DNA of 64,000 nucleotides from an uncultured Actinomycetota bacterium (GCA_963781695.1 CAWAGE010000001.1:79127-143126); one strand, 5' to 3'. Positions 1 to 64,000 are shown, numbered from the stretch's first letter. Numbers and translations: made by a program. The notes: generated by a model not told the origin, from the letters alone.

Positions 1-30
1 GGTGCCGGCCACCAGGAGCGAGGCGGTCAC
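1..30 (-). CDS. cobQ: N-terminus of a gene running off the left edge, probably cobyric acid synthase CobQ
   Basis: GTG at 30 overlaps the upstream stop (GTGA). It reads MTASLLVAGT, resembling the actinobacterial CobQ start (..LLVAGT-TSDAGKS), and the cobalamin-operon context fits. Only 10 codons are visible. Confidence 0.5.
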   Translation of the reverse strand, partial: MTASLLVAGT

Positions 31-491
31 GGCACCGGCGTCCCCCGCACGCCACCCACCCGCACGCCACCCACCGGTACGCCGTCGACCGGCACCCGGT
101 CGTCCAGCACCCGGTCGTCCAGCACCCGGTCGCCCAGCACGCCGGGGGTGGTGAGCAGCGCACTCAGGGCGGGGGGCAGCTCGCTGAGCCCCGGCCCACC
201 GGCGTGCAGCCACGACGCGATGGCGTCGACGGCGGCGGTGTCGAGCACCTCCCGCAGCCAGACCGGACGTCCGCCGGCGCGCCGGCCCCGCGCGCCCGGC
301 ACCACGACGACCACGTCGGACTTCTCGCAGGCCAGCAGGCAGCCCGCCACGTCGACGACCGCGGCGCCCCTGGTGGCGACGCGCAGCCGCGAGAGCAGCC
401 CGTCGTGGTCGACGTCGGGATGCTTGTGCGGCGAGCCGCAGCAGCAGTCCCGGCAGACCCGCACCCGGGGTGGGGAGCCCGGCCCGGTCAC
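27..491 (-). CDS. thioredoxin-like (2Fe-2S) ferredoxin domain protein, cob-operon associated
   Basis: GTG at 491 overlaps the cbtA stop. Motifs VCRDCCCG and GCLLACEKSD plus RPVWL; low-complexity repeat tail. Confidence 0.75.
   Translation of the reverse strand: MTGPGSPPRVRVCRDCCCGSPHKHPDVDHDGLLSRLRVATRGAAVVDVAGCLLACEKSDVVVVVPGARGRRAGGRPVWLREVLDTAAVDAIASWLHAGGPGLSELPPALSALLTTPGVLGDRVLDDRVLDDRVPVDGVPVGGVRVGGVRGTPVP
45..140. repeat. 15-bp period coding tandem repeats
   Basis: CCGCACGCCACCCAC x2 (45-74) and GCACCCGGTCGTCCA x3 (92-136, third copy has one mismatch); they encode VLDDR/VRVGG pentapeptides. Confidence 0.85.
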
Positions 492-1282
492 GACGGCGAC
501 GCCGGCCCGGACCCGAGCCGGTCGACGCCCGGGGCGGAGCTCCGGACTGCCGGTGAGACGGTGCCGGCCCCGTGCCCGGCCGATCTCACCAGCAGCCCGA
601 AGACGGTTCCCAGCGTCAGCCACATGGCACCGAGCTGGGCGATCGAGGCGACCCGGAAGTCCCACAGCAGCTCCGCCGGGACGTCGGCGGGGACTCGGTC
701 CTGGGTCGAGGGCAGCGCCCACAGCACCAGGGCGACGAGCACGACGACCACGAGCACGTCCGCGCTGCGGCGTACCGGCCCGGCGCTGCCCCGGGCCGCC
801 AGCCACCGGTCGAGCGAGGCGGTGACCACCACGACGAGCAGCCCGAGCAGCACCACGAGCACGTAGAGGAGCGTCCGGCGGGTGACGGTCCCGGGGTCGC
901 CGACCGCCGGCGGGTTCGCCGGCACCGCGACGGCGGGCAGCAGCGTCAGCGTCGCGAACCCGAGGGCCGCCAGCGCCAGCGACCGAGCGTGGTCACCTCC
1001 GCCGGGGAGGCGGGGCCGGGCGCGGGCGAACACCACCGCGAAGACCACGCCGACCAGCACACCGACGACCGCGGCGGTCGCCGCGCCCACCAGCACCTGG
1101 GCGGTGCGGGAGACCAGCACCTCGCTGTGGTCGTGGCCCGCGGCACCGTCCCGGGCGGCCTCGACCAGCAGCGCACGACGGATCACCGGCTCGGTCACCA
1201 GCAGCATCGTCGCGGTGGCCACCGAACCCGCCGCGGCCCCCGCGAGGGCTCCGGCACGCAGCAGCCGCGACCAGCGGATCAC
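488..1282 (-). CDS. cbtA: cobalt transporter subunit CbtA family
   Basis: Multi-TM protein with EPVIRRALLVE, HDH, PANPPAVGDP and LLWDFRVAS motifs; follows cbtB. Confidence 0.88.
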   Translation of the reverse strand: MIRWSRLLRAGALAGAAAGSVATATMLLVTEPVIRRALLVEAARDGAAGHDHSEVLVSRTAQVLVGAATAAVVGVLVGVVFAVVFARARPRLPGGGDHARSLALAALGFATLTLLPAVAVPANPPAVGDPGTVTRRTLLYVLVVLLGLLVVVVTASLDRWLAARGSAGPVRRSADVLVVVVLVALVLWALPSTQDRVPADVPAELLWDFRVASIAQLGAMWLTLGTVFGLLVRSAGHGAGTVSPAVRSSAPGVDRLGSGPASPS

Positions 1283-1292
1283 CGCGACCCCG

Positions 1293-1508
1293 CTAGTGGC
1301 AGGGGACGCCCAGCGCGTGCCGGGCGTCGTGGGTGAGCTCGTGCAGGTACGCCGCCTGGCCGGCGCTGAGCAGCGCGCCGTTCTCCTGGAGCAGGACGTA
1401 CACCGAGAGCAGGGCCACGGCGACCAGCGCCCACGCCCACAGCGGCACAGCGACCGGAGCGGCGGGACGGAGCGGGGTGACGGGTGCAGCGAACACAGGC
1501 TTGGTCAC
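1293..1508 (-). CDS. cbtB: cobalt transporter subunit CbtB
   Basis: 71 aa, one TM helix, C-terminal LHELTHDARHALGVPCH. Confidence 0.9.
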   Translation of the reverse strand: MTKPVFAAPVTPLRPAAPVAVPLWAWALVAVALLSVYVLLQENGALLSAGQAAYLHELTHDARHALGVPCH

Positions 1509-1549
1509 GACAGGACCATTCCTTCCATACCTCGTGGACAGATCACGCC

Positions 1550-1739
1550 GCAGCCGGTCTCCTGGCTTCCGGATCGATGCCCTCCTCCTGCCTTCCCAGC
1601 GCCTGGACGCCAGTGGCAGATCACCCGTCGCGACCCCACCCGGCAGACCGGGTCGGCTCGTTCCGGGGGAGGGGACTCCCCGGTCACAGTGGCGAGGACC
1701 ACGCCGGAATCACACCGGCTTCCCGAACACTGCGGCTGC
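1550..1739 (-). ncRNA. cobalamin riboswitch
   Basis: Minus strand reads GGGAAGCCGGTGTGATTCCGGCG..GCCACTGTGA..GCCACTG..GGGAAGG..AAGCCAGGAGACC. P1 GCAGCCG/CGGCTGC closes the element; it lies upstream of cbtB. Confidence 0.93.
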
Positions 1740-1820
1740 CGGAACCCTCTCACACCGCTGCGGCCAGCGGGAAGGGCGCAACGGCGCGTGCCGCGCGTCG
1801 GTTGTGGGCAGGAGGGAGCC

Positions 1821-3029
1821 ATGACCGACCTGTTCGACGCCCCCGAGCCCGACGAGACCGACGATCGCAGTCCCGGAGTGGTCGCCGGCGGCACCGGCGA
1901 CGGCCGGCGAGAGCTGCCGCCGTTCCGCGCCGACCACGTCGGCAGCCTGCTGCGGCCGCCCGACCTGCTCCAGGCACGTGCCCGGCACGCCGCCGGCGAG
2001 ATCGACGCCGACGCGCTGCGGGAGGTCGAGGACCGCTCGGTGGCGGAGGCGGTGGCGCTCCAGCGGGACGCCGGGCTGCAGACCGCGACCGACGGCGAGC
2101 TGCGGCGGACGTCGTGGCACATGGACTTCATCTACCAGCTCGACGGGGTCGACCCGACCGACGAGACGCTGGAGGTGCACTTCCGCAACGCCGAGGGCGA
2201 CCTCGACTTCGAGTCGGCGGCGCCCCGGGTGCACGACCGGGTGGGGCTGAGCCGCACGGTCTTCGGTGACGCGTTCGCCTTCCTCGCCGAGACGGTCCGG
2301 CAGACGGCTCCCGGGCTGACCCCGAAGCTGACGATCCCCTCGCCCAGCATGGTCCACTACCGGGGCGGCCGCGCCGCGATCGACGAGAGCGTCTACCCCG
2401 ACCTGGAGCCGTTCTGGGCCGACCTGTCCGCGGCGTACGCCGAGCAGGTGCGTCGCGTGGCCGACCTGGGCTGCAGGTACCTCCAGCTGGACGACACCAG
2501 CCTGGCCTACCTCAACGACCCGGAGCAGCGCGAGCTGATGGCCGCGCAGGGCGCCGACCCCGAGCACCAGCACGAGCAGTACATCCGCACGATCAACGCC
2601 GCCGTCGCGGACCGGCCCGACGGCCTGCGCGTCACCACGCACCTGTGTCGCGGCAACTACCGCTCGTCGTGGGCGGCGCAGGGCGGCTACGACTTCGTCG
2701 CGGAGGCGCTGTTCTCCGAGCTCGCGGTGGACGGCTTCTTCCTGGAGTACGACGACGAGCGATCCGGGGGCTTCGAGCCGTTGCGGTTCGTGCCGAAGGG
2801 CAAGCAGGTGGTGCTCGGCCTGGTCACCACCAAGCACGGGAGGCTGGAGGACAAGGACACCCTGCGTCGACGGATCGACGAGGCAGCGCAGCACGTCGAC
2901 CTCGACCAGCTGTGCCTGTCCCCGCAGTGCGGCTTCTCCTCGACCGTCGAGGGCAACACGCTGACCTTGGCGGAGGAGCAGGCGAAGCTGCGGCTGGTCG
3001 TCGAGGTGGCCGAGGACGTCTGGGGCTGA
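1821..3029 (+). CDS. short single-barrel MetE-like methyltransferase (cobalamin-independent methionine synthase II family, YxjH-like)
   Basis: RADHVGSLLRP, TDGELRR, Zn ligands THLCRG / LEYD / SPQCGF; RBS GGAGGGAG before ATG 1821; 402 aa. Confidence 0.85.
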   Translation: MTDLFDAPEPDETDDRSPGVVAGGTGDGRRELPPFRADHVGSLLRPPDLLQARARHAAGEIDADALREVEDRSVAEAVALQRDAGLQTATDGELRRTSWHMDFIYQLDGVDPTDETLEVHFRNAEGDLDFESAAPRVHDRVGLSRTVFGDAFAFLAETVRQTAPGLTPKLTIPSPSMVHYRGGRAAIDESVYPDLEPFWADLSAAYAEQVRRVADLGCRYLQLDDTSLAYLNDPEQRELMAAQGADPEHQHEQYIRTINAAVADRPDGLRVTTHLCRGNYRSSWAAQGGYDFVAEALFSELAVDGFFLEYDDERSGGFEPLRFVPKGKQVVLGLVTTKHGRLEDKDTLRRRIDEAAQHVDLDQLCLSPQCGFSSTVEGNTLTLAEEQAKLRLVVEVAEDVWG

Positions 3030-3037
3030 CCCCCGAC

Positions 3038-3103
3038 CCGTTGAAGCGTCAGTCGTGGTCCGTCGAAGCGTCAGTCGTGGTCCGTCGACGCGTCAGTCCT
3101 GGC
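3038..3103. repeat. 22-bp tandem array A (3 units)
   Basis: CCGTTGAAGCGTCAGTCGTGGT / CCGTCGAAGCGTCAGTCGTGGT / CCGTCGACGCGTCAGTCCTGGC. Confidence 0.9.
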
Positions 3104-3145
3104 GAACAGCCACCCTCGGCCGTCGACGGCGAGGCCTGACACCGA

Positions 3146-3255
3146 CCACGCCTGACCTCTCAACGAACCACGCCTGACCTCTCAACGAACCAAGCGTGAC
3201 CTCTCAACGAACCACGCGTGACCACTCAATGGACCACGCGTGACCTCTCAACGAG
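3146..3255. repeat. 22-bp tandem array B (5 units), inverted relative to array A
   Basis: Consensus CCACGC(C/G)TGACCTCTCAACGAA at 3146, 3168, 3190, 3212 and 3234; resembles the reverse complement of the array A unit. Confidence 0.9.
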
Positions 3256-3276
3256 GGACGAAGAGGTGGGACGGGG

Positions 3277-3873
3277 TCAGCCGAAGAGGCGTCGCCCGCA
3301 CACCGGCCAGGGGCTGGAGCCGGACCGCGAGAACAGTGCCTGCGCCCGGGCCGTCTGCTCGCCGGCGGAGGCCCGGCTCGGCAGGCCGCGGCCGCCGACG
3401 GAGCGCCAGGTGCTGGGGCTGAACTGGTAGAGCCCGTAGTAGCCGGCCGGGTTGACTGCGCGCGGGTTGCCGCCGGACTCGCAGCGGGCCAGCGCGCCCC
3501 AGTTCAGACCGCCGACGCGACCGCCGGCGCGCGAGGGGCGGTTCGAGCGGCTCGGCGTGGCGCGGCCCTTGACGCTGCGCCACAGCATCTTGCCGACCAG
3601 GCCGGTACGACGGCGCTGGTGGGCGGCCTGCCAGCGGACGACGGCGCGGCGGGTGCTCTTCCCGTAGTAGCCGGAGGCGGGACGCACGTGCAGGTAGCGC
3701 TGCAGCGCGACGACCCGGGCGCCCTGGCTGCCGGGAGTCAGCACGATGTAGGAGCTGCGCCCGGTGCGGGCCTGGGCGGAGCCGGCGACACCGAACGTGC
3801 CGGCGACGACGGCCAGGACGAGAACAAGGGTGGTGAGCAGCCGGTGGCTGCGAGAAGGCAGGCGAAAGCGCAT
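3277..3873 (-). CDS. rpf: resuscitation-promoting factor (Rpf lytic transglycosylase) with signal peptide and peptidoglycan-binding domain
   Basis: Signal peptide; PGSQGARVVALQRYL PG-binding motif; WGALARCESGGN..YYGLYQF..TW Rpf domain. Confidence 0.9.
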   Translation of the reverse strand: MRFRLPSRSHRLLTTLVLVLAVVAGTFGVAGSAQARTGRSSYIVLTPGSQGARVVALQRYLHVRPASGYYGKSTRRAVVRWQAAHQRRRTGLVGKMLWRSVKGRATPSRSNRPSRAGGRVGGLNWGALARCESGGNPRAVNPAGYYGLYQFSPSTWRSVGGRGLPSRASAGEQTARAQALFSRSGSSPWPVCGRRLFG

Positions 3874-3883
3874 CGTGACCTCG

Positions 3884-4050
3884 ACGACGCCTGCGAAGTG
3901 AGCTGTCGGGTTCGGGCCGTAGAGGCTGGCCCGGCCGCTGGTGCGGCTTCACCCCAAGGACGACGTGGTGCCGGTGTCGCCCGGAAGTGGGTCCCCCGCT
4001 CCTGCTCCGGAGGTACGGGACCCGGCCACGGGAGCAGGATTAGGCGTCGC
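3884..4050 (-). ncRNA. cyclic di-AMP (ydaO/yuaA) riboswitch
   Basis: Minus strand reads CGCCTAATCCTGC..GCAGGAGCGGGGGACCC..TTGGGGTGAAGCC..CCGAACCCGACAGCTCACTTCGCAGGCG, directly upstream of rpf (a typical actinobacterial pairing). Confidence 0.92.
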
Positions 4051-4128
4051 GGCACGAGAGCCCGCGGAGCGGGCATGGGTACTACCGTGAGCGAGCTGCC
4101 GGGCCGTGTCAATCACCTGTGGTGTCCC

Positions 4129-5424
4129 TCACATCGTCGCGTCGACGAACGGGATCGTCTGCGGCCCCTCGGGAAGCACGCAGACCCGGGAGTGCGGTCC
4201 GGCCGCGGCCAGCGCGCTCGCCACCGTGGCGGCGACGTCGTCGGTGTGTCCGAGATGGGCAGCGGCCAGGTCGGCGGCATCGAGGTGCGCGGAGTGCACG
4301 ACCACGTCGGCACGCGCCTGCACCCGGGCCTGGACCTGCACCTGCCACTGGTCCGGCACGGTGTGCGCCCGGGCGGCGATCGCCGCCAGCAGCGCCTCCG
4401 GCGACGGGGCTGAGGAGAGCACCTCGCGGTAGGAGCCGTGGTCGGGGAAGCCGTCGCGGCACTCCGCAGCGCACACGATCGTGCCGCCCTGCCGGACCAC
4501 GGTGGCTGCCGCGGACATCCCCTTGACCGCCTGGTAGAGGTTCTGGTCCAACGGGTAGCCGGCGTTGGTGGTGACCACCACGTCGTACTGCTGCGGCACC
4601 GACTGCATCGCCAGCCGCCGCGACGCCTCCCGGGCGGCGGCGTGCATGGGGCCGAGGTCGCCGCCGAACGCCTCGACGACGGCCTGCTCACGGTTGAGCA
4701 CCACGTCGAGTGCGAAGGTGACCCCGCCGACGGCGGCCACGACGGCCCGGATGTCGTCGTGGACCGGGTTCCCCTCGCAGATCCCCCACACCGCCTGGGG
4801 ATGGCCGATCCGGGCGGCGTCGTGCAGCGTCAGCACCGTCTCGAGGCCGGCGAGGCCGGGCGCGACCAGCTTCGGGCCGCCGCTGAAGCCGGCGAAGAAG
4901 TGCGGCTCGACGAAGCCGGTGGTGATCCGCACGTCGGCGGCCACCCAGCGCCGGTTCAGCAGCACCGGTACGTCGAGCCCGTGGCGCCCCAGGTGGACCA
5001 GGGCGCCGTCGTCGCGGGCGTCGTGGTTGACCACCTCGACGCGGTCCACCACCTCGTCGCCCAGCATCGAGCGCAGCTCCGCGTCGGTGTTGCCGCGATG
5101 GGTGCCGGTGGCCACCAGGACGACGACGTCGTCGAGGTCCACGATACCGTCCAGCTGCTCCAGCACAGCCGGGACCATCAGCCGGCGGGGCTGGGGGCGG
5201 GTGCCGTCGCAGACGGCGATCGCCACCTGCTGACCGGGCCGGACCCGGTCCCGCAGCGGCGGCCCGGCGACGGGCTCCAGCAGCGCCCGGCGCAGCAGCC
5301 CCGCCTGGTCGGCGGCGGCTGCGACGTAGGTGGGCTCCACGACCGTCGTCCGGGACGCCGGGAGGTCGACGTCCAGCCCGTGCTCGCCGTAGGCGAGCCG
5401 GACCCGGACGGTGTCGACGCCCAT
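4129..5424 (-). CDS. larA: LarA-family nickel-pincer-dependent alpha-hydroxy-acid racemase/epimerase
   Basis: DGTRPQP, ATGTHRG, EPHFFAGFSGGPK, GYPLDQNLYQAVKG. ATG 5424 overlaps the MMPL stop (TGATG). Confidence 0.88.
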   Translation of the reverse strand: MGVDTVRVRLAYGEHGLDVDLPASRTTVVEPTYVAAAADQAGLLRRALLEPVAGPPLRDRVRPGQQVAIAVCDGTRPQPRRLMVPAVLEQLDGIVDLDDVVVLVATGTHRGNTDAELRSMLGDEVVDRVEVVNHDARDDGALVHLGRHGLDVPVLLNRRWVAADVRITTGFVEPHFFAGFSGGPKLVAPGLAGLETVLTLHDAARIGHPQAVWGICEGNPVHDDIRAVVAAVGGVTFALDVVLNREQAVVEAFGGDLGPMHAAAREASRRLAMQSVPQQYDVVVTTNAGYPLDQNLYQAVKGMSAAATVVRQGGTIVCAAECRDGFPDHGSYREVLSSAPSPEALLAAIAARAHTVPDQWQVQVQARVQARADVVVHSAHLDAADLAAAHLGHTDDVAATVASALAAAGPHSRVCVLPEGPQTIPFVDATM

Positions 5425-7568
5425 CAGCGACCGGCCCGTGCGGGCGCGAGGTGCCGCCCGGGGGCCGGCTCCAGCGGTGAGGGCTCCACCCGCAGGACCC
5501 GGGCCAGACCGTCGGGCAGCCACCAGTTCCACCGCCCCAGCACGCTGACCAGCGACGGCACCAGCAGCGCCCGGACGAGCGTGGCGTCGATGAGGATGCC
5601 GACGCCCAGCGCGGTGCCCAGGACCTTGATGTCGGTGCCCGGGGCCGAGGCCAGCGCGGCGAAGGCGAAGAACAGGATCAGCGCCGCGGAGGTCACCAGC
5701 CGTCCGGTCCGTCCCAGCCCGGTCACCACCGCCCTCGCGGTGGAGCCGACGTCGTCGTACTCCTCGCGCATCCGGGCGAGGATGAACACCTCGTAGTCCA
5801 TCGACAGCCCGAACAGGAACGCGAAGATCACCACCGGCAGCCAGAACGTGATGGCACCGGTTGCCGAGACACCGAACAGCAGGTCCGACCCGTGGCCCTC
5901 CTGCCAGAAGAACACCACCGCGCCGAACACCGCCGACAGCGAGACCAGGTTCAGCAGCACCGCCTTCAGCGGCAGCAGCACCGACCGGAAGGTGCGTACC
6001 AGGAGGAGGTAGGTGACGGCGGCGATGATCAGCAGCACGAACGGGAACTTCTCGTAGACCGCCTTGAAGTAGTCCTGCACGGCGGCGCCGGCGCCGGCGA
6101 CGAGCACCGGTCCGGTGGTCGCCCCCTCCACCGCGTCACGCACCGCGGCGACCACGTCGGTGCCGCGGGAGTCGACGGTCTCCTGCTCGGGAAGCACGTC
6201 GACGACCGTCGTGCCCCGGGCACTGCCGCCGACCGCAGCGGTCCGGACCCCGTCGACCTCGCGTGCCGCCGCGACGGCGGCGTCGGCCTGATCGTCGGGG
6301 ACCAGCACGTCGATGGGGGTGAGCACCCCGGACCCGATGCCGCTGTCGCGCAGCTGCTGCACCGCGGCGAAGGCGGGTCCGTTGCTGGCCAGCGAGTCGA
6401 TGCCGGCCTGCCCGATCCGCAGCCCCAGCACCGGCAGCACCAGCAGCGCCAGCGCGACCAGCGCGACCGCCGTGGCCACGAACCGGTGCGTGACGATGCC
6501 ACGGGCCCAGGCCGACCAGCCCGTCGACGCGGTGCCCTCCTTGCGGATCCGGGGCCAGTCCATGCGGGGGCCGGCCGAGGCCAGCAGCACCGGCAGCAGC
6601 GTCAGCACCACGCTGACGCTCACCAGCGGGATCAGCATGCCGCCGAAGCCCATGCTGCGCAGGAACGGCACCGGCAGCACCACCAGCGCGAGCAGGCTGA
6701 TCGCGACGGTGACCCCGGAGGCCAGCACCGCGTGGCCTGCGGTGCGCACGGCGATGACGACGGCCTCGACGTTCTCGTGGCCGTGCGCCCGCTCCTCGCG
6801 CCAGCGCGAGACCAGCAGCAGCGAGTAGTCGATCGCCACGCCCAGCCCGATCAGCGAGATGAGGAACTGCACGACGAAGCTGACGTCGTAGACGGTGGTG
6901 AGGCCGAGGACGATCAAGAAGGTGGTCAGGATCGACACCGCGGCGATCAGCATCGGCAGCAGCGCCAGGAACGAGGCGAACACGAACAGCAGCACCGCCA
7001 GCGCCCCGGTGGCCCCGATCAGGGTCTCCGCCAGCACGCTGGGCCCCTCGGTGTCGCCGCCGGCCGAGAGCAGGGCGTACGACGTCAGCCCCACGTCGAT
7101 CCCGGTCCCGGCGGCCGCGCTCTGCAGCACCGGCAGGAGCTGCTGTTCCAGACCGGGCCCGAAGCCGGCCGGCGGTGGGCCCTGCACCAGCAGGAAGGTG
7201 GTCCGGCCGTCCTCGGAGACGAACCGGTCGTCCCCGCTGGAGGCCAGGTCGACGACACGGACCGGCGCCCGGGCGCCCACCTGGCTGCGCACCGCCTCGG
7301 AGATGCGACGGACGTCGTCACGGTGGCCGGCGACGGTCTCGCCCTCCGGCACCGTCAGCACCGGCACCAGGGTGTCGGCGGTGCTGACCCCGAAGTCGCT
7401 CATCAGCGCCTTCTCGGCGTTGTCGCCAGGCTGGCCGGGCAGCGAGAAGTCGAAGGTGAGCCGGTCCGAGAGGCGACCCGCCGCGACCCCACCGGCGAGG
7501 AACAGCACCAGCCAGACGGCGACGACGACCCGCCGGTGCCTCAGGACGAGACGGGCGAACTGCTCCAC
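5424..7568 (-). CDS. MMPL-family RND transporter
   Basis: GLGVAIDYSLL and FGLSMDYEVF motifs; two-repeat TM architecture; 714 aa. Confidence 0.9.
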   Translation of the reverse strand: MEQFARLVLRHRRVVVAVWLVLFLAGGVAAGRLSDRLTFDFSLPGQPGDNAEKALMSDFGVSTADTLVPVLTVPEGETVAGHRDDVRRISEAVRSQVGARAPVRVVDLASSGDDRFVSEDGRTTFLLVQGPPPAGFGPGLEQQLLPVLQSAAAGTGIDVGLTSYALLSAGGDTEGPSVLAETLIGATGALAVLLFVFASFLALLPMLIAAVSILTTFLIVLGLTTVYDVSFVVQFLISLIGLGVAIDYSLLLVSRWREERAHGHENVEAVVIAVRTAGHAVLASGVTVAISLLALVVLPVPFLRSMGFGGMLIPLVSVSVVLTLLPVLLASAGPRMDWPRIRKEGTASTGWSAWARGIVTHRFVATAVALVALALLVLPVLGLRIGQAGIDSLASNGPAFAAVQQLRDSGIGSGVLTPIDVLVPDDQADAAVAAAREVDGVRTAAVGGSARGTTVVDVLPEQETVDSRGTDVVAAVRDAVEGATTGPVLVAGAGAAVQDYFKAVYEKFPFVLLIIAAVTYLLLVRTFRSVLLPLKAVLLNLVSLSAVFGAVVFFWQEGHGSDLLFGVSATGAITFWLPVVIFAFLFGLSMDYEVFILARMREEYDDVGSTARAVVTGLGRTGRLVTSAALILFFAFAALASAPGTDIKVLGTALGVGILIDATLVRALLVPSLVSVLGRWNWWLPDGLARVLRVEPSPLEPAPGRHLAPARAGR

Positions 7569-7631
7569 GGGGACCTCCAGGGTCAGGGCGGGATCAGGGC
7601 GGGATCAGGTGGGACGGGCCGGGCGTGCCGC

Positions 7632-8333
7632 TCAGAACAGCATCGGCAGCACCAGCAGCATGGTCGTGGACCAGGTGACGTGGGTCAGCACGGGGGCCAG
7701 CACGCCGCCGGAGGCACGCCGCTCCAGGCCGACGACGAGACCGAGCAGCAGCGCGGCGAACCCGAGCATCACGTTCCCCGTCGCCAGGGTGGCCACGGTG
7801 TAGGCGCCGGCGCTGACCAGGACCGGATGGTGCGGCACGGCGGCGTACAGCGCGCCGCGGAAGAACAGCTCCTCGGCGACGCCGTTGAGCACCGTGATCA
7901 CCACCAGCACCGGGGTCACGCCGGCCGAGGCGTGGTCGAGGACGTGGCTGACCTGCCGGTCCAGGAACGGCACCTCGCGCACCGCGAGCGCGCCCACCAC
8001 GAACGCCCCCGCCAGCACCAGCCCGAGCAGGACGCCGCCGAGCACGGGGCGGCCGAGCTCGTCACGCCCGGGCCGAGCCACCCGGCCCAGGTAGAGCGGT
8101 CCCGACGCGAACGCGCCGACCGTCCACACCGCGGCGAGCAGCAGGGTGGCGCCGTAGAAGGCGGGGTTCCCGGGCTCGATGGCCAGCGACCAGGCCAGCA
8201 CCCCGGCGCCGAGCACGACCACGGCGGCGGTGACGGCCTGCCGGACCCGGAACGGCCGCGGGTCCTGCCGGTGGTTCCGCGGAGCCTTGTCCCACAGCAG
8301 CGTGCGGACGCTGCGCTGGAGCGAGCCGATCAC
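7632..8333 (-). CDS. CPBP/Abi-family intramembrane glutamic endopeptidase
   Basis: AEELFFRG and THVTWS motifs; RBS GGAGG before GTG 8333. Confidence 0.85.
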   Translation of the reverse strand: MIGSLQRSVRTLLWDKAPRNHRQDPRPFRVRQAVTAAVVVLGAGVLAWSLAIEPGNPAFYGATLLLAAVWTVGAFASGPLYLGRVARPGRDELGRPVLGGVLLGLVLAGAFVVGALAVREVPFLDRQVSHVLDHASAGVTPVLVVITVLNGVAEELFFRGALYAAVPHHPVLVSAGAYTVATLATGNVMLGFAALLLGLVVGLERRASGGVLAPVLTHVTWSTTMLLVLPMLF

Positions 8334-8422
8334 AGGACCTCCAGCCGGGTGGTGCGCGCCGGGACGGGGAGCAGGTGAGGAGACGCCCACGGTACCGGGC
8401 CCGGGCAACGCGCCGGTGACGC

Positions 8423-8716
8423 TCAGCGCGAGAGGGTGGAGCGGACCACGGCCAGCGCCGCGAACACCACCAGGCCGGTCAGCGCCATAACGCCCAGCAG
8501 CAGCCGACCGAGCACCAGCGCCACCAGGAGCAGGCCCACGCAGACCATCGCCATCGACGTGCTGGACCGGGCCGCGGCGGCGTGCCGGCGGCGTCGCGCG
8601 GCGGGCGACCGGTCGCGGACCCGTGACCGGGCACCGATCCGGTCGAGGCCGGCCAGCAGTGTCCCCAGTGCGAGCACGGGGAGCACCATCAGCGCGAGGG
8701 TGTCGAGGTCCGGCAT
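8423..8716 (-). CDS. small hypothetical membrane protein
   Basis: 97 aa with hydrophobic N- and C-terminal segments; lies 4 nt after the tag stop on the same strand. Confidence 0.55.
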   Translation of the reverse strand: MPDLDTLALMVLPVLALGTLLAGLDRIGARSRVRDRSPAARRRRHAAAARSSTSMAMVCVGLLLVALVLGRLLLGVMALTGLVVFAALAVVRSTLSR

Positions 8717-8720
8717 CGGG

Positions 8721-9305
8721 TCAGCCCCACACCCCGGAGCTGCCGCGGCGGTGGCTACCCACGAGATGGGTGTCCACGATGCCCACCGCCTCCATCAGCG
8801 CGAACATCGTGGTGGGGCCGACGAAGCGGAAGCCGGCGGCGCGCAGCGCCTTCGCCAGCGCCACGGACTCCGGCGAGGACGTCGGCACCTCGTCGGCGGC
8901 TGCCGGGACGGGGGTGCTCGCCGGGCGGAACGACCACACCAGGTCGACGAGGCCGCCGTCGCCTCGCAGCGCGACCGTGGCGCGGGCATTGGCGATCGTG
9001 GCCTCGATCTTGCGCCGGTTCCTGACGATCCCGGCGTCGGCCAGCAGCCGGAGCACGTCGGGCTCGGTGTAGCCGGCCACGGTGTCGGGGTCGAACCCGG
9101 CGAAGGCCGCCCGGAACCCGGGCCGCTTGCGCAGGATCGTGACCCACGACAGCCCGGACTGGAACGCCTCCAGGCTGATCCGCTCGAACATGCCGCGCTC
9201 GTCGCGGACCGGCAGCCCCCACTCGGTGTCGTAGTAGGTCGCCAGCAGCGGGTCGGCAGCCGCCCAGGCCGGGCGCGCCAGCCCGTCTGGTCCGGTCACC
9301 GTCAC
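8721..9305 (-). CDS. tag: DNA-3-methyladenine glycosylase I
   Basis: YYDTEWG, LEAFQSGLSW, IVRNRRKI, FVGPTT. Confidence 0.93.
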   Translation of the reverse strand: MTVTGPDGLARPAWAAADPLLATYYDTEWGLPVRDERGMFERISLEAFQSGLSWVTILRKRPGFRAAFAGFDPDTVAGYTEPDVLRLLADAGIVRNRRKIEATIANARATVALRGDGGLVDLVWSFRPASTPVPAAADEVPTSSPESVALAKALRAAGFRFVGPTTMFALMEAVGIVDTHLVGSHRRGSSGVWG

Positions 9306-9311
9306 GGCACC

Positions 9312-9321
9312 AGCCTACGAT
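9312..9321. promoter_or_regulatory. overlapping divergent -10 boxes for leaderless tag and FGE genes
   Basis: TAGGCT (minus, 9312-9317) is 6 nt before GTG 9305; TACGAT (plus, 9316-9321) is 7 nt before ATG 9329; neither gene has an SD. Confidence 0.65.
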
Positions 9322-9328
9322 CGCGGCC

Positions 9329-10309
9329 ATGGAGGCTCACGCGTGCTGCGCCCCGGCCCGGCGGTCCGGCCCGGCGGACGCGCCCCCGGCGCCGCCCCCG
9401 GAGCCGCCGCAGCAGCCGACCGGGGCGTCCCGCCAGCGCCGTCCCCGCGGCCAGGTGACGGTGCCCGCCGGCACCTTCGCGATGGGCGACGCGTTCGCGG
9501 AGGGCTACCCCGCGGACGGGGAGACCCCGGTGCACCAGGTCCGGCTGGAGGCGTTCCGGATCGACGCGACCGCGGTGACCAACGCCGCGTTCGCGACGTT
9601 CGTCAAGGAGACCGGGCACCTCACCGGTGCCGAGGTGTTCGGGGTGTCCGCCGTCTTCCACCTCGCCTTCGCCGCCAACCCCGACCGGCGCGACCGCGAC
9701 GTGCTCAACCGCGCGGACCGGACGCCGTGGTGGCTGGCGGTGCGCGGTGCCGACTGGCGCTCCCCCGAGGGCCCCGGCTCCGACGTCTCGACCCGGCAGA
9801 ACCACCCGGTCGTGCACGTGTCCTGGGACGACGCGACGGCGTACGCCGCGTGGGCGGGCAAGCGGCTGCCCACCGAGGCGGAGTGGGAGTACGCCGCCCG
9901 CGGCGGCCTGGCGGGGCGGCGGTTCGCCTGGGGCGACGAGCTGACCCCGCGGCAGCGGTGGATGTGCAACATCTGGCAGGGCGAGTTCCCGACGTCGAAC
10001 ACCGCCGAGGACGGCCACCTGACGACGGCGCCGGTGAAGAGCTACGCCGCCAACGGCTACGGGCTGTGGTGCACCGCCGGCAACGTCTGGGAGTGGTGCG
10101 CCGACTGGTTCGACGCCGGCGCCTACGCGGCCTCGCCGCGGCAGGACCCGCGCGGCCCCGACCGGGGCGAGCAGCGCGTGATGCGCGGCGGCTCCTACCT
10201 GTGCCACCGCTCCTACTGCCATCGCTACCGGGTCGCGGCGCGGTCGAGCAACACCCCGGAGTCCACGGCCGGCAACATCGGCTTCCGCTGCGCGGGTCCG
10301 GCGGGCTGA
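9329..10309 (+). CDS. formylglycine-generating enzyme (SUMF1/FGE family)
   Basis: RLPTEAEWEYAARGG, GNVWEW, RGGSYLCHRSYCHRYR (both catalytic Cys present). Confidence 0.9.
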   Translation: MEAHACCAPARRSGPADAPPAPPPEPPQQPTGASRQRRPRGQVTVPAGTFAMGDAFAEGYPADGETPVHQVRLEAFRIDATAVTNAAFATFVKETGHLTGAEVFGVSAVFHLAFAANPDRRDRDVLNRADRTPWWLAVRGADWRSPEGPGSDVSTRQNHPVVHVSWDDATAYAAWAGKRLPTEAEWEYAARGGLAGRRFAWGDELTPRQRWMCNIWQGEFPTSNTAEDGHLTTAPVKSYAANGYGLWCTAGNVWEWCADWFDAGAYAASPRQDPRGPDRGEQRVMRGGSYLCHRSYCHRYRVAARSSNTPESTAGNIGFRCAGPAG

Positions 10310-10356
10310 GCCGACCGGGGTCGCCGGTGCCGGCGGCGACCTCCTAGGCTCGGGGC

Positions 10357-10749
10357 GTGCCCCGGGTCCGCGAGCTCACCGACGACCTGCTCGCGTTCTG
10401 GCGCGAGCGCCACCTGTGCACGGTGACGACGCTGCGGCGCGACGGCTCGCCGCACGTCGTGCCGATGGGGATCGTGCTGGCGCCCGAGGACGGGCTGGCG
10501 TGGGGGATCACCTCGCGGACGTCGCAGAAGGTGGCGAACCTGCAAGCCGGCACCGACGCCCGGGTGGCGGTCTGCCAGGTCGACGGTCGCCGCTGGTCCA
10601 CCGTCGAGGGGGTCGCCGAGGTCCGCGCCGACGAGGGGTCCGTGCGCGAGGCCGTCGAGCGCTACGCCGGGCGATACCGTCAGCCGCGGGAGAACCCCGA
10701 TCGGGTGGCGCTCCGCATCACGGTCACGTCCGTCATCGGCAACGTCTGA
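10357..10749 (+). CDS. PPOX-class F420-dependent oxidoreductase
   Basis: TLRRDGSPHVVP, QKVANL, WSTVEG; leaderless TAGGCT 6 nt upstream. Confidence 0.85.
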   Translation: MPRVRELTDDLLAFWRERHLCTVTTLRRDGSPHVVPMGIVLAPEDGLAWGITSRTSQKVANLQAGTDARVAVCQVDGRRWSTVEGVAEVRADEGSVREAVERYAGRYRQPRENPDRVALRITVTSVIGNV

Positions 10750-10758
10750 GAGAGGCCC

Positions 10759-12972
10759 ATGCAGCGGCACTTCCGGCTCGACACCAACCCCGGCGCCCTC
10801 CCTGCCAACGTGGTGGCAGGCGACCGCTACCGCATCAGCGTCCTGGACTCCGGCCTGGTGCGCCTCGAGTACAGCGAGAGCGGTCGCTTCGAGGACCGCG
10901 CCTCCCAGCTCGCGGTCGACCGGGCCTTCCCAGCAGCCGACTTCACGGTCCACGAGAGCGACGACGTGCTCGAGATCCACACCGACCGGCTGCACCTGGT
11001 CTACGACAAGGGCCCGTTCACCACGCACGGGCTGTCGGTGCAGGCCAAGGGCGGCTACCACTCCCACGGCTCGGTGTGGCGCTACGGCCTGACCTCCCCG
11101 AACCTCGGCGGCACCGCCCGCACCCTCGACGACGTCGACGGCGCCATGCCCCTGGAGCCCGGGATCCTCGCCTTCGACGGGGTGGCGATGGTCGACGACT
11201 CCGCGACCGTGCTGCTCGGCGACGACGGCTGGATCGACTCGCGGACTCCCGGCAACCTCGACCTGTACGTCTTCGCCTACGGGCACGACTACCGGGGCGC
11301 CCTGCGCGCGCTGTTCCGGCTCGCCGGCCCCGCGCCGCTGCTGCCGCGCTACGCCCTGGGCAACTGGTGGAGCCGGTACTACGCCTACTCCGGCCAGGAG
11401 TACCTCGACCTGCTCGACCGATTCCGCGAGCACCGGGTGCCGCTGTCGGTGGCGGTGCTGGACATGGACTGGCACTGGGTCGACATCGACCCCGCGTACG
11501 GCAGCGGGTGGACCGGCTACACCTGGAACACCGAGCTCTTCCCGGACCCGGCGGCATTCCTGGCCGAGCTGCACCGACGCGGTCTCGCGGTGTCGCTCAA
11601 CGTCCACCCGGCCGAGGGAGTGCACGCCCACGAGGCGGCGTACCCGGCGATCGCGAAGCGCACCGGGCACGACCCCGACGAGAGGCTGCCGGTGGGCTTC
11701 GACCCGACCGACCCGGCATTCCTGGAGGCCTACCTCGAGGAGCTGCACCACCCGCTCGAGGACGAGGGGGTCGACTTCTGGTGGCTGGACTGGCAGCAGG
11801 GCGGGGTCACCAAGGTGCCGGGCCTGGACCCGCTGTGGCTGCTCAACCACTTCCACTACCTCGACTCCGGTCGTGCCGGGCGGCGGCCGCTGACGTTCTC
11901 CCGGTACGCCGGGCTCGGCAGCCACCGCTACCCGGTCGGGTTCTCCGGGGACACCCTCATCAGCTGGGAGTCGCTGGACTTCCAGCCCTACTTCACCGCC
12001 ACCGCCTCCAACGCCGGCTACGGCTGGTGGAGCCACGACATCGGCGGTCACTTCCGTGGCCGGCGCGACGAGGAGCTCACCACCCGCTGGGTGCAGCTCG
12101 GGGTGTTCTCGCCGATCCTGCGGCTGCACTCGGGGAACAACCCGTTCATCGCGAAGGAGCCGTGGCGGTTCTCCCCGGCGGCGGAGCGGGTGCTGACCGA
12201 CCAGCTGCGGCTGCGGCACCGGCTGCTGCCGTACCTCGCGACCATGAACGTGCGCGCCCACCTGGACGGCGCCCCGCTGGTCTCCCCGATGTACTACGAC
12301 CACCCCGAGGAGCCGGCGGCCTACACCGAGCGGAACCAGTTCATGTTCGGCACCGAGCTCCTGGTCGCCCCGATCACCTCACCGGCCGACCCGACCACGG
12401 GTCTCGGCCGGGTCCGCGCCTGGCTGCCCGAGGGCACCTGGCACGACCTGTTCACCGGTGTCGCCTACACCGGGGGGCGCACCGTCCACCTGCACCGCGA
12501 CCTCTCCTCGATCCCGGTGCTGGCGCGGGCCGGAGCGATCGTGCCGATGATCCCCGACGACGAGGTCACCGACGGGACGGAGCTCCCCACGGTCGTGGAG
12601 CTGCGCGTGTTCCCGGGCGCGAACGGCGAGCTGACCCTGGTCGAGGACCGGGACGACGGCCGGTGGGCCCGCACCCGGGTGACCTACGACGACGCCACCG
12701 GGCAGGTGCAGGTCCACGACGCGACCGGCGAGGCCGGCACGCTCCCGGCGGACCGCAGCTATCGCGTCGTGGTCGCTGCCCCGGCCGAGGACCTCGACCG
12801 GCGGGTCTTCGACCTGCTCGACCGGGCCGGCATCGACCACGAGCTCAAGGCCCGGGCCCTGGAGACGGTGCGCACCGCCCATGGTCCCGGTCCCGCTGTG
12901 CTGGCGCTCCAGGCCCTCGACCTGCCGACCTACCTGCTGGGCGCGCTGAGCGAGCAGCTGCTGGCCCGCTGA
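10759..12972 (+). CDS. glycoside hydrolase family 31
   Basis: VAVLDMDWH, DFWWLDWQQG nucleophile region, WSHDIGG, LRLHS. Confidence 0.88.
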   Translation: MQRHFRLDTNPGALPANVVAGDRYRISVLDSGLVRLEYSESGRFEDRASQLAVDRAFPAADFTVHESDDVLEIHTDRLHLVYDKGPFTTHGLSVQAKGGYHSHGSVWRYGLTSPNLGGTARTLDDVDGAMPLEPGILAFDGVAMVDDSATVLLGDDGWIDSRTPGNLDLYVFAYGHDYRGALRALFRLAGPAPLLPRYALGNWWSRYYAYSGQEYLDLLDRFREHRVPLSVAVLDMDWHWVDIDPAYGSGWTGYTWNTELFPDPAAFLAELHRRGLAVSLNVHPAEGVHAHEAAYPAIAKRTGHDPDERLPVGFDPTDPAFLEAYLEELHHPLEDEGVDFWWLDWQQGGVTKVPGLDPLWLLNHFHYLDSGRAGRRPLTFSRYAGLGSHRYPVGFSGDTLISWESLDFQPYFTATASNAGYGWWSHDIGGHFRGRRDEELTTRWVQLGVFSPILRLHSGNNPFIAKEPWRFSPAAERVLTDQLRLRHRLLPYLATMNVRAHLDGAPLVSPMYYDHPEEPAAYTERNQFMFGTELLVAPITSPADPTTGLGRVRAWLPEGTWHDLFTGVAYTGGRTVHLHRDLSSIPVLARAGAIVPMIPDDEVTDGTELPTVVELRVFPGANGELTLVEDRDDGRWARTRVTYDDATGQVQVHDATGEAGTLPADRSYRVVVAAPAEDLDRRVFDLLDRAGIDHELKARALETVRTAHGPGPAVLALQALDLPTYLLGALSEQLLAR

Positions 12973-12991
12973 CGCCAGCGCGGCCGGGCGA

Positions 12992-14008
12992 TCAGGCTCG
13001 GGCCCGGCCTCCGGGGTCGTCACTCAACCCGACGTCCGCGAGCACCTGCGCCCAGAGCAGCCGGACGTCCCTGTCTGCCGCGCGGGTGGTCGGCAGGTAG
13101 TGCTCGGGCCGGGGTGCGCGGTCGTGCCAGAGCTGTCCGCCACCGGGCGCCGGGGTGGTCGCGGCCAGCCAGACCACGGTGTCGGCGCCCTGCTCGGGCG
13201 AGCGCAGCACCGGGCCGACCAGCCGGTGGAACCCCGGCATCGAGGTCGCGATCCCCGGGGTGTCGGCCCAGCCGGGGTGCATCACGTGCACTGCGACGCC
13301 GTCCGCGGCCCAGCGCTCCTGCATCAGCGGGGTCAGCGACACCTGCATCCGCTTGGTCCGGGCGTAGGCGCGGGTGCCGTCGTAGCCGCCCTGCTCGAAC
13401 TCGGGGTCGGAGACGGGCAGCCGTTGGGTGTACATGCCGCCGGAGGAGACCAGCACCACCCGGGCCCCCTGCGCGGCGGCCAGCAGCGGCCGCAGGCGCT
13501 CGGTCATCAGCACGGGGCCGAGCACGTGGGTCGCCAGGCTCAGCTCGTGCCCGTCGGGGCTCTCGGTCCGCTGCGGCGGCATCACCCCGGCGTTGTGGAC
13601 GAGCACGTCGACCCGGTCCACCGGACGGCCACCGGAGCTGATCCCGGTTCCGCGCAGGGCGTCGGTGAAGGACCGCACCGAGGACAGGTCGGAGAGGTCG
13701 CAGTGGTCCAGGACGAGATCGGCCGCGGGCACCTCCGCGTGGATCGCCGCCACCGCCCGGCGGCCCTTGGCCCGGTCCCGGACGACGAGGTGCACCCGGG
13801 CGCCGAGTCGGGCCAGCCCGGTCGCGGTGGCGAGTCCCAGCCCCGAGCCCGCCCCGGTGACCAGCGCCACCCGGCCAACCAGCGATCCGGGTGCCGGGTC
13901 GTCCTCGTCCCAGCCGCGCCGCCGCAGCCGGTAGCCGACCGCGCTGTAGCCCGGCACCACGGCCCGGTCGAGCGCGGCGTCGAGCAGCCGCCCGAGCCGC
14001 CCGGTCAC
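12992..14008 (-). CDS. SDR-family oxidoreductase (DHRS12-like)
   Basis: TGAGSGLG, HNAG, YARTK, HPGWADTPG. GTG 14008 overlaps the upstream stop; the ORF track over-extends the N-terminus. Confidence 0.85.
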   Translation of the reverse strand: MTGRLGRLLDAALDRAVVPGYSAVGYRLRRRGWDEDDPAPGSLVGRVALVTGAGSGLGLATATGLARLGARVHLVVRDRAKGRRAVAAIHAEVPAADLVLDHCDLSDLSSVRSFTDALRGTGISSGGRPVDRVDVLVHNAGVMPPQRTESPDGHELSLATHVLGPVLMTERLRPLLAAAQGARVVLVSSGGMYTQRLPVSDPEFEQGGYDGTRAYARTKRMQVSLTPLMQERWAADGVAVHVMHPGWADTPGIATSMPGFHRLVGPVLRSPEQGADTVVWLAATTPAPGGGQLWHDRAPRPEHYLPTTRAADRDVRLLWAQVLADVGLSDDPGGRARA

Positions 14009-15279
14009 CCGGTCCTCCCCCGGTCGGCCCCCAGGTCGGCGAGCACCGCGGCCGCGGCCCGGCGTCCCGACACCAGAGCACCCTGGATCGAGCTGGTGTC
14101 GCGGTGGTCGCCGGCGACGTAGACGCGCCCGTCGGTCGCGCCCAGTCGCACCGGGCGGCGGGCAGGGTGCGGCGCGGGCATCCCCGGAAGCGCGCGCGGC
14201 AGCTCGTAGCAGGCCACCGCCTCCCACGAGGAGGTGCTGGTCCGGTGCAGCCGGGCCAGCGCCGACCGCACCTCGGGCCCGTCCGGGGCGGGCACCTCCC
14301 CGCCGTGGACCAGTGAGGTGGCCACCAGCACGCGCCCGTCGGGGGCGTACTCCGGCGCCGCCAGCGAGATCGCGATGGTGTTCGCAACCGGCGACGCATC
14401 CGAGTCCAGGATCAGCGTGCCGCTGCCCCCGGGCAGCTGTGTCGCGGCGTGGTAGACCGTCGTGACGCCGCGAGGCGGCGGTGCGGACTGGTCGCCGGCG
14501 GCGCCTAGGAGGTCGTGCGCGGTCCAGGCGTCGGTGGCCACGACCACGGCTCGGGCGGTCAGGGTCCGGTCCGCGGACTCCACGCGGTCGGGGCGGACCC
14601 GGTGGACCGGGCACGAGAGCCGTACCGTCCCGGTCGGCAGGGGCGCGGCCACCGCCTCGGGCAGCCGCTGCATCCCGCCGGCGGGCACCGTCGAGCGGCC
14701 GCGGACGAACATCCGCATCATCAGGTCGGTGAACCGCCGCGAGCTGGTCATCCCCTGCTCCAGCAGGACACCTGCGAAGAACGGTCGGAGCAGTCCGTTG
14801 ACGACGTCGGGCGGGATCCCGGCGCGCCGCCAGGCCTCCGCCGCGGTCACGTCGGGCCGCCGCTTGAGGGTCGCTGCCGGCTCGGCGACGCAGCGGGCCG
14901 CGTACGCCGCGAACGCGAGCTTGCCGCGCACGCCGCCGACGGGCAGCCGGAGCCCGGCGACGAGACCCCGTGGGTCGGTCAGCGGGTTCGCCAGCCTGAC
15001 CTGCTCGCCGTCGATCTGCAGCACCACCCCGGCGTCGAAGGCCCGCAGCGCCAGGGCGTCGAGGTCGACCACGCGCGGCAGCTCGGGGTAGCCGGTGTTC
15101 AGCACCTGGAAGCCGCGGTCCAGGGTGAACCCGTCGACCCGGTCCGTGCGCACCCGGCCGCCGACGGCGTCGCCGGCCTCGAGCACCGCCACCCGCAGCC
15201 CGGAGGGTGCCAGCGCCCGGGCGCACGCCAGCCCGGCGAGCCCGGCGCCCACCACGACCACGTCGGTCTGCTCGCTCAC
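14005..15279 (-). CDS. flavin-dependent oxidoreductase (amine oxidase / phytoene desaturase-like)
   Basis: VVVVGAGLAGL, VGGRVRTD, LDRGFQV, AGDHRDTSSIQGALVSG. Confidence 0.85.
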   Translation of the reverse strand: MSEQTDVVVVGAGLAGLACARALAPSGLRVAVLEAGDAVGGRVRTDRVDGFTLDRGFQVLNTGYPELPRVVDLDALALRAFDAGVVLQIDGEQVRLANPLTDPRGLVAGLRLPVGGVRGKLAFAAYAARCVAEPAATLKRRPDVTAAEAWRRAGIPPDVVNGLLRPFFAGVLLEQGMTSSRRFTDLMMRMFVRGRSTVPAGGMQRLPEAVAAPLPTGTVRLSCPVHRVRPDRVESADRTLTARAVVVATDAWTAHDLLGAAGDQSAPPPRGVTTVYHAATQLPGGSGTLILDSDASPVANTIAISLAAPEYAPDGRVLVATSLVHGGEVPAPDGPEVRSALARLHRTSTSSWEAVACYELPRALPGMPAPHPARRPVRLGATDGRVYVAGDHRDTSSIQGALVSGRRAAAAVLADLGADRGRTG

Positions 15280-16046
15280 CCGATGTCCTCGGCCGAGGGC
15301 GGCTGGCCGTCGTGCGCCTTGCGGAACAGCGGCGGCAGGTAGCGGATCATCAGCGTGGACCAGGTCAGGTGCGTGAGAAGCGGCGCCTGCAGCCCGCCCG
15401 AGGCGCGCCGCTGCAGGGCGAACAGGCCACCCATGACCGTGGCCGCCAGCACCAGGGACGGGTTCCGGGTGGCCACCGTGGTGGCGACGTAGACGCCGGT
15501 CGAGCCGAGCACCGCCCGGTCGTGGGGCAGCGCGGCGTACATCGCTCCGCGGAAGAAGACCTCCTCGCCCAGCCCGTTCGCGCAGGTGCTGAGCAGCACC
15601 AGCGGGCCGCTGCCCTGCTCCGCGAAGGCCAGCACGCGCCCGATGGCCCGGTCGAGGAACGGGATGCGGCGGGCGACCAGCGCGCAGCCGTAGAAGAACG
15701 TGAAGGCGGCGGCGCCCGTGGCGACCGGGACCACCGCCGGCCGCCGGAGCCGCTGGTCACGGCTCTCGATCCAGCCGAGGTGCAGCGGGCCGGAGAGCAC
15801 GCCGCCGACGACCCAGGTGCCGGCGGTGGCGAGAGTGGTCACGTAGAAGCGGGTGGAGCCGGGACGGGCCGACAGCGAGACGCCGAGCAGTCCGGCGCCG
15901 AGCAGGCTGGTGCCCCCCACGACCCAGCGGCGACGTCGCACGACGGCCGCAGACTCCTGGTGCCGCACCGGCACGACATGCGTGATGGGCATCGGCAACC
16001 AGGCCTCGACCGTCGTCCGCAGCCGGTGCCACGCCCTCTCGCTCAT
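15276..16046 (-). CDS. CPBP/Abi-family intramembrane glutamic endopeptidase (paralog of 7632-8333)
   Basis: GEEVFFRG and THLTWS motifs. Confidence 0.85.
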   Translation of the reverse strand: MSERAWHRLRTTVEAWLPMPITHVVPVRHQESAAVVRRRRWVVGGTSLLGAGLLGVSLSARPGSTRFYVTTLATAGTWVVGGVLSGPLHLGWIESRDQRLRRPAVVPVATGAAAFTFFYGCALVARRIPFLDRAIGRVLAFAEQGSGPLVLLSTCANGLGEEVFFRGAMYAALPHDRAVLGSTGVYVATTVATRNPSLVLAATVMGGLFALQRRASGGLQAPLLTHLTWSTLMIRYLPPLFRKAHDGQPPSAEDIG

Positions 16047-16948
16047 CGCTCGGACCGCTCCGCCGCCTCGTGCTCCCGCAGGGCCAGCCGCACCGCCTCG
16101 TCGTACCCCATCGGCTCGAACGGCACCAGCTGCCGGATGCGGTCGTCGCTGACCACGACCTCGTTGGACATCGAGTCGATGAGCGACCGGCCGGCCTGGG
16201 TGTCCACGTCGGTGACCAGGCTGAGCCAGCGCGCCGAGAGCCGGGGGGTGAGCAGCGGGACGGGCACGATCACCAGTCGGCGCCCCTTGATCCGCGCCAC
16301 CCGCTCGAGCATGGAGGTGTACTTCAGCACCTCGGTCCCACCGACCTCGTAGACCTGGCCGAGGGCCTCGGTGCGGCCCAGCACCCCGACGAGGTAGCGG
16401 ACCACGTCGTCGACGGCGATCGGCTGGGTTCGGGTCCGCACCCAGCGGGGACAGATCATGGCGGGCAGGTGCTCGACGAGCTGACGGGTGATCTCCCAGG
16501 AGATGCCGCCCGCGCCGACCAGGATCGCGGCCCGCAGCACGGTGACGGGCACGCCGTCCTGGCCCAGCAGGGCCTCCACCTCCCGACGGCTGCGCAGGTG
16601 ACGGGACAGGTCGTCGCTCTCGCTGCCCAGCCCGCCGAGGTAGACGATCTGCTCCAGGCCCGCCTCCGCCGCCGCCCGGGAGAAGGCCTGCGCGGCCTCA
16701 CGGTCCAGCCGCTCGAAGTCCTTCGAGCCCAGGGCGTGGACGAGGTAGTACGCGGCACCGCAGCCGGCCAGCGCCTCCGTCAGCGTGGCGGGGTCGTTCA
16801 CGTCGCCGTACACCGCCGTGCCGGCCCCCTCGTAGGTGTCCGGGTGACGCGTCATGGCGCGCACCTCGTGACCGGCCTCGGTCAGGGCGGCGCACAGCCG
16901 GCCACCGACGAAGCCGGACGCGCCGGCGACCAGCACGGGACGGTTCAC
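16043..16948 (-). CDS. NAD(P)-binding protein, YbjT-like extended SDR
   Basis: VLVAGASGFVG, YYLVH, SRHLRSR, QPIAVDDV. GTG 16948 overlaps the FHA-gene stop. Confidence 0.85.
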   Translation of the reverse strand: MNRPVLVAGASGFVGGRLCAALTEAGHEVRAMTRHPDTYEGAGTAVYGDVNDPATLTEALAGCGAAYYLVHALGSKDFERLDREAAQAFSRAAAEAGLEQIVYLGGLGSESDDLSRHLRSRREVEALLGQDGVPVTVLRAAILVGAGGISWEITRQLVEHLPAMICPRWVRTRTQPIAVDDVVRYLVGVLGRTEALGQVYEVGGTEVLKYTSMLERVARIKGRRLVIVPVPLLTPRLSARWLSLVTDVDTQAGRSLIDSMSNEVVVSDDRIRQLVPFEPMGYDEAVRLALREHEAAERSER

Positions 16949-17841
16949 GGGCTCTCCTCGGGTCTGCCCGCCGCCGAGGTGGACCACGACGACCGGGACG
17001 GGCGGGGCGGCTGCGGCCGCTGCCGACCCAGCTCGCCCCCGACACGACCGCCGAAGGGACGGCCGTGGTCTGCATACTCCTCGCGGAAGAAGCTCATCGT
17101 CCAGGACCCCAGCTGCACGCGGGAGGCCGTCCGCAGCAGCGCGGTCTCCACCGGGCCGCCGTTGACCCTCGTGTCGCCGACCCGGCTCATGCGCTCCAGC
17201 ACGAACTCGTCCTGCTCGTCGTGGACGACCCGCGCGTGCAGCTCCTCCAGGCCAGGGAGCCGGATGTCGCACTCGACTCCGCTGCCGATCGTGATGACCT
17301 CCCCTCGCAGCGCGAACACCTCCTGGGTGTCGCCGGGCCAGGGGTCCGGTCGTGGCGCCATCACCAGGCGGGGGTTCCCGCCGCGGTTCGGGTCATGCGT
17401 CGTGGTCACGGCCCGCGGACGGCGCAGCAGCGTGGGCAGCGGCGGCCAGAGCGTCGGCGGGGGGGCGAGCCCTGCGGCAGGGAGGGCACCGGCCGTCGCC
17501 CGTGCCCTCCCCCGGGCCAGCGCCCACAGTCCCCCCACGCGCTCGACGCGGATGTGGCGTGACCCAGTCACCCGGCGCTGCCACCAGGGGCAGCGCCGGG
17601 CACCGAGGGTGACCGCGGGGCCGGAGGGCAGAACCAGCCGCACGGTCACGTCATGCGCGGCCAGGACGGCAGCCAGCTGGCGCACCATCCCCGTGTCGCT
17701 TCGGCCGGCCAGCAGCCCGGGGTCGCTCACCTCGAGGTCGAGGGCGCTCTCCGAGCCGCTGAGCCGGCCCTCCACGGTCTCTCCACCCGCCAGAGAGACC
17801 GTGAAGGAGAGGTCGGCCGCGACGACCGTCTCGAGCGACAT
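16945..17841 (-). CDS. FHA-like domain protein with an uncharacterised N-terminal domain
   Basis: C-terminal ITIGS..CDIRL..LHARV..TRVNG..LRTASRVQLG FHA pattern. Confidence 0.75.
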   Translation of the reverse strand: MSLETVVAADLSFTVSLAGGETVEGRLSGSESALDLEVSDPGLLAGRSDTGMVRQLAAVLAAHDVTVRLVLPSGPAVTLGARRCPWWQRRVTGSRHIRVERVGGLWALARGRARATAGALPAAGLAPPPTLWPPLPTLLRRPRAVTTTHDPNRGGNPRLVMAPRPDPWPGDTQEVFALRGEVITIGSGVECDIRLPGLEELHARVVHDEQDEFVLERMSRVGDTRVNGGPVETALLRTASRVQLGSWTMSFFREEYADHGRPFGGRVGGELGRQRPQPPRPSRSSWSTSAAGRPEESP

Positions 17842-17844
17842 GAC

Positions 17845-18081
17845 TCACTCCCCCGCGGGGGTGGAGGCGTTGTCGCGCGTCGTCACCTGGAGCGTGCCGT
17901 TGAGCTTCCAGGTGGCGCGCGGCGCCTCTGCGCCGGTGTCGCGGGGAACCTCGACGGCCATGTCGATGAACCGGTAGTTGATGGCGGCCTGGCGCCCGGT
18001 CAGGAACGACCACATCTCGCGGCCGAGGTCGGTCCAGTCCACGACCTCGTCGGTGCGGTGCTGCAGGGGTGTCTCGCTCAT
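17845..18081 (-). CDS. small hypothetical protein (78 aa), first gene of the operon
   Basis: RBS GAGAGG before ATG 18081; protein-like sequence WTDLGREMWSFLTGR..WKLNGTLQVTT; 3-nt gap to the next gene. Confidence 0.75.
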   Translation of the reverse strand: MSETPLQHRTDEVVDWTDLGREMWSFLTGRQAAINYRFIDMAVEVPRDTGAEAPRATWKLNGTLQVTTRDNASTPAGE

Positions 18082-18110
18082 CGGTTGCCCTCTCTCGGAT
18101 TGGCTGTAAT

Positions 18111-18147
18111 ACCTAGACGCTAGCCTATACATGCTGTGTAGGTCTAC
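18111..18147. promoter_or_regulatory. putative operator of the MerR-DICT regulator
   Basis: AT-rich intergenic with dyad CCTATACA-TGC-TGTGTAGG (18124-18142, 7/8 match) flanked by TAGAC (18114) and GTCTA (18142). Confidence 0.55.
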
Positions 18148-18156
18148 CCTCCTTCT

Positions 18157-19053
18157 GTGACCTTCACCGCTGCGGACGACGATCTGCCCGAGGGCTGGCT
18201 CTCCATCGGCGAGCTCGCCGAGCGCACCGGCCTCGAGCCGGGCACACTGCGTGCCTGGGAGACCCGGCACGGCTTCCCGGCGCCCCGCCGGCTGGCCAGC
18301 GGCCACCGGCGCTACGACGAGCGGGACGTCGCTCGGATCCGCCGGGTGCTGTCGCGCCGCGACGCCGGCGTCCGGCTGTCGACCGCGATCGCCGAGGTGT
18401 CCGGCGCCGCGCCCTGGCACACCCCGACCGAGTCGGTCTTCGCCGAGCTGCGACGACGCCACCCGCTGCTCGTGCCGCAGTCGCTGCAGAAGTCCACGCT
18501 GCTGGCCCTCACCTGGGCCATCGAGGACGAGTGCTGCACCACCCCGTCACGGCCCACCCTCTTCGCGGCGTTCCAGGAGGAGCGGCACTACGTGCGAGCG
18601 CAGGCCCGGTGGAACGAGCTGGCCCGGACCGCGCTGCGGGCGGTGGTCTTCGCCGACTTCGGGGCACCGCTGGCAGCGGCGCCCCAGGGGGCCACCCAAG
18701 GGGCCGTGAGGGTGCACCTGCCGGCAGGGACGCCGATGCGACGGGAGTGGTCGCTGGTGTGCTGGTCGCAGGAGCGGGCGGCGGCCCTGGCCGCGTGGGA
18801 GCTGCCCGGTCAGGCCGGGACCCCCGACCGGGAGCGGATCTTCGAGGCGATGTGGACCGTCGACCGGCCCGAGGTGCTCGACGCCGCCCGTGCGTGCGCG
18901 AGCCTCGCGGGACGGTTCGCGCCCGACCTCCTCGACGGCTTCCCCGAGCTCGACGAGGCACCACGAGCACCGGGCATCGACGACGCGGCCGACGCCACGG
19001 CGTTGTTCAACCGCGTCCTGACCTACCTCGACCGGGGTCGTCGTGCCCGGTAG
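18157..19053 (+). CDS. MerR (CarH/LitR-type HTH) regulator fused to a DICT sensory domain
   Basis: LRAWETRHGFPAPRR..GHRRY head; C-terminal KSTLLALTWAIEDE, AAFQ..H, REWSLV, EAMWT DICT pattern. Confidence 0.85.
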   Translation: MTFTAADDDLPEGWLSIGELAERTGLEPGTLRAWETRHGFPAPRRLASGHRRYDERDVARIRRVLSRRDAGVRLSTAIAEVSGAAPWHTPTESVFAELRRRHPLLVPQSLQKSTLLALTWAIEDECCTTPSRPTLFAAFQEERHYVRAQARWNELARTALRAVVFADFGAPLAAAPQGATQGAVRVHLPAGTPMRREWSLVCWSQERAAALAAWELPGQAGTPDRERIFEAMWTVDRPEVLDAARACASLAGRFAPDLLDGFPELDEAPRAPGIDDAADATALFNRVLTYLDRGRRAR

Positions 19054-19085
19054 CCCGTGTCAGCCCGGCGACGGGCGCGAACAGC

Positions 19086-19298
19086 TCAGCTGGCAGCCTC
19101 GTCCACCCCGGCACCGACCAGGACCGGCGCCGACGCCGACGTGTGCTCGCACACCAGCCGACGCACCGAGAAGACACAGGTCCCGCAGTCCTGGCCAGCT
19201 CCGGTGGACCGGCACACCGCCGCCAGCGACCGGGACCCGGACTCGACCGCCGCGGCCACCTGAGCGTCGCTCACCACGCGACAGTGGCAGATGATCAC
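19086..19298 (-). CDS. bfd: BFD-like (2Fe-2S) ferredoxin
   Basis: MIICHC..GAGQDCGTC; RBS AGGGAG before GTG 19298. Confidence 0.88.
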   Translation of the reverse strand: MIICHCRVVSDAQVAAAVESGSRSLAAVCRSTGAGQDCGTCVFSVRRLVCEHTSASAPVLVGAGVDEAAS

Positions 19299-19318
19299 GG
19301 CGGGCTCCCTCGACTCGG

Positions 19319-19357
19319 TCAGGTAAGGCTCACCTAAATTATGTGAGGCTATCCTCA
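19319..19357. promoter_or_regulatory. tandem IdeR/DmdR1 (DtxR-family) iron boxes
   Basis: TCAGGTAAGGCTCACCTAA (19319-19337, 16/19 to TTAGGTTAGGCTAACCTAA) and TTATGTGAGGCTATCCTCA (19339-19357, 15/19). Confidence 0.85.
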
Positions 19358-20787
19358 CCAGCGCAACCCTGCGTCTCATCGTCGATCCCGGCCGCCTCCA
19401 GCGCGGCCGCCACCCGGAGCAGCAGGTGGTCCGTGCGGGGGCGCCCCATCAGCATCACGCCCACGGGCATCCGGTCGTCGGTGGAGCGGCCCGCGGGCAC
19501 CGAGACCGCCGGCAGCCCGGTCAGGTTGGCCACCACCGTCCAGCAGTCGGTGTACGGCGCTGCCAGCGGGTCGGCGAGGTCCTCCGGGCTGCTGTGCCCC
19601 TCCAGCAGCGGCGCGGTGGTGGGCATCGTCGGCGAGACCAGCAGGTCACAGCCGGCCAGCGCCTCGTGCACCTGTCCGCGCAGGACCTGACGGGCGATCT
19701 GCGCCACCTCCAGCGGACTCGGCCGCTCGCGCAGCAGCTCCAGGCCCCACTCGTAGCGGCGTACCACCTCCGCGCCCGCCAGCCCGGTGCGGACGTACGG
19801 CGCGAGCACCGGGACCGCCGCCGCGGAGGTGACGGTCATGTACGTGGCCAGCGCGCGCCCGGCGGCCGGCGCCGAGACCGCCACCACCGCTGCCCCCAGG
19901 TCGCGCAGCCGCGCCAGCACGACCTCGAGCCGGGCCAGCACCCCGGCCTGGTTGCGCGGCCCGCGGAGCTCGGTCGGCACGCCGATCCGCAGCCCGCTGA
20001 CGTCGAGGTCCGCCACGCTGCCGGCCAGCGCCGGCCGGGCACCCAGCACGGCCAGCAGCAGCGCGGCGTCCGGCACGGTACGCGCCAGCGGCCCGACCCG
20101 GTCCAGGCCGGGGGCGAACGGCACCACCCCGCGCATCGACACCGTCCCCGGCGTCGGCGCCATCCCGACCACGCCGCACTGGGAGGCCGGCTCCCGGACC
20201 GACCCCCCAGTGTCGGTGCCCACCGCGAGCACCGACTCCCCGGCCGCGACCGCCACGGCGCAGCCGCCGCTGCTGCCGCCGCTGCTGCGACGGACGTCGT
20301 GCGGGTTGTGGCTGCGGCCGTACGCCGAGGTCTGGGTGGACGCGCCGAGCGCCAGCTCGTCCATGTTCGCCCGCCCCAGGACGACCGCCCCGGCGCGGCG
20401 CAGCCGTCGGGTGACGTCGGCGTCGACCCGGGCCGTCCTACCGCCGGCCTTCGAGCCGCAGGAGGTCACCTGCCCGTCCACGTCGATGTTGTCCTTGACC
20501 ACGACCGGGACCCCGAGAAGCACGCCGGGCCGCCGGCCTGCGGCCAGCCGGGCGTCCTGCGCGGCGGCCTGCGCCAGCACGTGCTCGCGGTCGACGTGGA
20601 CCAGCGCGCGGGTCCAGCCCTCGACCTGGTCGACCCGGTCCAGGTGGGCCTGCGCCACCTCGACCGCGGTGACCTCCCCAGCGTGCACCATCGCCGACAG
20701 GTCGGCGGCGGACCTACCGGTCAGCCCGTCCCGCACCCGGACGACGTCGTAGGGACCGTCGGGGTCGACCGGGGCGGGCAGCGGCAT
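19339..20787 (-). CDS. amidase-signature family enzyme (GatA-like)
   Basis: PVVVKDNID, GGSSGG, GTDTGGSVREPASQCG; leaderless TACGCT 6 nt upstream. Confidence 0.88.
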   Translation of the reverse strand: MPLPAPVDPDGPYDVVRVRDGLTGRSAADLSAMVHAGEVTAVEVAQAHLDRVDQVEGWTRALVHVDREHVLAQAAAQDARLAAGRRPGVLLGVPVVVKDNIDVDGQVTSCGSKAGGRTARVDADVTRRLRRAGAVVLGRANMDELALGASTQTSAYGRSHNPHDVRRSSGGSSGGCAVAVAAGESVLAVGTDTGGSVREPASQCGVVGMAPTPGTVSMRGVVPFAPGLDRVGPLARTVPDAALLLAVLGARPALAGSVADLDVSGLRIGVPTELRGPRNQAGVLARLEVVLARLRDLGAAVVAVSAPAAGRALATYMTVTSAAAVPVLAPYVRTGLAGAEVVRRYEWGLELLRERPSPLEVAQIARQVLRGQVHEALAGCDLLVSPTMPTTAPLLEGHSSPEDLADPLAAPYTDCWTVVANLTGLPAVSVPAGRSTDDRMPVGVMLMGRPRTDHLLLRVAAALEAAGIDDETQGCAGEDSLT

Positions 20788-20897
20788 GCGGCGAGCGTAG
20801 GGGGCCGTTGTTGCGCGCGTGTGACCCCGCCGGTCGAGACCGCCGCTGGTCCCGTCGCGGACCGCGCCTGTCGGCCGCGGGTCATAGGCTGTCGTCG

Positions 20898-21938
20898 ATG
20901 TCCCACCGCACGCTGCTCGCCGTCGACGGCAACTCGCTGCTGCACCGCAGCTTCCACGCCACCGCGCGGTCCGGCTTCCGCACTCCGGACGGTCGCCCGA
21001 TGTGGGCTGTGCGGGGACTGCTCTCCCAGCTGGTCGCGGCCGTCGACCGCTGCTGCGCCGACGCCGTCGTGGTCGGGTTCGACGACCCGGTCGACAGTGT
21101 GCGTCGCGAGCGTTGGCCGGGCTACAAGGCGCAGCGCGACCCGAAGCCCGCCAGCCTGGAGCAGCAGCTCGACGCCGCGGTCGAGGTGCTGCGGGGCCTC
21201 GGGGTCGTGGTCGCCGTGCCGCCGGGCCTGGAGGCCGACGACGTGCTCGCCTCGGCGGCGGCGTACGCCCGGAGCATCGGTGTACGGGCGGTGCTGGCCA
21301 CCTCCGACCGGGACTCGTTCTCCCTCATCGACGACAACACCCGGATGCTGCGGATCCTCAACGGCGGCGTGGACGCCTCGCCCATGCTCGACCCGCGGCG
21401 ACTCGCGATGGTGACCGGCGTGCGCCCTGAGCAGTATCTCGACCTGGCGGCGCTGCGCGGGGACGCCTCGGACAACCTGCCGGGGGTCCCCGGCATCGGG
21501 CCGAAGACCGCCGCGCGGCTGCTGGCCGAGTTCGGATCGGCGGGCCCCGCCTTCGACGACGCCGCCGGTGAAGGCGCCCGCTGCCGTGCCGCCCTCGGCC
21601 GGTCGGTCACCGCCACGCTCGGTGCCGCCCGCGCCCGCGAGGTGTGGGAGTCGAACCGCGCGGTGATGACCATGCGGTCTGACGCCCACCTCGGCGGGCT
21701 CGACCTCCTCGACGGAGTCGGTCGCCTCCCGCTCGCCGAGGTCGACGTCCGCCGCACGTTCACCCTGCTCGACCTGCACGTGCCGACCGCCGTGCGTGCC
21801 CTGACCGGCCGCGAGCCGACCCCTCCTGCTCCCGGCGACGCCGACGCGTCCTGGCGCCCCCCGCGACAGCGCGCCATGCGGTTCCCGCCGCTGCCGAGAC
21901 CTCCCGAGCCGGTGTCGGTCCAGGACACCCTCTTCTAG
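20898..21938 (+). CDS. stand-alone 5'-3' exonuclease / flap endonuclease
   Basis: DGNSLLHRSFHA, YKAQR, EADD, TSDRD, RGDASDNLPGVPGIGPKTA; leaderless TAGGCT. Confidence 0.9.
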   Translation: MSHRTLLAVDGNSLLHRSFHATARSGFRTPDGRPMWAVRGLLSQLVAAVDRCCADAVVVGFDDPVDSVRRERWPGYKAQRDPKPASLEQQLDAAVEVLRGLGVVVAVPPGLEADDVLASAAAYARSIGVRAVLATSDRDSFSLIDDNTRMLRILNGGVDASPMLDPRRLAMVTGVRPEQYLDLAALRGDASDNLPGVPGIGPKTAARLLAEFGSAGPAFDDAAGEGARCRAALGRSVTATLGAARAREVWESNRAVMTMRSDAHLGGLDLLDGVGRLPLAEVDVRRTFTLLDLHVPTAVRALTGREPTPPAPGDADASWRPPRQRAMRFPPLPRPPEPVSVQDTLF

Positions 21939-22051
21939 CCACCGGTCCCGCCGTCGTAGGTGCGAGGTGTTCCTGGGCCTGTCGAAAGGGCTCGACCAGC
22001 CCTGTGCTCGACCAGCCCTGGGCGCGACCGAGCGTGGGATGGGGCGTCGCC

Positions 22052-22264
22052 TCAGATGCGGGCGCCGGAGTCCGGACCGGGGCAGCCGGGGGTCTGGCAG
22101 GTCAACGACTGCACCATCTGCCCAGGGACGAGCTCGGCTCGCTGATGGTCGGTCACGTCCTCGTCAGGGGTGTCGGCGAGGTCCGACGTCACCACGACGA
22201 GCCGCTCCCCGCACGTCGGGCAGTGGTCCTCGGCGTGCGGGTGGGTCTGCTCGGTTCCAGTCAT
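22052..22264 (-). CDS. small Cys-motif hypothetical protein (possible zinc ribbon)
   Basis: 70 aa with CPTC and CQTPGC; RBS GAAAGAG before ATG 22264. Confidence 0.6.
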   Translation of the reverse strand: MTGTEQTHPHAEDHCPTCGERLVVVTSDLADTPDEDVTDHQRAELVPGQMVQSLTCQTPGCPGPDSGARI

Positions 22265-22341
22265 GAGGCTCTTTCTACCCGACCTGCCGGTGACGACGCC
22301 CCGACCCTCATGCCTCGCACCCACCCCTGCCTCGGTGGGAG

Positions 22342-22872
22342 CTACCAGACGTCCCCGTCCCGCCAGTCACACGTCAGCTCGGCGTCCGGGTCCAGGGGGG
22401 TGCCGGCCGGCAGCACGAAGATGCCGCCGTCCTCCTCGACGGTGCGCCGGACGCCCGTCGGGGTCAGCGCGGACGACGGCCCGCGCCACCGCACCCACCC
22501 CCGAGCGGCGTAGAAGTCCATCGCCTCGTCGGTGGACCCCAGCGCGCCGAGGTCGTAGGCACGGCGCACCACCCCCTCGAGGGCGGCCATCACCGCGGCG
22601 CCGTGGCCGCGCCCGCGTCGGGACGGGTGCACCGCGACGGCCTCGACGTACCCGCATCGCAGCGCTCGGCCGCCGTGCACCAACCGTCGCATCACCACCG
22701 ACCCGTGCCCCACCAGCACGCCGTCCGCCACGACCAGCGCATGGACGCCGCCGAGGGCATGCTCCCAGTCCTCGTCGGTCATGTCCTCGAACGTCGCGGC
22801 GAGCAGCGCCCGCGCCTCGGCCAGCTCGTCGGCGGACAGCGTGGCGGTGTGGGCGGCGCGGACCTCGACCAC
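22342..22872 (-). CDS. aac(2'): aminoglycoside 2'-N-acetyltransferase AAC(2')-I-like GNAT
   Basis: DWEHALGG, HGSVVMRRL, GYVEAVAV, YDLGALG, LTCDWRDGDVW. Confidence 0.88.
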   Translation of the reverse strand: MVEVRAAHTATLSADELAEARALLAATFEDMTDEDWEHALGGVHALVVADGVLVGHGSVVMRRLVHGGRALRCGYVEAVAVHPSRRGRGHGAAVMAALEGVVRRAYDLGALGSTDEAMDFYAARGWVRWRGPSSALTPTGVRRTVEEDGGIFVLPAGTPLDPDAELTCDWRDGDVW

Positions 22873-22875
22873 GGC

Positions 22876-23628
22876 TCAGCCCGCCCCGAACGCGTGACTG
22901 ACCCGCTGCATGGTCGCCACCAGCCTGGCGTCCCGGCTGCCCCGGAACCGCTCCGCCGGGCCCGACAGCGACATCGCGGCCAGCACCCGGCCTCCTGCCC
23001 GGACCGGGACCGCGACGCAGCGCACCCCGAGCTCCTGCTCCTCCTCGTCGCCGGCCCACCCCCGCGCGCGCACCAGCTCGACCTCGACGAGCAGGGTCTG
23101 CGCGTCGGTCACCGTGGCGGGCGTACGCCGTGGCAGGCCCACCCGGGCGAGCAGCGCGGCGGCGCGCCCACGGGGCAGGTCGCTGAGCAGCACCTTGCCG
23201 ACGGCGGTGGAGTGCACCGGCACGTGCGCCCCCACCTCGGCGAACATCCGCAACGTGTAGGGCGAGGGCACCTGGGCGACGTAGACGGCCTCGTCGCCCT
23301 CCAGCACGGCCAGGTTGGCGGTCTCACCGCAGGCCTCGACGAGCTCGGTGAGGAACGGACGGGCCTGGAGTGCCAGCGCGCGGTGCGCGCCGTCGGAGAG
23401 CCGGGCCGCCGCGGTGCCCAGCGAGTACTTCCTGGAGGCGTCCCGACGGACGTACCCGCGCAGCTGCAGCGCCCGCAGCAGCCGGTGGGCAGTGCCCTGA
23501 GGCAGCCCGGTCTGGCCGGCCAGCTCACCCACACCGACGGGCCCCTCGGACGTGGCGAGCGCCTCGAGCAGCGAGAGGGCGCGGTCCACCGACTGCACCG
23601 CTCCCGCCGTCCGAGGCGCTCCGGTCAT
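22876..23628 (-). CDS. IclR-family transcriptional regulator
   Basis: VQSVDRAL, TAHRLL, HSTAVGK, DEEEQELGVRCVA. Confidence 0.9.
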   Translation of the reverse strand: MTGAPRTAGAVQSVDRALSLLEALATSEGPVGVGELAGQTGLPQGTAHRLLRALQLRGYVRRDASRKYSLGTAAARLSDGAHRALALQARPFLTELVEACGETANLAVLEGDEAVYVAQVPSPYTLRMFAEVGAHVPVHSTAVGKVLLSDLPRGRAAALLARVGLPRRTPATVTDAQTLLVEVELVRARGWAGDEEEQELGVRCVAVPVRAGGRVLAAMSLSGPAERFRGSRDARLVATMQRVSHAFGAG

Positions 23629-23636
23629 CGTCGTCC

Positions 23637-25385
23637 CTACGGGACCATCCAGCTCAGCACCGGCGTCGACTGCAGCCCCACGAGCAAGCACATGAACACC
23701 AGCATGCCCAGGCTCCACCCGATCACCTTGCGGAACAGGTCGCCCTCTCGGCCGGCCATCCCGACCGCGGCGGCGGCGATCGCCAGGTTCTGCGGGCTCA
23801 CCATCTTGCCCAGCACACCACCGGAGGAGTTCGCGGCCGCCATCAGCAGCGGGTCGAGCCCGGCCTTGCTCGCGGTCTGCACCTGGAGTGCCCCGAACAG
23901 CGCGTTGGCGGAGGTGTCGGACCCGGTGACCGCGACGCCGAGCCACCCGAGGATCGGGGAGAGCACCGCGAAGGCGGCTCCGGTCCCGGCGAGCCACGCC
24001 CCCAGCGAGCTGGTCTGCCCGGACAGGTTCATCACGAAGGCCAGCGCCAGCACCGCCATCACGGTGACGATGGCAAAGCGCAGCTCGCGGTAGGTGGCTG
24101 CGTAGCTCTTCAGCATCTGGGCGGGCGACACCTTGAGGATCAGGGCCGTGATGATGCCGGAGAAGATCATCAGCGTCCCGGCGGCGGCGAACCAGTTGAA
24201 GTTGAAGGTGGTCGTGGACACCGGGTCGCCGGCGGCGTTCAGGACGTCGAGCCCCGGCCACGCGAAGGAGACCGCGAGCGGCGACTGCGAGAGGAGCTCC
24301 TTGACCGAGGCGATGTTGGTGATGGAGAAGATCGCGATGATCACCAGGTACGGCGCGTAGGCCTTCGCGACCTCGACCGTGCTGTCGTGCTGCACCGCGA
24401 CGGCGCCGGCCGGCGCCGGCCGCGCGGCCGTCCCCGACCCGGCCACGACGTCGCGCCCGGGGCCACCTGCCCGGCCGGCCCCGCGGTCGGCCCCGCGGTC
24501 GTGCCCGGGCTCCTCGGCGTGGTCGGAGGCGTGCATCGTCTCGCTCGGGCTCCAGCCCCGCAGCAGCAGCACGACCGCGGCGGCGGACGCCAGCGACGCC
24601 ACGATGTCGGCCAGCGGCACCGAGATGTAGTTGGCGGCCACGAACTGGGCCACCCCGAAGGTGACGCCGACCACCAGCGCCGGCAGCCAGGTCTGCTTGA
24701 CGCCGCGCTTGCCGTCGACGATGAACACCAGCACCAGCGGGACGACGACCGCCAGGATGGGCGTCTGCCGGCCGACCATCGCGCCGAGGGTGGGCACGTC
24801 CAGGCGGGGGTCGCTGCTGGCGCCCGACGCCACCGCGCCGAGGGTCACGATCGGGGTGGCCAACGCACCGAACGCCACCGGTGCCGTGTTCGCGACCAGC
24901 GCCACGGTGGCCGCCTTGATCGGCGCGAAGCCGAGCGCCAGCAGCATGACCACGGTGATCGCCACCGGCGTGCCGAACCCGGCCAGCGCCTCGAGCAGCG
25001 CGCCGAAGCAGAAGGCGATGATGATGGCCTGGATCCGCTGGTCGGGGCTGACCTTCTCGAAGGACCGCCGCAGCACGTCGAAGTGCCCGGACGCGACCGT
25101 CAGGTTGTAGACCCAGATCGCGTTGATGACGATCCACAGGATCGGGAAGAAGCCGAACGCCGCACCCTCGGTGCCGGCCAGCACGGCCTGGCCCACCGGC
25201 ATGCCGAACAGCACGACGGCCACCAGCAGCGACACCAGGAGCGAGATCAGGCCCGCGATCCAGGCGGCCACCCGCAGGGCGCCGAGCAGGACGAAGAGCG
25301 TGAGCAGGGGGACGGCGGCGACCAGCGCGCTGAGCGCCAACGACCCGCCGACCGGGTCGAGGCTCTGTTGGAACTGCGAGAACAT
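23637..25385 (-). CDS. lctP: L-lactate/glycolate permease (LctP/GlcA family)
   Basis: EALAGFGTP, NTAPVAFG, TGSDTSANALF, GKMVSPQ. Confidence 0.9.
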   Translation of the reverse strand: MFSQFQQSLDPVGGSLALSALVAAVPLLTLFVLLGALRVAAWIAGLISLLVSLLVAVVLFGMPVGQAVLAGTEGAAFGFFPILWIVINAIWVYNLTVASGHFDVLRRSFEKVSPDQRIQAIIIAFCFGALLEALAGFGTPVAITVVMLLALGFAPIKAATVALVANTAPVAFGALATPIVTLGAVASGASSDPRLDVPTLGAMVGRQTPILAVVVPLVLVFIVDGKRGVKQTWLPALVVGVTFGVAQFVAANYISVPLADIVASLASAAAVVLLLRGWSPSETMHASDHAEEPGHDRGADRGAGRAGGPGRDVVAGSGTAARPAPAGAVAVQHDSTVEVAKAYAPYLVIIAIFSITNIASVKELLSQSPLAVSFAWPGLDVLNAAGDPVSTTTFNFNWFAAAGTLMIFSGIITALILKVSPAQMLKSYAATYRELRFAIVTVMAVLALAFVMNLSGQTSSLGAWLAGTGAAFAVLSPILGWLGVAVTGSDTSANALFGALQVQTASKAGLDPLLMAAANSSGGVLGKMVSPQNLAIAAAAVGMAGREGDLFRKVIGWSLGMLVFMCLLVGLQSTPVLSWMVP

Positions 25386-25419
25386 GACGGCTTCTTCCTT
25401 CGAGCGGAGAGGGGACTGA

Positions 25420-26823
25420 TCAGGCGGGGTCGAGCGCGGAGCCGGGCAGGCCGCGGATGGAGGCGTCGAGGACCTCGATGGTGTGGGCCATGCCCATGGG
25501 GTGACCGGACCGCTGGATCGCGGAGGTCACCTGCATCAGGCACCCGGGGTTGGCGGTGACCAGCACCTTCGCCCCGGTGGCGACGATGTTCGCCGCCTTG
25601 CGGTCCCCCAGCTCACGGGCAGGCACCGGGTTGAGGATGTTGTAGATGCCGGCGGACCCGCAGCACAGCTCGGGCTCGGCGATCTCCTTCAGCTCCAGCC
25701 CCGGGATGGCGGTGAGCAGCCGCCGCGGCTGCGCCCGCACCCCCTGGGCGTGGGCCAGGTGGCAGGCGTCGTGGTAGGCGACGGTCGTCTCGAGCGGGTG
25801 CCGGACCGCTACCGGGCCCAGCTCGTCGAGGATCTCCGAGACGTCACGGACCCGCTCGCTGAAGCTCCTGGCACGCTCGGCGTACGCCGGGTCGTCGGCC
25901 AGCAGCACGGCGTACTCCTTCATGGTGGAGCCGCAGCCGGCCGCGTTGACCACGACCCAGTCGACCCCGGCCGCCTCGAACGTGTCGACGATCCCCCGGG
26001 CGAACTGCTGGGCCTCCTGCTCGCGCCCGTTGTGCGTGGACAGCGCCCCGCAGCAACCCTGCCGCCGTGGCGTGACCACGTCGCAGCCCTCGGCCTGCAG
26101 CACCCTGGCGGTGGCGGCGTTCACTCCGGGGAAGAACGCTCCCTGGACGCACCCGGTGAGCAGCCCGACCACGGCTCGGCGCTGGCCCGTGGCGGGCACT
26201 CGCTCCGGGATCGGCTCGGGCCGGTCGAGCCGCGGTGCGAGGCTCTCCATCGCGGCCAGCTGCGGGGACAGCCGCTCCAGCAGCCCGGTCCGTCGCAGCG
26301 CCCGGTCCAGGCCGGTGCGCTGCACTGCGCGCAGCGGCCCGCGCAGCAGCCGGAGCCGTCGGGGGTGCGGGAACAGCGAGAAGATCAGCGCACGCAGCGC
26401 CCGGTCGGAGGGCTCCCGGTCGTGGCGCCGCTCCACCTGCGCACGGGTCTGCTCGATGAGCCGGTCGTACTGCACCCCGGACGGGCACGCGGTGACGCAG
26501 GCCATGCAGCCCAGACAGGCGTCGAAGTGGGAGACCATCGAGTCGGTCATCGGCTCGCCCTCGAGCCCCTCCTTCATGAGGTAGATCCGACCGCGCGGGG
26601 AGTCCATCTCCTCGCCCCACAGCACGTACGTCGGGCAGGTGGGCAGGCAGAAGCCGCAGTGCACGCAGTCGCCGATGAGCGCCGCGTCCGGCGGGTGGTG
26701 CTCGTCGAAGGCGCCGCCGGCCACGGGCATCCCGAGGTCGATGATGCTGCCGGTCTCACCGAGGGCCGCGCCCGCGTCGGCCTCCTCGGCGGACCGGTCG
26801 GGGGTGCTGGTCGGGGTGCTCAT
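25420..26823 (-). CDS. glcF: glycolate oxidase Fe-S subunit
   Basis: CVHCGFCLPTCPT, DSPRGRI, CLGCMACVTACPSGV, two CCG domains. Confidence 0.88.
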   Translation of the reverse strand: MSTPTSTPDRSAEEADAGAALGETGSIIDLGMPVAGGAFDEHHPPDAALIGDCVHCGFCLPTCPTYVLWGEEMDSPRGRIYLMKEGLEGEPMTDSMVSHFDACLGCMACVTACPSGVQYDRLIEQTRAQVERRHDREPSDRALRALIFSLFPHPRRLRLLRGPLRAVQRTGLDRALRRTGLLERLSPQLAAMESLAPRLDRPEPIPERVPATGQRRAVVGLLTGCVQGAFFPGVNAATARVLQAEGCDVVTPRRQGCCGALSTHNGREQEAQQFARGIVDTFEAAGVDWVVVNAAGCGSTMKEYAVLLADDPAYAERARSFSERVRDVSEILDELGPVAVRHPLETTVAYHDACHLAHAQGVRAQPRRLLTAIPGLELKEIAEPELCCGSAGIYNILNPVPARELGDRKAANIVATGAKVLVTANPGCLMQVTSAIQRSGHPMGMAHTIEVLDASIRGLPGSALDPA

Positions 26824-28127
26824 CAGATTCCTCCCACGAAGCGGCCCGGCGAGAGCCGGTGGTCCGGGTCGAACTGGTCCTTGACGCGGCGCATCAGGTC
26901 GAGCGCGGGCACCGGGCCCCACAGGTCCACGGCCTGCTTCACCGCCGGTGGCGCGTCCACGACGACCGCGTGGCCCTCGTGCCGGCGGGCGGCGGCCCGC
27001 AGCCGGTGGACGGCCGTGACCACCTCCTCGGTCGGCATCCCGGCGGGCAGCGCCGCATGCACGACCCCGCTCCCGGCCGAGCCGCGCACGTGCGCGCCGA
27101 CCGAGCCGGCGACGCCCAGCACGTGGGCCAGCCCCGACAGCACGAAGGTGAGCCTCAGGCCGGTGTCGCGCTCGCCGTCCCGGCCGAACGGGTACGCCCC
27201 CCACCCCTCGGGCGCGGTCTCGCCCACGGCAACGGTGTCGCTGCCGGTCGCGGCGGCGCCGAGCAGCGTGGCGAGGGTTCTCGCGCGCCCGTCGACGGCG
27301 TCCTGGCGGCCCTCGAGCAGCACGCTCACCGAGCCGCTGACCGAGTCGGCTCCCCGGCCGGCTGCCGGACGGCCACCGACCACCGGCCACTCGACCTCGA
27401 CGGCGCCGGGCACCACCTGGGAGTGCACCGCCGCCTGGACGACGGCGGCAGCCCGGTCCGGGCCGCCGACCTCGACGGTGACCCAGCGCCGCGCCTGCGG
27501 CAGCGGGTGCAGCCGGAACAGCGCCTCGGTGACCACGGCCAGGGTGCCGGCCGAGCCGATCAGCAGCTTGCCCAGGTCGTAGCCGGCCACGTTCTTCACC
27601 ACGCGGCCGCCGGCCTTGGCCACCACGCCGTCGGCGCGGACGACGGTGAGCCCGATCAACAGGTCCCGCGCGGTCCCGGCTGTCAGCCGGGCCGGTCCCG
27701 AGGCGTTGGCGGCCAGCGTCCCGCCGACGCTGGCCCCGGGCACCGTCTCGTCGAGGTGCAGCCGCTGGCCCCCGCGGGCGACGACGTCTTGGAGGTCGCG
27801 CAGACGGGTGCCTGCCTGCGTGGCCACGATCAGGTCACCGGCGGCATGCTCGAGGACCTGGTCCATCGCGGACAGGTCGACGACGAGGTCGGCCGAGCGC
27901 GGCGGCATCCCCCACGACAGCTTGGTGCCGTGACCTCGCGGCACCACGGTGAGCCCGTGGCCGGCAGCGGCCCGCAGCACCTCGGCGACCTGCTCGGTGG
28001 TGGCGGGCCTGGCCACGACGGCCGGGGCGACGCCGTCGACCAGGTCCGACTCGCCGGCGTCGCGGACGTCGGCGCAGGCCGAGCCGACGGCCTCGCGGGC
28101 CGAGGTCGAGACGGTGGTGGTGCTCAT
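26823..28127 (-). CDS. glcE: glycolate oxidase FAD-binding subunit
   Basis: HAAGDL, GGRVVKNVAGYDL, VKDQFDP; lies between glcD and glcF. Confidence 0.88.
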   Translation of the reverse strand: MSTTTVSTSAREAVGSACADVRDAGESDLVDGVAPAVVARPATTEQVAEVLRAAAGHGLTVVPRGHGTKLSWGMPPRSADLVVDLSAMDQVLEHAAGDLIVATQAGTRLRDLQDVVARGGQRLHLDETVPGASVGGTLAANASGPARLTAGTARDLLIGLTVVRADGVVAKAGGRVVKNVAGYDLGKLLIGSAGTLAVVTEALFRLHPLPQARRWVTVEVGGPDRAAAVVQAAVHSQVVPGAVEVEWPVVGGRPAAGRGADSVSGSVSVLLEGRQDAVDGRARTLATLLGAAATGSDTVAVGETAPEGWGAYPFGRDGERDTGLRLTFVLSGLAHVLGVAGSVGAHVRGSAGSGVVHAALPAGMPTEEVVTAVHRLRAAARRHEGHAVVVDAPPAVKQAVDLWGPVPALDLMRRVKDQFDPDHRLSPGRFVGGI

Positions 28128-29668
28128 CAGAACACCTCCGCCAGGCCGGCTTCCTGCAGCGGGTGGGCCCCCTGGTGCCGACCCGGCACCTCACCGCACA
28201 GCCGTGGGGTCGGGAACACCTTGCCGGGGTTCGAGAGGTGGCGCGGGTCGAAGGCGCACCGGACCAGCTGCATGGTGTCGAGATCCTCCTCGCTGTACAT
28301 GCGCGGCATGTACTTCGCCTTGTCCATGCCGACCCCGTGCTCGCCGGTGATCGACCCGCCGTGCTCGATGCAGAGGTCGAGGATCGCGCCGCTGACCCTC
28401 TCGGCGGCCTCCCCCTCGCCCTCCTTGGAGTCGTCGAAGAGCACCAGCGGGTGCAGGTTGCCGTCGCCCGCGTGGAACACGTTGGCGACCCGCACCCCGG
28501 ACGTCCCGGACAGCTCCGCGATCGCGGTCAGCACCTCGGGCAGCGCGGTCCGCGGGATCACGCCGTCCTGGACGATGTAGTCGGGGCTGATCCGGCCCAC
28601 CGCGGCGAACGCGGACTTGCGGCCCTTCCAGATCAGCGCACGCTCGGTCGGGTCGGTGGCCAGCCGCAGCTCGAAGGAGCCGTTCTCCCGGCACAGCCGC
28701 TCGACCTCGTCGTACTCCGCGGCCACCTCGGCGGCCGCGCCGTCGAGCTCGATGACCAGGACGGCGCCGGCTCCCTGGGGGTAGCCGCACTGCACCGCGG
28801 CCTCGGCGGCCTCGATGGCCAGGGCGTCCATCATCTCGATGGCGGCCGGGACGATGCCGGCGGCGATGATCGCCGAGGTGGCCGCTCCGGCCTGGTCCGT
28901 GCTCGCGAAGCCCACGAGCAGGGTGCGGACCTCCTCCGGGAGGCGGGTCAGCCGGACGGTGACGCTGGTCACCACCCCAAGGGTCCCCTCCGAGCCCACC
29001 ACGGCGCCGAGCAGGTCGTAGCCGGGGGCGTCCGGGGCCGCGCCGCCGAGCTGGACGACGTCTCCCTGCGGGCTGACGAACTCGGCACCGAGGACGTGGT
29101 TGGTGGTGAAGCCGTACTTCAGGCAGTGCGCGCCGCCGGAGTTCTCCGCGACGTTCCCGCCGATCGAGCAGATCTGCTGGCTGGAGGGGTCCGGCGCGTA
29201 GTAGTAGCCCTGTGGCGCGACCGCCTTGGTCACGTCGAGGTTGATGACCCCGGGCTCGACCACCGCGCGCTGGTCCTCGATCCGCACCTGGCGGATGGCG
29301 CGCATCCGCGAGGTGACCACGAGCACGCCCTCGGCGTGCGGGAGGGCACCGCCCGAGAGCCCCGTCCCGGCTCCACGGGCGACGAACGGGACGCCGTGCT
29401 CGGCACAGGCCCGGACGACGGCTGCCAGCTGGCGGGTGTCCTCGGGCAGCACGACGAGGGCCGGGGTCACCCGGTAGTGGGCCAGCCCGTCGCACTCGTA
29501 CGTGCGCAGCCGGGTGTGGTCGTCGATCACACCTGCCGCCGGGAGCAGCTCCCGGGCGAGGGCGGCCACGGCCGCGATCCCCGGCGCCGTGCCGACGGCC
29601 GCGGTAGTCGTCGGGCTGCTCGTCGGGGCGGTCGTGCCGCGTGCCTCGGGCTGCCGGTCGGTGACCAT
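28127..29668 (-). CDS. glcD: glycolate oxidase subunit GlcD (FAD-linked oxidase)
   Basis: YECDG, PDPSSQQICSIGGN, HCLKYG, HAGDGNLHP, GEHGVG. Confidence 0.9.
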   Translation of the reverse strand: MVTDRQPEARGTTAPTSSPTTTAAVGTAPGIAAVAALARELLPAAGVIDDHTRLRTYECDGLAHYRVTPALVVLPEDTRQLAAVVRACAEHGVPFVARGAGTGLSGGALPHAEGVLVVTSRMRAIRQVRIEDQRAVVEPGVINLDVTKAVAPQGYYYAPDPSSQQICSIGGNVAENSGGAHCLKYGFTTNHVLGAEFVSPQGDVVQLGGAAPDAPGYDLLGAVVGSEGTLGVVTSVTVRLTRLPEEVRTLLVGFASTDQAGAATSAIIAAGIVPAAIEMMDALAIEAAEAAVQCGYPQGAGAVLVIELDGAAAEVAAEYDEVERLCRENGSFELRLATDPTERALIWKGRKSAFAAVGRISPDYIVQDGVIPRTALPEVLTAIAELSGTSGVRVANVFHAGDGNLHPLVLFDDSKEGEGEAAERVSGAILDLCIEHGGSITGEHGVGMDKAKYMPRMYSEEDLDTMQLVRCAFDPRHLSNPGKVFPTPRLCGEVPGRHQGAHPLQEAGLAEVF

Positions 29669-29693
29669 GCCGAGCGCCTCACTTTCGTCCACA

Positions 29694-29708
29694 TTCCACA
29701 TGGCAGAA
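29694..29708. promoter_or_regulatory. putative IclR operator upstream of glcD
   Basis: TTCCACATGGCAGAA matches the TTC-N9-GAA dyads upstream of glcB. Confidence 0.55.
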
Positions 29709-29790
29709 GAAGATTTCCGCAACCGCACCTTAGGGTGTGCTCCGCGTCACCTCCAAACCGGTGCGTGCCGGAGCGACCCGTCGTCCCGGC

Positions 29791-30219
29791 TCAGTCGGGC
29801 TGGGCGACCAGCCCGGCGCGCCCGATCCCCGCGACGGCGGCCGCCTCGTCGTTGTCCGAGGTGTCCCCGGTGACGCCGACCGCACCCAGCAGGGCGCCGT
29901 CCGCGTCGCGGACCAGCACCCCTCCGGGCACCGGGACCAGCGACCCGCCGACGGCCGAGGTCACCGCGGCGACGAAGTACGGCTGCTGCTCGGCGCGGGC
30001 CATGATCGAGCGCGACCCCATCCCCAGCGACAGGGCCCCGGACGCCTTGCCGACGGCGATCTCGAACCGGCTCATCGACGACCCGTCCTCGCGCTCGGCG
30101 GCCACGACGTGGCCTCCCGGGTCGAGGACGACCACGGTCAGCGGCTTCAGGCCCGCGTCGGCCGCGTGCTCGCGGGCACCGGCGACGATGCTCCGGGCGG
30201 TGTCCAGGTCGATGCTCAT
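29791..30219 (-). CDS. glcG: GlcG/HbpS-family heme-binding protein
   Basis: VVLDPGGH, IAVGKA, GGVLV..GAVGVTG; ATG overlaps the glcB stop. Confidence 0.88.
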   Translation of the reverse strand: MSIDLDTARSIVAGAREHAADAGLKPLTVVVLDPGGHVVAAEREDGSSMSRFEIAVGKASGALSLGMGSRSIMARAEQQPYFVAAVTSAVGGSLVPVPGGVLVRDADGALLGAVGVTGDTSDNDEAAAVAGIGRAGLVAQPD

Positions 30220-32396
30220 CACGAGGCCTTCCGCTCGGTGGTCTTCCGGCTGGCCCGCCGGCGGTGGAGGATCGGCTCGGTGTAGCCGCTCGGCTGGCGC
30301 AGGCCCTCGAGGACCAGCTCCCGAGCCGCCAGGAACGCCTCGCCGTCGAAGCCTGGCGCCATCGCCTGGTAGGTCGGGTCGGCGGCGTTCTGCTCGTCGA
30401 CCACCGACGCCATCCGGCGCAGCGTCTCCTCGACCTGGTCGGTGCTGACGACGCCGTGGTGCAGCCAGTTCGCCACGTGCTGGGCGGAGATCCGGCAGGT
30501 CGCGCGGTCCTCCATCAGCGGCTCGCCGGTGATGTCGGGGACCTTGGAGCACCCGATGCCGGCGTCGACCCAGCGGACGACGTACCCGAGCAGGCTCTGG
30601 AGGTTGTTGTCGATCTCGGCCTGACGGTCCTGCTCGGACCAGGTGGCCGGGTCCCCCAGCGGGATGGCCAGCAGGTCGGACCGCCGCGCCCGACGTCCAC
30701 CGGCCCGCAGCTCCTCCTGGCGCGCTCGCACGTCGACCTGGTGGTAGTGGGTCGCGTGGATCGTGGCCGCGGTCGGCGACGGCACCCAGGCGCAGCTCGC
30801 ACCGGCCCGCGGATGCCCGATCTTGGCCTCCAGCATGTCGGCCAGGCTGTCGGGCGCTGCCCACATCCCCTTGCCGATCTGGGCGCGACCGAGCAGTCCG
30901 CACTCCAGGCCGATGTCGACGTTGGAGTCCTCGTAGGTCTTGATCCAGGTCTCGCCCTTCATGTCGTTCTTGCGGACGACTGGCCCGGCCAGCATCGAGG
31001 TGTGGATCTCGTCTCCGGTGCGGTCCAGGAAGCCGGTGTTGATGAACACGACCCGATCCCGGGCGGCCTCGATGCAGGCCTTCAGGTTGAGGCTCGTGCG
31101 ACGCTCCTCGTCCATGATGCCGACCTTGACGGTCAGCGGCGGCAGCCCGAGGACCTGCTCGACCCGGCCGAAGAGCTCGACGGCGAAGGCGACCTCCTCG
31201 GGACCGTGCATCTTCGGCTTCACGACGTACATCGAGCCGGTGCGCGAGTTCGCCAGCTCCGACTCGCCTCGCAGGTCCCGCATGCTGCCGAGCGCGGTGA
31301 CCAGGGCGTCGAGGATGCCCTCGGGCACCTCGTTGCCGTCGCGGTCGAGCACCGCGTCGGTGGTCATCAGGTGGCCGACCTGGCGGATGAACAGCAGGGA
31401 CCGGCCCCGCAGCGCGACCTCGCCACCGCCCGGTGCGGTGTAGCGGCGATCCGGGTTCATCGCCCGGGTGAAGGTCCTGCCGTTCTTGGTGACCTCCTCC
31501 GCGAGCGTGCCGCCCATCAGCTGCAGCCAGTTGCGGTACCCGACGACCTTGTCCTCGGCGTCCACCGCGGCCACGGAGTCCTCGAGGTCCATGATCGTGG
31601 ACACCGCGGACTCCAGCACCAGGTCCTTCACGCCGGCGGCGTCGGTGGAGCCGATCGGGTCGGAGCGGTCGACCGCGATCTCGACGTGCAGGTGGTGGTG
31701 CACCAGCACCACAGCCTCCGGCGCGCTCGCCTCGCCCCGGTAGCCCACCAGCTGCGAGGGGTCGGCGAGCCGGACCACGCCCTCCTTGAGGGTGACGGCC
31801 AGCCCCTCGTCGTCCACGGCGTACGACGTGGCGTCGGCGTGGGAGCCGCTCGCCAGCGCGAAGCCCTCGTCGAGCAGCGCCCGCCCGCGGGCGATGACCT
31901 CGGCGCCGCGGACGGCGTTGTAGGTGTCGGCCGGCGCCAGGTCGCCCTCACGGGGGATCACGTCGGACCCGTAGAGCGCGTCGTAGAGCGAGCCCCAGCG
32001 GGCGTTCACTGCGTTCGTGGCGAAGCGCGCGTTCAGCAGCGGGACCACCAGCTGCGGGCCGGCGACCAGGGCCACCTCGTCGTCGACGTTCTCGGTGCCG
32101 ACCGTGACCTCGGCGGGCTCCTCGAGCAGGTAGCCGATCTCGGTGAGGAACGCGGCGTAGGCCTCCGGGTCCGGAATGCCGGGCCGCTCGGCGTGGAAGG
32201 CGTCGATCCGGGTCTGCAGCTCGTCGCGACGGGCGAGCAGCTCGCGGTTACGCGGCGCCAGGTCGTGGATCAGCGCGTCGGCACCGTCCCAGAACACCTG
32301 GGGGTCCACACCCGAGCCGGGCAGGGCCTCCTCGGTGATGAAGCGGTGAAGGCTGTCAGCGACGCTGAGGCCGCCGGTCTGCACGCGGTTGTCCAT
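30219..32396 (-). CDS. glcB: malate synthase G
   Basis: [43 protein letters not shown]. Confidence 0.95.
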
Positions 32397-32415
32397 GCCA
32401 GTCCCTTGCATCGAA

Positions 32416-32478
32416 TTCCGTCACGTGGAAGTTATATTCTCACTGACGGAAACTAGGCACCCAACGCCCCGTTGTCAA
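32416..32478 (-). promoter_or_regulatory. sigma-A promoter of glcB with two putative IclR operators
   Basis: Minus strand TTGACA (32473-32478), N17, TAGTTT (32450-32455); dyads TTCCGTCACGTGGAA (32416-32430) and TTCTCACTGACGGAA (32437-32451). Confidence 0.75.
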
Positions 32479-32580
32479 CCGGCTCGTCACGTCCTACCGG
32501 ATGGAACCGTCCGAGGCATGCCCCCTCGACGGCCGGGGTAACGCCACCGTCCACCCCCTTCCCGGACAGGAGACCAGGAC

Positions 32581-33588
32581 ATGCGCTGCCCCGCTGCCCG
32601 TGGCGACCTCGGCTCGATGCTGCGCAGCGCGCTGCTCGGTCGCACCGAGCTCGAGACCAGCCCCTTCGCCGAGATCGCCGCAGCCGTCCCCGACGACCGG
32701 CTGCTCTCCGACGACGACGCCCAGCTCACGCTGTGGACGCTCTACGAGCTGCACTACCGCGGCTTCAGCGACGTCTCGGCCGACCGGGAGTGGGACCCAT
32801 CGCTGCTGGCGGCCCGTCGGGTGCTGGAGACGGCCTTCGAGCGGGCGCTGCGGGCCCGGACCGGGACGGTGGTAACCCGGGCGCTCGCCGCGCCCGGCAC
32901 CCTGGCGGAGCGGGTCTTCGCCATGGTCGCCGCCGACGACGGCCCCGCCCTCGCGGCCTACCTGCACCGCCGGGCCACCCGGGAGCAGGTCGTGGAGTTC
33001 CTGCGCGAGCGCAGCGTCTTCCACCTCAAGGAGTCCGACCCGCAGACGTTCGTGCTGGCCCGGCTGGACGGACCGGCCAAGACCGCGCTCGCGGAGCTGC
33101 TGTACGACGAGTTCGGGGGCGGACGGCCCGAGCGGCTGCACGCCACGATGTTCGCCGACACCCTGCGGGCGGCAGGGCTGGACGCCCGCTACGGCACCTA
33201 CGTGGAGGAGGTCGACGCGACGACCCTGGCGGTCAACAACGCCATGTCGCTGTTCGGCCTGCACCGCCGGCTCCGTGGGGCCGCGATGGGACACCTGGCC
33301 GCGTTCGAGGCGACCAGCTCGGTGCCGTCGCGCAAGATCGCGGCCGGCCTGCGCCGGGTCGGCCTCCCCGAGGCGGCCGCGCTGTACTTCGACGAGCACG
33401 TGGAGGCCGACTCCGTCCACGAGCAGCTCGCGGTGCGCTCCATCTGCGAGTCGCTGGTGGCGGCCGACCCTGCGCTGGAGCGCGACGTGCTGTTCGGGGT
33501 CGCCACCTGCCTGGACCTCGACGCCCTGGCCGGCGCCGTCCAGCTGTCCCGGTGGCAGGACGCCCCGGCCGTCGCGGTGGCATCGTGA
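32581..33588 (+). CDS. heme-oxygenase-like diiron enzyme (iron-containing redox enzyme family)
   Basis: HLKESDP, YDEFGGG..RLH, AFEATS, FDEHVEADSVH metal-ligand pattern. Confidence 0.85.
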   Translation: MRCPAARGDLGSMLRSALLGRTELETSPFAEIAAAVPDDRLLSDDDAQLTLWTLYELHYRGFSDVSADREWDPSLLAARRVLETAFERALRARTGTVVTRALAAPGTLAERVFAMVAADDGPALAAYLHRRATREQVVEFLRERSVFHLKESDPQTFVLARLDGPAKTALAELLYDEFGGGRPERLHATMFADTLRAAGLDARYGTYVEEVDATTLAVNNAMSLFGLHRRLRGAAMGHLAAFEATSSVPSRKIAAGLRRVGLPEAAALYFDEHVEADSVHEQLAVRSICESLVAADPALERDVLFGVATCLDLDALAGAVQLSRWQDAPAVAVAS

Positions 33589-33824
33589 CCGGCCACTGGC
33601 GTCACGAGCCCGACGTCACCCCGGTGGCCGACCCCGAGAACGCACCGATGGTGGTCGAGGAGTGCCCGGACGGCCCGCTCCTGCTGCGCGGCGCCGCGGG
33701 CGTGCTCGACCAGGACGGCGTCCTGCACGAGGCCGCCCGCCCGGTGGTGGCGGTCTGCCGGTGCGGCCGCTCCCAGCGCCGCCCGTGGTGCGACGGCACC
33801 CACAAGGCGGTGCGTCGTGACTGA
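33585..33824 (+). CDS. CDGSH (2Fe-2S) domain protein
   Basis: CPDGPLLLRG and CRCGRS..PWCDGTH; GTG overlaps the upstream stop. Confidence 0.88.
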   Translation: MTGHWRHEPDVTPVADPENAPMVVEECPDGPLLLRGAAGVLDQDGVLHEAARPVVAVCRCGRSQRRPWCDGTHKAVRRD

Positions 33825-34431
33825 GACGATGGGCTTCGGCGGGCTCGCCATCGCCTTCGACGACCGGGTGCTGCGTCCCCGACCCTGGACGCTCGCGCAG
33901 TCGGCGTGGGCCGCGGAGCTGGCAGCCACCGTCCCTGCCGGGCCCGCGCTCGAGCTGTGCTCCGGCGCCGGGCACATCGGGCTCGCGTTCGCGGCCACCT
34001 CCGGGCGGCGCCTCGTCATGGTGGATGCCGACCCGACGGCCTGCCGGTTCGCCCGCGGCAACGTCGCGTCCGCCGGGCTGTCGGCACGGGTCGAGGTCCG
34101 CACCGGCGACCTCGCCCGGGCACTGGCCACCGACGAGCGGTTCGCCGTCGCCATCGCCGACCCGCCCTACCTCCCCTCCGCCGAGACCTCCCGCTTCCCC
34201 GAGGACCCGCTGGCCGCCGTCGACGGCGGCCGGGACGGCCTCGCCGTCGCCCGCGCGTGCCTGGAGGTGCTCGAGGCGCACCTGGCCGACGGTGGCGTCG
34301 CGGTCCTGCAGCTGCGCGACGCGAGCCAGGCGGCCGCGGTCACCGACCATCTCGCCCGGAGCACCGGCCGACTCCGGGCGGTGGAGAGCCGCGTCGTCGG
34401 AGACGGCGCGCTGGTGCAGCTGCGCTGCTGA
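33817..34431 (+). CDS. HemK/MTQ2-like class I SAM methyltransferase
   Basis: LELCSGAG, ADPPY, VDGGRDG. Confidence 0.85.
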   Translation: MTETMGFGGLAIAFDDRVLRPRPWTLAQSAWAAELAATVPAGPALELCSGAGHIGLAFAATSGRRLVMVDADPTACRFARGNVASAGLSARVEVRTGDLARALATDERFAVAIADPPYLPSAETSRFPEDPLAAVDGGRDGLAVARACLEVLEAHLADGGVAVLQLRDASQAAAVTDHLARSTGRLRAVESRVVGDGALVQLRC

Positions 34432-34519
34432 GCCCGGGCGCGTCCCTACGGGGCCACCGCGACGCCCGGGATCCTGACCCCGGAGGACCTCGTCCCTGAC
34501 GTCCGCCCAGAATCCCGTC

Positions 34520-36772
34520 ATGACCTCCGGTACCGACCCCGTCCGCACGATCCACCTCCGGCGCGGCGGGACCAGTCTCGTGCTCCGTCTCGATGAGCAC
34601 TGGCTGCCCTGCGTCCTGCACTGGGGCCCCGACCTCGGCGAGCTGACGGCCGACGAGCTGGCGAGCCTGCTGCGGTCGACGCGGATGCCCTTCGTGGACA
34701 GCCACCTGAACTCCCAGGAGGCCGTGGCCGTGCTGCCGCAGCACTCCTCGGGTTGGCTCGGGCGCCCCGGGCTGCTCGGCAGCCGTGACGGGCGTGCGTG
34801 GTCGGTGGACTTCGACCAGGTGACCCACCTGGTCCAGGAGCGGGGTGACCGGCAGTGGCCCGACGGTCCGGTCGGGGCGGTGCGGCTGCTCAGCACCGGG
34901 GTCGACCGCCGCTGCGGCGTGAGCGTGGCGACCGAGCTGGAGCTGGGCGAGTCGGGCCTGGTGCGGCTGCGCGCCTCGGTGACCAACGACGGCGACGAAA
35001 CCTACGAGGTCGTCCACCTCGAGCCCGCCCTCCCCGTCCCGGCCGACGCCACCGAGGTCCTCGACATGGGCGGCCGCCACACGCACGAGCGGACCCCGCA
35101 ACGCCGCACGCTGGGGATCGGGCAGTGGACCCGCGAGGCGTGGGGCGGAAGGCCCGGTCACGACGCCGCGACCGTGCTGTGCGCCGGCGAGCCCGGCTTC
35201 GCGTTCCGGTCCGGCCGGGTCTGGGGCGTGCACCTCGCCTGCAGCGGCAACCAGGTGGTGACCGCCGAGAGCACCAACGGCGGCTGGCGGCTGCTGCGAG
35301 GCGGGGAGCGGCTGCTGCCCCGCGAGGGCACGCTGGCCCCCGGTGGCACGTACACCTCGCCGTGGCTGCTCGGCTCCTGGGGCGAGGGGCTCGACGAGTT
35401 CTCTCACCGCTTCCACCGGTTCCTGCGCTCCCGGCCGCAGCACCCGTCTCGGCCCCGGCCGGTGCTGCTCAACACCTGGGAGGCGGTGTACTTCGACCAC
35501 GACCTCGACACGCTGCTCGAGCTGGCGGACCGGGCCGCGGAGATCGGCATCGAGCGGTTCGTGCTCGACGACGGTTGGTTCCGGGGCCGCCGCGACGACC
35601 ACGCCGGCCTCGGCGACTGGTACGTCGACGAGTCGGTGTGGCCCATGGGCCTGCATCCGCTCGTGGACCGGGTCCACACCCACGGCATGGAGTTCGGCCT
35701 CTGGTTCGAGCCCGAGATGGTCAACCTCGACTCCGACCTCGCGCGCGACCACCCCGAGTGGCTGTTCGCGACCGAGCACGGGCCCGGGATCTCCTCCCGC
35801 TTCCAGCACGTGCTCGACCTGGGCCACCCCGAGGCCTACGACTACGTCCGCGACCGGGTCTCGAGCCTGGTCGAGGAGTACGGCATCGCCTACCTCAAGT
35901 GGGACCACAACCGGCCACTGGTCGACGCCGGTCACTCCCCGACCTTCGAGCCCGGCGTCCACGTCCACACCGAGGCTCTGTACCGGCTGCTGGCCGAGCT
36001 GCGGCGCGCCCATCCCGGCCTGGAGATCGAGTCCTGCTGCGGTGGCGGCGGCCGAATCGACCTCGGCATCCTGGAGCACACCGACCGGGTGTGGGTCTCG
36101 GACTGCATCGACGCCCACGAGCGGCACCGGCTGGTGAGGTGGACCGGCCTGACGCTGCCGCCGGAGCTGATGGGGACCCACGTCGGGTCAGGGCAGGACC
36201 ACAGCACCGGTCGCCTGCTGGGGCTGGACTTCCGCGCCGGAACCGCGATGTGGGGCCACCTCGGTGTGGAGTGGGACCTGACCACCGCCGAGGAGGGCCA
36301 GCGGGCGCGGCTCGCGGAGTGGATCGCGTTCCACAAGGAGCACCGTTCGCTGCTGCACACCGGCACGGTGGTCCACGCCGACCTGGCCAACGACGCCCTG
36401 GCTCTGGAGGGCGTGGTGGCCGCCGACGGCAGCCGGGCACTGTACCGACTCTCGGCCCTGGACCACTCCGCGGTGTGGCCGCCCGGCCGCGTCCCCCTGC
36501 CCGGCCTCGACCCGCAGCGGACCTACGAGGTCTCGATCGCCCCCCCGGGCGGCACGGCGCTCGCCGACCAGCCGCCGGCCTGGCGGGGGCAGCCCCTGGT
36601 GCAGCGTGGGAGGCTGCTCGACGAGGTCGGGGTCCAGGCGCCGCTCGTCCAGACCGACCAGCTCGTGCTGATCAGCGCGCAGGCGGTCGCAGCGAAGCCC
36701 GCCGGCCCGGCGACCCGGTCCGCCGACCAAGATCGGGCTCAGCGGCTCGACGGCCCGGCGGCTCGGCGTTGA
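34520..36772 (+). CDS. alpha-galactosidase, GH36
   Basis: LLNTWEAVYF, FVLDDGWF, FGLWFEPEM, YLKWDHN, RVWVSD. Confidence 0.92.
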   Translation: MTSGTDPVRTIHLRRGGTSLVLRLDEHWLPCVLHWGPDLGELTADELASLLRSTRMPFVDSHLNSQEAVAVLPQHSSGWLGRPGLLGSRDGRAWSVDFDQVTHLVQERGDRQWPDGPVGAVRLLSTGVDRRCGVSVATELELGESGLVRLRASVTNDGDETYEVVHLEPALPVPADATEVLDMGGRHTHERTPQRRTLGIGQWTREAWGGRPGHDAATVLCAGEPGFAFRSGRVWGVHLACSGNQVVTAESTNGGWRLLRGGERLLPREGTLAPGGTYTSPWLLGSWGEGLDEFSHRFHRFLRSRPQHPSRPRPVLLNTWEAVYFDHDLDTLLELADRAAEIGIERFVLDDGWFRGRRDDHAGLGDWYVDESVWPMGLHPLVDRVHTHGMEFGLWFEPEMVNLDSDLARDHPEWLFATEHGPGISSRFQHVLDLGHPEAYDYVRDRVSSLVEEYGIAYLKWDHNRPLVDAGHSPTFEPGVHVHTEALYRLLAELRRAHPGLEIESCCGGGGRIDLGILEHTDRVWVSDCIDAHERHRLVRWTGLTLPPELMGTHVGSGQDHSTGRLLGLDFRAGTAMWGHLGVEWDLTTAEEGQRARLAEWIAFHKEHRSLLHTGTVVHADLANDALALEGVVAADGSRALYRLSALDHSAVWPPGRVPLPGLDPQRTYEVSIAPPGGTALADQPPAWRGQPLVQRGRLLDEVGVQAPLVQTDQLVLISAQAVAAKPAGPATRSADQDRAQRLDGPAARR

Positions 36773-36843
36773 CCGGCACCACCGGTCGCGGAACGCTGTC
36801 CTCGCCACCTCCGCAACAGCCGGACCAGAACAAGGGCAGTCCC

Positions 36844-37026
36844 GTGACCCACTCCACGACCCAGGACAGCCTCACCGCTCTCAGCCGGGCGTCGGCTGCC
36901 ACCGGACAGCTCATCGACGGCATCCGCGCCGACCAGTGGGGCGTCGCGACCGGCTGTCCCGGCTGGACCGTGCGGGACCTGGCCCGACGGCTCGCGGCAC
37001 TCCTCGGTCGCTCGCCGCAGCCCTGA
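36844..37026 (+). pseudogene. truncated TIGR03086/MDMPI N-terminal-domain protein
   Basis: DQWGVATGCPGWTVRDL motif, then the resemblance is lost and a stop follows at 60 aa. Confidence 0.65.
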
Positions 37027-37095
37027 GCACCCCGCCCGGGCACCCCGCTCCGGGCGCACGCCGCCTGACGCGGCGGCGCGTCCCGGGCTACCGCG

Positions 37096-38106
37096 TCACT
37101 GCGAGATGCCGGCCAGCTCGGCGGCCGCGAGCAGGTTGCCGGCGGCGAACTCGAGACCACGGACCTGGTCGAAGGAAGCGTCCTCGTGCTCGATGTTGAC
37201 CGCGAGCGAGGGGTTGACCTTCTCCAGGGCAGTGAGGAAGCGGGACCAGAAGTCGACGTCGTGGCCCCGTCCCACCGCCACGAACGACCAGCCGGGGACC
37301 GCCGGCCAGCGGGTCACGGTGTAGTGGCCACCCAGCCCGACCGGGTTCTCCTCGGCGGGGATCCACTCGAACCGGTCGTCCAGCACGCCGTTGACGGCCG
37401 CGGTCTCGTGGATCAGCGTGTCCTTGGCCGCCGCGAAGAACACCAACGGGCCCAGGTCCTCGATGGCGCGCACGGGGTCGATGTGCTGCCAGAACAGGTG
37501 GCTGGGGTCCATCTCCGCACCCACGTGGCTCGCAGCGCCGTCGGAGGTGGTGGCCTCGACCAGGCGCTTGAGCGTGGCGGGGTTGAAGACGAGGTTGTGC
37601 GGGTGCATCTCGATGGCGACGCGGACGTCGCTCTCCGCCGCCAGCTGCTGGATGTCCTTCCAGAACGGTATCGCCACCTCGTTCCACTGGTAGTCCAGCG
37701 TCTCCTTGTAGACCGAGTCCCACGGGATGACCGTCCAGGAGGGCCGGCTGCCGCCGGGGTCGGTCGCCGGCAGCCCCGACATCGTGATGACGGTGTCGAT
37801 GCCGAGCAGGCCGGCCAGCTTGATCGTGCGCTTGAGGTCCTCGGCGTGGGTGATCTCCGGGTCCGGGTGCAGCGGGTTGCCGTTGCAGTTCAAGGCGGTG
37901 AGCTCGATGCCGTGGTCGGCGAAGGTAGCGAGGTAGCGCTCGCGGGCCTCGGCGCTCTCGAGGAGCTCCTCGACCGGGAGGTGGGGGGTGCCGATGAAGC
38001 CACCGGCGTTGATCTCGGCGCTGGTCAGACCGAGGTCGCGAAGGATCTCCAGTGCCTTCTCCAGGGGCTTGTCGTGCAGGCAGGCGGTGTAGGCGCCGAG
38101 CTTCAT
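37096..38106 (-). CDS. sugar phosphate isomerase/epimerase (xylose-isomerase-like TIM barrel)
   Basis: MKLGAYTACL, IEMHP, EMDPSHL, AAKD, NIEHED. Confidence 0.85.
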   Translation of the reverse strand: MKLGAYTACLHDKPLEKALEILRDLGLTSAEINAGGFIGTPHLPVEELLESAEARERYLATFADHGIELTALNCNGNPLHPDPEITHAEDLKRTIKLAGLLGIDTVITMSGLPATDPGGSRPSWTVIPWDSVYKETLDYQWNEVAIPFWKDIQQLAAESDVRVAIEMHPHNLVFNPATLKRLVEATTSDGAASHVGAEMDPSHLFWQHIDPVRAIEDLGPLVFFAAAKDTLIHETAAVNGVLDDRFEWIPAEENPVGLGGHYTVTRWPAVPGWSFVAVGRGHDVDFWSRFLTALEKVNPSLAVNIEHEDASFDQVRGLEFAAGNLLAAAELAGISQ

Positions 38107-38213
38107 GGTGGTCACTCTCTCTGTGGGGGCCGTGGGGGTCGCGGGACTGTGTTGCTGTGGGGCTGCGGTGAACGTGGAACGCGGATGGTGACGAGTGGCG
38201 CCTGACCGGAGGG

Positions 38214-39392
38214 TCAGATGAGGGCGACCGCCCGGCCGCCGTCGAGCGCGCTGCGCGTGATGGCGGCCTGCACCTCCATGTTGTGCAGACCGGCAGCCAG
38301 CGTCGGCAGCGGGGCCAGCTTGCCCAGGCCGGCGACCTGGTCGAGGAAGGCCCGCGCCTGCCAGGCGAAGAGGTCGTTCTGGCCGTGGCCGACCGAGGGG
38401 AAGTCCATCGCAAGGCCCTTCTCGAGGCCGGGGTGCGCAGGGCCGACCAGCACCGTGCGGGTCCCGTTGGTCGCCGCGTCGGGACCGTGGTCGGCGAAGG
38501 TGAACTCGCTGGGCCGGTTGAGGTCGAAGGACGCGGCACCGTCGGCGGCGTAGAGCTCGAAGCCGAGCCCGTTGGGCAGCCCGTGGGAGATGCGGCTGAT
38601 CGAGAAGGTCCCGACGGCGCCGTTGGCGAAGCGGGCCGTGAACGTGGCGATGTCCTCGTTCTCGACCGGCTCGGTCTTGTCACCGACCGCACCGGCGGCG
38701 TGGCCGACCGTCGCACCCAACGGCACCGGGCGCTGGGTCGTGAACGTCTCGAAGACCGCGCCGCTGACGCTGGCGATGGGACCGCACAGGTACTCCCCCA
38801 GGTCGATCACGTGGCTGCCGATGTCGGCCAGCGCCCCGGTGCCCGGCCCGCCGCGGTAGCGCCAGCTGATCGGGTTGCTCGGGTTCTGGGCGTAGTCGCA
38901 CCAGTAGTGACCGTTGAAGTGGCGGGGCGCGCCGATGGCTCCGGCCTCGAGCCGGTCGCGGATGGCGTTGATGGCCGGCGTACGGCGGAACGAGAAGCCG
39001 ACCCCGGACTGGGACTCGGCGGCCTCGGCGGCGGCGACCATGGCGGTGGCGTCCTCGACGGTCGGCGCGAGCGGCTTCTCGCACAGGACGTGCTTGCCGG
39101 CGGCCAGCAGCGCCTCGACGACGGGCCGGTGCAGCTCGTTGGCGATGGCCACGGAGACGACGTCGATGTCGGGCGCGTCCACGATCGCCTGCCACGACGT
39201 CTCGGGGCGCTCGTAGCCGAACCGGGCGGCAGCGTCGGTGGCGAACGGCTCGTGGGCGTCGGCGACCGCGACCAGGCGGATCTCGGGCAGGTCGAGGTCG
39301 TAGAGCTGCGAGGCCACCCGGTACCCGGCGGCGTGGGCGCGACCGACCATGCCTGCGCCGATGACGGCAACGCCCAGTGATGATCTCGTCAT
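38214..39392 (-). CDS. Gfo/Idh/MocA oxidoreductase
   Basis: VIGAGMVG, CEKP, FRRTPA, GALADIGSH. Confidence 0.9.
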   Translation of the reverse strand: MTRSSLGVAVIGAGMVGRAHAAGYRVASQLYDLDLPEIRLVAVADAHEPFATDAAARFGYERPETSWQAIVDAPDIDVVSVAIANELHRPVVEALLAAGKHVLCEKPLAPTVEDATAMVAAAEAAESQSGVGFSFRRTPAINAIRDRLEAGAIGAPRHFNGHYWCDYAQNPSNPISWRYRGGPGTGALADIGSHVIDLGEYLCGPIASVSGAVFETFTTQRPVPLGATVGHAAGAVGDKTEPVENEDIATFTARFANGAVGTFSISRISHGLPNGLGFELYAADGAASFDLNRPSEFTFADHGPDAATNGTRTVLVGPAHPGLEKGLAMDFPSVGHGQNDLFAWQARAFLDQVAGLGKLAPLPTLAAGLHNMEVQAAITRSALDGGRAVALI

Positions 39393-39460
39393 GTCCTTGC
39401 TTCCTGTGAGGGTGGGCCGGGGCTCGACGTCCACGCTGGGGCGACATCGACGACGACGAG

Positions 39461-39499
39461 ACTAGCGCGCTCTAGTTCTATAGTCTAGAGCGCGCTAGT
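39461..39499. promoter_or_regulatory. paired LacI-type operators forming a perfect 15-bp inverted repeat
   Basis: ACTAGCGCGCTCTAG-N9-CTAGAGCGCGCTAGT, between the divergent gfo and lacI genes. Confidence 0.8.
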
Positions 39500-39559
39500 A
39501 TTTTCCCGTGCCGGCCTCGACCCACCCCGGGAACCGCGAGCCGAGAAGGGTCGGGACAG

Positions 39560-40570
39560 ATGCACCAGCACCGCGGCGCCGGGCACGTGACGCTGACCGA
39601 CGTGGCCAGAGAGGCCGGGGTTTCCCGGGCCTTGGCCTCGATCGTCTTGCGCGAGGCTCCCGGCGCGAGCGAGCAGAGCCGTGCGCGCGTCCTCGCGGTG
39701 GTCGAGCGGCTGGGCTACCGGCCGGACCTCCGAGCCAGGTCGCTGGCCAGCCTGCAGGCCCATGTCGTCGGCGTCCTGTTCGGCCGGGCGGGTCGGTTCC
39801 ATCTCGACCTCATCGACGGCCCGTACGCCGCGGTCGAGGCCCAAGGCTGGGACCTGGTGCTGAGCGCCCTGACGGCCAGCCGCAACGAGGAGCAGGCCCT
39901 CGGGTCGCTGCACGACCTGCGGTTCGACGCCTTGGTCATGCTGGGACCCGAGGTGGCCCGACCGCTGCTCGCCGGTGACGTGCCACTGGTGACGATGGGC
40001 TGGCAGGTCGACCATCCGCAGGTCGACAGCGTCCGCACCGACGACGACCACGGCATGCAGCTCGCGGTCGGCCACCTGACCGGGCTGGGCCACCGCCGCA
40101 TCGCCCATCTCCAGGGAGGCTCGGGTCTGATCGCGATCGCCCGCCGCGACGCGTACCTCCGGGCCATGCGCTCGGCGGGACTGCAGAGGCGGACGCGCGT
40201 CGTCGCATGCGACGGCGAGGACCAGATCGACGGGCAGCGGGCGGCGCGCGCGCTCGTGCAGGCCCGGGGGCTGCCGAGCGCCCTCATCGCGTTCAACGAC
40301 GACATCGCTGCCGCGGCGATGAGCGTGCTCGCCCAGGAGGGCGTCGGTGTCCCGGAGCGGGTCTCGGTCATCGGCGTCGACGACAGCGAGCTGGCGCGGA
40401 CACCCGGGATCGACCTCACCAGCATCCAGCAGCGTCCGCGGGAGATGGCGCGGCTCGCCGTGGAGCGTGCCATCGCGCGCAGCGCCACGCCCGACCTCCC
40501 GGCAGCCGACCTGGTGCTGCGACCGGAGCTCGTCATCCGGTCCACCACCGGACCCGTGGCAGCGCCATGA
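39560..40570 (+). CDS. LacI-family transcriptional regulator
   Basis: TLTDVAREAGVSRA..LGYRP, FNDDIA, VSVIGVDD. Confidence 0.92.
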   Translation: MHQHRGAGHVTLTDVAREAGVSRALASIVLREAPGASEQSRARVLAVVERLGYRPDLRARSLASLQAHVVGVLFGRAGRFHLDLIDGPYAAVEAQGWDLVLSALTASRNEEQALGSLHDLRFDALVMLGPEVARPLLAGDVPLVTMGWQVDHPQVDSVRTDDDHGMQLAVGHLTGLGHRRIAHLQGGSGLIAIARRDAYLRAMRSAGLQRRTRVVACDGEDQIDGQRAARALVQARGLPSALIAFNDDIAAAAMSVLAQEGVGVPERVSVIGVDDSELARTPGIDLTSIQQRPREMARLAVERAIARSATPDLPAADLVLRPELVIRSTTGPVAAP

Positions 40571-40637
40571 CCCGCCGGCGCCGACCCCTGCCGCTGCCGC
40601 CGGGCCGGCCGGCCTCGCCCCCTCCACCCCGCACGTC

Positions 40638-40680
40638 GAAGGGCCCCCGACCCGGCGTTCTGGCTGGTCAGGGGCCCTTC
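40638..40680. terminator. GC-rich hairpin between the convergent lacI and tRNA-Tyr genes
   Basis: GAAGGGCCCCCGACC..GGTCAGGGGCCCTTC (14/15 complementary). Confidence 0.6.
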
Positions 40681-40689
40681 GCGCAACAG

Positions 40690-40771
40690 TGGCAGGTGAA
40701 GGATTCGAACCTTCGAAGGCTAAGCCGACGGATTTACAGTCCGCTCCCATTGGCCACTCGGGCAACCTGCC
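40690..40771 (-). tRNA. tRNA-Tyr (GTA)
   Basis: GGCAGGTTGCCCGAGTGGCCAATGGGAGCGGACTGTAAATCCG..GGTTCGAATCCTTCACCTGCCA; long variable arm; full CCA not encoded. Confidence 0.97.
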
Positions 40772-40857
40772 GCAGCGGCCGGATTGTCTCCGGCGCGCCG
40801 GGAGGAAACAATAGCGCAGCACCGATCCCCCACCGAAATCCGGGAGGCACCCGACCC

Positions 40858-41349
40858 ATGGCCGACTCGTCGTTCGACATCGTCAGCAAGCTGGACCAGC
40901 AGGAGATCGACAACGCCATCAACCAGGCGCAGCGCGAGATCAGCCAGCGCTTCGACTTCAAGAACACGGGCGCGACCATCGAGCGGTCCGGCGAGCACGC
41001 GGTCGAGATCTCCGCGAACGCCGACGACCGGGCGAGCGCGGTGCTCGACGTGTTCAAGGACAAGCTCATCAAGCGCAGCCAGTCGCTGAAGGTGCTCGAG
41101 GCGGGCGAGCCCCGCCAGTCGGGGCGGGAGTCGAAGATCGCGGTCGAGCTCAAGGAGGGCATCTCCCAGGAGCAGGCCAAGAAGGTCGGCAAGCTGATCC
41201 GCGACGAGGGACCGAAGGGCGTCAAGGTGCAGGTCCAGGGTGAGGAGCTGCGCGTCTCCAGCAAGAAGCGCGACGACCTCCAGTCGGTGATCGCGCTCGT
41301 CAAGGGACAGGACTACGACTTCCCGGTGCAGTTCACCAACTACCGCTGA
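40858..41349 (+). CDS. yajQ: YajQ-family (cyclic di-GMP-binding) protein
   Basis: MADSSFDIVSK, QRFDFK, LRVSSKKRDDLQ, QFTNYR. Confidence 0.95.
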   Translation: MADSSFDIVSKLDQQEIDNAINQAQREISQRFDFKNTGATIERSGEHAVEISANADDRASAVLDVFKDKLIKRSQSLKVLEAGEPRQSGRESKIAVELKEGISQEQAKKVGKLIRDEGPKGVKVQVQGEELRVSSKKRDDLQSVIALVKGQDYDFPVQFTNYR

Positions 41350-41520
41350 CCCGGCATCGTTCTCGGCAGGACACAGCGGTGCAGGCGCGGTTGCAGTCCG
41401 CACCTGGACCGCAGAGCCTTCGTCGGGTCCGGCTTCTTCGAGTCTGACGTGCTGCATCCATGGCACCGCGAAGGCGGCTACCGGCTGAGCCGAGCGGACC
41501 CTGGCCTCCAGCACGGCCGC

Positions 41521-41823
41521 CTAGGCGAGCCGGCGCAGCCGGCGCACGACGAGCGGCTCGGCGAGAAGCTCGTCGAAGCGCGCCACGAACGTGGCCACGT
41601 GCCGGGTGCGGTCGTGAGCGTCGATGGCCGCCGTGTCGGCCCACCGTTCGTAGATCGAGAGCCGTGCCGGGTCGTCGTGGTCCTCGAGCAGGGTGTACTC
41701 CAGGCAGCCCGCCTCCTCGCGGCTCTGTCTGGTCAGCAGGGTCAGCGCTTCCTTGAGCACTGACTCCTGCCCTGCCCGGGCCACGAAGCTCGGCTGGAGG
41801 TGGACCACCCGGTCGGCGATCAA
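41521..41823 (-). CDS. ABM-family putative quinol monooxygenase
   Basis: SREEAGCLEYTL, IYERW, HDRTRH. Confidence 0.85.
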   Translation of the reverse strand: MIADRVVHLQPSFVARAGQESVLKEALTLLTRQSREEAGCLEYTLLEDHDDPARLSIYERWADTAAIDAHDRTRHVATFVARFDELLAEPLVVRRLRRLA

Positions 41824-43451
41824 CGGGTCCCCCTGCTCGTGGCGATGAACTCGGCGACCCGCCAGGCGTTCGCCATGATCGTCAGCGTCGGGTTGGCCCC
41901 GGTGGCCGTGGGGAACGGGCTGCCGTCCACGACGAAGAGGTTGTCCACCTCGTGCGCCCGGCAGTTGCGGTCGGTCACCGACGTGTCGGGGTCGTCACCC
42001 ATCCGGGCGGTGCCGTGCTGGTGCGAGCAGTTCCCGGTGACCTTCTCCGCGTACACCTTGGTCACGTCGTTGCCGCCGGCCGCCTCCAGGATCTCCCCGC
42101 AGCGGTCGACCAGGAAGCGACCCTGGGCGAGGTCGTTCTCGTGCGGGGTCAGCGTGATCCGGGCAACGGGCAGCCCCCAGGCATCCACGACCTTGTCGTC
42201 GAGGTCCACGCGGTTCTCGTGCTGCGGCATGTCGTGCAGAACCATGGCGACCGCCATCGAGTGGTTGAAGTAGTCGCGATCGACCTGCTTGGCCTCCGCG
42301 CCCCAGGTCGGCTTGCCGGGCAGGCCCCAGTTGATGGGGAGCGGGATGCCGACCCCGGCGGCCGCGATGTGGCCGCCGCTGACGAAGCCTCGCGATGCGT
42401 CGTGCTCGTAGAACTGGAAGCTGCTCGCCGAGACGTAGCCTCCACCCGCCCACGCGTTGATCGGGTCGTCGAAGGTGGCCACCGAGGCGCTGTACTCGTG
42501 GAAGGTCACGTTCCGCCCGACCAGGTCGTTGCTGTTGGCCAACCCGTGGGGGAAACGGGCGGAGGTCGACATCAGCATCAGCCGAGCCGTCTCCACCGCG
42601 CCGCACGCCAGCAGGAACACGTCGGCCTGCTGCTCGACCACGACACCGGCGGCGTCCTCGTAGACTGCGGCCTTGATCTGGCCGCGCTCGTCGAGCACCA
42701 GCTCTCGGACGTAGCAATCGGGGCGCAGCTCGTAGCGGCCCGTAGCCATGGCGTCCGGGATGAACACGTTCAGTGCGCTGGAACGGGTGCCGGTCGGGTC
42801 GCCGTGCTGCTGGGCGAACGCGCTGACCACGGTCGCCGGTCGCCCGTTGAACGGCCGGGAGAGTGCCGCCTGCGGTGTGGGGAAGGAGTTCCACCCGAGC
42901 TTCGCGCACCCGTCGTGGAACTTCTCCGCGTAGCGCGACTGCGGCATCGGCGGGCAGGGGTAGCCCCGGCGGCGCGGGCCCTCGACATGGTTCGCCCCCG
43001 CCTGCCCGGAGACCCCGAAGGCCCACTCGACCGCGTCGTAGTAGGGCTCGAGCTCCGCGTAGGTGATCGGCCAGTCCGCCAGCGTGGTGCCGGGAAGGTC
43101 ACCCGCCACGGTGCGCAGCCGGAAGTCGTTGGGAGTGAACCGGGGCAGCCAGCCCTGCCAGTGCACCGTTCCCCCGCCGACCATCTGAGGCACCGGACAG
43201 AACGGGTCGACCTCGCCGTCGGCGTCGGGCGAGGTCCGCGAGGTGCGCGGGTTCAGGATCGGGTCCGGCCACAGGTTGTACCGGTTGACGTTGGCGAGCT
43301 CGTCGCCGCCGAAGCTCTCCTTCGTTCGCCAGGGGCCCTTCTCCAGCGCGACGACGCGCAGGCCTCGCTCCGTCAGCACCTTGGCGGCGGCGGCGCCGGA
43401 GGCCCCGGCACCGATGATGACCGCGTCGACGCGCTCAGGCTTGGTGGTCAT
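41820..43451 (-). CDS. GMC-family flavoprotein dehydrogenase (keto-sugar/glycoside-3-dehydrogenase type)
   Basis: IIGAGASG, VGGGTVHW, HQHGTARMG, VVDGSPFPT..NPTLTI. Confidence 0.88.
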   Translation of the reverse strand: MTTKPERVDAVIIGAGASGAAAAKVLTERGLRVVALEKGPWRTKESFGGDELANVNRYNLWPDPILNPRTSRTSPDADGEVDPFCPVPQMVGGGTVHWQGWLPRFTPNDFRLRTVAGDLPGTTLADWPITYAELEPYYDAVEWAFGVSGQAGANHVEGPRRRGYPCPPMPQSRYAEKFHDGCAKLGWNSFPTPQAALSRPFNGRPATVVSAFAQQHGDPTGTRSSALNVFIPDAMATGRYELRPDCYVRELVLDERGQIKAAVYEDAAGVVVEQQADVFLLACGAVETARLMLMSTSARFPHGLANSNDLVGRNVTFHEYSASVATFDDPINAWAGGGYVSASSFQFYEHDASRGFVSGGHIAAAGVGIPLPINWGLPGKPTWGAEAKQVDRDYFNHSMAVAMVLHDMPQHENRVDLDDKVVDAWGLPVARITLTPHENDLAQGRFLVDRCGEILEAAGGNDVTKVYAEKVTGNCSHQHGTARMGDDPDTSVTDRNCRAHEVDNLFVVDGSPFPTATGANPTLTIMANAWRVAEFIATSRGTR

Positions 43452-44109
43452 GGTGGTCCTCCTGTCCGCGGTGCGCGCGGCTGTCGGCGAAGTAGTCGAG
43501 GGTGCTGTAGCGGCCGGTGTGGACCTCGGCGAGGTTGGCGGGACCGGGAAAGCCGATCACCTGCCAGCCGATCTGGTCCCTGTTGCCGCCGTAGATCGGG
43601 TCCGCCAGGAACCCCTGGCGAGTGTGGGTGACGAGCAGGTTGAAGAAGTCCATGTCCGCCTCGGCGTTGGTCTGCTGGAGTGCAGGCTCCACCGGTCCGC
43701 CGTACGCGATGGCCGGGGTGTCGCGCCAGGCGCGTTCCGCCTCGGGGCTGCCTGCCCGCTCGATGCGGCGCAGCATCTCGTCCTGCCGAGCGGCGTCGAG
43801 GTCGACGAACTCGACCTGGTGATGCTCGAGACAGAGCCGGTCCAGCTGCGCGATGCCGGCGACGTACTTGGACCGGGCAAGGTCGACCCGCTGCTGCCAC
43901 GCGTCGGCCCGGCGGCCCTGGAGTCGCTCGAAGCCGCTGCCGTCGGGAAGGGCGTAGATGTAGTCGATCCCCGAGAGGTAGCGATCGACGAAGTCGACGG
44001 TCCCGGCCTCCCGGGCCCCGGGGGTGTCGTCCGTCGGGATGATGCGCGCCATCGCCGCCTCGACGGTGGCGCGTTGGTGAGGGTCGAAGAAGGTCGCGTG
44101 AGTGGTCAT
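43435..44109 (-). CDS. gluconate-2-dehydrogenase subunit 3 family protein
   Basis: RIIPTDDTPGAREAG, GFLADPIYGGN, GFPG; no twin-arginine signal. Confidence 0.88.
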   Translation of the reverse strand: MTTHATFFDPHQRATVEAAMARIIPTDDTPGAREAGTVDFVDRYLSGIDYIYALPDGSGFERLQGRRADAWQQRVDLARSKYVAGIAQLDRLCLEHHQVEFVDLDAARQDEMLRRIERAGSPEAERAWRDTPAIAYGGPVEPALQQTNAEADMDFFNLLVTHTRQGFLADPIYGGNRDQIGWQVIGFPGPANLAEVHTGRYSTLDYFADSRAHRGQEDHHDHQA

Positions 44110-44139
44110 GGGTCCTCCGGAGGTGTCGGGAGTGCGGGA

Positions 44140-45060
44140 TCAGGCCACGATGAGCGGCCGGAGCGTTCGGTGGGCGACCGTCAGGCCGGTCTCGATCCGT
44201 TCCTCGGTGCCGCCCCAGACCGGGTCCTCGTGCTCCACGGAGAGCACACCGTCGAACCCGCCCTCGTAGAGCGCGTCGACCACCCTGACCCAGTCGACCT
44301 GGCCCAGCCCGGGAACGCGGTAGCGCCACCAGCCGACGTCCCAGGGGTCCTCACGCCCCACCGCCACGCCCGGCCAGCCGTAGTGGTTGCGCTTCTCCGG
44401 GAAGAGCTCGATGTCCTTCGCCTGGGCGTGCGCGACCTTGTCGACGTACGGCCGGACGGCCGCGACCGGGTCGATGCCCATCCACATCAGGTGGGACGGG
44501 TCGAAGTTGAGGTAGAGCCCGAGATCGAACATCCACTCCCACAGCTCGGGACTGTAGGCGAGGTTGCCCGGGTAGCCGTCGGGGTGCCAACCCTCCATGA
44601 CGCAGTTCTCGATGACGAGCTTGACGCCCTTCTCGCCCGCGTGGTCGACCAGGCGAGGGAACACCTGCTCGGCCATCCGCAGGTTCTCCGCCACCGACTT
44701 GCCCGGGTCTCGGCCCACGAACGTGCCGACGGTGGGGCAGCCGAGCAGGGCCGCGGCGTCCACGAGCGCCATCACGTGGTCGTTGACGGCGCGACGCTCG
44801 GCCTCGTCCGGGTGCAGGTTGTTGTCGTAGAACGCCAACGAGGACAGCGCGAGCCCGTGCTCGTCGAACAGCGACGAGACCCGCTCTGCCTCACCCGCGC
44901 CGAAGCCCTGGGCGTCGAGGTGGGTGGCGGTGAACGGTCGGTCGCCCAGGTCCGGCCAGGCCGCCACCTCCAGTGCCTCGTAGTGGTGCCTGGCCGCCCA
45001 CGTGACGATGTCCTCCAGGGACCGGTCAGGCAGGCAGGCGGTCAGGAATCCGAGCTTCAT
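44140..45060 (-). CDS. sugar phosphate isomerase/epimerase (TIM barrel)
   Basis: MKLGFLTACL, IENC, NFDPSHL, HAQAKD, SVEHED. Confidence 0.85.
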   Translation of the reverse strand: MKLGFLTACLPDRSLEDIVTWAARHHYEALEVAAWPDLGDRPFTATHLDAQGFGAGEAERVSSLFDEHGLALSSLAFYDNNLHPDEAERRAVNDHVMALVDAAALLGCPTVGTFVGRDPGKSVAENLRMAEQVFPRLVDHAGEKGVKLVIENCVMEGWHPDGYPGNLAYSPELWEWMFDLGLYLNFDPSHLMWMGIDPVAAVRPYVDKVAHAQAKDIELFPEKRNHYGWPGVAVGREDPWDVGWWRYRVPGLGQVDWVRVVDALYEGGFDGVLSVEHEDPVWGGTEERIETGLTVAHRTLRPLIVA

Positions 45061-46157
45061 GCGGGTACCTCGATCCAGGAGTCGGTCTTGGCAGAGTCGA
45101 GCACGGCCGCCGTGATGAGCGCGGCGCGGTGTCCGTCGGCGAAGGTCGGCAGCCCGGGGGCGACTCGTCCCGTCACTGCCGCGTAGGTGTCGGCCACGAA
45201 GGCGTTGAAGCAGTCCTGGTAGCCCTGCGGATGTCCGGCCGGAAGGAAGGAGAGGCTTCGCCCCTCCTCCGAGCCGAGGGTCTGCGGACCCCGGGGGACC
45301 ACCCGGTTCTCGGAGACACCACCGATCCACAGCGTGTCGGGCTGCTCCTGGTCGAACACGTAGGAGGACTCGGTGCCGTCGAAGGAGAACCACAGCTTGT
45401 TCTTGCGCCCCAGCGAGACCTGGCTGGCGACCACGGACCCGGTCGCCCCCTGGTCGGTCTCGAAGACCAGCGTTGCCCCGTCCTCCGTTCCCACCGGGCG
45501 GAGGCCGGCCGAGGTGACGCGTTCCGCGTGGGCGTTCGACAGCCGCGCCAGCAACCGGGTGATCCGATGACCGGTGACGAACTCCATCAGGTCGCACCAG
45601 TGCACCCCGATGTCGCCGAACGCCCGGGAGCCGCCACCGCGGCTCGGGTCCAGCCGCCAGTTGGTCTCGCTCCGGCCGGCGAGCCAGTCCTGCAGGTAGG
45701 AACCGTGCAGCAGCCAGAGCCTGCCTGCCTCGCCGGCGGCGATGCGGGAGCGGGCCTCCCGCACGGTCGGGTAGTAGCGGTAGACGAACGGTACGGCGTT
45801 CACGACGCCGGCCTGCCGGGCAGCGGAGACCAGCCGCTCGGCGTCGCCGACCGAGGTGGCGAGCGGCTTCTCGCAGACGACGGACTTGCCGTGCGCGATG
45901 GCCAGCTCGGCGAGCTCGACGTGGGTCGAGTTGGGCGTGCAGATGTGCACGACGTCCACGTCGTCGGAGGAGACCAGCGCCAGGGCCGACTCCGCCCCCG
46001 CCACAGCGCCCAGCCGTCGGGCTGCCTGCGCTGCCTGCTCGGGAGTCGAGTCCGCGACCCGGGTGAGGATGCCGCCGGCCGAGCGGATGGCGTGGGCGTG
46101 CACCCCGCCGATGAAGCCGGCGCCGATGAGGCCGGCACGAACAGGTGTGGTCGACAT
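45057..46157 (-). CDS. Gfo/Idh/MocA oxidoreductase
   Basis: LIGAGFIG, CEKP, HGSYLQDWL, GDIGVHW. Confidence 0.9.
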   Translation of the reverse strand: MSTTPVRAGLIGAGFIGGVHAHAIRSAGGILTRVADSTPEQAAQAARRLGAVAGAESALALVSSDDVDVVHICTPNSTHVELAELAIAHGKSVVCEKPLATSVGDAERLVSAARQAGVVNAVPFVYRYYPTVREARSRIAAGEAGRLWLLHGSYLQDWLAGRSETNWRLDPSRGGGSRAFGDIGVHWCDLMEFVTGHRITRLLARLSNAHAERVTSAGLRPVGTEDGATLVFETDQGATGSVVASQVSLGRKNKLWFSFDGTESSYVFDQEQPDTLWIGGVSENRVVPRGPQTLGSEEGRSLSFLPAGHPQGYQDCFNAFVADTYAAVTGRVAPGLPTFADGHRAALITAAVLDSAKTDSWIEVPA

Positions 46158-46161
46158 CAGG

Positions 46162-47157
46162 TCACTTCTTCCGTGCCAGCGCGACGGCCAGGATGATGAT
46201 CACGCCGCGGACGACCTGCTGCTGCGAGCTGTCCAGCCCCGCCAGGATCAGGCCGTTGTTGATCAGTCCGATCAGCAGCGCGCCGAACATCGTGCCGATG
46301 ACGGCGCCGCTTCCGCCGAAGAGGCTCGTCCCGCCCAGGATGACCGCCGCGATCGCCGAGAGCTCGTCACCGGCCCCCCACTGGAACCGACCCGACTGCA
46401 GGCGTCCGGCGTACAGCATCCCGGCGATCGAGGCGACGGTCGCGGAGATCAGCAGCACCTGGAACTTGATCCGACGCGTCTTGATGCCGGTGAACTCCGC
46501 TGCCGTTCGGTTGCCGCCGGTGGCCAGCACCTGGCGCCCGAAGCGGGTCTTGTTCAGCACCACCGCCCCGAGGGCCACGAAGACCCCGCCCCAGACGATC
46601 AGTCCGGGGATGGGCCCGAAGTCACCGCCACCGAAGGTCAGGTTGAAGGCGTCGTTGAGGATCGGCTGCGGTGCCGAGCTGGTGATCCACTGCGCCACGC
46701 CCGCGGCGATGCCGAGCATGCCCAGCGTGACCAGGAACGAGGGGATTCCCAGCATGCTGACCAGGCCCCCGTTGATGGTTCCGACCACGAGGCCGACCGC
46801 CAGGCCCGCCAGGATGCCGGGGACCAGTCCCCAGCTCGAGATCGCCATCGCGCACGAGACGCTGGCCAGGCCGGCCACCGACCCGACCGACAGGTCGATC
46901 TCCGCGCACGCGATCACATAGGTCATCCCGACGGCGATCACCGTGATCGTGGCGGTCTGGCGCAGGATGTTGAGCAGGTTGTTCGAGCTGAGGAATCCTT
47001 GGTCACCGAGAAGCACCGCGAAGAAGAGGAAGACCACGACGAACGCGATGTAGATGACGTAGCGGTGCCAGTCGACCCGCTTGAGGACGTCCAGCAAGGA
47101 CGTCGACGTGGTGGCGGCACCGGCATCTGCCGGGGCGGTACGGACGCTGTTGCTCAT
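46162..47157 (-). CDS. sugar ABC transporter permease (RbsC-like)
   Basis: IDLSVGS, IPSFLVTLG, TRFGR..ATGGN, AAVILGGTSL. Confidence 0.9.
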   Translation of the reverse strand: MSNSVRTAPADAGAATTSTSLLDVLKRVDWHRYVIYIAFVVVFLFFAVLLGDQGFLSSNNLLNILRQTATITVIAVGMTYVIACAEIDLSVGSVAGLASVSCAMAISSWGLVPGILAGLAVGLVVGTINGGLVSMLGIPSFLVTLGMLGIAAGVAQWITSSAPQPILNDAFNLTFGGGDFGPIPGLIVWGGVFVALGAVVLNKTRFGRQVLATGGNRTAAEFTGIKTRRIKFQVLLISATVASIAGMLYAGRLQSGRFQWGAGDELSAIAAVILGGTSLFGGSGAVIGTMFGALLIGLINNGLILAGLDSSQQQVVRGVIIILAVALARKK

Positions 47158-48662
47158 GAGTGCACTCCTTGCACAGCCAGTTGAAGGGTTTCCTCGTCCG
47201 CGATGTCGTGACGGGGCAGATCTGCTGAGACGGCCCCGTCGCGCAGGACCAGGATGCGGTCGCTGACCGCAAGGAGCTCGGGGTACTCCGACGAGATGAC
47301 GATGATCGCCTTGCCGTCGTCGGCCAGGTCGCGGATCATCTCGAGGATCTCGCTCTTGGTGCCGATGTCGACCCCGGCGGTCGGCTCGTCGAGGATGAGG
47401 ATGTCGGGCTCGGTGCCGAGCCACTTGGCCAGGACGACCTTCTGCTGGTTGCCTCCCGAGAGCAGCCGCACCGGCCGTCCCGGGTTGTCGGCCTTCACGG
47501 CGAACCGCGAGATCAGCCTGTCGGAGAGCTCCCGCGCGGCCGTCGCGCTCAGGAAGGGGCCCTTGCGGGTCCGGTCCAGGAGCGGCAGCAGCAGGTTGTC
47601 GCGCACCGAGTGCTCCAGCACCAGCCCCTGGGCCCGGCGGTCCTCGGGGATGAGGGCCAGACCGTGGGAGATGGCCTGGTGCGGGTTCGAGATCGTCACG
47701 ACCTTCCCGTGCAGCTTCAGCTCGCCGCTGTCGAGCTTGTCGATGCCGAACAGGGCTCGGGCGAGCTCGGTCCTGCCGCTGCCCATCAACCCCGCCAACC
47801 CGACGATCTCGCCAGGTCGCACCGAGAACGACACTCCGTTGACCCGCCTCCCGGCGCGCAGGTCGGTAGCCTCCAGCAGCGGGGCGGCCTCGGTGTCGTG
47901 ACCGCGGTGGCGATAGCTCAGCCCTTCGATCTTCTTGCCGACGATGCCCTCGACGATCTGCTCGGGGGTGACGTCGGCGACGTTCTCGGTGAGCAGCCGT
48001 CTTCCGTCGCGCAGGATGGTGATCCGGTCGGCGATGCGATAGACCTCGTCCATCCGGTGGGAGATGTAGATGATCGAGATCCCGCGGGCCTTGAGCCGCT
48101 CGACGAGGTCGAAGAGCGCCTCGGTCTCATGCTTGGCGAGGCTGGCGGTCGGCTCGTCCATGATCAGGACGCGGGCGTTCTGGCCGAGGGCCTTGGCGAT
48201 CTCGGTCAGCTGCCAGTACGCGGTGCCGAGGTCGGCGACGGTCGCCCTCGGGTCGACCTCGACCTCCATGTCCGCGAAGACCGCGCGTGCCCGGTGCACG
48301 GCCTCGCGGTCACTGATCAGTCCGCCTCTGCCCAGCGGCTCGGCGGTGAGGAAGACGTTCTGGGCGACGGTCAAGGTCGGCACCAGGCTGAACTCCTGGA
48401 ACACCATGCCGATCCCGGCTGCGCGAGCCTCGTGGATCGACCTGATCCGCACCGGCTGACCGCCGACCGAGATGTCCCCGCGGTCCATCGAGTACACCCC
48501 CTGGAGGATCTTCATCAGGGTCGACTTGCCGGCGCCGTTGCCTCCGGCCAGGGCGTGCACCTCCCCGGGCATGACCTCGAAGTCGACGTCGTCGAGGACG
48601 GTGGTGCCGTAGAACGCCTTGTGGATGCCGGTCATCTGCACGGCAGGAGTGGGGTGGGTCAT
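47154..48662 (-). CDS. sugar ABC transporter ATP-binding protein (RbsA-like)
   Basis: GNGAGKS, MDEPT, LSGGNQQK; two ABC domains. Confidence 0.92.
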   Translation of the reverse strand: MTHPTPAVQMTGIHKAFYGTTVLDDVDFEVMPGEVHALAGGNGAGKSTLMKILQGVYSMDRGDISVGGQPVRIRSIHEARAAGIGMVFQEFSLVPTLTVAQNVFLTAEPLGRGGLISDREAVHRARAVFADMEVEVDPRATVADLGTAYWQLTEIAKALGQNARVLIMDEPTASLAKHETEALFDLVERLKARGISIIYISHRMDEVYRIADRITILRDGRRLLTENVADVTPEQIVEGIVGKKIEGLSYRHRGHDTEAAPLLEATDLRAGRRVNGVSFSVRPGEIVGLAGLMGSGRTELARALFGIDKLDSGELKLHGKVVTISNPHQAISHGLALIPEDRRAQGLVLEHSVRDNLLLPLLDRTRKGPFLSATAARELSDRLISRFAVKADNPGRPVRLLSGGNQQKVVLAKWLGTEPDILILDEPTAGVDIGTKSEILEMIRDLADDGKAIIVISSEYPELLAVSDRILVLRDGAVSADLPRHDIADEETLQLAVQGVHS

Positions 48663-48729
48663 CACGAGCTCCTTCGGTCTTCCTGGGTGGCCGGCGGGGA
48701 GTGGGCCCCGCCGGCCACGTCCGGTGGTC

Positions 48730-49884
48730 CTACTTCTTGAAGGAGTCCACGAGGTCCTGTGGCGCGTCTGACTGGTAGACCTGCTTCCAGGCGTCCAGCA
48801 CGTTCGCGTGCTCGACCGGCAGCGCGCTCAGGGCGACGTAGGGCGGCGCCTTCTTGCCGATCAGCGCGCCCGCACCGAGCAGAGCCTCGGTGACGCCCTG
48901 GTCATAGGGGCGCTGGGCGCCGAGCCCGATCACGAGCTCGTCCTTGGCCAGGGCGATCGCCACGTTGGTGCCGAGGTCCTGAGTCGCGATCTTGAGGTCC
49001 GAGCGACCCGAGGCGCGGGCTGCCGCCATCACACCCTCGGCGGGAACGTCCCAGACCGCCCAGACACCGGCCAGGTTGGGGTTCTCGGTGAGCATGGCGT
49101 TGGCGGCACCCTGCGCGTCACCGGCGAAGTCCGGCCCGGCGATGCCCTTCTCGTCGGCGATCTTGATGTCGGGGTAGTCCGACTCGATCGTCTTCTTGAA
49201 TCCCTCGTAGCGCTGCTTGGTCACGAAGAAGTCGGCCTCGTGGTAGATGAGGCCGATCTCGCCCTGGCCGCCGAGGGCCTTGGCCATCAGGTGCGCCGAG
49301 GTCACGCCGTTGCCGTAGTTGTCCGCGGACACGACGGAGACGTAGTCCTTGCCGGCCTCGAGCCCCTGCGGGACGTTGTCCATGAAGACGAGCTTGGTGC
49401 CGGCGTCGGCCACCTTCTTGTACGCCGAGGCGGTCGCGACGGGGTCGGTGGGGATCGACACGATGATGTCCGGCTTCTTGACCATCACGGTCTCGAGGTC
49501 GGAGACCTGCTTGTCGGGCTTGAAGTTCGCATCGGTGACGGCCACGACCTTGATGCCGAGATCGGCGAACTGAGTCCTGAGCCCGTCGACCTGGGCGTTG
49601 GCCCAGTCGTTGCCGCCGTAGTGCATCACGATCGCGGCAGTAGCACCGAGGTCCTTGACCTGGGCGATCTCCTCGTCGGTGAGCTTCGCGGCCTCGGCCG
49701 GCTCGGGCTTCTCACCGTGGGGGCCCTTGCTCAGTACCTGGCCCTGGATCGCGGCGAGGGCCTTGTCGACCTTCTTCGCGACGCCGGGGTCCTGCTCGAC
49801 CGAGGACGTGTTGGCCGAGCTGCACCCGCTCAGGGCCAGCGCGAAGGCCGCGGCCGCGGTCGCGTAGCGGATCCGTGTGTTCAT
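48730..49884 (-). CDS. sugar ABC substrate-binding lipoprotein
   Basis: Lipobox LSGC; RbsB-like KQVSDLE, VSADNYGNG. Confidence 0.9.
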   Translation of the reverse strand: MNTRIRYATAAAAFALALSGCSSANTSSVEQDPGVAKKVDKALAAIQGQVLSKGPHGEKPEPAEAAKLTDEEIAQVKDLGATAAIVMHYGGNDWANAQVDGLRTQFADLGIKVVAVTDANFKPDKQVSDLETVMVKKPDIIVSIPTDPVATASAYKKVADAGTKLVFMDNVPQGLEAGKDYVSVVSADNYGNGVTSAHLMAKALGGQGEIGLIYHEADFFVTKQRYEGFKKTIESDYPDIKIADEKGIAGPDFAGDAQGAANAMLTENPNLAGVWAVWDVPAEGVMAAARASGRSDLKIATQDLGTNVAIALAKDELVIGLGAQRPYDQGVTEALLGAGALIGKKAPPYVALSALPVEHANVLDAWKQVYQSDAPQDLVDSFKK

Positions 49885-50744
49885 CGTGATTCTCCATCGG
49901 TGGTGGGGGCGGTGGTCGCGCCGGTCGTGGTCAGGAGCCGGTCGAGGTAGGTCTTGCTCTGGGCGGCGGCCTCTCGGGGATCGCCGTCGTAGGCGTCGAG
50001 CTCGACGATCAGCCAGCCGTCGTACCCGGTCTCGCGCAGCGCGTCGAGGACGCCTGCGAAGTCGATCTCCCCTGCACCCAGCGGCAGGAACTCCAGGGGC
50101 GACACCCGGGCGTCCTTCAGGTGGACATGACGGACGCGGTCCGGGTAGCGGCGGATCAGCTCGGCGGGGTCGCCGCCGCCGGCCGCGAGGTGCGCGGTGT
50201 CGGGGCAGAAGCCGATCCGGGTGTGGGGCAGCAGCAGGTCGAGCTCCTCGGGGCTCTCGACGATCGTCGTGAGGTGCGGGTGGTAGCACGCCTCGAGGCC
50301 GTGGTCCGACGCGATGTCGGTGACCTGGTCGAGGGCGGCGGCCAGGCGCTCGTAGTCCTCGGCCCGGGTGCCCGACGCTCGCCGGGCGCCCCCACCGACA
50401 ACGAGGTTGGAGGCCCCGAACCGCGCGGCGAGCTCGGCAGCCCGCGTCACCCGGCTGAGCTCCTCCGGGAGGATCTCGTCGTAGATGAAGTTGCCGCCGG
50501 TGTAGACGCCGACGAGCTCGACACCAGCCGACTCCAGCAGCGCGATGAGCTCCTCGGGGCGCTCGGCGAAGTCAGCGACGTTGCCGTCGAACATCTCGAT
50601 GCCCTCGTAGCCGAGGGAGCCGATCTCGGTGATGGCGCGGTCCATCGGACCGTTCACCCGGTACTGCAGGTCCTTGACGCTGGTGACCCCCACGGGGTCA
50701 CCTACGACGCCTCCCCAGGTGATCGTGTGGTGACCGACTCGCAC
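49881..50744 (-). CDS. IolE-like TIM-barrel sugar isomerase/dehydratase
   Basis: GHHTITWG, YHPH, CPDTAH, HVHLKD, IVELD; RBS AGGAGG. Confidence 0.85.
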   Translation of the reverse strand: MRVGHHTITWGGVVGDPVGVTSVKDLQYRVNGPMDRAITEIGSLGYEGIEMFDGNVADFAERPEELIALLESAGVELVGVYTGGNFIYDEILPEELSRVTRAAELAARFGASNLVVGGGARRASGTRAEDYERLAAALDQVTDIASDHGLEACYHPHLTTIVESPEELDLLLPHTRIGFCPDTAHLAAGGGDPAELIRRYPDRVRHVHLKDARVSPLEFLPLGAGEIDFAGVLDALRETGYDGWLIVELDAYDGDPREAAAQSKTYLDRLLTTTGATTAPTTDGESR

Positions 50745-50785
50745 GGTTGCCTCCTGTCTTATGTCCCTTCAGTGGGATTGGGCTC

Positions 50786-50827
50786 ATCTTAAGCACGTGT
50801 TGTGCAGAAGTCAACACCCACTAAACT
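50786..50827. promoter_or_regulatory. overlapping divergent promoters with a putative ROK operator
   Basis: Minus strand TTGACT (50809-50814), N17, TAAGAT (50786-50791); plus strand TAAACT at 50822; dyad CTTAAGCAC-N5-GTGCAGAAG (50788-50810). Confidence 0.65.
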
Positions 50828-50835
50828 TATGTACG

Positions 50836-52113
50836 ATGCGCCTCGACGAAAGGCAGGCAGATCCGATGGAACGAGCGCACGCGGTCTCCGTCCTGGCAGG
50901 CGAGAGCATCGAGTCCGTGGTGTCCGTGCTCGACGCCGTGCGCGTCTCCGGCGCGACGACCCGTCCCGAGATCGCACGGTTGACCGGACTCGGACGCAAC
51001 GTCGTCACGGACCGGGCGGGCCAGCTGATCGCCGCCGGTCTGCTCATCGAGGGTGCGCTGGGCCGCTCGACCGGCGGCCGGGCCCCGCGCGAGCTGCGCT
51101 TCAACGCCGCCGCCGGGGTGATCCTGGTGGCCGAGCTCGGGGCCACCGGCATCGAGGTAGCCGCTGCCGACCTGGCCGGCAGCATCTCGATGGCGCGGGG
51201 CGAGGCCGCGGACGTCACCCGGGGTCCGACTCACATCCTGGGGCGCGTGGCCGAGCTGTTCGACGAGCTCGTCGCCTCCCTCCCCGGGGACGCGCAGGTG
51301 TGGGGGGTCGGCGTGGGACTTCCCGGACCGGTCGAGTTCGACACCGGCACGCCGGTCTCTCCCCCCATCATGCCGGGCTGGGACGGCTTCGACGTCAGGT
51401 CGTTCTTCGCCACCCGCTACGGCGCACCTGCCTGGGTGGACAACGACGTGAACGTGATGGCTCTCGGAGAGCTCCGCGGCGGCCTCGCCACGGGGCACCG
51501 GGACGTCGTGCTCGTCAAGGTCGGCACCGGGATCGGGGCCGGACTCGTCTCCAGGGGCCAGCTGCACCGCGGCGCACAGGGTTGCGCCGGGGACATCGGC
51601 CACATGGCCGTGGGCGAGAGCACCGCGCAGTGCCGCTGTGGCCAGCTGGGGTGCCTCGAGGCGCTGGCCGGCGGGTATGCGCTGGGCCGCGACGGCCTCG
51701 ACCTGGCGCGCTCCGGGGAGAGTCCAGCCCTGGCCAAGGAGCTTGCCGCAGGACACGACATCACCGCGCAGTCGGTGGTCGACGCCGCGCTGGGTGGCGA
51801 CCCCGCCGCTCGCAGACTGGTCACAGAGTCTGCTCGGCTGCTCGGGGAGGCCCTGGCCCGGGTCGTGAACTTCTTCAACCCGTCGCTGGTCCTCATCGGT
51901 GGCAGGGTGGCCTCGGCCGGAGACCTCTACCTGAGGCAGGTGCGGCTCGCGGTCCTCGACCGATCGCTGCCGCTGGCCACTCGGTCCCTGGAGATTCTCC
52001 AGTCCCCGCTGGCCGACCGCGCCGGGCTCCGCGGCGCCGCGTTCATGGTGGTCGACGAGCTGCTCTCCTCGGTTGGCCTGTCCGGGCCTCCTGCGCAGGT
52101 GCAGGCCCGGTAG
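50836..52113 (+). CDS. ROK-family transcriptional regulator (alternative start 50866)
   Basis: N-terminal HTH, STGGRAP, DNDVN, GDIGH, CRCGQLGCLE. Confidence 0.9.
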   Translation: MRLDERQADPMERAHAVSVLAGESIESVVSVLDAVRVSGATTRPEIARLTGLGRNVVTDRAGQLIAAGLLIEGALGRSTGGRAPRELRFNAAAGVILVAELGATGIEVAAADLAGSISMARGEAADVTRGPTHILGRVAELFDELVASLPGDAQVWGVGVGLPGPVEFDTGTPVSPPIMPGWDGFDVRSFFATRYGAPAWVDNDVNVMALGELRGGLATGHRDVVLVKVGTGIGAGLVSRGQLHRGAQGCAGDIGHMAVGESTAQCRCGQLGCLEALAGGYALGRDGLDLARSGESPALAKELAAGHDITAQSVVDAALGGDPAARRLVTESARLLGEALARVVNFFNPSLVLIGGRVASAGDLYLRQVRLAVLDRSLPLATRSLEILQSPLADRAGLRGAAFMVVDELLSSVGLSGPPAQVQAR

Positions 52114-52742
52114 CGCTCGCGCGGGGTCAGCACGGCTGGGCGGACCGATGAACCGCCCGGGTTCGGCCCCGCTCCTTGTCTGGGTCCAGGAGGATGAACG
52201 CGATGCCGAAGGGCTCGACGACGAGTTGAGGACCAGAGCCGTCCGGCGGGCCCGAGCACGCCGTCTCGACATGGTGTGGGAGGTGGGCGCGTCAGGGCGC
52301 CGCTTGCCGACCGGCGCTCAGGCCATCTCGGGTGGTTGTCACTGTCAGAGTCGAAGCTGCCCGCACCGAGGAGTCGCTCGTGGCGCCTGATCGACACCAC
52401 CTCACGAGAGGCTGCGCACCGCGCCGGTCGACGAGTCGAGCCTAGGGCGGGCACGTTGCGCTCCTGCCATGCATCACCGTTCCACCTGATGATCAAGCGC
52501 GAGCAGCACAGCGGCTGGACGCGCCGCAAGCCGCCGCCGCGCCAGGCAACCAGCATGAGGGAGGAACCGCTCACGACCTACGAACCCTCGCGGGTATCCG
52601 AGTGAGCGTGCTCGCCTGCCTCGCTGGAGGTGCGTCTCGCGATGAGCCTCGTCGCCGCGCGTCGAGCCGGACATCCCGTCGATCCCCACAACCGGATGGT
52701 GACGCGGACGCGCGCGCCGGTGCGGGATCCTCGAGTGGCGGG

Positions 52743-53039
52743 TCAGTCATCCTCCGCCAGCGACCGCAGCGCCCGGTCCCAGCGCTCCCGGCGCTGCTCG
52801 AGGGTCTGCTCCCACCACGGCTCGCCCCGCTCCCCGAGACCGTGCTTGGCCAGGTCCACCCGGCGTCGTGCCGGCGCGGGGTCCTCGCCGGCACGGGTGA
52901 GGCGGCCCACCTGGGAGCGGGCGCCGAGCGCCGAGCGCAGCGCGGCGGCGACGTCCGCCGGCAGCGCCGGGTCCTCCCGCCGCCAGCGCCGACCGTCGAC
53001 CACCAGGTAGCGCGTGCCGTCGTCGCTCTCGTCGGCCAC
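52743..53039 (-). CDS. small hypothetical protein, copy 1 (98 aa)
   Basis: YLVVDGRRWRREDP..KHGLGERGEPWW; near-identical to 57146-57454. Confidence 0.75.
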   Translation of the reverse strand: MADESDDGTRYLVVDGRRWRREDPALPADVAAALRSALGARSQVGRLTRAGEDPAPARRRVDLAKHGLGERGEPWWEQTLEQRRERWDRALRSLAEDD

Positions 53040-53074
53040 GCGGATCCGCCCGCCGATCAGGACACGTGGGTCGG
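52753..53074. repeat. direct repeat, left copy (322 bp)
   Basis: Aligns to 57165-57489 with 4 substitutions and one 3-bp indel (compared by eye). Confidence 0.95.
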
Positions 53075-53113
53075 AGCGTGTCCACTCGCGCCGTCCCTTG
53101 CGCTTGAACGGAC

Positions 53114-53430
53114 GTGGACGAAACGGAACAGGTCAAGGCCGCTGTCGCGGCCAGGGAGTCGGATGGCAGCGTGCTATCGCGAGGTGCGGCGCCGAGTCGA
53201 CCGGGTAGCTCGCGAGGCCGAACGCTCGTCTCCCAAGCAGCCCAGCGCCGCGAACTCATCCGCGCCGCAACCCGATCAGGTCGCGCGGCTGTCAAAGGCA
53301 AGAGACGCCGCCGAGCTACGGCTGGTCGACGCGCTCAAACCGAATGCTCGGCGCCGGTCTCGATGTCCGAGAAGCAAGCGAGCGGGTCGGCGTCAGCTAT
53401 GCCCAGGCGCAACGACGCCTTCGCCATTCG
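53114..53430 (+). pseudogene. possible frameshifted HTH protein remnant
   Basis: Helical fragments in different frames: QVARLSKARDAAELRLVDAL, then MLGAGLDVREASERVGVSYAQAQRRL. Confidence 0.3.
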
Positions 53431-53472
53431 CGTTCCTCGGCATACGGACATGCCGAAGAGCGAGCGGTCGTA

Positions 53473-53787
53473 TCAGTGGGCCAGCTTGAGGCCGACCACG
53501 CAACCGATCAGGCCGACGATGAGCGCTACCTTCACAAGGCTCACCGACTCCGACCCGGTGACCATCCCGAACGCGACTGTCAGAGCCGCACCAATCCCGA
53601 CCCACACGGCATACGCGGTCCCGACAGGGAGACTTCGCATCGCGTGAGCCAGGCCGCCCATGCTGAGCACCAGTCCGACCAAGAAGACTAGGGACGGTGT
53701 GAGCCGCGAGAACCCTTCCGACTTGCCTAGGGCTACCGCCCACACGGCTTCGAGAACACCAGAGACAACGATAATCAACCACGCCAT
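53473..53787 (-). CDS. sugE: SMR-family guanidinium exporter Gdx (SugE)
   Basis: 104 aa, 4 TM, LEAVWA (conserved Glu), PVGTAYAVWVGIG. Confidence 0.92.
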   Translation of the reverse strand: MAWLIIVVSGVLEAVWAVALGKSEGFSRLTPSLVFLVGLVLSMGGLAHAMRSLPVGTAYAVWVGIGAALTVAFGMVTGSESVSLVKVALIVGLIGCVVGLKLAH

Positions 53788-53801
53788 GACGGACTCCTGT
53801 C

Positions 53802-53840
53802 GGCCGTCTTGTCGTGTCCGGGTACGGCTCCGTCGTCCGG
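53802..53840 (-). ncRNA. guanidine-III (ykkC-III) riboswitch
   Basis: Minus strand CCGGACGACGGAGCCGTACCCGGACACGACAAGACGGCC fits the ykkC-III pattern CCGGACGA..GCCGTACCCGG..GACAAGACGGC; immediately precedes the sugE SD. Confidence 0.88.
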
Positions 53841-54121
53841 CGAGCCTCATCGGCTCGTAGGCCGAGGATCTCACACGCCCATACGAGAGCACATTCGCGG
53901 ATACCCACTCTTGCCGCGTAGCGTGCGCTCGCAGACGCACAAACCGGACCCCAGCTGAGCAGACTGCTGAGTACAAGTAGCGACGGTCACCGCAGATCGT
54001 CCACGACACCGCCACCGACGATCTGCCACTCATGATCCAGTCGCTCGGGTGCGGTTCTCTGCGGTAGGCCATGTGAAAGCCGTCCCCCGGACACTCTCAT
54101 AACATTGGCCATATCGGTGGC

Positions 54122-54589
54122 ATGTCCACGCTCGCCCAGATTGCTCGCCGCTCCGACGCGGCGATCGGACAGGCACGCCGCGAATTGGTTGCCGCAGTGC
54201 GCGCAGCAGACGCTGCCGGCAGGACTCAGGCCGAGATCGCCCACGAGATCGGCCGCAGTCAACCGGCGGTCTCGCGGCTGCTTCGCTTCCACGGCACCGG
54301 CCCGCGGGCCCTGGCGCTGCGTAAGCACCGCGCCGAGGTCATCGGCCTGGTCGCGGAGGCCGGCGGTTCCAACGTGCGCGTCTTCGGCTCAGCTGCAACT
54401 GGCCGCGATCACGACGGATCCGACATCGACCTACTCATCGACCTCCCGCCGGCGATGGGGTTCCTCGAGGTCGCCCGACTCGAGCGACTTGTGTCGGAGG
54501 TCGTCGGCATACCTGTCGACATCGTGCCGACGGACGACCTTCGGCCGGACTTCGAGGATCGATTTCTCGGGGAGGCTGTGGCGCTATGA
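54122..54589 (+). CDS. HTH-fused minimal nucleotidyltransferase (MNT) antitoxin
   Basis: TQAEIAHEIGRSQPAVSRLL HTH plus FGSAATG..SDIDLLID. Confidence 0.88.
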   Translation: MSTLAQIARRSDAAIGQARRELVAAVRAADAAGRTQAEIAHEIGRSQPAVSRLLRFHGTGPRALALRKHRAEVIGLVAEAGGSNVRVFGSAATGRDHDGSDIDLLIDLPPAMGFLEVARLERLVSEVVGIPVDIVPTDDLRPDFEDRFLGEAVAL

Positions 54590-54936
54590 GCAGGACGATC
54601 GATGAGCTGCTCACTGAGGCGCTCGCCCACTTCGACGCGGCTACCAAGTACGCCCAGGTGACCGACCGGGACCCGCGGATGATCCTGGATGCCATGTCGA
54701 TCAGACTCGTCACGTCTTGGCCGACACCGGCTACGTCATCTGACGGGCTGCTCAGTTCAGAGGTCGTGTCGCACCCGCAGTGGCCAACGCGTCCTGGCGC
54801 AACCGGTCGAGCGCAGATCCGTTTCGCCCCGCACGTCATTGCACCATCGGGACAGAGTGGCGGCACAGCCGCCGCCATGGCGCGACAGCAACCCTCCCAC
54901 CCGCGGATCAAACTTCAGCCGATCAAGCCCAGTTGA
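54586..54936 (+). pseudogene. probable truncated HEPN/DUF86 toxin
   Basis: ATGA overlap with MNT. The first ~40 aa (LLTEALAHF..ILDAMSIRL) fit the DUF86 N-terminal helices; the remainder looks non-coding and runs into the convergent gene. Confidence 0.6.
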
Positions 54937-56254
54937 ACATCGGACCCCACGCGACGACCACGACGGCAGCCCACGCGGCGTACATGGGGAGATAGTCCGT
55001 CTGCCAACGCTCTAGTGCTGCGACCGGACACCTGTCTCGCACGAACGCCAGGCCGAGCGAAGCCGAGACCGCGAGGTTGACCAGGAGAAGGATGTTGAGG
55101 CCGAGCGCTGCCGCGCGGTTCGGAGTCAACCCAAGCTCTGCGATGCGGCTAGCCATGGCAACCAGCACCACGAGGTCGACAACGATCGCTGCGACCGCTA
55201 GCAGCACTTGCAGCCAGTCGGCGAGACCAGCCGGCGCCTGAGGTGGCCTCGCCGACAGTGCGTACAACTCCAGCGCCAGCACGAGCAGCAGGATCACGCT
55301 CATCAAGATGAGCAGCTCTCGCTCGACGTCGATGACGTTCGGGTCGATGGCGAACGCGACCAGCAGTGAGCCCAACAGCAAGATGGTCAGCGGCGAGAAG
55401 ACCCGCGCCAACACGGGGGCGATGTTCTCGATGACGTTCTGCTTTGACTCCACCAGCCAAGCCGCGATCAGCGCCACCCCAGCCGCGCCCATCGGCAGCA
55501 CCCACCCGAACAAGAACACTTCTGCGTCGACATCGATGGCGTTGAAGGTCCCGGCTGTCAGTGCCAGCAGGAGACCGCCACCGGCAGCGAGCAGGAAGTA
55601 GTACACCCCCCATTCGCCGGTGAAGCGGATGAAGTCCATGCGCCGACGTCCTGATCGCCAGTCGCCCCCAACATAGGCCACTCCGGTGAGGAGCCACAGC
55701 AGGATCGGGGCGTGGAGGGACGCCAGCAGCAGCGTGTCACCTTGCCCGTCGTCGAAGGGATAGATGACGAGCAGCGCACCGACGGCCCCGAATCCGGCCG
55801 CCACCGCGCTTAGCCGCAGGGGCGAGAGCCGTCGCTTCCACGCGAAGTAGGCAGCCATCCAGGGCAGCACAAGCACGGAGGCGAGTCGAACGAACAACTC
55901 CTCGTCCAACCAAGCCACGCCGGCCCGGATCGAGAGGGCTGCCCCGGCTCCGAGGGCGATGGCAGACCACAGGTCACGACCCCACGCGAGTGCCTCGCTG
56001 GGCTCGTCGGCGGTGAGGACAAGCTGTTTCCACAACCGCTCGGAGTGCTCGCGAGCGAACTCACGCGAAAGATCGTCGATGCTGCCCATCCGCTTGACAG
56101 CAATCAGGAAGGCCTCGTCGTCGGAGAGGCCGGTGGCGACGAGGTCGTCGACCTGACCGCGCAGGTGCTCTTCGAGCTCGGCCACGTCGTCCGTCGTCAA
56201 GGCGGCCCGGCGTTGGACGTAGACCCGCCACTGCTCGACCTGTCGCTCGCTCAT
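54923..56254 (-). CDS. permease-prefix-domain-1 membrane protein (PadR partner)
   Basis: ELEEHLRGQVDDL..DEAFLIAVKRMGS N-terminus followed by many TM helices. Confidence 0.85.
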   Translation of the reverse strand: MSERQVEQWRVYVQRRAALTTDDVAELEEHLRGQVDDLVATGLSDDEAFLIAVKRMGSIDDLSREFAREHSERLWKQLVLTADEPSEALAWGRDLWSAIALGAGAALSIRAGVAWLDEELFVRLASVLVLPWMAAYFAWKRRLSPLRLSAVAAGFGAVGALLVIYPFDDGQGDTLLLASLHAPILLWLLTGVAYVGGDWRSGRRRMDFIRFTGEWGVYYFLLAAGGGLLLALTAGTFNAIDVDAEVFLFGWVLPMGAAGVALIAAWLVESKQNVIENIAPVLARVFSPLTILLLGSLLVAFAIDPNVIDVERELLILMSVILLLVLALELYALSARPPQAPAGLADWLQVLLAVAAIVVDLVVLVAMASRIAELGLTPNRAAALGLNILLLVNLAVSASLGLAFVRDRCPVAALERWQTDYLPMYAAWAAVVVVAWGPMFNWA

Positions 56255-56616
56255 GGGCCGACCACCTGTGGCGCCGCGACCGGCATCCGGGCCTGCCAGA
56301 TGCGATCAAGCGCCTCGCTGACTACGGCCCATTGGCTTTGCCGATCGGCGAGCGCCGCGCGACCCGCTCTGGTGAGTGAGTAGTGCCTTCGGCGCCGACC
56401 CTCGTCCGATGTCTGCCAGGACGACTCCACCTGCCCTAGCCGCTCAAGCCGATGCAGCAGCGGATACAGCATCCCATCGGTCCACTCCATGTTCCCGTCG
56501 GACAGCTCTCGGATGCGCTTGAGAATCGCGTACCCGTAGGACGACTCATCGTCGGCGAGGATGCCCAACACCAGCGGGGTAGCCGAAGCCGCCACGAGGT
56601 CCTTGTCGATGCGCAT
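56251..56616 (-). CDS. PadR-family transcriptional regulator
   Basis: SYGYAI, DGMLYPLLHRLE, RRRRHYSLT. Confidence 0.92.
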   Translation of the reverse strand: MRIDKDLVAASATPLVLGILADDESSYGYAILKRIRELSDGNMEWTDGMLYPLLHRLERLGQVESSWQTSDEGRRRRHYSLTRAGRAALADRQSQWAVVSEALDRIWQARMPVAAPQVVGP

Positions 56617-56628
56617 GTTCACGCCCCT

Positions 56629-56671
56629 ATACCTAGAGCTGCAAGGTAACATACCTGGCGCTTCTAGGTAT
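56629..56671. promoter_or_regulatory. tandem putative PadR operators
   Basis: ATACCT-N9-AGGTAA (56629-56649) and ATACCT-N9-AGGTAT (56651-56671). Confidence 0.7.
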
Positions 56672-56799
56672 CGCACGAGCCAGCGCCTGTGCGGGTACAC
56701 CAGGACCTCCGACACCGGATCCTGGCTCCCCCACGCGAAGGCACCAGACGGTTCGCCCAGGGGCTCCGACCACGGCCTGCCCCCGGCGCAGGCCGAAGT

Positions 56800-57050
56800 G
56801 ACCGGCATCCTGCAGGATCTCGAATCACTGAGCCTCAACCGCTTCAGTGACCCTCTCGTGTGCGAAGCGGACACAGCCCGAGCCGCCCGGTCGACCGCAT
56901 GGTCAAGGCCTGCCTCGTCGAGCGCCGCCGCTCCGTTCGAGACCGAAGGGACGTCGAACTGACTAGCACCAGCACAGGCATCGTTCTGTCGACGCAGGTC
57001 ACCAGGATCGAGGCGCACCTGTACGCCCTGCTCGCAGCCAGCCGGGTTGA
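56800..57050 (+). pseudogene. possible MarR-family remnant
   Basis: Fragment VDRMVKACLVERRRSVRDRRDVELT resembles the MarR wing; upstream frames are disrupted. Confidence 0.45.
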
Positions 57051-57145
57051 GCAACCTGGAGTCGGCGAGCCGCCACGGGCGGTCCGTCAGGTCCTCGACC
57101 AGAGGCCAGCGGCTACCCAGCCAGTGGTGCTTCTCCGTTCACCGA

Positions 57146-57454
57146 CTACCGCTGGCCCGACTCGTCCGCCAGCGACCGCAGCGCCCGGTCCCAGCGCTCC
57201 CGGCGCTGCTCGAGCGTCTGCTCCCACCACGGCTCGCCCCGCTCCCCGAGACCGTGCTTGGCCAGGTCCACCCGGCGTCGTGCCGGCGCGGGGTCCTCGC
57301 CGGCACGGGTGAGGCGGCCCACCTGGGAGCGGGCGCTGCCGAGCGCCGAGCGCAGCGCGGCGGCGACGTCCGCCGGCAGCGCCGGGTCCTCCCGCCGCCA
57401 GCGCCGGCCGTCGACCACCAGGTAGCGCGTGCCGTCGTCGCTCTCGTCGGCCAC
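57146..57454 (-). CDS. small hypothetical protein, copy 2 (102 aa), directly after fdhF
   Basis: GTG 57454; same protein as 52743-53039 with an extra Ser and a different C-terminus (DESGQR). Confidence 0.78.
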   Translation of the reverse strand: MADESDDGTRYLVVDGRRWRREDPALPADVAAALRSALGSARSQVGRLTRAGEDPAPARRRVDLAKHGLGERGEPWWEQTLEQRRERWDRALRSLADESGQR

Positions 57455-57489
57455 GCGGATCCGCCCGCCGGTCAGGACAGGTGGGTCGG
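57165..57489. repeat. direct repeat, right copy (325 bp)
   Basis: Partner of 52753-53074; includes the last codons of the fdhF-like gene. Confidence 0.95.
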
Positions 57490-59838
57490 CTGCGGACGCG
57501 ACTTGTGACCCTCGTCCTCGCCGGTGGCACCGCCGTGCCCGTTCCCCGAGGAGCCGCCTCCGGCCGCCGGCTCCAGCCGGACCACCACTGCCTTCGACGT
57601 CGGGCAGTTGCTGGACTCCGCCGTCGAGTCCAGGGGCACCAGCGGGTTGGTCTCCGGGTAGTACGCCGCCGCGCAGCCTCGGGGCTGCTCGTAGGGCACC
57701 ACCCGGAACGCCGGGGCGGAGCGTTCGGAGCCGTCCGTCCACTCGCTCACCAGGTCGACCATCTGGTCCGGCCGCAGGCCCAGCGCGACGATGTCGTCGG
57801 GGTGCACGAACACCACCCGGCGGCCGCCGCTGACCCCGCGGTAGCGGTCGTCGAGCCCGTAGATCGTGGTGTTGAACTGGTCGTGCGAGCGCATCGTCTG
57901 CAGCAGCAGTCGTCCCTCGGGCACGTGCAGCACGTCGATCGGGCTCACCGTGAAGGCCGCACGGCCCGAGTCCGTGTCGAAGGAGCGGCTGTCCCGCGGG
58001 GGGTGCGGCATGGTGAACCCGCCGGGCCGGTCGACCTTCTCGTCATAGGCTTCGCAGCCGGGCACGACCCGCGCGATCCGGCGCCGGATCTCGGTGTAGT
58101 CGGAGCGGAAGGCCTCCCACGGCAGCCCGTACCGGTCCCCGAGCGTCGCGGCCGCGATCGAGCAGACGATGTCCACCTCGGAGCGCAGCGCCGGGCCGGC
58201 CGGCTCCAGGGGCCCCTGGGAGGCGTGGACCACGCACAGCGAGTCCTCGACGGTGACCCGCTGCGGACGGCCGCCGGTCCGGTCCTTCTCGGTGCGACCC
58301 AGCGTCGGCAGGATCAGGGCGGTGCGGCCGTGCACCACGTGCGAGCGGTTCAGCTTCGTGGAGATCTGCACGGTCAGGTCGGCGTTGCGCATGGCCTGCT
58401 CGGTGACGGTGGTGTCCGGAGCGGCCTGGACGAAGTTGCCGCCCAGCCCGACGAACACCGACGCCGTGCCGTCCCGCAGCGCTCGGATGGCGTTCACGGT
58501 GTCCAGGCCGTGCTCGCGGGGCGGGTCGAAGCCGAACTCCGCCTGCAGCCGGTCCAGGAAGTGGGCCGGCGGGCGTTCCCAGATGCCCATGGTGCGGTCG
58601 CCCTGCACGTTCGAGTGGCCCCGCACCGGGAACAGCCCCGCGCCCGGCCGGCCGATGCCGCCCTGCAGGAGTGCGACGTTGACGATCTCCTTGACCGTCG
58701 CGACCGCGTTGCGGTGCTGGGTGATGCCCATCGCCCAGCAGATGACCGTGGCCGAGGAGTCCCGGAACATCCGCGCGGCCTCCTCGATCTGCTCGCGGCT
58801 CAGCGACGTGGCCCGCTCCACGGCAGCCCAGTCGACGGCGCCCACGTGCCGGGCCCACTCCTCGAAGCCGACGGTGTGCCGCTCGATGAAGTCCGGGTCG
58901 GCGCAGCCCCACTCCAGCAGCAGCGAGCCGATCGCCTGGAGCAGCGCCAGGTCGCCGTTGATCCGCACCGGCAGGTGCAGGTCCGCAAGCTCGGTGCCCA
59001 CCCCGGCGATGCCGCGGGCGTTCTGCGGGTTGCGGAAGCGCACGAAGCCGGCCTCCCGCAGCGGGTTGACCGCGAGGATCTTGGCACCGTTGCGCTTCGC
59101 CTGCTCCAGTGCGGTCAGCATCCGCGGGTGGTTCGTCCCCGGGTTCTGCCCCATGATCACGATCAGCTTCGCGTCGTAGACGTCCTGGATGGTGACGCTG
59201 GCCTTGCCGATCCCGATGGCCTCGGCCAACCCGATCGAGGTCGACTCGTGGCACATGTTCGAGCAGTCGGGCAGGTTGTTCGTGCCGAAGGCCCGGGCGA
59301 AGAGCTGGTAGGAGAACGCGGCCTCGTTCGAGGCCCGGCCCGAGGTGTAGAACAGCGCCTGGTCGGGGTCGGCCAGCCCGCGCAGCCGGTCGCCGACCAG
59401 GGCGAACGCCTCGTCCCAGTCGATCGGGGTGTAGTGGGTGGCGCCCTCCCGCAGCACCATCGGCTCGACGATGCGGCCCTGCTTGCCCAGCCAGTAGTCC
59501 GTGTGCTGCTCGAGCTCGGCGACGGGGTGCTCCGCGAAGAAGCGGCGGTCGACCCGCTCGGTGGTCGCCTCCTCCGCGACCGCCTTGGCGCCGTTCTCGC
59601 AGAACTCGGCGGTGTGGCGGTGATCGGGCTCCGGGTCGGGCCACGCGCAGGACATGCAGTCGAAGCCGTCGGTCTGGTTGAGCTTCAGCAGCGTCCGGGC
59701 AGTGCGGACCGGCCCCATCTGCTGCAGCGACCGCTTCATGGACACCGCGACGGCGGTCAGCCCGGCGGCCGCGTCCTTGGGCGCGTGGACCTCGATCTCG
59801 CTCTCGTCGATCTCGCGGGTCGTGGGGCGACGGGTCAT
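57472..59838 (-). CDS. FdhF/YdeP-family molybdopterin oxidoreductase
   Basis: GFDCMSCAWP, FCENGAK, PDCSNMCHES, RGHSNVQGDRTMG, RSHDQFNTT; RBS AAGGAG. Confidence 0.92.
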   Translation of the reverse strand: MTRRPTTREIDESEIEVHAPKDAAAGLTAVAVSMKRSLQQMGPVRTARTLLKLNQTDGFDCMSCAWPDPEPDHRHTAEFCENGAKAVAEEATTERVDRRFFAEHPVAELEQHTDYWLGKQGRIVEPMVLREGATHYTPIDWDEAFALVGDRLRGLADPDQALFYTSGRASNEAAFSYQLFARAFGTNNLPDCSNMCHESTSIGLAEAIGIGKASVTIQDVYDAKLIVIMGQNPGTNHPRMLTALEQAKRNGAKILAVNPLREAGFVRFRNPQNARGIAGVGTELADLHLPVRINGDLALLQAIGSLLLEWGCADPDFIERHTVGFEEWARHVGAVDWAAVERATSLSREQIEEAARMFRDSSATVICWAMGITQHRNAVATVKEIVNVALLQGGIGRPGAGLFPVRGHSNVQGDRTMGIWERPPAHFLDRLQAEFGFDPPREHGLDTVNAIRALRDGTASVFVGLGGNFVQAAPDTTVTEQAMRNADLTVQISTKLNRSHVVHGRTALILPTLGRTEKDRTGGRPQRVTVEDSLCVVHASQGPLEPAGPALRSEVDIVCSIAAATLGDRYGLPWEAFRSDYTEIRRRIARVVPGCEAYDEKVDRPGGFTMPHPPRDSRSFDTDSGRAAFTVSPIDVLHVPEGRLLLQTMRSHDQFNTTIYGLDDRYRGVSGGRRVVFVHPDDIVALGLRPDQMVDLVSEWTDGSERSAPAFRVVPYEQPRGCAAAYYPETNPLVPLDSTAESSNCPTSKAVVVRLEPAAGGGSSGNGHGGATGEDEGHKSRPQPTHLS

Positions 59839-59911
59839 CGGTGTCTCCTTCTCACGCGGGGGGCGGGCCGGGCCAGCATCCTCCAACCTCCCAAACCAGG
59901 CGGACGGGGGG

Positions 59912-60364
59912 TCAGCTGAGCCGCCGGGCCGCCGCCCGCTCGGCGGCCGCCAGCTCCGCGGAGCCGGCGGCGCGCTCGTCGAGGGCGACGGGAGGCGGGA
60001 CCGTCGCGACCCAGTCCTTGAGCCGGTCCCGCTCGTGGGTCAGCTCGCGGATGTCGCGCTCGGCGTAGGCGAACTCCGGGCTCCAGAACAGCGCCTCGAA
60101 GGGGCACACCTCGACGCAGATCGAGCAGTACATGCACAGCGACCAGTCGATCGCGAACCGGTCGAGCACGTTGCGGGTCCGCTCCCGGCCGCCGCCCGGA
60201 CCGGCGGCGGGCGGCACGGCCTCCTGGTGGGAGTCGATGTGGATGCACCACGCCGGGCACTCGCGCGCGCACAGCATGCAGGACGTGCAATTCTCCTCGA
60301 TCAGCGCGATGACCCCCCGCGAGCGGGCGGGCAGCGCGGCGGACCGGTCCGGCCGCTCAGCCAT
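59912..60364 (-). CDS. nuoI: NuoI-like 2x[4Fe-4S] subunit
   Basis: [12 protein letters not shown] and [12 protein letters not shown]. Confidence 0.85.
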
Positions 60365-60977
60365 CGCCGTCCTCCCGCCGGGGTCCCCACACGGCCGGGT
60401 CCGGCACGCCGGGCGGCCGCGCCCGGCGCCGGGAGGTGGTGCGGGTCGCGTCGGACTCGCCCGGCTCCTTGGCGCCCGGCCACGGCCGCACCACCCGCGA
60501 GACGAGCACGAAGTCCTTGCGCAGCGGGTGCCCGGCGAACTCGTCGGGCAGCAGCAGCGGCGCCAGGTCGAGCACCCGGCCGTCACGACTGAAGTCCACG
60601 CCGAACATCTCGTGGGTCTCGCGCTCGTGCCAGCCGGCGCCGGCGTACACCTCGACGACGGAGCCGACCACGGGGGCGGCGGCCGGCAGCAGGGTCCGCT
60701 GCAGGAGGTGCTCGACGGCGCCGGGGCGGTGTCGCGCCAGGTGGGCTACGACCCGGATCCCGTCCTCGCCCTCGTCGACCGCGGACAGCCAGTCGAAGTA
60801 CGACAGCCCGAGCGTGTCGCGGGCGAGGGCCGCGGCGGCCGGCCAGTCCTCGGCGACGACGTCGACGCCGAGCGGACCGAAGCCCGGCTCCACCGTGCCC
60901 CCGCCCGGCAGGCAGGCGTACGCCGACCGCACCCGCTCCGCCCACTCCTCGCGGTGCCCGGCACCCGGCTCGCTCAC
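60357..60977 (-). CDS. nuoC: NuoC-like subunit
   Basis: [26 protein letters not shown]. Confidence 0.85.
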
Positions 60978-61447
60978 GACGTGACCCGGGGGTCGTCGAG
61001 GAGGGTTCGCAGGCCGTGGAGCAGCGCCTCCGGCCGGGGCGGGCACCCGGGGACGTAGACGTCGACCGGCACCAGCTGGTCGATGCCCTTGGTCACGCTG
61101 TAGGAGTCCCAGTACGGGCCGCCGGAGTTCGAGCACGACCCGAACGACACCACGTACCTCGGCTCGGGAAGCTGCTGGAACAGCCGGTGCACCGCGGGCG
61201 CCATCTTGTCGGTCACCGTGCCCGAGACCACCATGACCGCCGGGCCGGCGACCGCGTCGCCGGGAGGCACGGGCCGGAAGGTCTCGGGGTGGCCGGCCAC
61301 CGCGGCGTCGAGCTCGACGGCACAGCAGGCCAGCCCGACGTCGAAGGCCCACAGCGACACCGGGCCGCCCACGTCGACCTGGTAGCGCGTCGCACTCGTG
61401 GCCGGCCGCGGCCCGGCCCGGCCCGGCATCGGCAGGTCCACGTCCAT
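60974..61447 (-). CDS. nuoB: NuoB-like subunit
   Basis: [34 protein letters not shown]; leaderless TACAGT 6 nt upstream. Confidence 0.85.
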
Positions 61448-61480
61448 CCGGCCACTGTAGGAGGCCGGGACCGGAGGGGG

Positions 61481-62509
61481 TCAGGCCGTGCCCGTCGAGA
61501 CCGGCGGGTCGGCCATCGAGGTCGACCCGGGGTTCGCCGCCAGCCACACCCGGCTGCCCACCTCGAGCCCGAGCTCGCGGGCGTGCGAGCGGGTGAGCGT
61601 GACGTCCACCTCGGGGTCGGCCGCCGTGGCAGGGCCGCCGGCCTCGACCCGGTGCGGGCCCAGGGTGGGCCGCACCGTCAACCGGACCTCGAAGCCGACG
61701 CGCAGCATCCGCACCACCTCGCCCGGCATCGTGCCGTGCACGTCGCCGGACCTGCGCACGTCGATGTCGTGCGGCCGGATCAGCGACCCGGCCAGCCGGG
61801 TGACCGGCCCGAGGAAGCTCATCACGAAGTCGTTGGCCGGTGTGTCGTAGAGCTCGTCGGGGGACCCGACCTGCTCGACCCGGCCGTCGTTGACCACCAC
61901 GATCTCGTCGGCGACCTCCAGGGCCTCCTCCTGGTCGTGGGTCACGAAGACCGTGGTCACGTGGACCTCGTCGTGCAGCCGTCGCAGCCAGTCCCGCAGC
62001 TCCTTGCGGACCTTGGCGTCCAGCGCCCCGAACGGCTCGTCGAGCAGCAGCACGCTCGGCTCGACCGCTAGGGCCCGGGCCAGCGCCATCCGCTGCCGCT
62101 GCCCTCCGGACAGCTGGGCCGGCAGCCGGTGGGCGAACTGCGAGAGGTGGACCAGGTCGAGCAGCTCCGCGACCCGGCGGGCGGTCTCCTGCTTCGGCCG
62201 CCTGCGGATCTCCAGGCCGAAGGCCACGTTCTTGGCCACGCTCATGTGCTTGAAGGCGGCGTAGTGCTGGAACACGAAGCCGACGTTGCGCCGCTGCGGT
62301 GGCAGGTGGGTGGCCTCCCGACCCTCGATGCGCACGGTCCCCTCGTCGGCGGACTCCAGGCCCGCGACGATGCGCAGCAGCGTCGACTTGCCGCCGCCGG
62401 AGGGCCCGAGCAGGGCCGTGAGCTGGCCGCTGGGGATGGCCAGCGACACGTCCTGCAGGGCGACGAAGTCGCCGAAGCGCTTGGTGACGTGGTCGATCTC
62501 GATGCTCAT
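61481..62509 (-). CDS. cysA: sulfate/thiosulfate ABC ATP-binding protein
   Basis: [26 protein letters not shown]. Confidence 0.9.
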
Positions 62510-63336
62510 CGGCTGTCCCGACTCTCGGAGGGGCGGAGGATGCTGACCAGCACGATGCAGACGACCGAGGCGAGGGCCAGCAGGAAGGCGGTGGAGTAGG
62601 CGGTGGCCTGGTCGAATCCCTGGTACCTCGACTCGACGACCAGCGTGGCGGTCTGGGTCTGGGACACGATGTTCCCGGAGACGACCTTGACCGCGCCGTA
62701 CTCGCCCAGCGACCTGGCCAGGCTGAGCACGACGCCGTACACGACGGCCCACTTGATGCTGGGCAGCGTGACGCGGCGGAAGGTGGCGACGGCGTTGGCG
62801 CCCAGGCTGCGGGCTGCCTGCTCCTGCTCGTCCCCGATCTCCTGCAGCACCGGAACGACCTCGCGGATGACCAGCGGGAGCGCGACGAAGACGGTGGCGA
62901 GCACCATCCCCGGCGTCGCGAAGACCACGTCGATCCCGGCCCGCGACAGCCCGGGGCCGAACAGGCCGGTTCGTGGGCTGAAGACCAGCAGCAGTGCCAG
63001 GCCGACCACCACCGGGGAGACCGACAGCGGCAGGTCCAGCAGGGCCGACAGCAGCCGCTTGCCCCGGAACCGGTGGCGGACCAGGAGCAGCGAGACGCCG
63101 ACGCCGAAGACCAGGTTGACCGCGACCGAGACGACCGCGACCAGCACGGTCAACCGCAGTGCGTGGGTGACGGCCGGGTCGCCGAGCGCCGTCGCCAGGG
63201 CGGTCGTGCCGTCCGCGAAGGTGTACTTGACCACCAGAGAGACCGGCCACACCACCAGCGCCGCCACGTAGCCGAGGACCACGGTCCGCAGCCCCCACCG
63301 CACCGCTCGGGGCTCGCGCAGCCGGGCGCTAGCCAC
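62506..63336 (-). CDS. cysW: sulfate ABC permease
   Basis: [28 protein letters not shown]. Confidence 0.88.
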
Positions 63337-64000
63337 GACGGGCCACCCGCCGCGAGACGAGGTCGAGGGCGACGATGACGGCCAGCGCCACCACGAGCAT
63401 CAGCGTGGCCACGGTCGCCGCCGACGTGGTGTCGCCGCTCTCGATGTAGGTCAGCACCCGCACCGAGGCGACCTCGGTGCGGTGGGGCAGGTTTCCCGAC
63501 AGCAGCACCAGCGAGCCGTACTCGCTGATGCCGCGGGCGAACGACAGCGCCGCGCCCGCCGTCACCGCCGGGACGAGGCTCGGCACGATGATCCGCCGGA
63601 AGGTGGTCAGCGTGCCCGCGCCCAGCGAGGCCGACGCCTCCTCGACGTCGGCGTCGAGCTCCTCGAGCACCGGCTGGACCGTCCGCACGACGAAGGGCAG
63701 CGTGACGAACGCCAGCGCCAGGAACACCGCCGCGCGCGTGTTCGCGACGTCGATGCCCAGCGGGCCGCTCGGCCCGTAGAGCGAGAGCAGCACCAGCCCG
63801 GCCACGATCGTCGGGAGCGCGAACGGGACGTCGATGACCACGTCGAGGACGGCTCGGCCGGGGAACCGGTCGCGGACCAGGACCCAGGCGATGGCCGTGC
63901 CCATGACCACGTTCAGCCCGGTCACCAGCAGCGCCTGCACGACGGTGAGCGAGACCGCCGACAGCGTCTGCGGGTCGGTCAGGGTGGCCACGAAGCCGGC
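63329..64000 (-). CDS. cysT: sulfate ABC permease (5' end outside the window)
   Basis: DVPFALPTIVAG, EEASASLGA, SEYGSLV. Confidence 0.88.
   Translation of the reverse strand, partial: AGFVATLTDPQTLSAVSLTVVQALLVTGLNVVMGTAIAWVLVRDRFPGRAVLDVVIDVPFALPTIVAGLVLLSLYGPSGPLGIDVANTRAAVFLALAFVTLPFVVRTVQPVLEELDADVEEASASLGAGTLTTFRRIIVPSLVPAVTAGAALSFARGISEYGSLVLLSGNLPHRTEVASVRVLTYIESGDTTSAATVATLMLVVALAVIVALDLVSRRVARRG

What the first reader, a model, noticed from the sequence alone, without database searches (positions are those of the whole stretch)
52753..57489. Integrase-less islet bracketed by ~322-bp direct repeats that duplicate a whole gene
Seen: near-identical repeats (4 SNPs plus a 3-bp indel) each contain the fdhF 3' tail and the entire small downstream gene. 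Just outside the left copy the frame reads GHAPTHVS* versus GHKSRPQPTHLS* in fdhF. The ~4.1 kb between is visibly more A/T-rich and carries gdx, MNT-HEPN, a PadR pair and debris; no integrase or transposase is present. Inference: Campbell-type capture through homology with a related strain's fdhF locus, leaving a unit that RecA could excise or amplify.
Basis: partly seen in the sequence, partly recalled or inferred. Interest (0 to 1): 0.65.

Follow-up and report, generated by a model that had tools for sequence, protein, structure and literature searches.

The report
Decayed integrative islet with duplicated flank
The 322-bp repeats and the A/T-richer 4.1-kb islet between them are real, but the islet is the worn-out remnant of an ordinary integrase-type mobile element sitting in a recurrent insertion hot spot at the end of the yajQ gene, and the extra copy of the small gene is a scar of one sloppy recombination that also removed the integrase.

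Summary
Observation confirmed. Repeats 52750-53074 and 57162-57489 differ by 4 SNPs and a 3-bp indel. They bracket 4,087 bp of 65.9% GC in a 72.9% GC genome. Independent MAG and Logan contigs show all four junctions with the right SNP phasing, so a mis-join is very unlikely.

Interpretation partly supported.
- The right copy is the native small gene. Its last codons lie in a 25-nt copy (22/25) of the yajQ 3' end (57137-57161 vs 41326-41350).
- That sequence is the att site of a tyrosine-integrase element family (Int, Zn-ribbon, 120-aa HTH). It lies directly after yajQ in 10 of the 25 best integrase loci fetched from 201 genomes of the family.
- The "debris" beside the left copy is a frameshifted pseudogene of that HTH gene. 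Homology to intact elements starts exactly at 53075, so "GHA" is element DNA, not a foreign fdhF tail.
- The left copy is a 322-bp relic. One end is an illegitimate join at the spot where Int and Zn-ribbon were lost. The other end sits at the att-core edge, next to an 11.4-kb sugar cluster.
- Campbell re-integration of an aberrantly excised circle is one of several equivalent routes.
- HEPN is truncated. gdx with its guanidine-III riboswitch is intact.
- No evidence of excision or amplification.

Known kind; modest interest.

The parts
40858..41349 (+). yajQ (163 aa), the gene whose 3' end is the attachment site; tRNA-Tyr lies at 40689-40771 (-)
   Evidence: tblastn 91% to G013 YajQ; tRNA from ARAGORN
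41326..41350 (+). attL-side copy of the att identity block (last 19 nt of yajQ plus 6 nt)
   Evidence: 22/25 identical to 57137-57161; the same 19-mer forms the direct repeats of intact elements in G276 and G096
41351..52113 (.). 11-kb sugar-catabolism/ABC cluster with ROK regulator (near-native GC), lying between yajQ and the left repeat; absent from this position in relatives
   Evidence: ORFs and gene calls; relatives have no homologs here
52114..52749 (.). Non-coding flank of the left copy, with a VOC/glyoxalase-like gene fragment (about 52130-52291, -)
   Evidence: No Pfam hit for its ORFs; a 100-nt stretch has 76-78% copies at C5:3-97 and C7:1664383-1664488. The VOC assignment is my reading of the translated motif.
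52750..53074 (-). Left repeat copy (relic): small-gene ORF 52743-53039 (98 aa, ends AEDD*) plus spacer plus 18 nt of an fdhF tail (PTHVS*)
   Evidence: The 3-bp deletion and the Leu>Val change are derived relative to outgroups. Junction with the left flank is seen in two MAG contigs.
53075..53440 (+). Frameshifted pseudogene of a 120-aa HTH protein (CDS about 53114-53440) plus 40 nt of its upstream region; the illegitimate junction J2 is at 53074|53075
   Evidence: 70% nt identity to intact genes in G012 and G002, which sit divergently beside Zn-ribbon plus tyrosine integrase. G193 has yajQ-att-Int-Zn-HTH in that order.
53396..53462 (-). 3' fragment of a TetR-type gene
   Evidence: 83% nt over 78 nt to the end of a TetR gene that lies next to yajQ in G012
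53473..53790 (-). gdx-type SMR exporter (105 aa), intact
   Evidence: PF00893 2e-21; best NCBIfam match SugE 2.7e-29, below the curated cut-off
53799..53861 (-). Guanidine-III riboswitch
   Evidence: Rfam RF01763, 48.7 bits (cut-off 36), full length
54122..54589 (+). HTH-MNT nucleotidyltransferase (antitoxin type), intact
   Evidence: PF01909 2.6e-11; 94% nt to the G276 module that sits next to an integrase right after yajQ
54586..54936 (+). Truncated HEPN ORF: homologous to HEPN only to about 54720, the rest unrelated
   Evidence: No Pfam/NCBIfam hit; tblastn to G276 HEPN covers residues 1-47 only; no RX4-6H motif
54923..56254 (-). 443-aa membrane protein with permease-prefix domain 1 (PadR partner)
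   Evidence: NF038403 3e-13; 84% aa to G119, a different genus; no match at E<=1e-20 in any sampled same-genus genome
56251..56640 (-). PadR-family regulator (gene call in a MAG is 121 aa)
   Evidence: PF03551 3e-22; PadR plus partner are 85% nt identical to G119 over 1,726 bp
56880..57000 (+). Possible MarR-family gene fragment (weak)
   Evidence: PF12802 E=0.003, below the curated cut-off
57137..57161 (+). attR: yajQ' remnant; also encodes the native last codons (..SGQR*) of the right small gene on the other strand
   Evidence: G221's small gene likewise ends inside a yajQ' remnant; in G013 yajQ and the small gene are convergent and adjacent
57162..57489 (-). Right repeat copy, the native small gene (ORF 57146-57454, 102 aa) plus spacer plus the true fdhF tail
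   Evidence: contiguous with intact fdhF in MAG contigs L024 and L044
57472..59838 (-). FdhF/YdeP-family molybdoenzyme (788-aa gene call; ORF open to 59886)
   Evidence: TIGR01701 1e-277; gene call

Best explanation
The islet is the integrase-less remnant of a small tyrosine-integrase element of the Int / Zn-ribbon / 120-aa-HTH type. That type integrates at the overlapping 3' ends of the convergent genes yajQ and the small gene, which is a recurrent hot spot in this bacterial family. Over time the element picked up or swapped cargo (riboswitch-gdx, MNT-HEPN, PadR with partner) and decayed. The right repeat copy is the original chromosomal small gene, still joined to the attR core. The left copy is a 322-bp relic of the chromosomal flank of that att site. 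One illegitimate join (J2, 53074|53075) connected a point 18 nt inside the fdhF tail to the intergenic region between the element's HTH gene and its Zn-ribbon/integrase genes. This happened either as aberrant excision into a 4,415-bp circle [islet + attR + small gene] that re-entered by homologous recombination, or as a staggered exchange between two sister or strain copies of the locus. Both routes duplicate the small gene and delete Int and Zn-ribbon. The left copy's other end lies at the att-core edge, where the 11.4-kb sugar cluster abuts it. That cluster was therefore inserted at the same hot spot, before or after the join. Shown: repeat anatomy, att remnant, pseudogene identity, hot-spot usage in relatives, junction positions. 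Inferred: order of events and the form of the intermediate. Today only gdx with its riboswitch, MNT and PadR/partner look functional. The 322-bp repeats could allow RecA-mediated loss or amplification, but nothing shows that this happens.
For: The repeat is real and all four junctions are seen independently with copy-specific SNPs. 57137-57161 matches the yajQ 3' end 22/25 and encodes the native ..GQR* end of the right copy. G013 has yajQ and the small gene adjacent and convergent. G221's small gene also ends in a yajQ' remnant. Intact elements carry 19-nt direct repeats of the yajQ end: G276 and G096. Of the 25 best integrase loci fetched from 201 family genomes, 10 lie directly after yajQ. 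G193 shows yajQ-att-Int(-)-Zn(-)-HTH(+). The window's HTH pseudogene points the same way, and its homology to intact elements begins exactly at 53075, 40 nt upstream of the start codon, where Zn/Int should follow. MNT-HEPN' is 94% identical to a module beside a yajQ-adjacent integrase in G276, and the TetR fragment matches a yajQ-adjacent gene in G012. The islet is compositionally foreign. Relatives have at most one small-gene copy. The L/R homology ends within 0-3 nt of the att block.
Against: No genome with the intact precursor at this locus, no empty site and no circle was found, so the order of events is inference. The left flank just outside the left copy shows no convincing att core. The link between the sugar cluster's insertion and the hot spot rests on position alone. 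The 1.5% divergence between copies fits either two strains or long in-situ decay. Polarisation with outgroups is clear for only 2 of 5 differences. Raw reads could not be examined. The MarR fragment is weak.
Confidence: 0.72

Rival explanations
1. First reader's version. An integrase-independent circle that happened to carry a fragment of a related strain's fdhF/small-gene locus was captured purely by RecA-mediated Campbell recombination into the resident small gene. The islet never depended on site-specific recombination here.
For: The product topology is compatible. The copies differ by 1.5%, as expected for two strains. There is no integrase in the window. The islet is foreign in composition.
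Against: The supposed foreign fdhF tail (GHA) is element DNA. The islet carries the attR core and an HTH pseudogene of a yajQ-targeting integrase element, so its presence at this locus is explained by site-specific integration. The native downstream sequence follows the right copy, so the recipient locus cannot have been the undisturbed one. The Campbell step itself survives as one route within the best explanation.
Confidence: 0.15
2. Purely in-situ origin. The 4,415-bp unit 53075-57489 was duplicated in tandem by unequal illegitimate sister-chromatid exchange. A later deletion, or legitimate att x att excision, removed Int, Zn-ribbon and the first islet copy, leaving the first small-gene copy as the left repeat. 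The sugar cluster was inserted afterwards.
For: It needs no second strain. Legitimate excision between attL and the first attR would explain why the left copy ends at the att edge and why the integrase is gone. Two differences are clearly derived in the left copy, as expected for a decaying duplicate.
Against: It needs three events and enough time for 1.5% divergence, while all sampled strains are 99.6-100% identical here. No tandem intermediate is known.
Confidence: 0.2
3. e14/icd-like design. The element's attP naturally carries a 322-bp surrogate copy of the small gene and fdhF tail, and the repeats are simply long attL/attR.
For: The repeat directly abuts the att core. Elements that carry replacement 3' ends are known (from my knowledge: e14 and phage 21 in E. 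coli icd).
Against: Intact relatives (G276, G096) have only 19-nt repeats and carry no small-gene copy. The inner end of the left copy cuts the element's own divergent promoter region and removes Int, which no functional attP would do. Relatives never have two small-gene copies.
Confidence: 0.04
4. Assembly artefact. The true state is one repeat in the chromosome plus a separate 4.4-kb circular molecule or a strain mixture.
For: MAG contigs break inside the repeat.
Against: MAG contig L024, which starts in fdhF, runs through the repeat to 57203 and carries the right-copy base at 57215. That base is otherwise linked to the islet's right end (L045). The left-flank contigs (L074, L075) carry the left-copy base at the equivalent site. 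Both full-length products occur on two long contigs, and no hybrid product exists in a 15-billion-protein collection.
Confidence: 0.03

Closest known systems
Small tyrosine-integrase integrative elements that target the 3' end of a gene and leave short direct repeats (here the yajQ-targeting Int / Zn-ribbon / HTH elements seen in G276, G096, G193 and G207)
   Same: Same att core (yajQ 3' end), same orientation of the HTH gene, shared cargo (MNT-HEPN at 94% nt), same chromosomal hot spot between yajQ and the small gene/nuo side.
   Different: Integrase and Zn-ribbon genes are gone and the HTH gene is frameshifted. An 11.4-kb metabolic cluster lies inside the att-bracketed region. A 322-bp piece of the chromosomal flank is duplicated.
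Specialised-transduction-type aberrant excision (lambda dgal/dbio) followed by homology-dependent integration; equivalently, homology-facilitated illegitimate recombination (from my knowledge)
   Same: One illegitimate join removes one end of the element (the int end). It adds adjacent host DNA, which then provides homology for Campbell-type re-entry and ends up duplicated.
   Different: No phage or packaging is involved. The intermediate is inferred, not observed. The captured host segment is only about 350 bp.
CIMEs (cis-mobilisable elements: att-flanked, integrase-less derivatives of ICEs/IMEs, described in Streptococcus thermophilus; from my knowledge)
   Same: An integrase-less remnant still bounded by att-derived sequence, which a related element's integrase could in principle act on.
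   Different: The attL partner is 15.8 kb away, beyond an unrelated gene cluster. No integrase of this clade is present in the genome (best hits 32-40% identity). Mobilisation is untested.
Type II amplifiable units of DNA (AUDs) of Streptomyces: units flanked by direct repeats that amplify by homologous recombination (from my knowledge)
   Same: A 4.4-kb unit bracketed by direct repeats in a high-GC actinobacterium, carrying a gene (gdx) for which extra copies could pay.
   Different: The repeats are shorter (322 bp versus about 0.7-2 kb). No amplification or copy-number evidence exists.

Membership tests
Integrase-type genomic island at a gene-3'-end att site | Direct repeats of the att core at both ends | tested here: met
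   41326-41350 vs 57137-57161, 22/25; the same core forms the repeats of intact elements
Integrase-type genomic island at a gene-3'-end att site | Integrase gene next to one att end | tested here: not met
   No integrase match in the window. Only the neighbouring HTH gene survives, as a pseudogene cut 40 nt upstream of its start. The islet is therefore a remnant, not a functional member.
Integrase-type genomic island at a gene-3'-end att site | Same site occupied by related elements in other genomes | tested here: met
   10 of the 25 best integrase loci fetched from 201 family genomes lie directly after yajQ
Integrase-type genomic island at a gene-3'-end att site | Atypical composition | tested here: met
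   65.9% vs 72.9% GC, lowest 0.5% of windows; GC3 74-82% vs 87-96%. This holds for 53075-57161 only; the sugar cluster is near-native.
Campbell-type (homologous) integration of a circle | Direct repeats of a chromosomal segment flanking the insert, with the inner flanks joinable into one circle | tested here: met
   The 322-bp repeats bracket a 4,415-bp unit. This is necessary but not sufficient, since staggered exchange gives the same product.
Campbell-type (homologous) integration of a circle | Circle or empty site observable in the population | tested here: inconclusive
   No hybrid small-gene product in the protein collection. No empty-site pattern in JGI metagenome contigs or GTDB genomes.
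Type VII MNT-HEPN (MntA/HepT) toxin-antitoxin | HEPN toxin with RX4-6H RNase motif | tested here: not met
   The ORF matches G276 HEPN only over residues 1-47; no family hit and no motif
Type VII MNT-HEPN (MntA/HepT) toxin-antitoxin | MNT nucleotidyltransferase antitoxin | tested here: met
   PF01909 2.6e-11; weak MntA model match at 1.1e-7, below cut-off
Guanidine-III riboswitch controlled Gdx exporter | Riboswitch above the Rfam gathering score, immediately upstream of an SMR gene | tested here: met
   RF01763 at 48.7 bits vs 36; the riboswitch ends 9 nt before the SMR start; SMR PF00893 2e-21
Amplifiable unit of DNA (AUD type II) | Observed tandem amplification | not testable with these tools

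The most novel reading that the evidence does not exclude
The 4.4-kb repeat-bracketed unit could behave as a RecA-driven copy-number switch for the riboswitch-gdx cassette. It would amplify in tandem under guanidinium or guanylurea stress and collapse or be lost without it, giving an integrase-less islet a second life as an amplifiable unit in an environmental actinobacterium.
Probability: 0.1. Interest if true: 0.55.

Novelty: new member of a known kind. Interest (0 to 1): 0.33.

Why it matters
It is a clean natural example of how an integrative element loses its integrase and becomes fixed. A single illegitimate join at an insertion hot spot deletes the recombinase and duplicates the neighbouring host gene. 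The result looks like an "integrase-less island with long repeats". It warns against reading such repeats as a new capture mechanism. As a by-product, it defines a conserved attachment site (the yajQ 3' end, overlapping a convergent small gene) and a small Int/Zn-ribbon/HTH element family that shuttles toxin-antitoxin and exporter cargo among Nocardioidaceae-like genomes. The practical consequence is limited: gdx may be lost or amplified through the repeats.

Tried and rejected
- Empty site: an exact pattern of flank + 315-335 nt + fdhF flank found nothing in metagenome contigs or genome contigs.
- Exact-protein look-ups of both small proteins, gdx and YajQ returned nothing outside masked records.
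- Searching inside the MAG records by handle was not possible.
- A diverged fdhF tail upstream of the left copy was rejected. The frame is open for only 38 codons, has no FdhF similarity, and the DNA is element-derived.
- Ancient paralogues homogenised by gene conversion were rejected. No relative has two copies.
- tRNA-Tyr as the att site was rejected. Its 3' end points away from the region, and the repeats are of the yajQ end.
- The integrase of the G012/G002 HTH-bearing elements seems tied to a tRNA-Ser region there. The same Zn/HTH module also occurs with yajQ-targeting integrases, so I did not use G012/G002 to infer the target.
- Pseudo-att similarity at the fdhF-tail side of J2 was only a short inverted match and was judged chance.
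- A 4-nt TCGT/TCCT duplication at the ends of the sugar cluster is too weak to call.
- SNP polarisation with outgroups resolved only 2 of 5 differences.
- Literature searches for a yajQ att site found nothing.

Full report
OBSERVATION

The repeat finder and a local alignment place the two copies at 52750-53074 and 57162-57489. Within 52753-53074 they differ by four substitutions and one 3-bp indel, exactly as reported. The genome (7 contigs, 3.77 Mb) has no third copy.

On the minus strand each copy holds three things:
- the last five codons and the stop of an FdhF/YdeP-family molybdoenzyme (TIGR01701, 1e-277);
- a 17-nt spacer;
- a roughly 100-aa conserved actinobacterial ORF with no Pfam or NCBIfam family.

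The duplication ends five to six codons before the right copy's stop. The two products therefore differ at the C-terminus (left ...AEDD*, 98 aa; right ...ADESGQR*, 102 aa).

The 4,087 bp in between are 65.9% GC. Same-size windows across the genome average 72.9 +/- 2.1%, which puts the islet in the lowest 0.5%. GC3 is 74-82% in the islet against 87-96% in neighbouring genes.

IS IT AN ASSEMBLY ARTEFACT?

- Two NCBI MAGs and several Logan run assemblies carry this DNA at 99.6-100% identity.
- Contigs L074 and L075 run from the sugar cluster through the left flank into the left copy, with left-type SNPs.
- L045 runs from inside the left copy (left-type SNPs) across the whole islet into the right copy (right-type SNPs). 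L025 and L047 confirm each inner junction.
- L024 and L044 run from fdhF into the right copy. L024 reaches 57203 and carries the right-type base at 57215, the same base that is linked to the islet's right end.

A chromosome with one repeat plus a free circle would put the left-flank-linked base at that position. That alternative is excluded for this MAG.

Both full-length small proteins occur on two long contigs. The 90% cluster contains no hybrid form.

WHAT THE ISLET CONTAINS

- An SMR/SugE-type exporter (53473-53790, -) sits 9 nt downstream of a full-length guanidine-III riboswitch (53799-53861; 48.7 bits against a cut-off of 36). This is a gdx cassette and looks intact.
- An HTH-MNT nucleotidyltransferase (54122-54589) is followed by an ORF that matches a genuine HEPN only over its first 47 residues and then diverges. 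It has no RX4-6H motif, so the toxin is truncated.
- A PadR regulator and its 443-aa permease-prefix membrane partner (54923-56640) are 85% identical at the DNA level to a pair in a different genus (G119). They had no match at E<=1e-20 in any sampled same-genus genome.
- A weak MarR-like fragment lies near 56.9 kb.

THE DEBRIS IS THE KEY

The 400 bp between the left copy and gdx is not random.
- A DNA search of the genus showed that 53074-53274 matches (67-70%) a 120-aa HTH gene in two same-genus genomes, G012 and G002.
- The window's version needs several frame changes to be read, so it is a pseudogene.
- In both relatives the intact gene lies divergently next to a 116-aa Zn-ribbon gene and a 506-aa tyrosine integrase.
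- The three-way alignment shows that homology to these elements begins exactly at 53075, with a 15-nt exact match that includes the shared G at 53074. That point is 40 nt upstream of the HTH start codon.
- In the intact elements the next thing upstream is the Zn-ribbon/integrase operon. Here it is the left repeat.

True FdhF tails in relatives read ...GHK(S/A)(R/H)PQP(T/E)HLS*. The resemblance outside the repeat is therefore a coincidence.

THE ATTACHMENT SITE

In G276 the MNT-HEPN module is 94% identical to ours. It lies beside a tyrosine integrase directly after yajQ, and the 2.3-kb islet is bracketed by a 19-nt repeat of the yajQ 3' end.

In our window yajQ is at 40858-41349. Its last 19 nt plus 6 more (41326-41350) recur, 22 of 25 identical, at 57137-57161, immediately beside the right repeat. 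On the opposite strand that block encodes the last codons (..SGQR*) of the right small gene.

Relatives show the following:
- In G013, yajQ and the small gene are convergent and adjacent.
- In G221, the small gene also ends (..GQR*) inside a yajQ' remnant.

The right copy is therefore the native gene at attR. Everything from 41351 to 57136 (15.8 kb) lies inside the att-bracketed interval.

The site is a family-wide hot spot.
- Of the 25 best integrase loci fetched from 201 genomes of the family, 10 have yajQ ending just before the integrase.
- G193 shows the full order yajQ-att-Int(-)-Zn-ribbon(-)-HTH(+).
- G096 has a complete 3.4-kb element with 19-nt repeats between yajQ and the nuoI side.

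This is the architecture our pseudogene predicts.

The small TetR fragment at 53396-53462 also matches a gene that lies next to yajQ in G012.

WHAT THE LEFT COPY IS

The left copy has two non-native ends.
- Inner end (J2, 53074|53075): joins a point 18 nt inside an fdhF tail to the HTH/Zn intergenic region. This is an illegitimate join with 1 nt of microhomology.
- Outer end (52749|52750): coincides, within 0-3 nt, with the edge of the att block as seen at the right copy. Beyond it lie 636 bp of non-coding DNA with a gene fragment, then the ROK-regulated sugar cluster. Relatives do not have that cluster here.

The simplest reading has three parts:
1. The Int/Zn/HTH element integrated at yajQ|small gene.
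2. One illegitimate event created J2. It could have been aberrant excision giving a 4,415-bp circle [islet-attR-small gene-18 nt fdhF] that re-entered by homology (or by an integrase in trans). Equally it could have been a staggered crossover between two copies or haplotypes of the locus. Either way the small gene is duplicated and Int plus Zn-ribbon are removed.
3. The sugar cluster occupies the same hot spot against the left copy, inserted either before the join (in the partner haplotype) or after it.

I cannot order these steps.

The 1.5% divergence fits two strains, but it also fits a decaying duplicate. The 3-bp deletion and the Leu-to-Val change are derived in the left copy. The other three differences cannot be polarised.

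A Campbell step through the small-gene homology remains a valid route, and the unit could in principle be excised or amplified by RecA. Three things do not hold:
- the idea of an integrase-independent island;
- the fdhF-tail clue;
- the implied undisturbed recipient locus.

An e14/icd-style long attP is unlikely. Intact relatives carry only 19-nt repeats and no small-gene copy, and J2 cuts the element's own regulatory region. Ancient paralogues are excluded, because relatives have at most one copy.

NOVELTY

All the mechanisms are known: integrase islands at gene 3' ends, aberrant excision, homology-assisted recombination, decay to integrase-less remnants. I found no literature on a yajQ attachment site in the held library, so the element family and its site may be undescribed. 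They are nonetheless ordinary members of a known kind. Interest is modest. The only reading with more appeal is that the repeats act as a copy-number switch for gdx, and that is untested.

Noticed in passing
window 40858-41350 and 57137-57161; loci L060, L076-L083, L087, L094, L101, L102: The 3' end of yajQ, overlapping the end of a convergent small gene, is a conserved attachment site for a clade of tyrosine integrases in this family. These often come with a 116-aa Zn-ribbon gene and a divergent 120-aa HTH gene, and carry toxin-antitoxin cargo. Of the 25 best integrase loci, 10 lie directly after yajQ. No paper in the held library mentions yajQ together with integrase or attB.
   Followed up: partly
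L067 (G238), L068 (G334) versus window, L066 (G221), L022 (G006): Within the genus the FdhF/YdeP gene lies on either side of the small gene. In G238 and G334 the order is small gene, fdhF, then convergent yajQ. Here and in G221 and G006 it is nuoI, fdhF, small gene. In G013 and G012 fdhF is absent and nuoI runs straight into the small gene. The small gene seems to anchor a very plastic interval.
   Followed up: partly
L074 (GCA_049587135.1, JBAVDH010000050.1) positions 1-700 versus window 41351-41568: In one MAG of the same population the sugar cluster's left flank differs. Identity drops to 77% at window 41451-41568. Further left there is an IS256-like transposase fragment (my reading of the translated motif) instead of yajQ. 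A second MAG's contig breaks at 41550. This suggests strain-level structural variation at the cluster's left edge.
   Followed up: partly
window 52149-52253; genome C5:3-97 and C7:1664383-1664488: A roughly 100-nt stretch just after the ROK gene has 76-78% copies elsewhere in the genome, one at the very start of a contig, and in several relatives. Translated on the minus strand it looks like the C-terminal part of a VOC/glyoxalase-type protein, so it is probably a gene fragment.
   Followed up: partly
window 57146-57454 and homologs: The duplicated small protein (about 100 aa, motif YLVVDGRRWRxxDP...HGLGERGxxWWEQ) is widespread in Actinobacteria. It has no Pfam or NCBIfam model and carries contradictory database names ("2-polyprenylphenol hydroxylase", "biopolymer transporter Tol"). 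It usually sits beside the stand-alone nuoB-C-I / FdhF module.
   Followed up: no
L060 1436-2365 (G276), L082 (G207), L087 (G099): Several yajQ-adjacent integrases are themselves frameshifted or carry internal stops. Decay of these small elements in place seems common.
   Followed up: no
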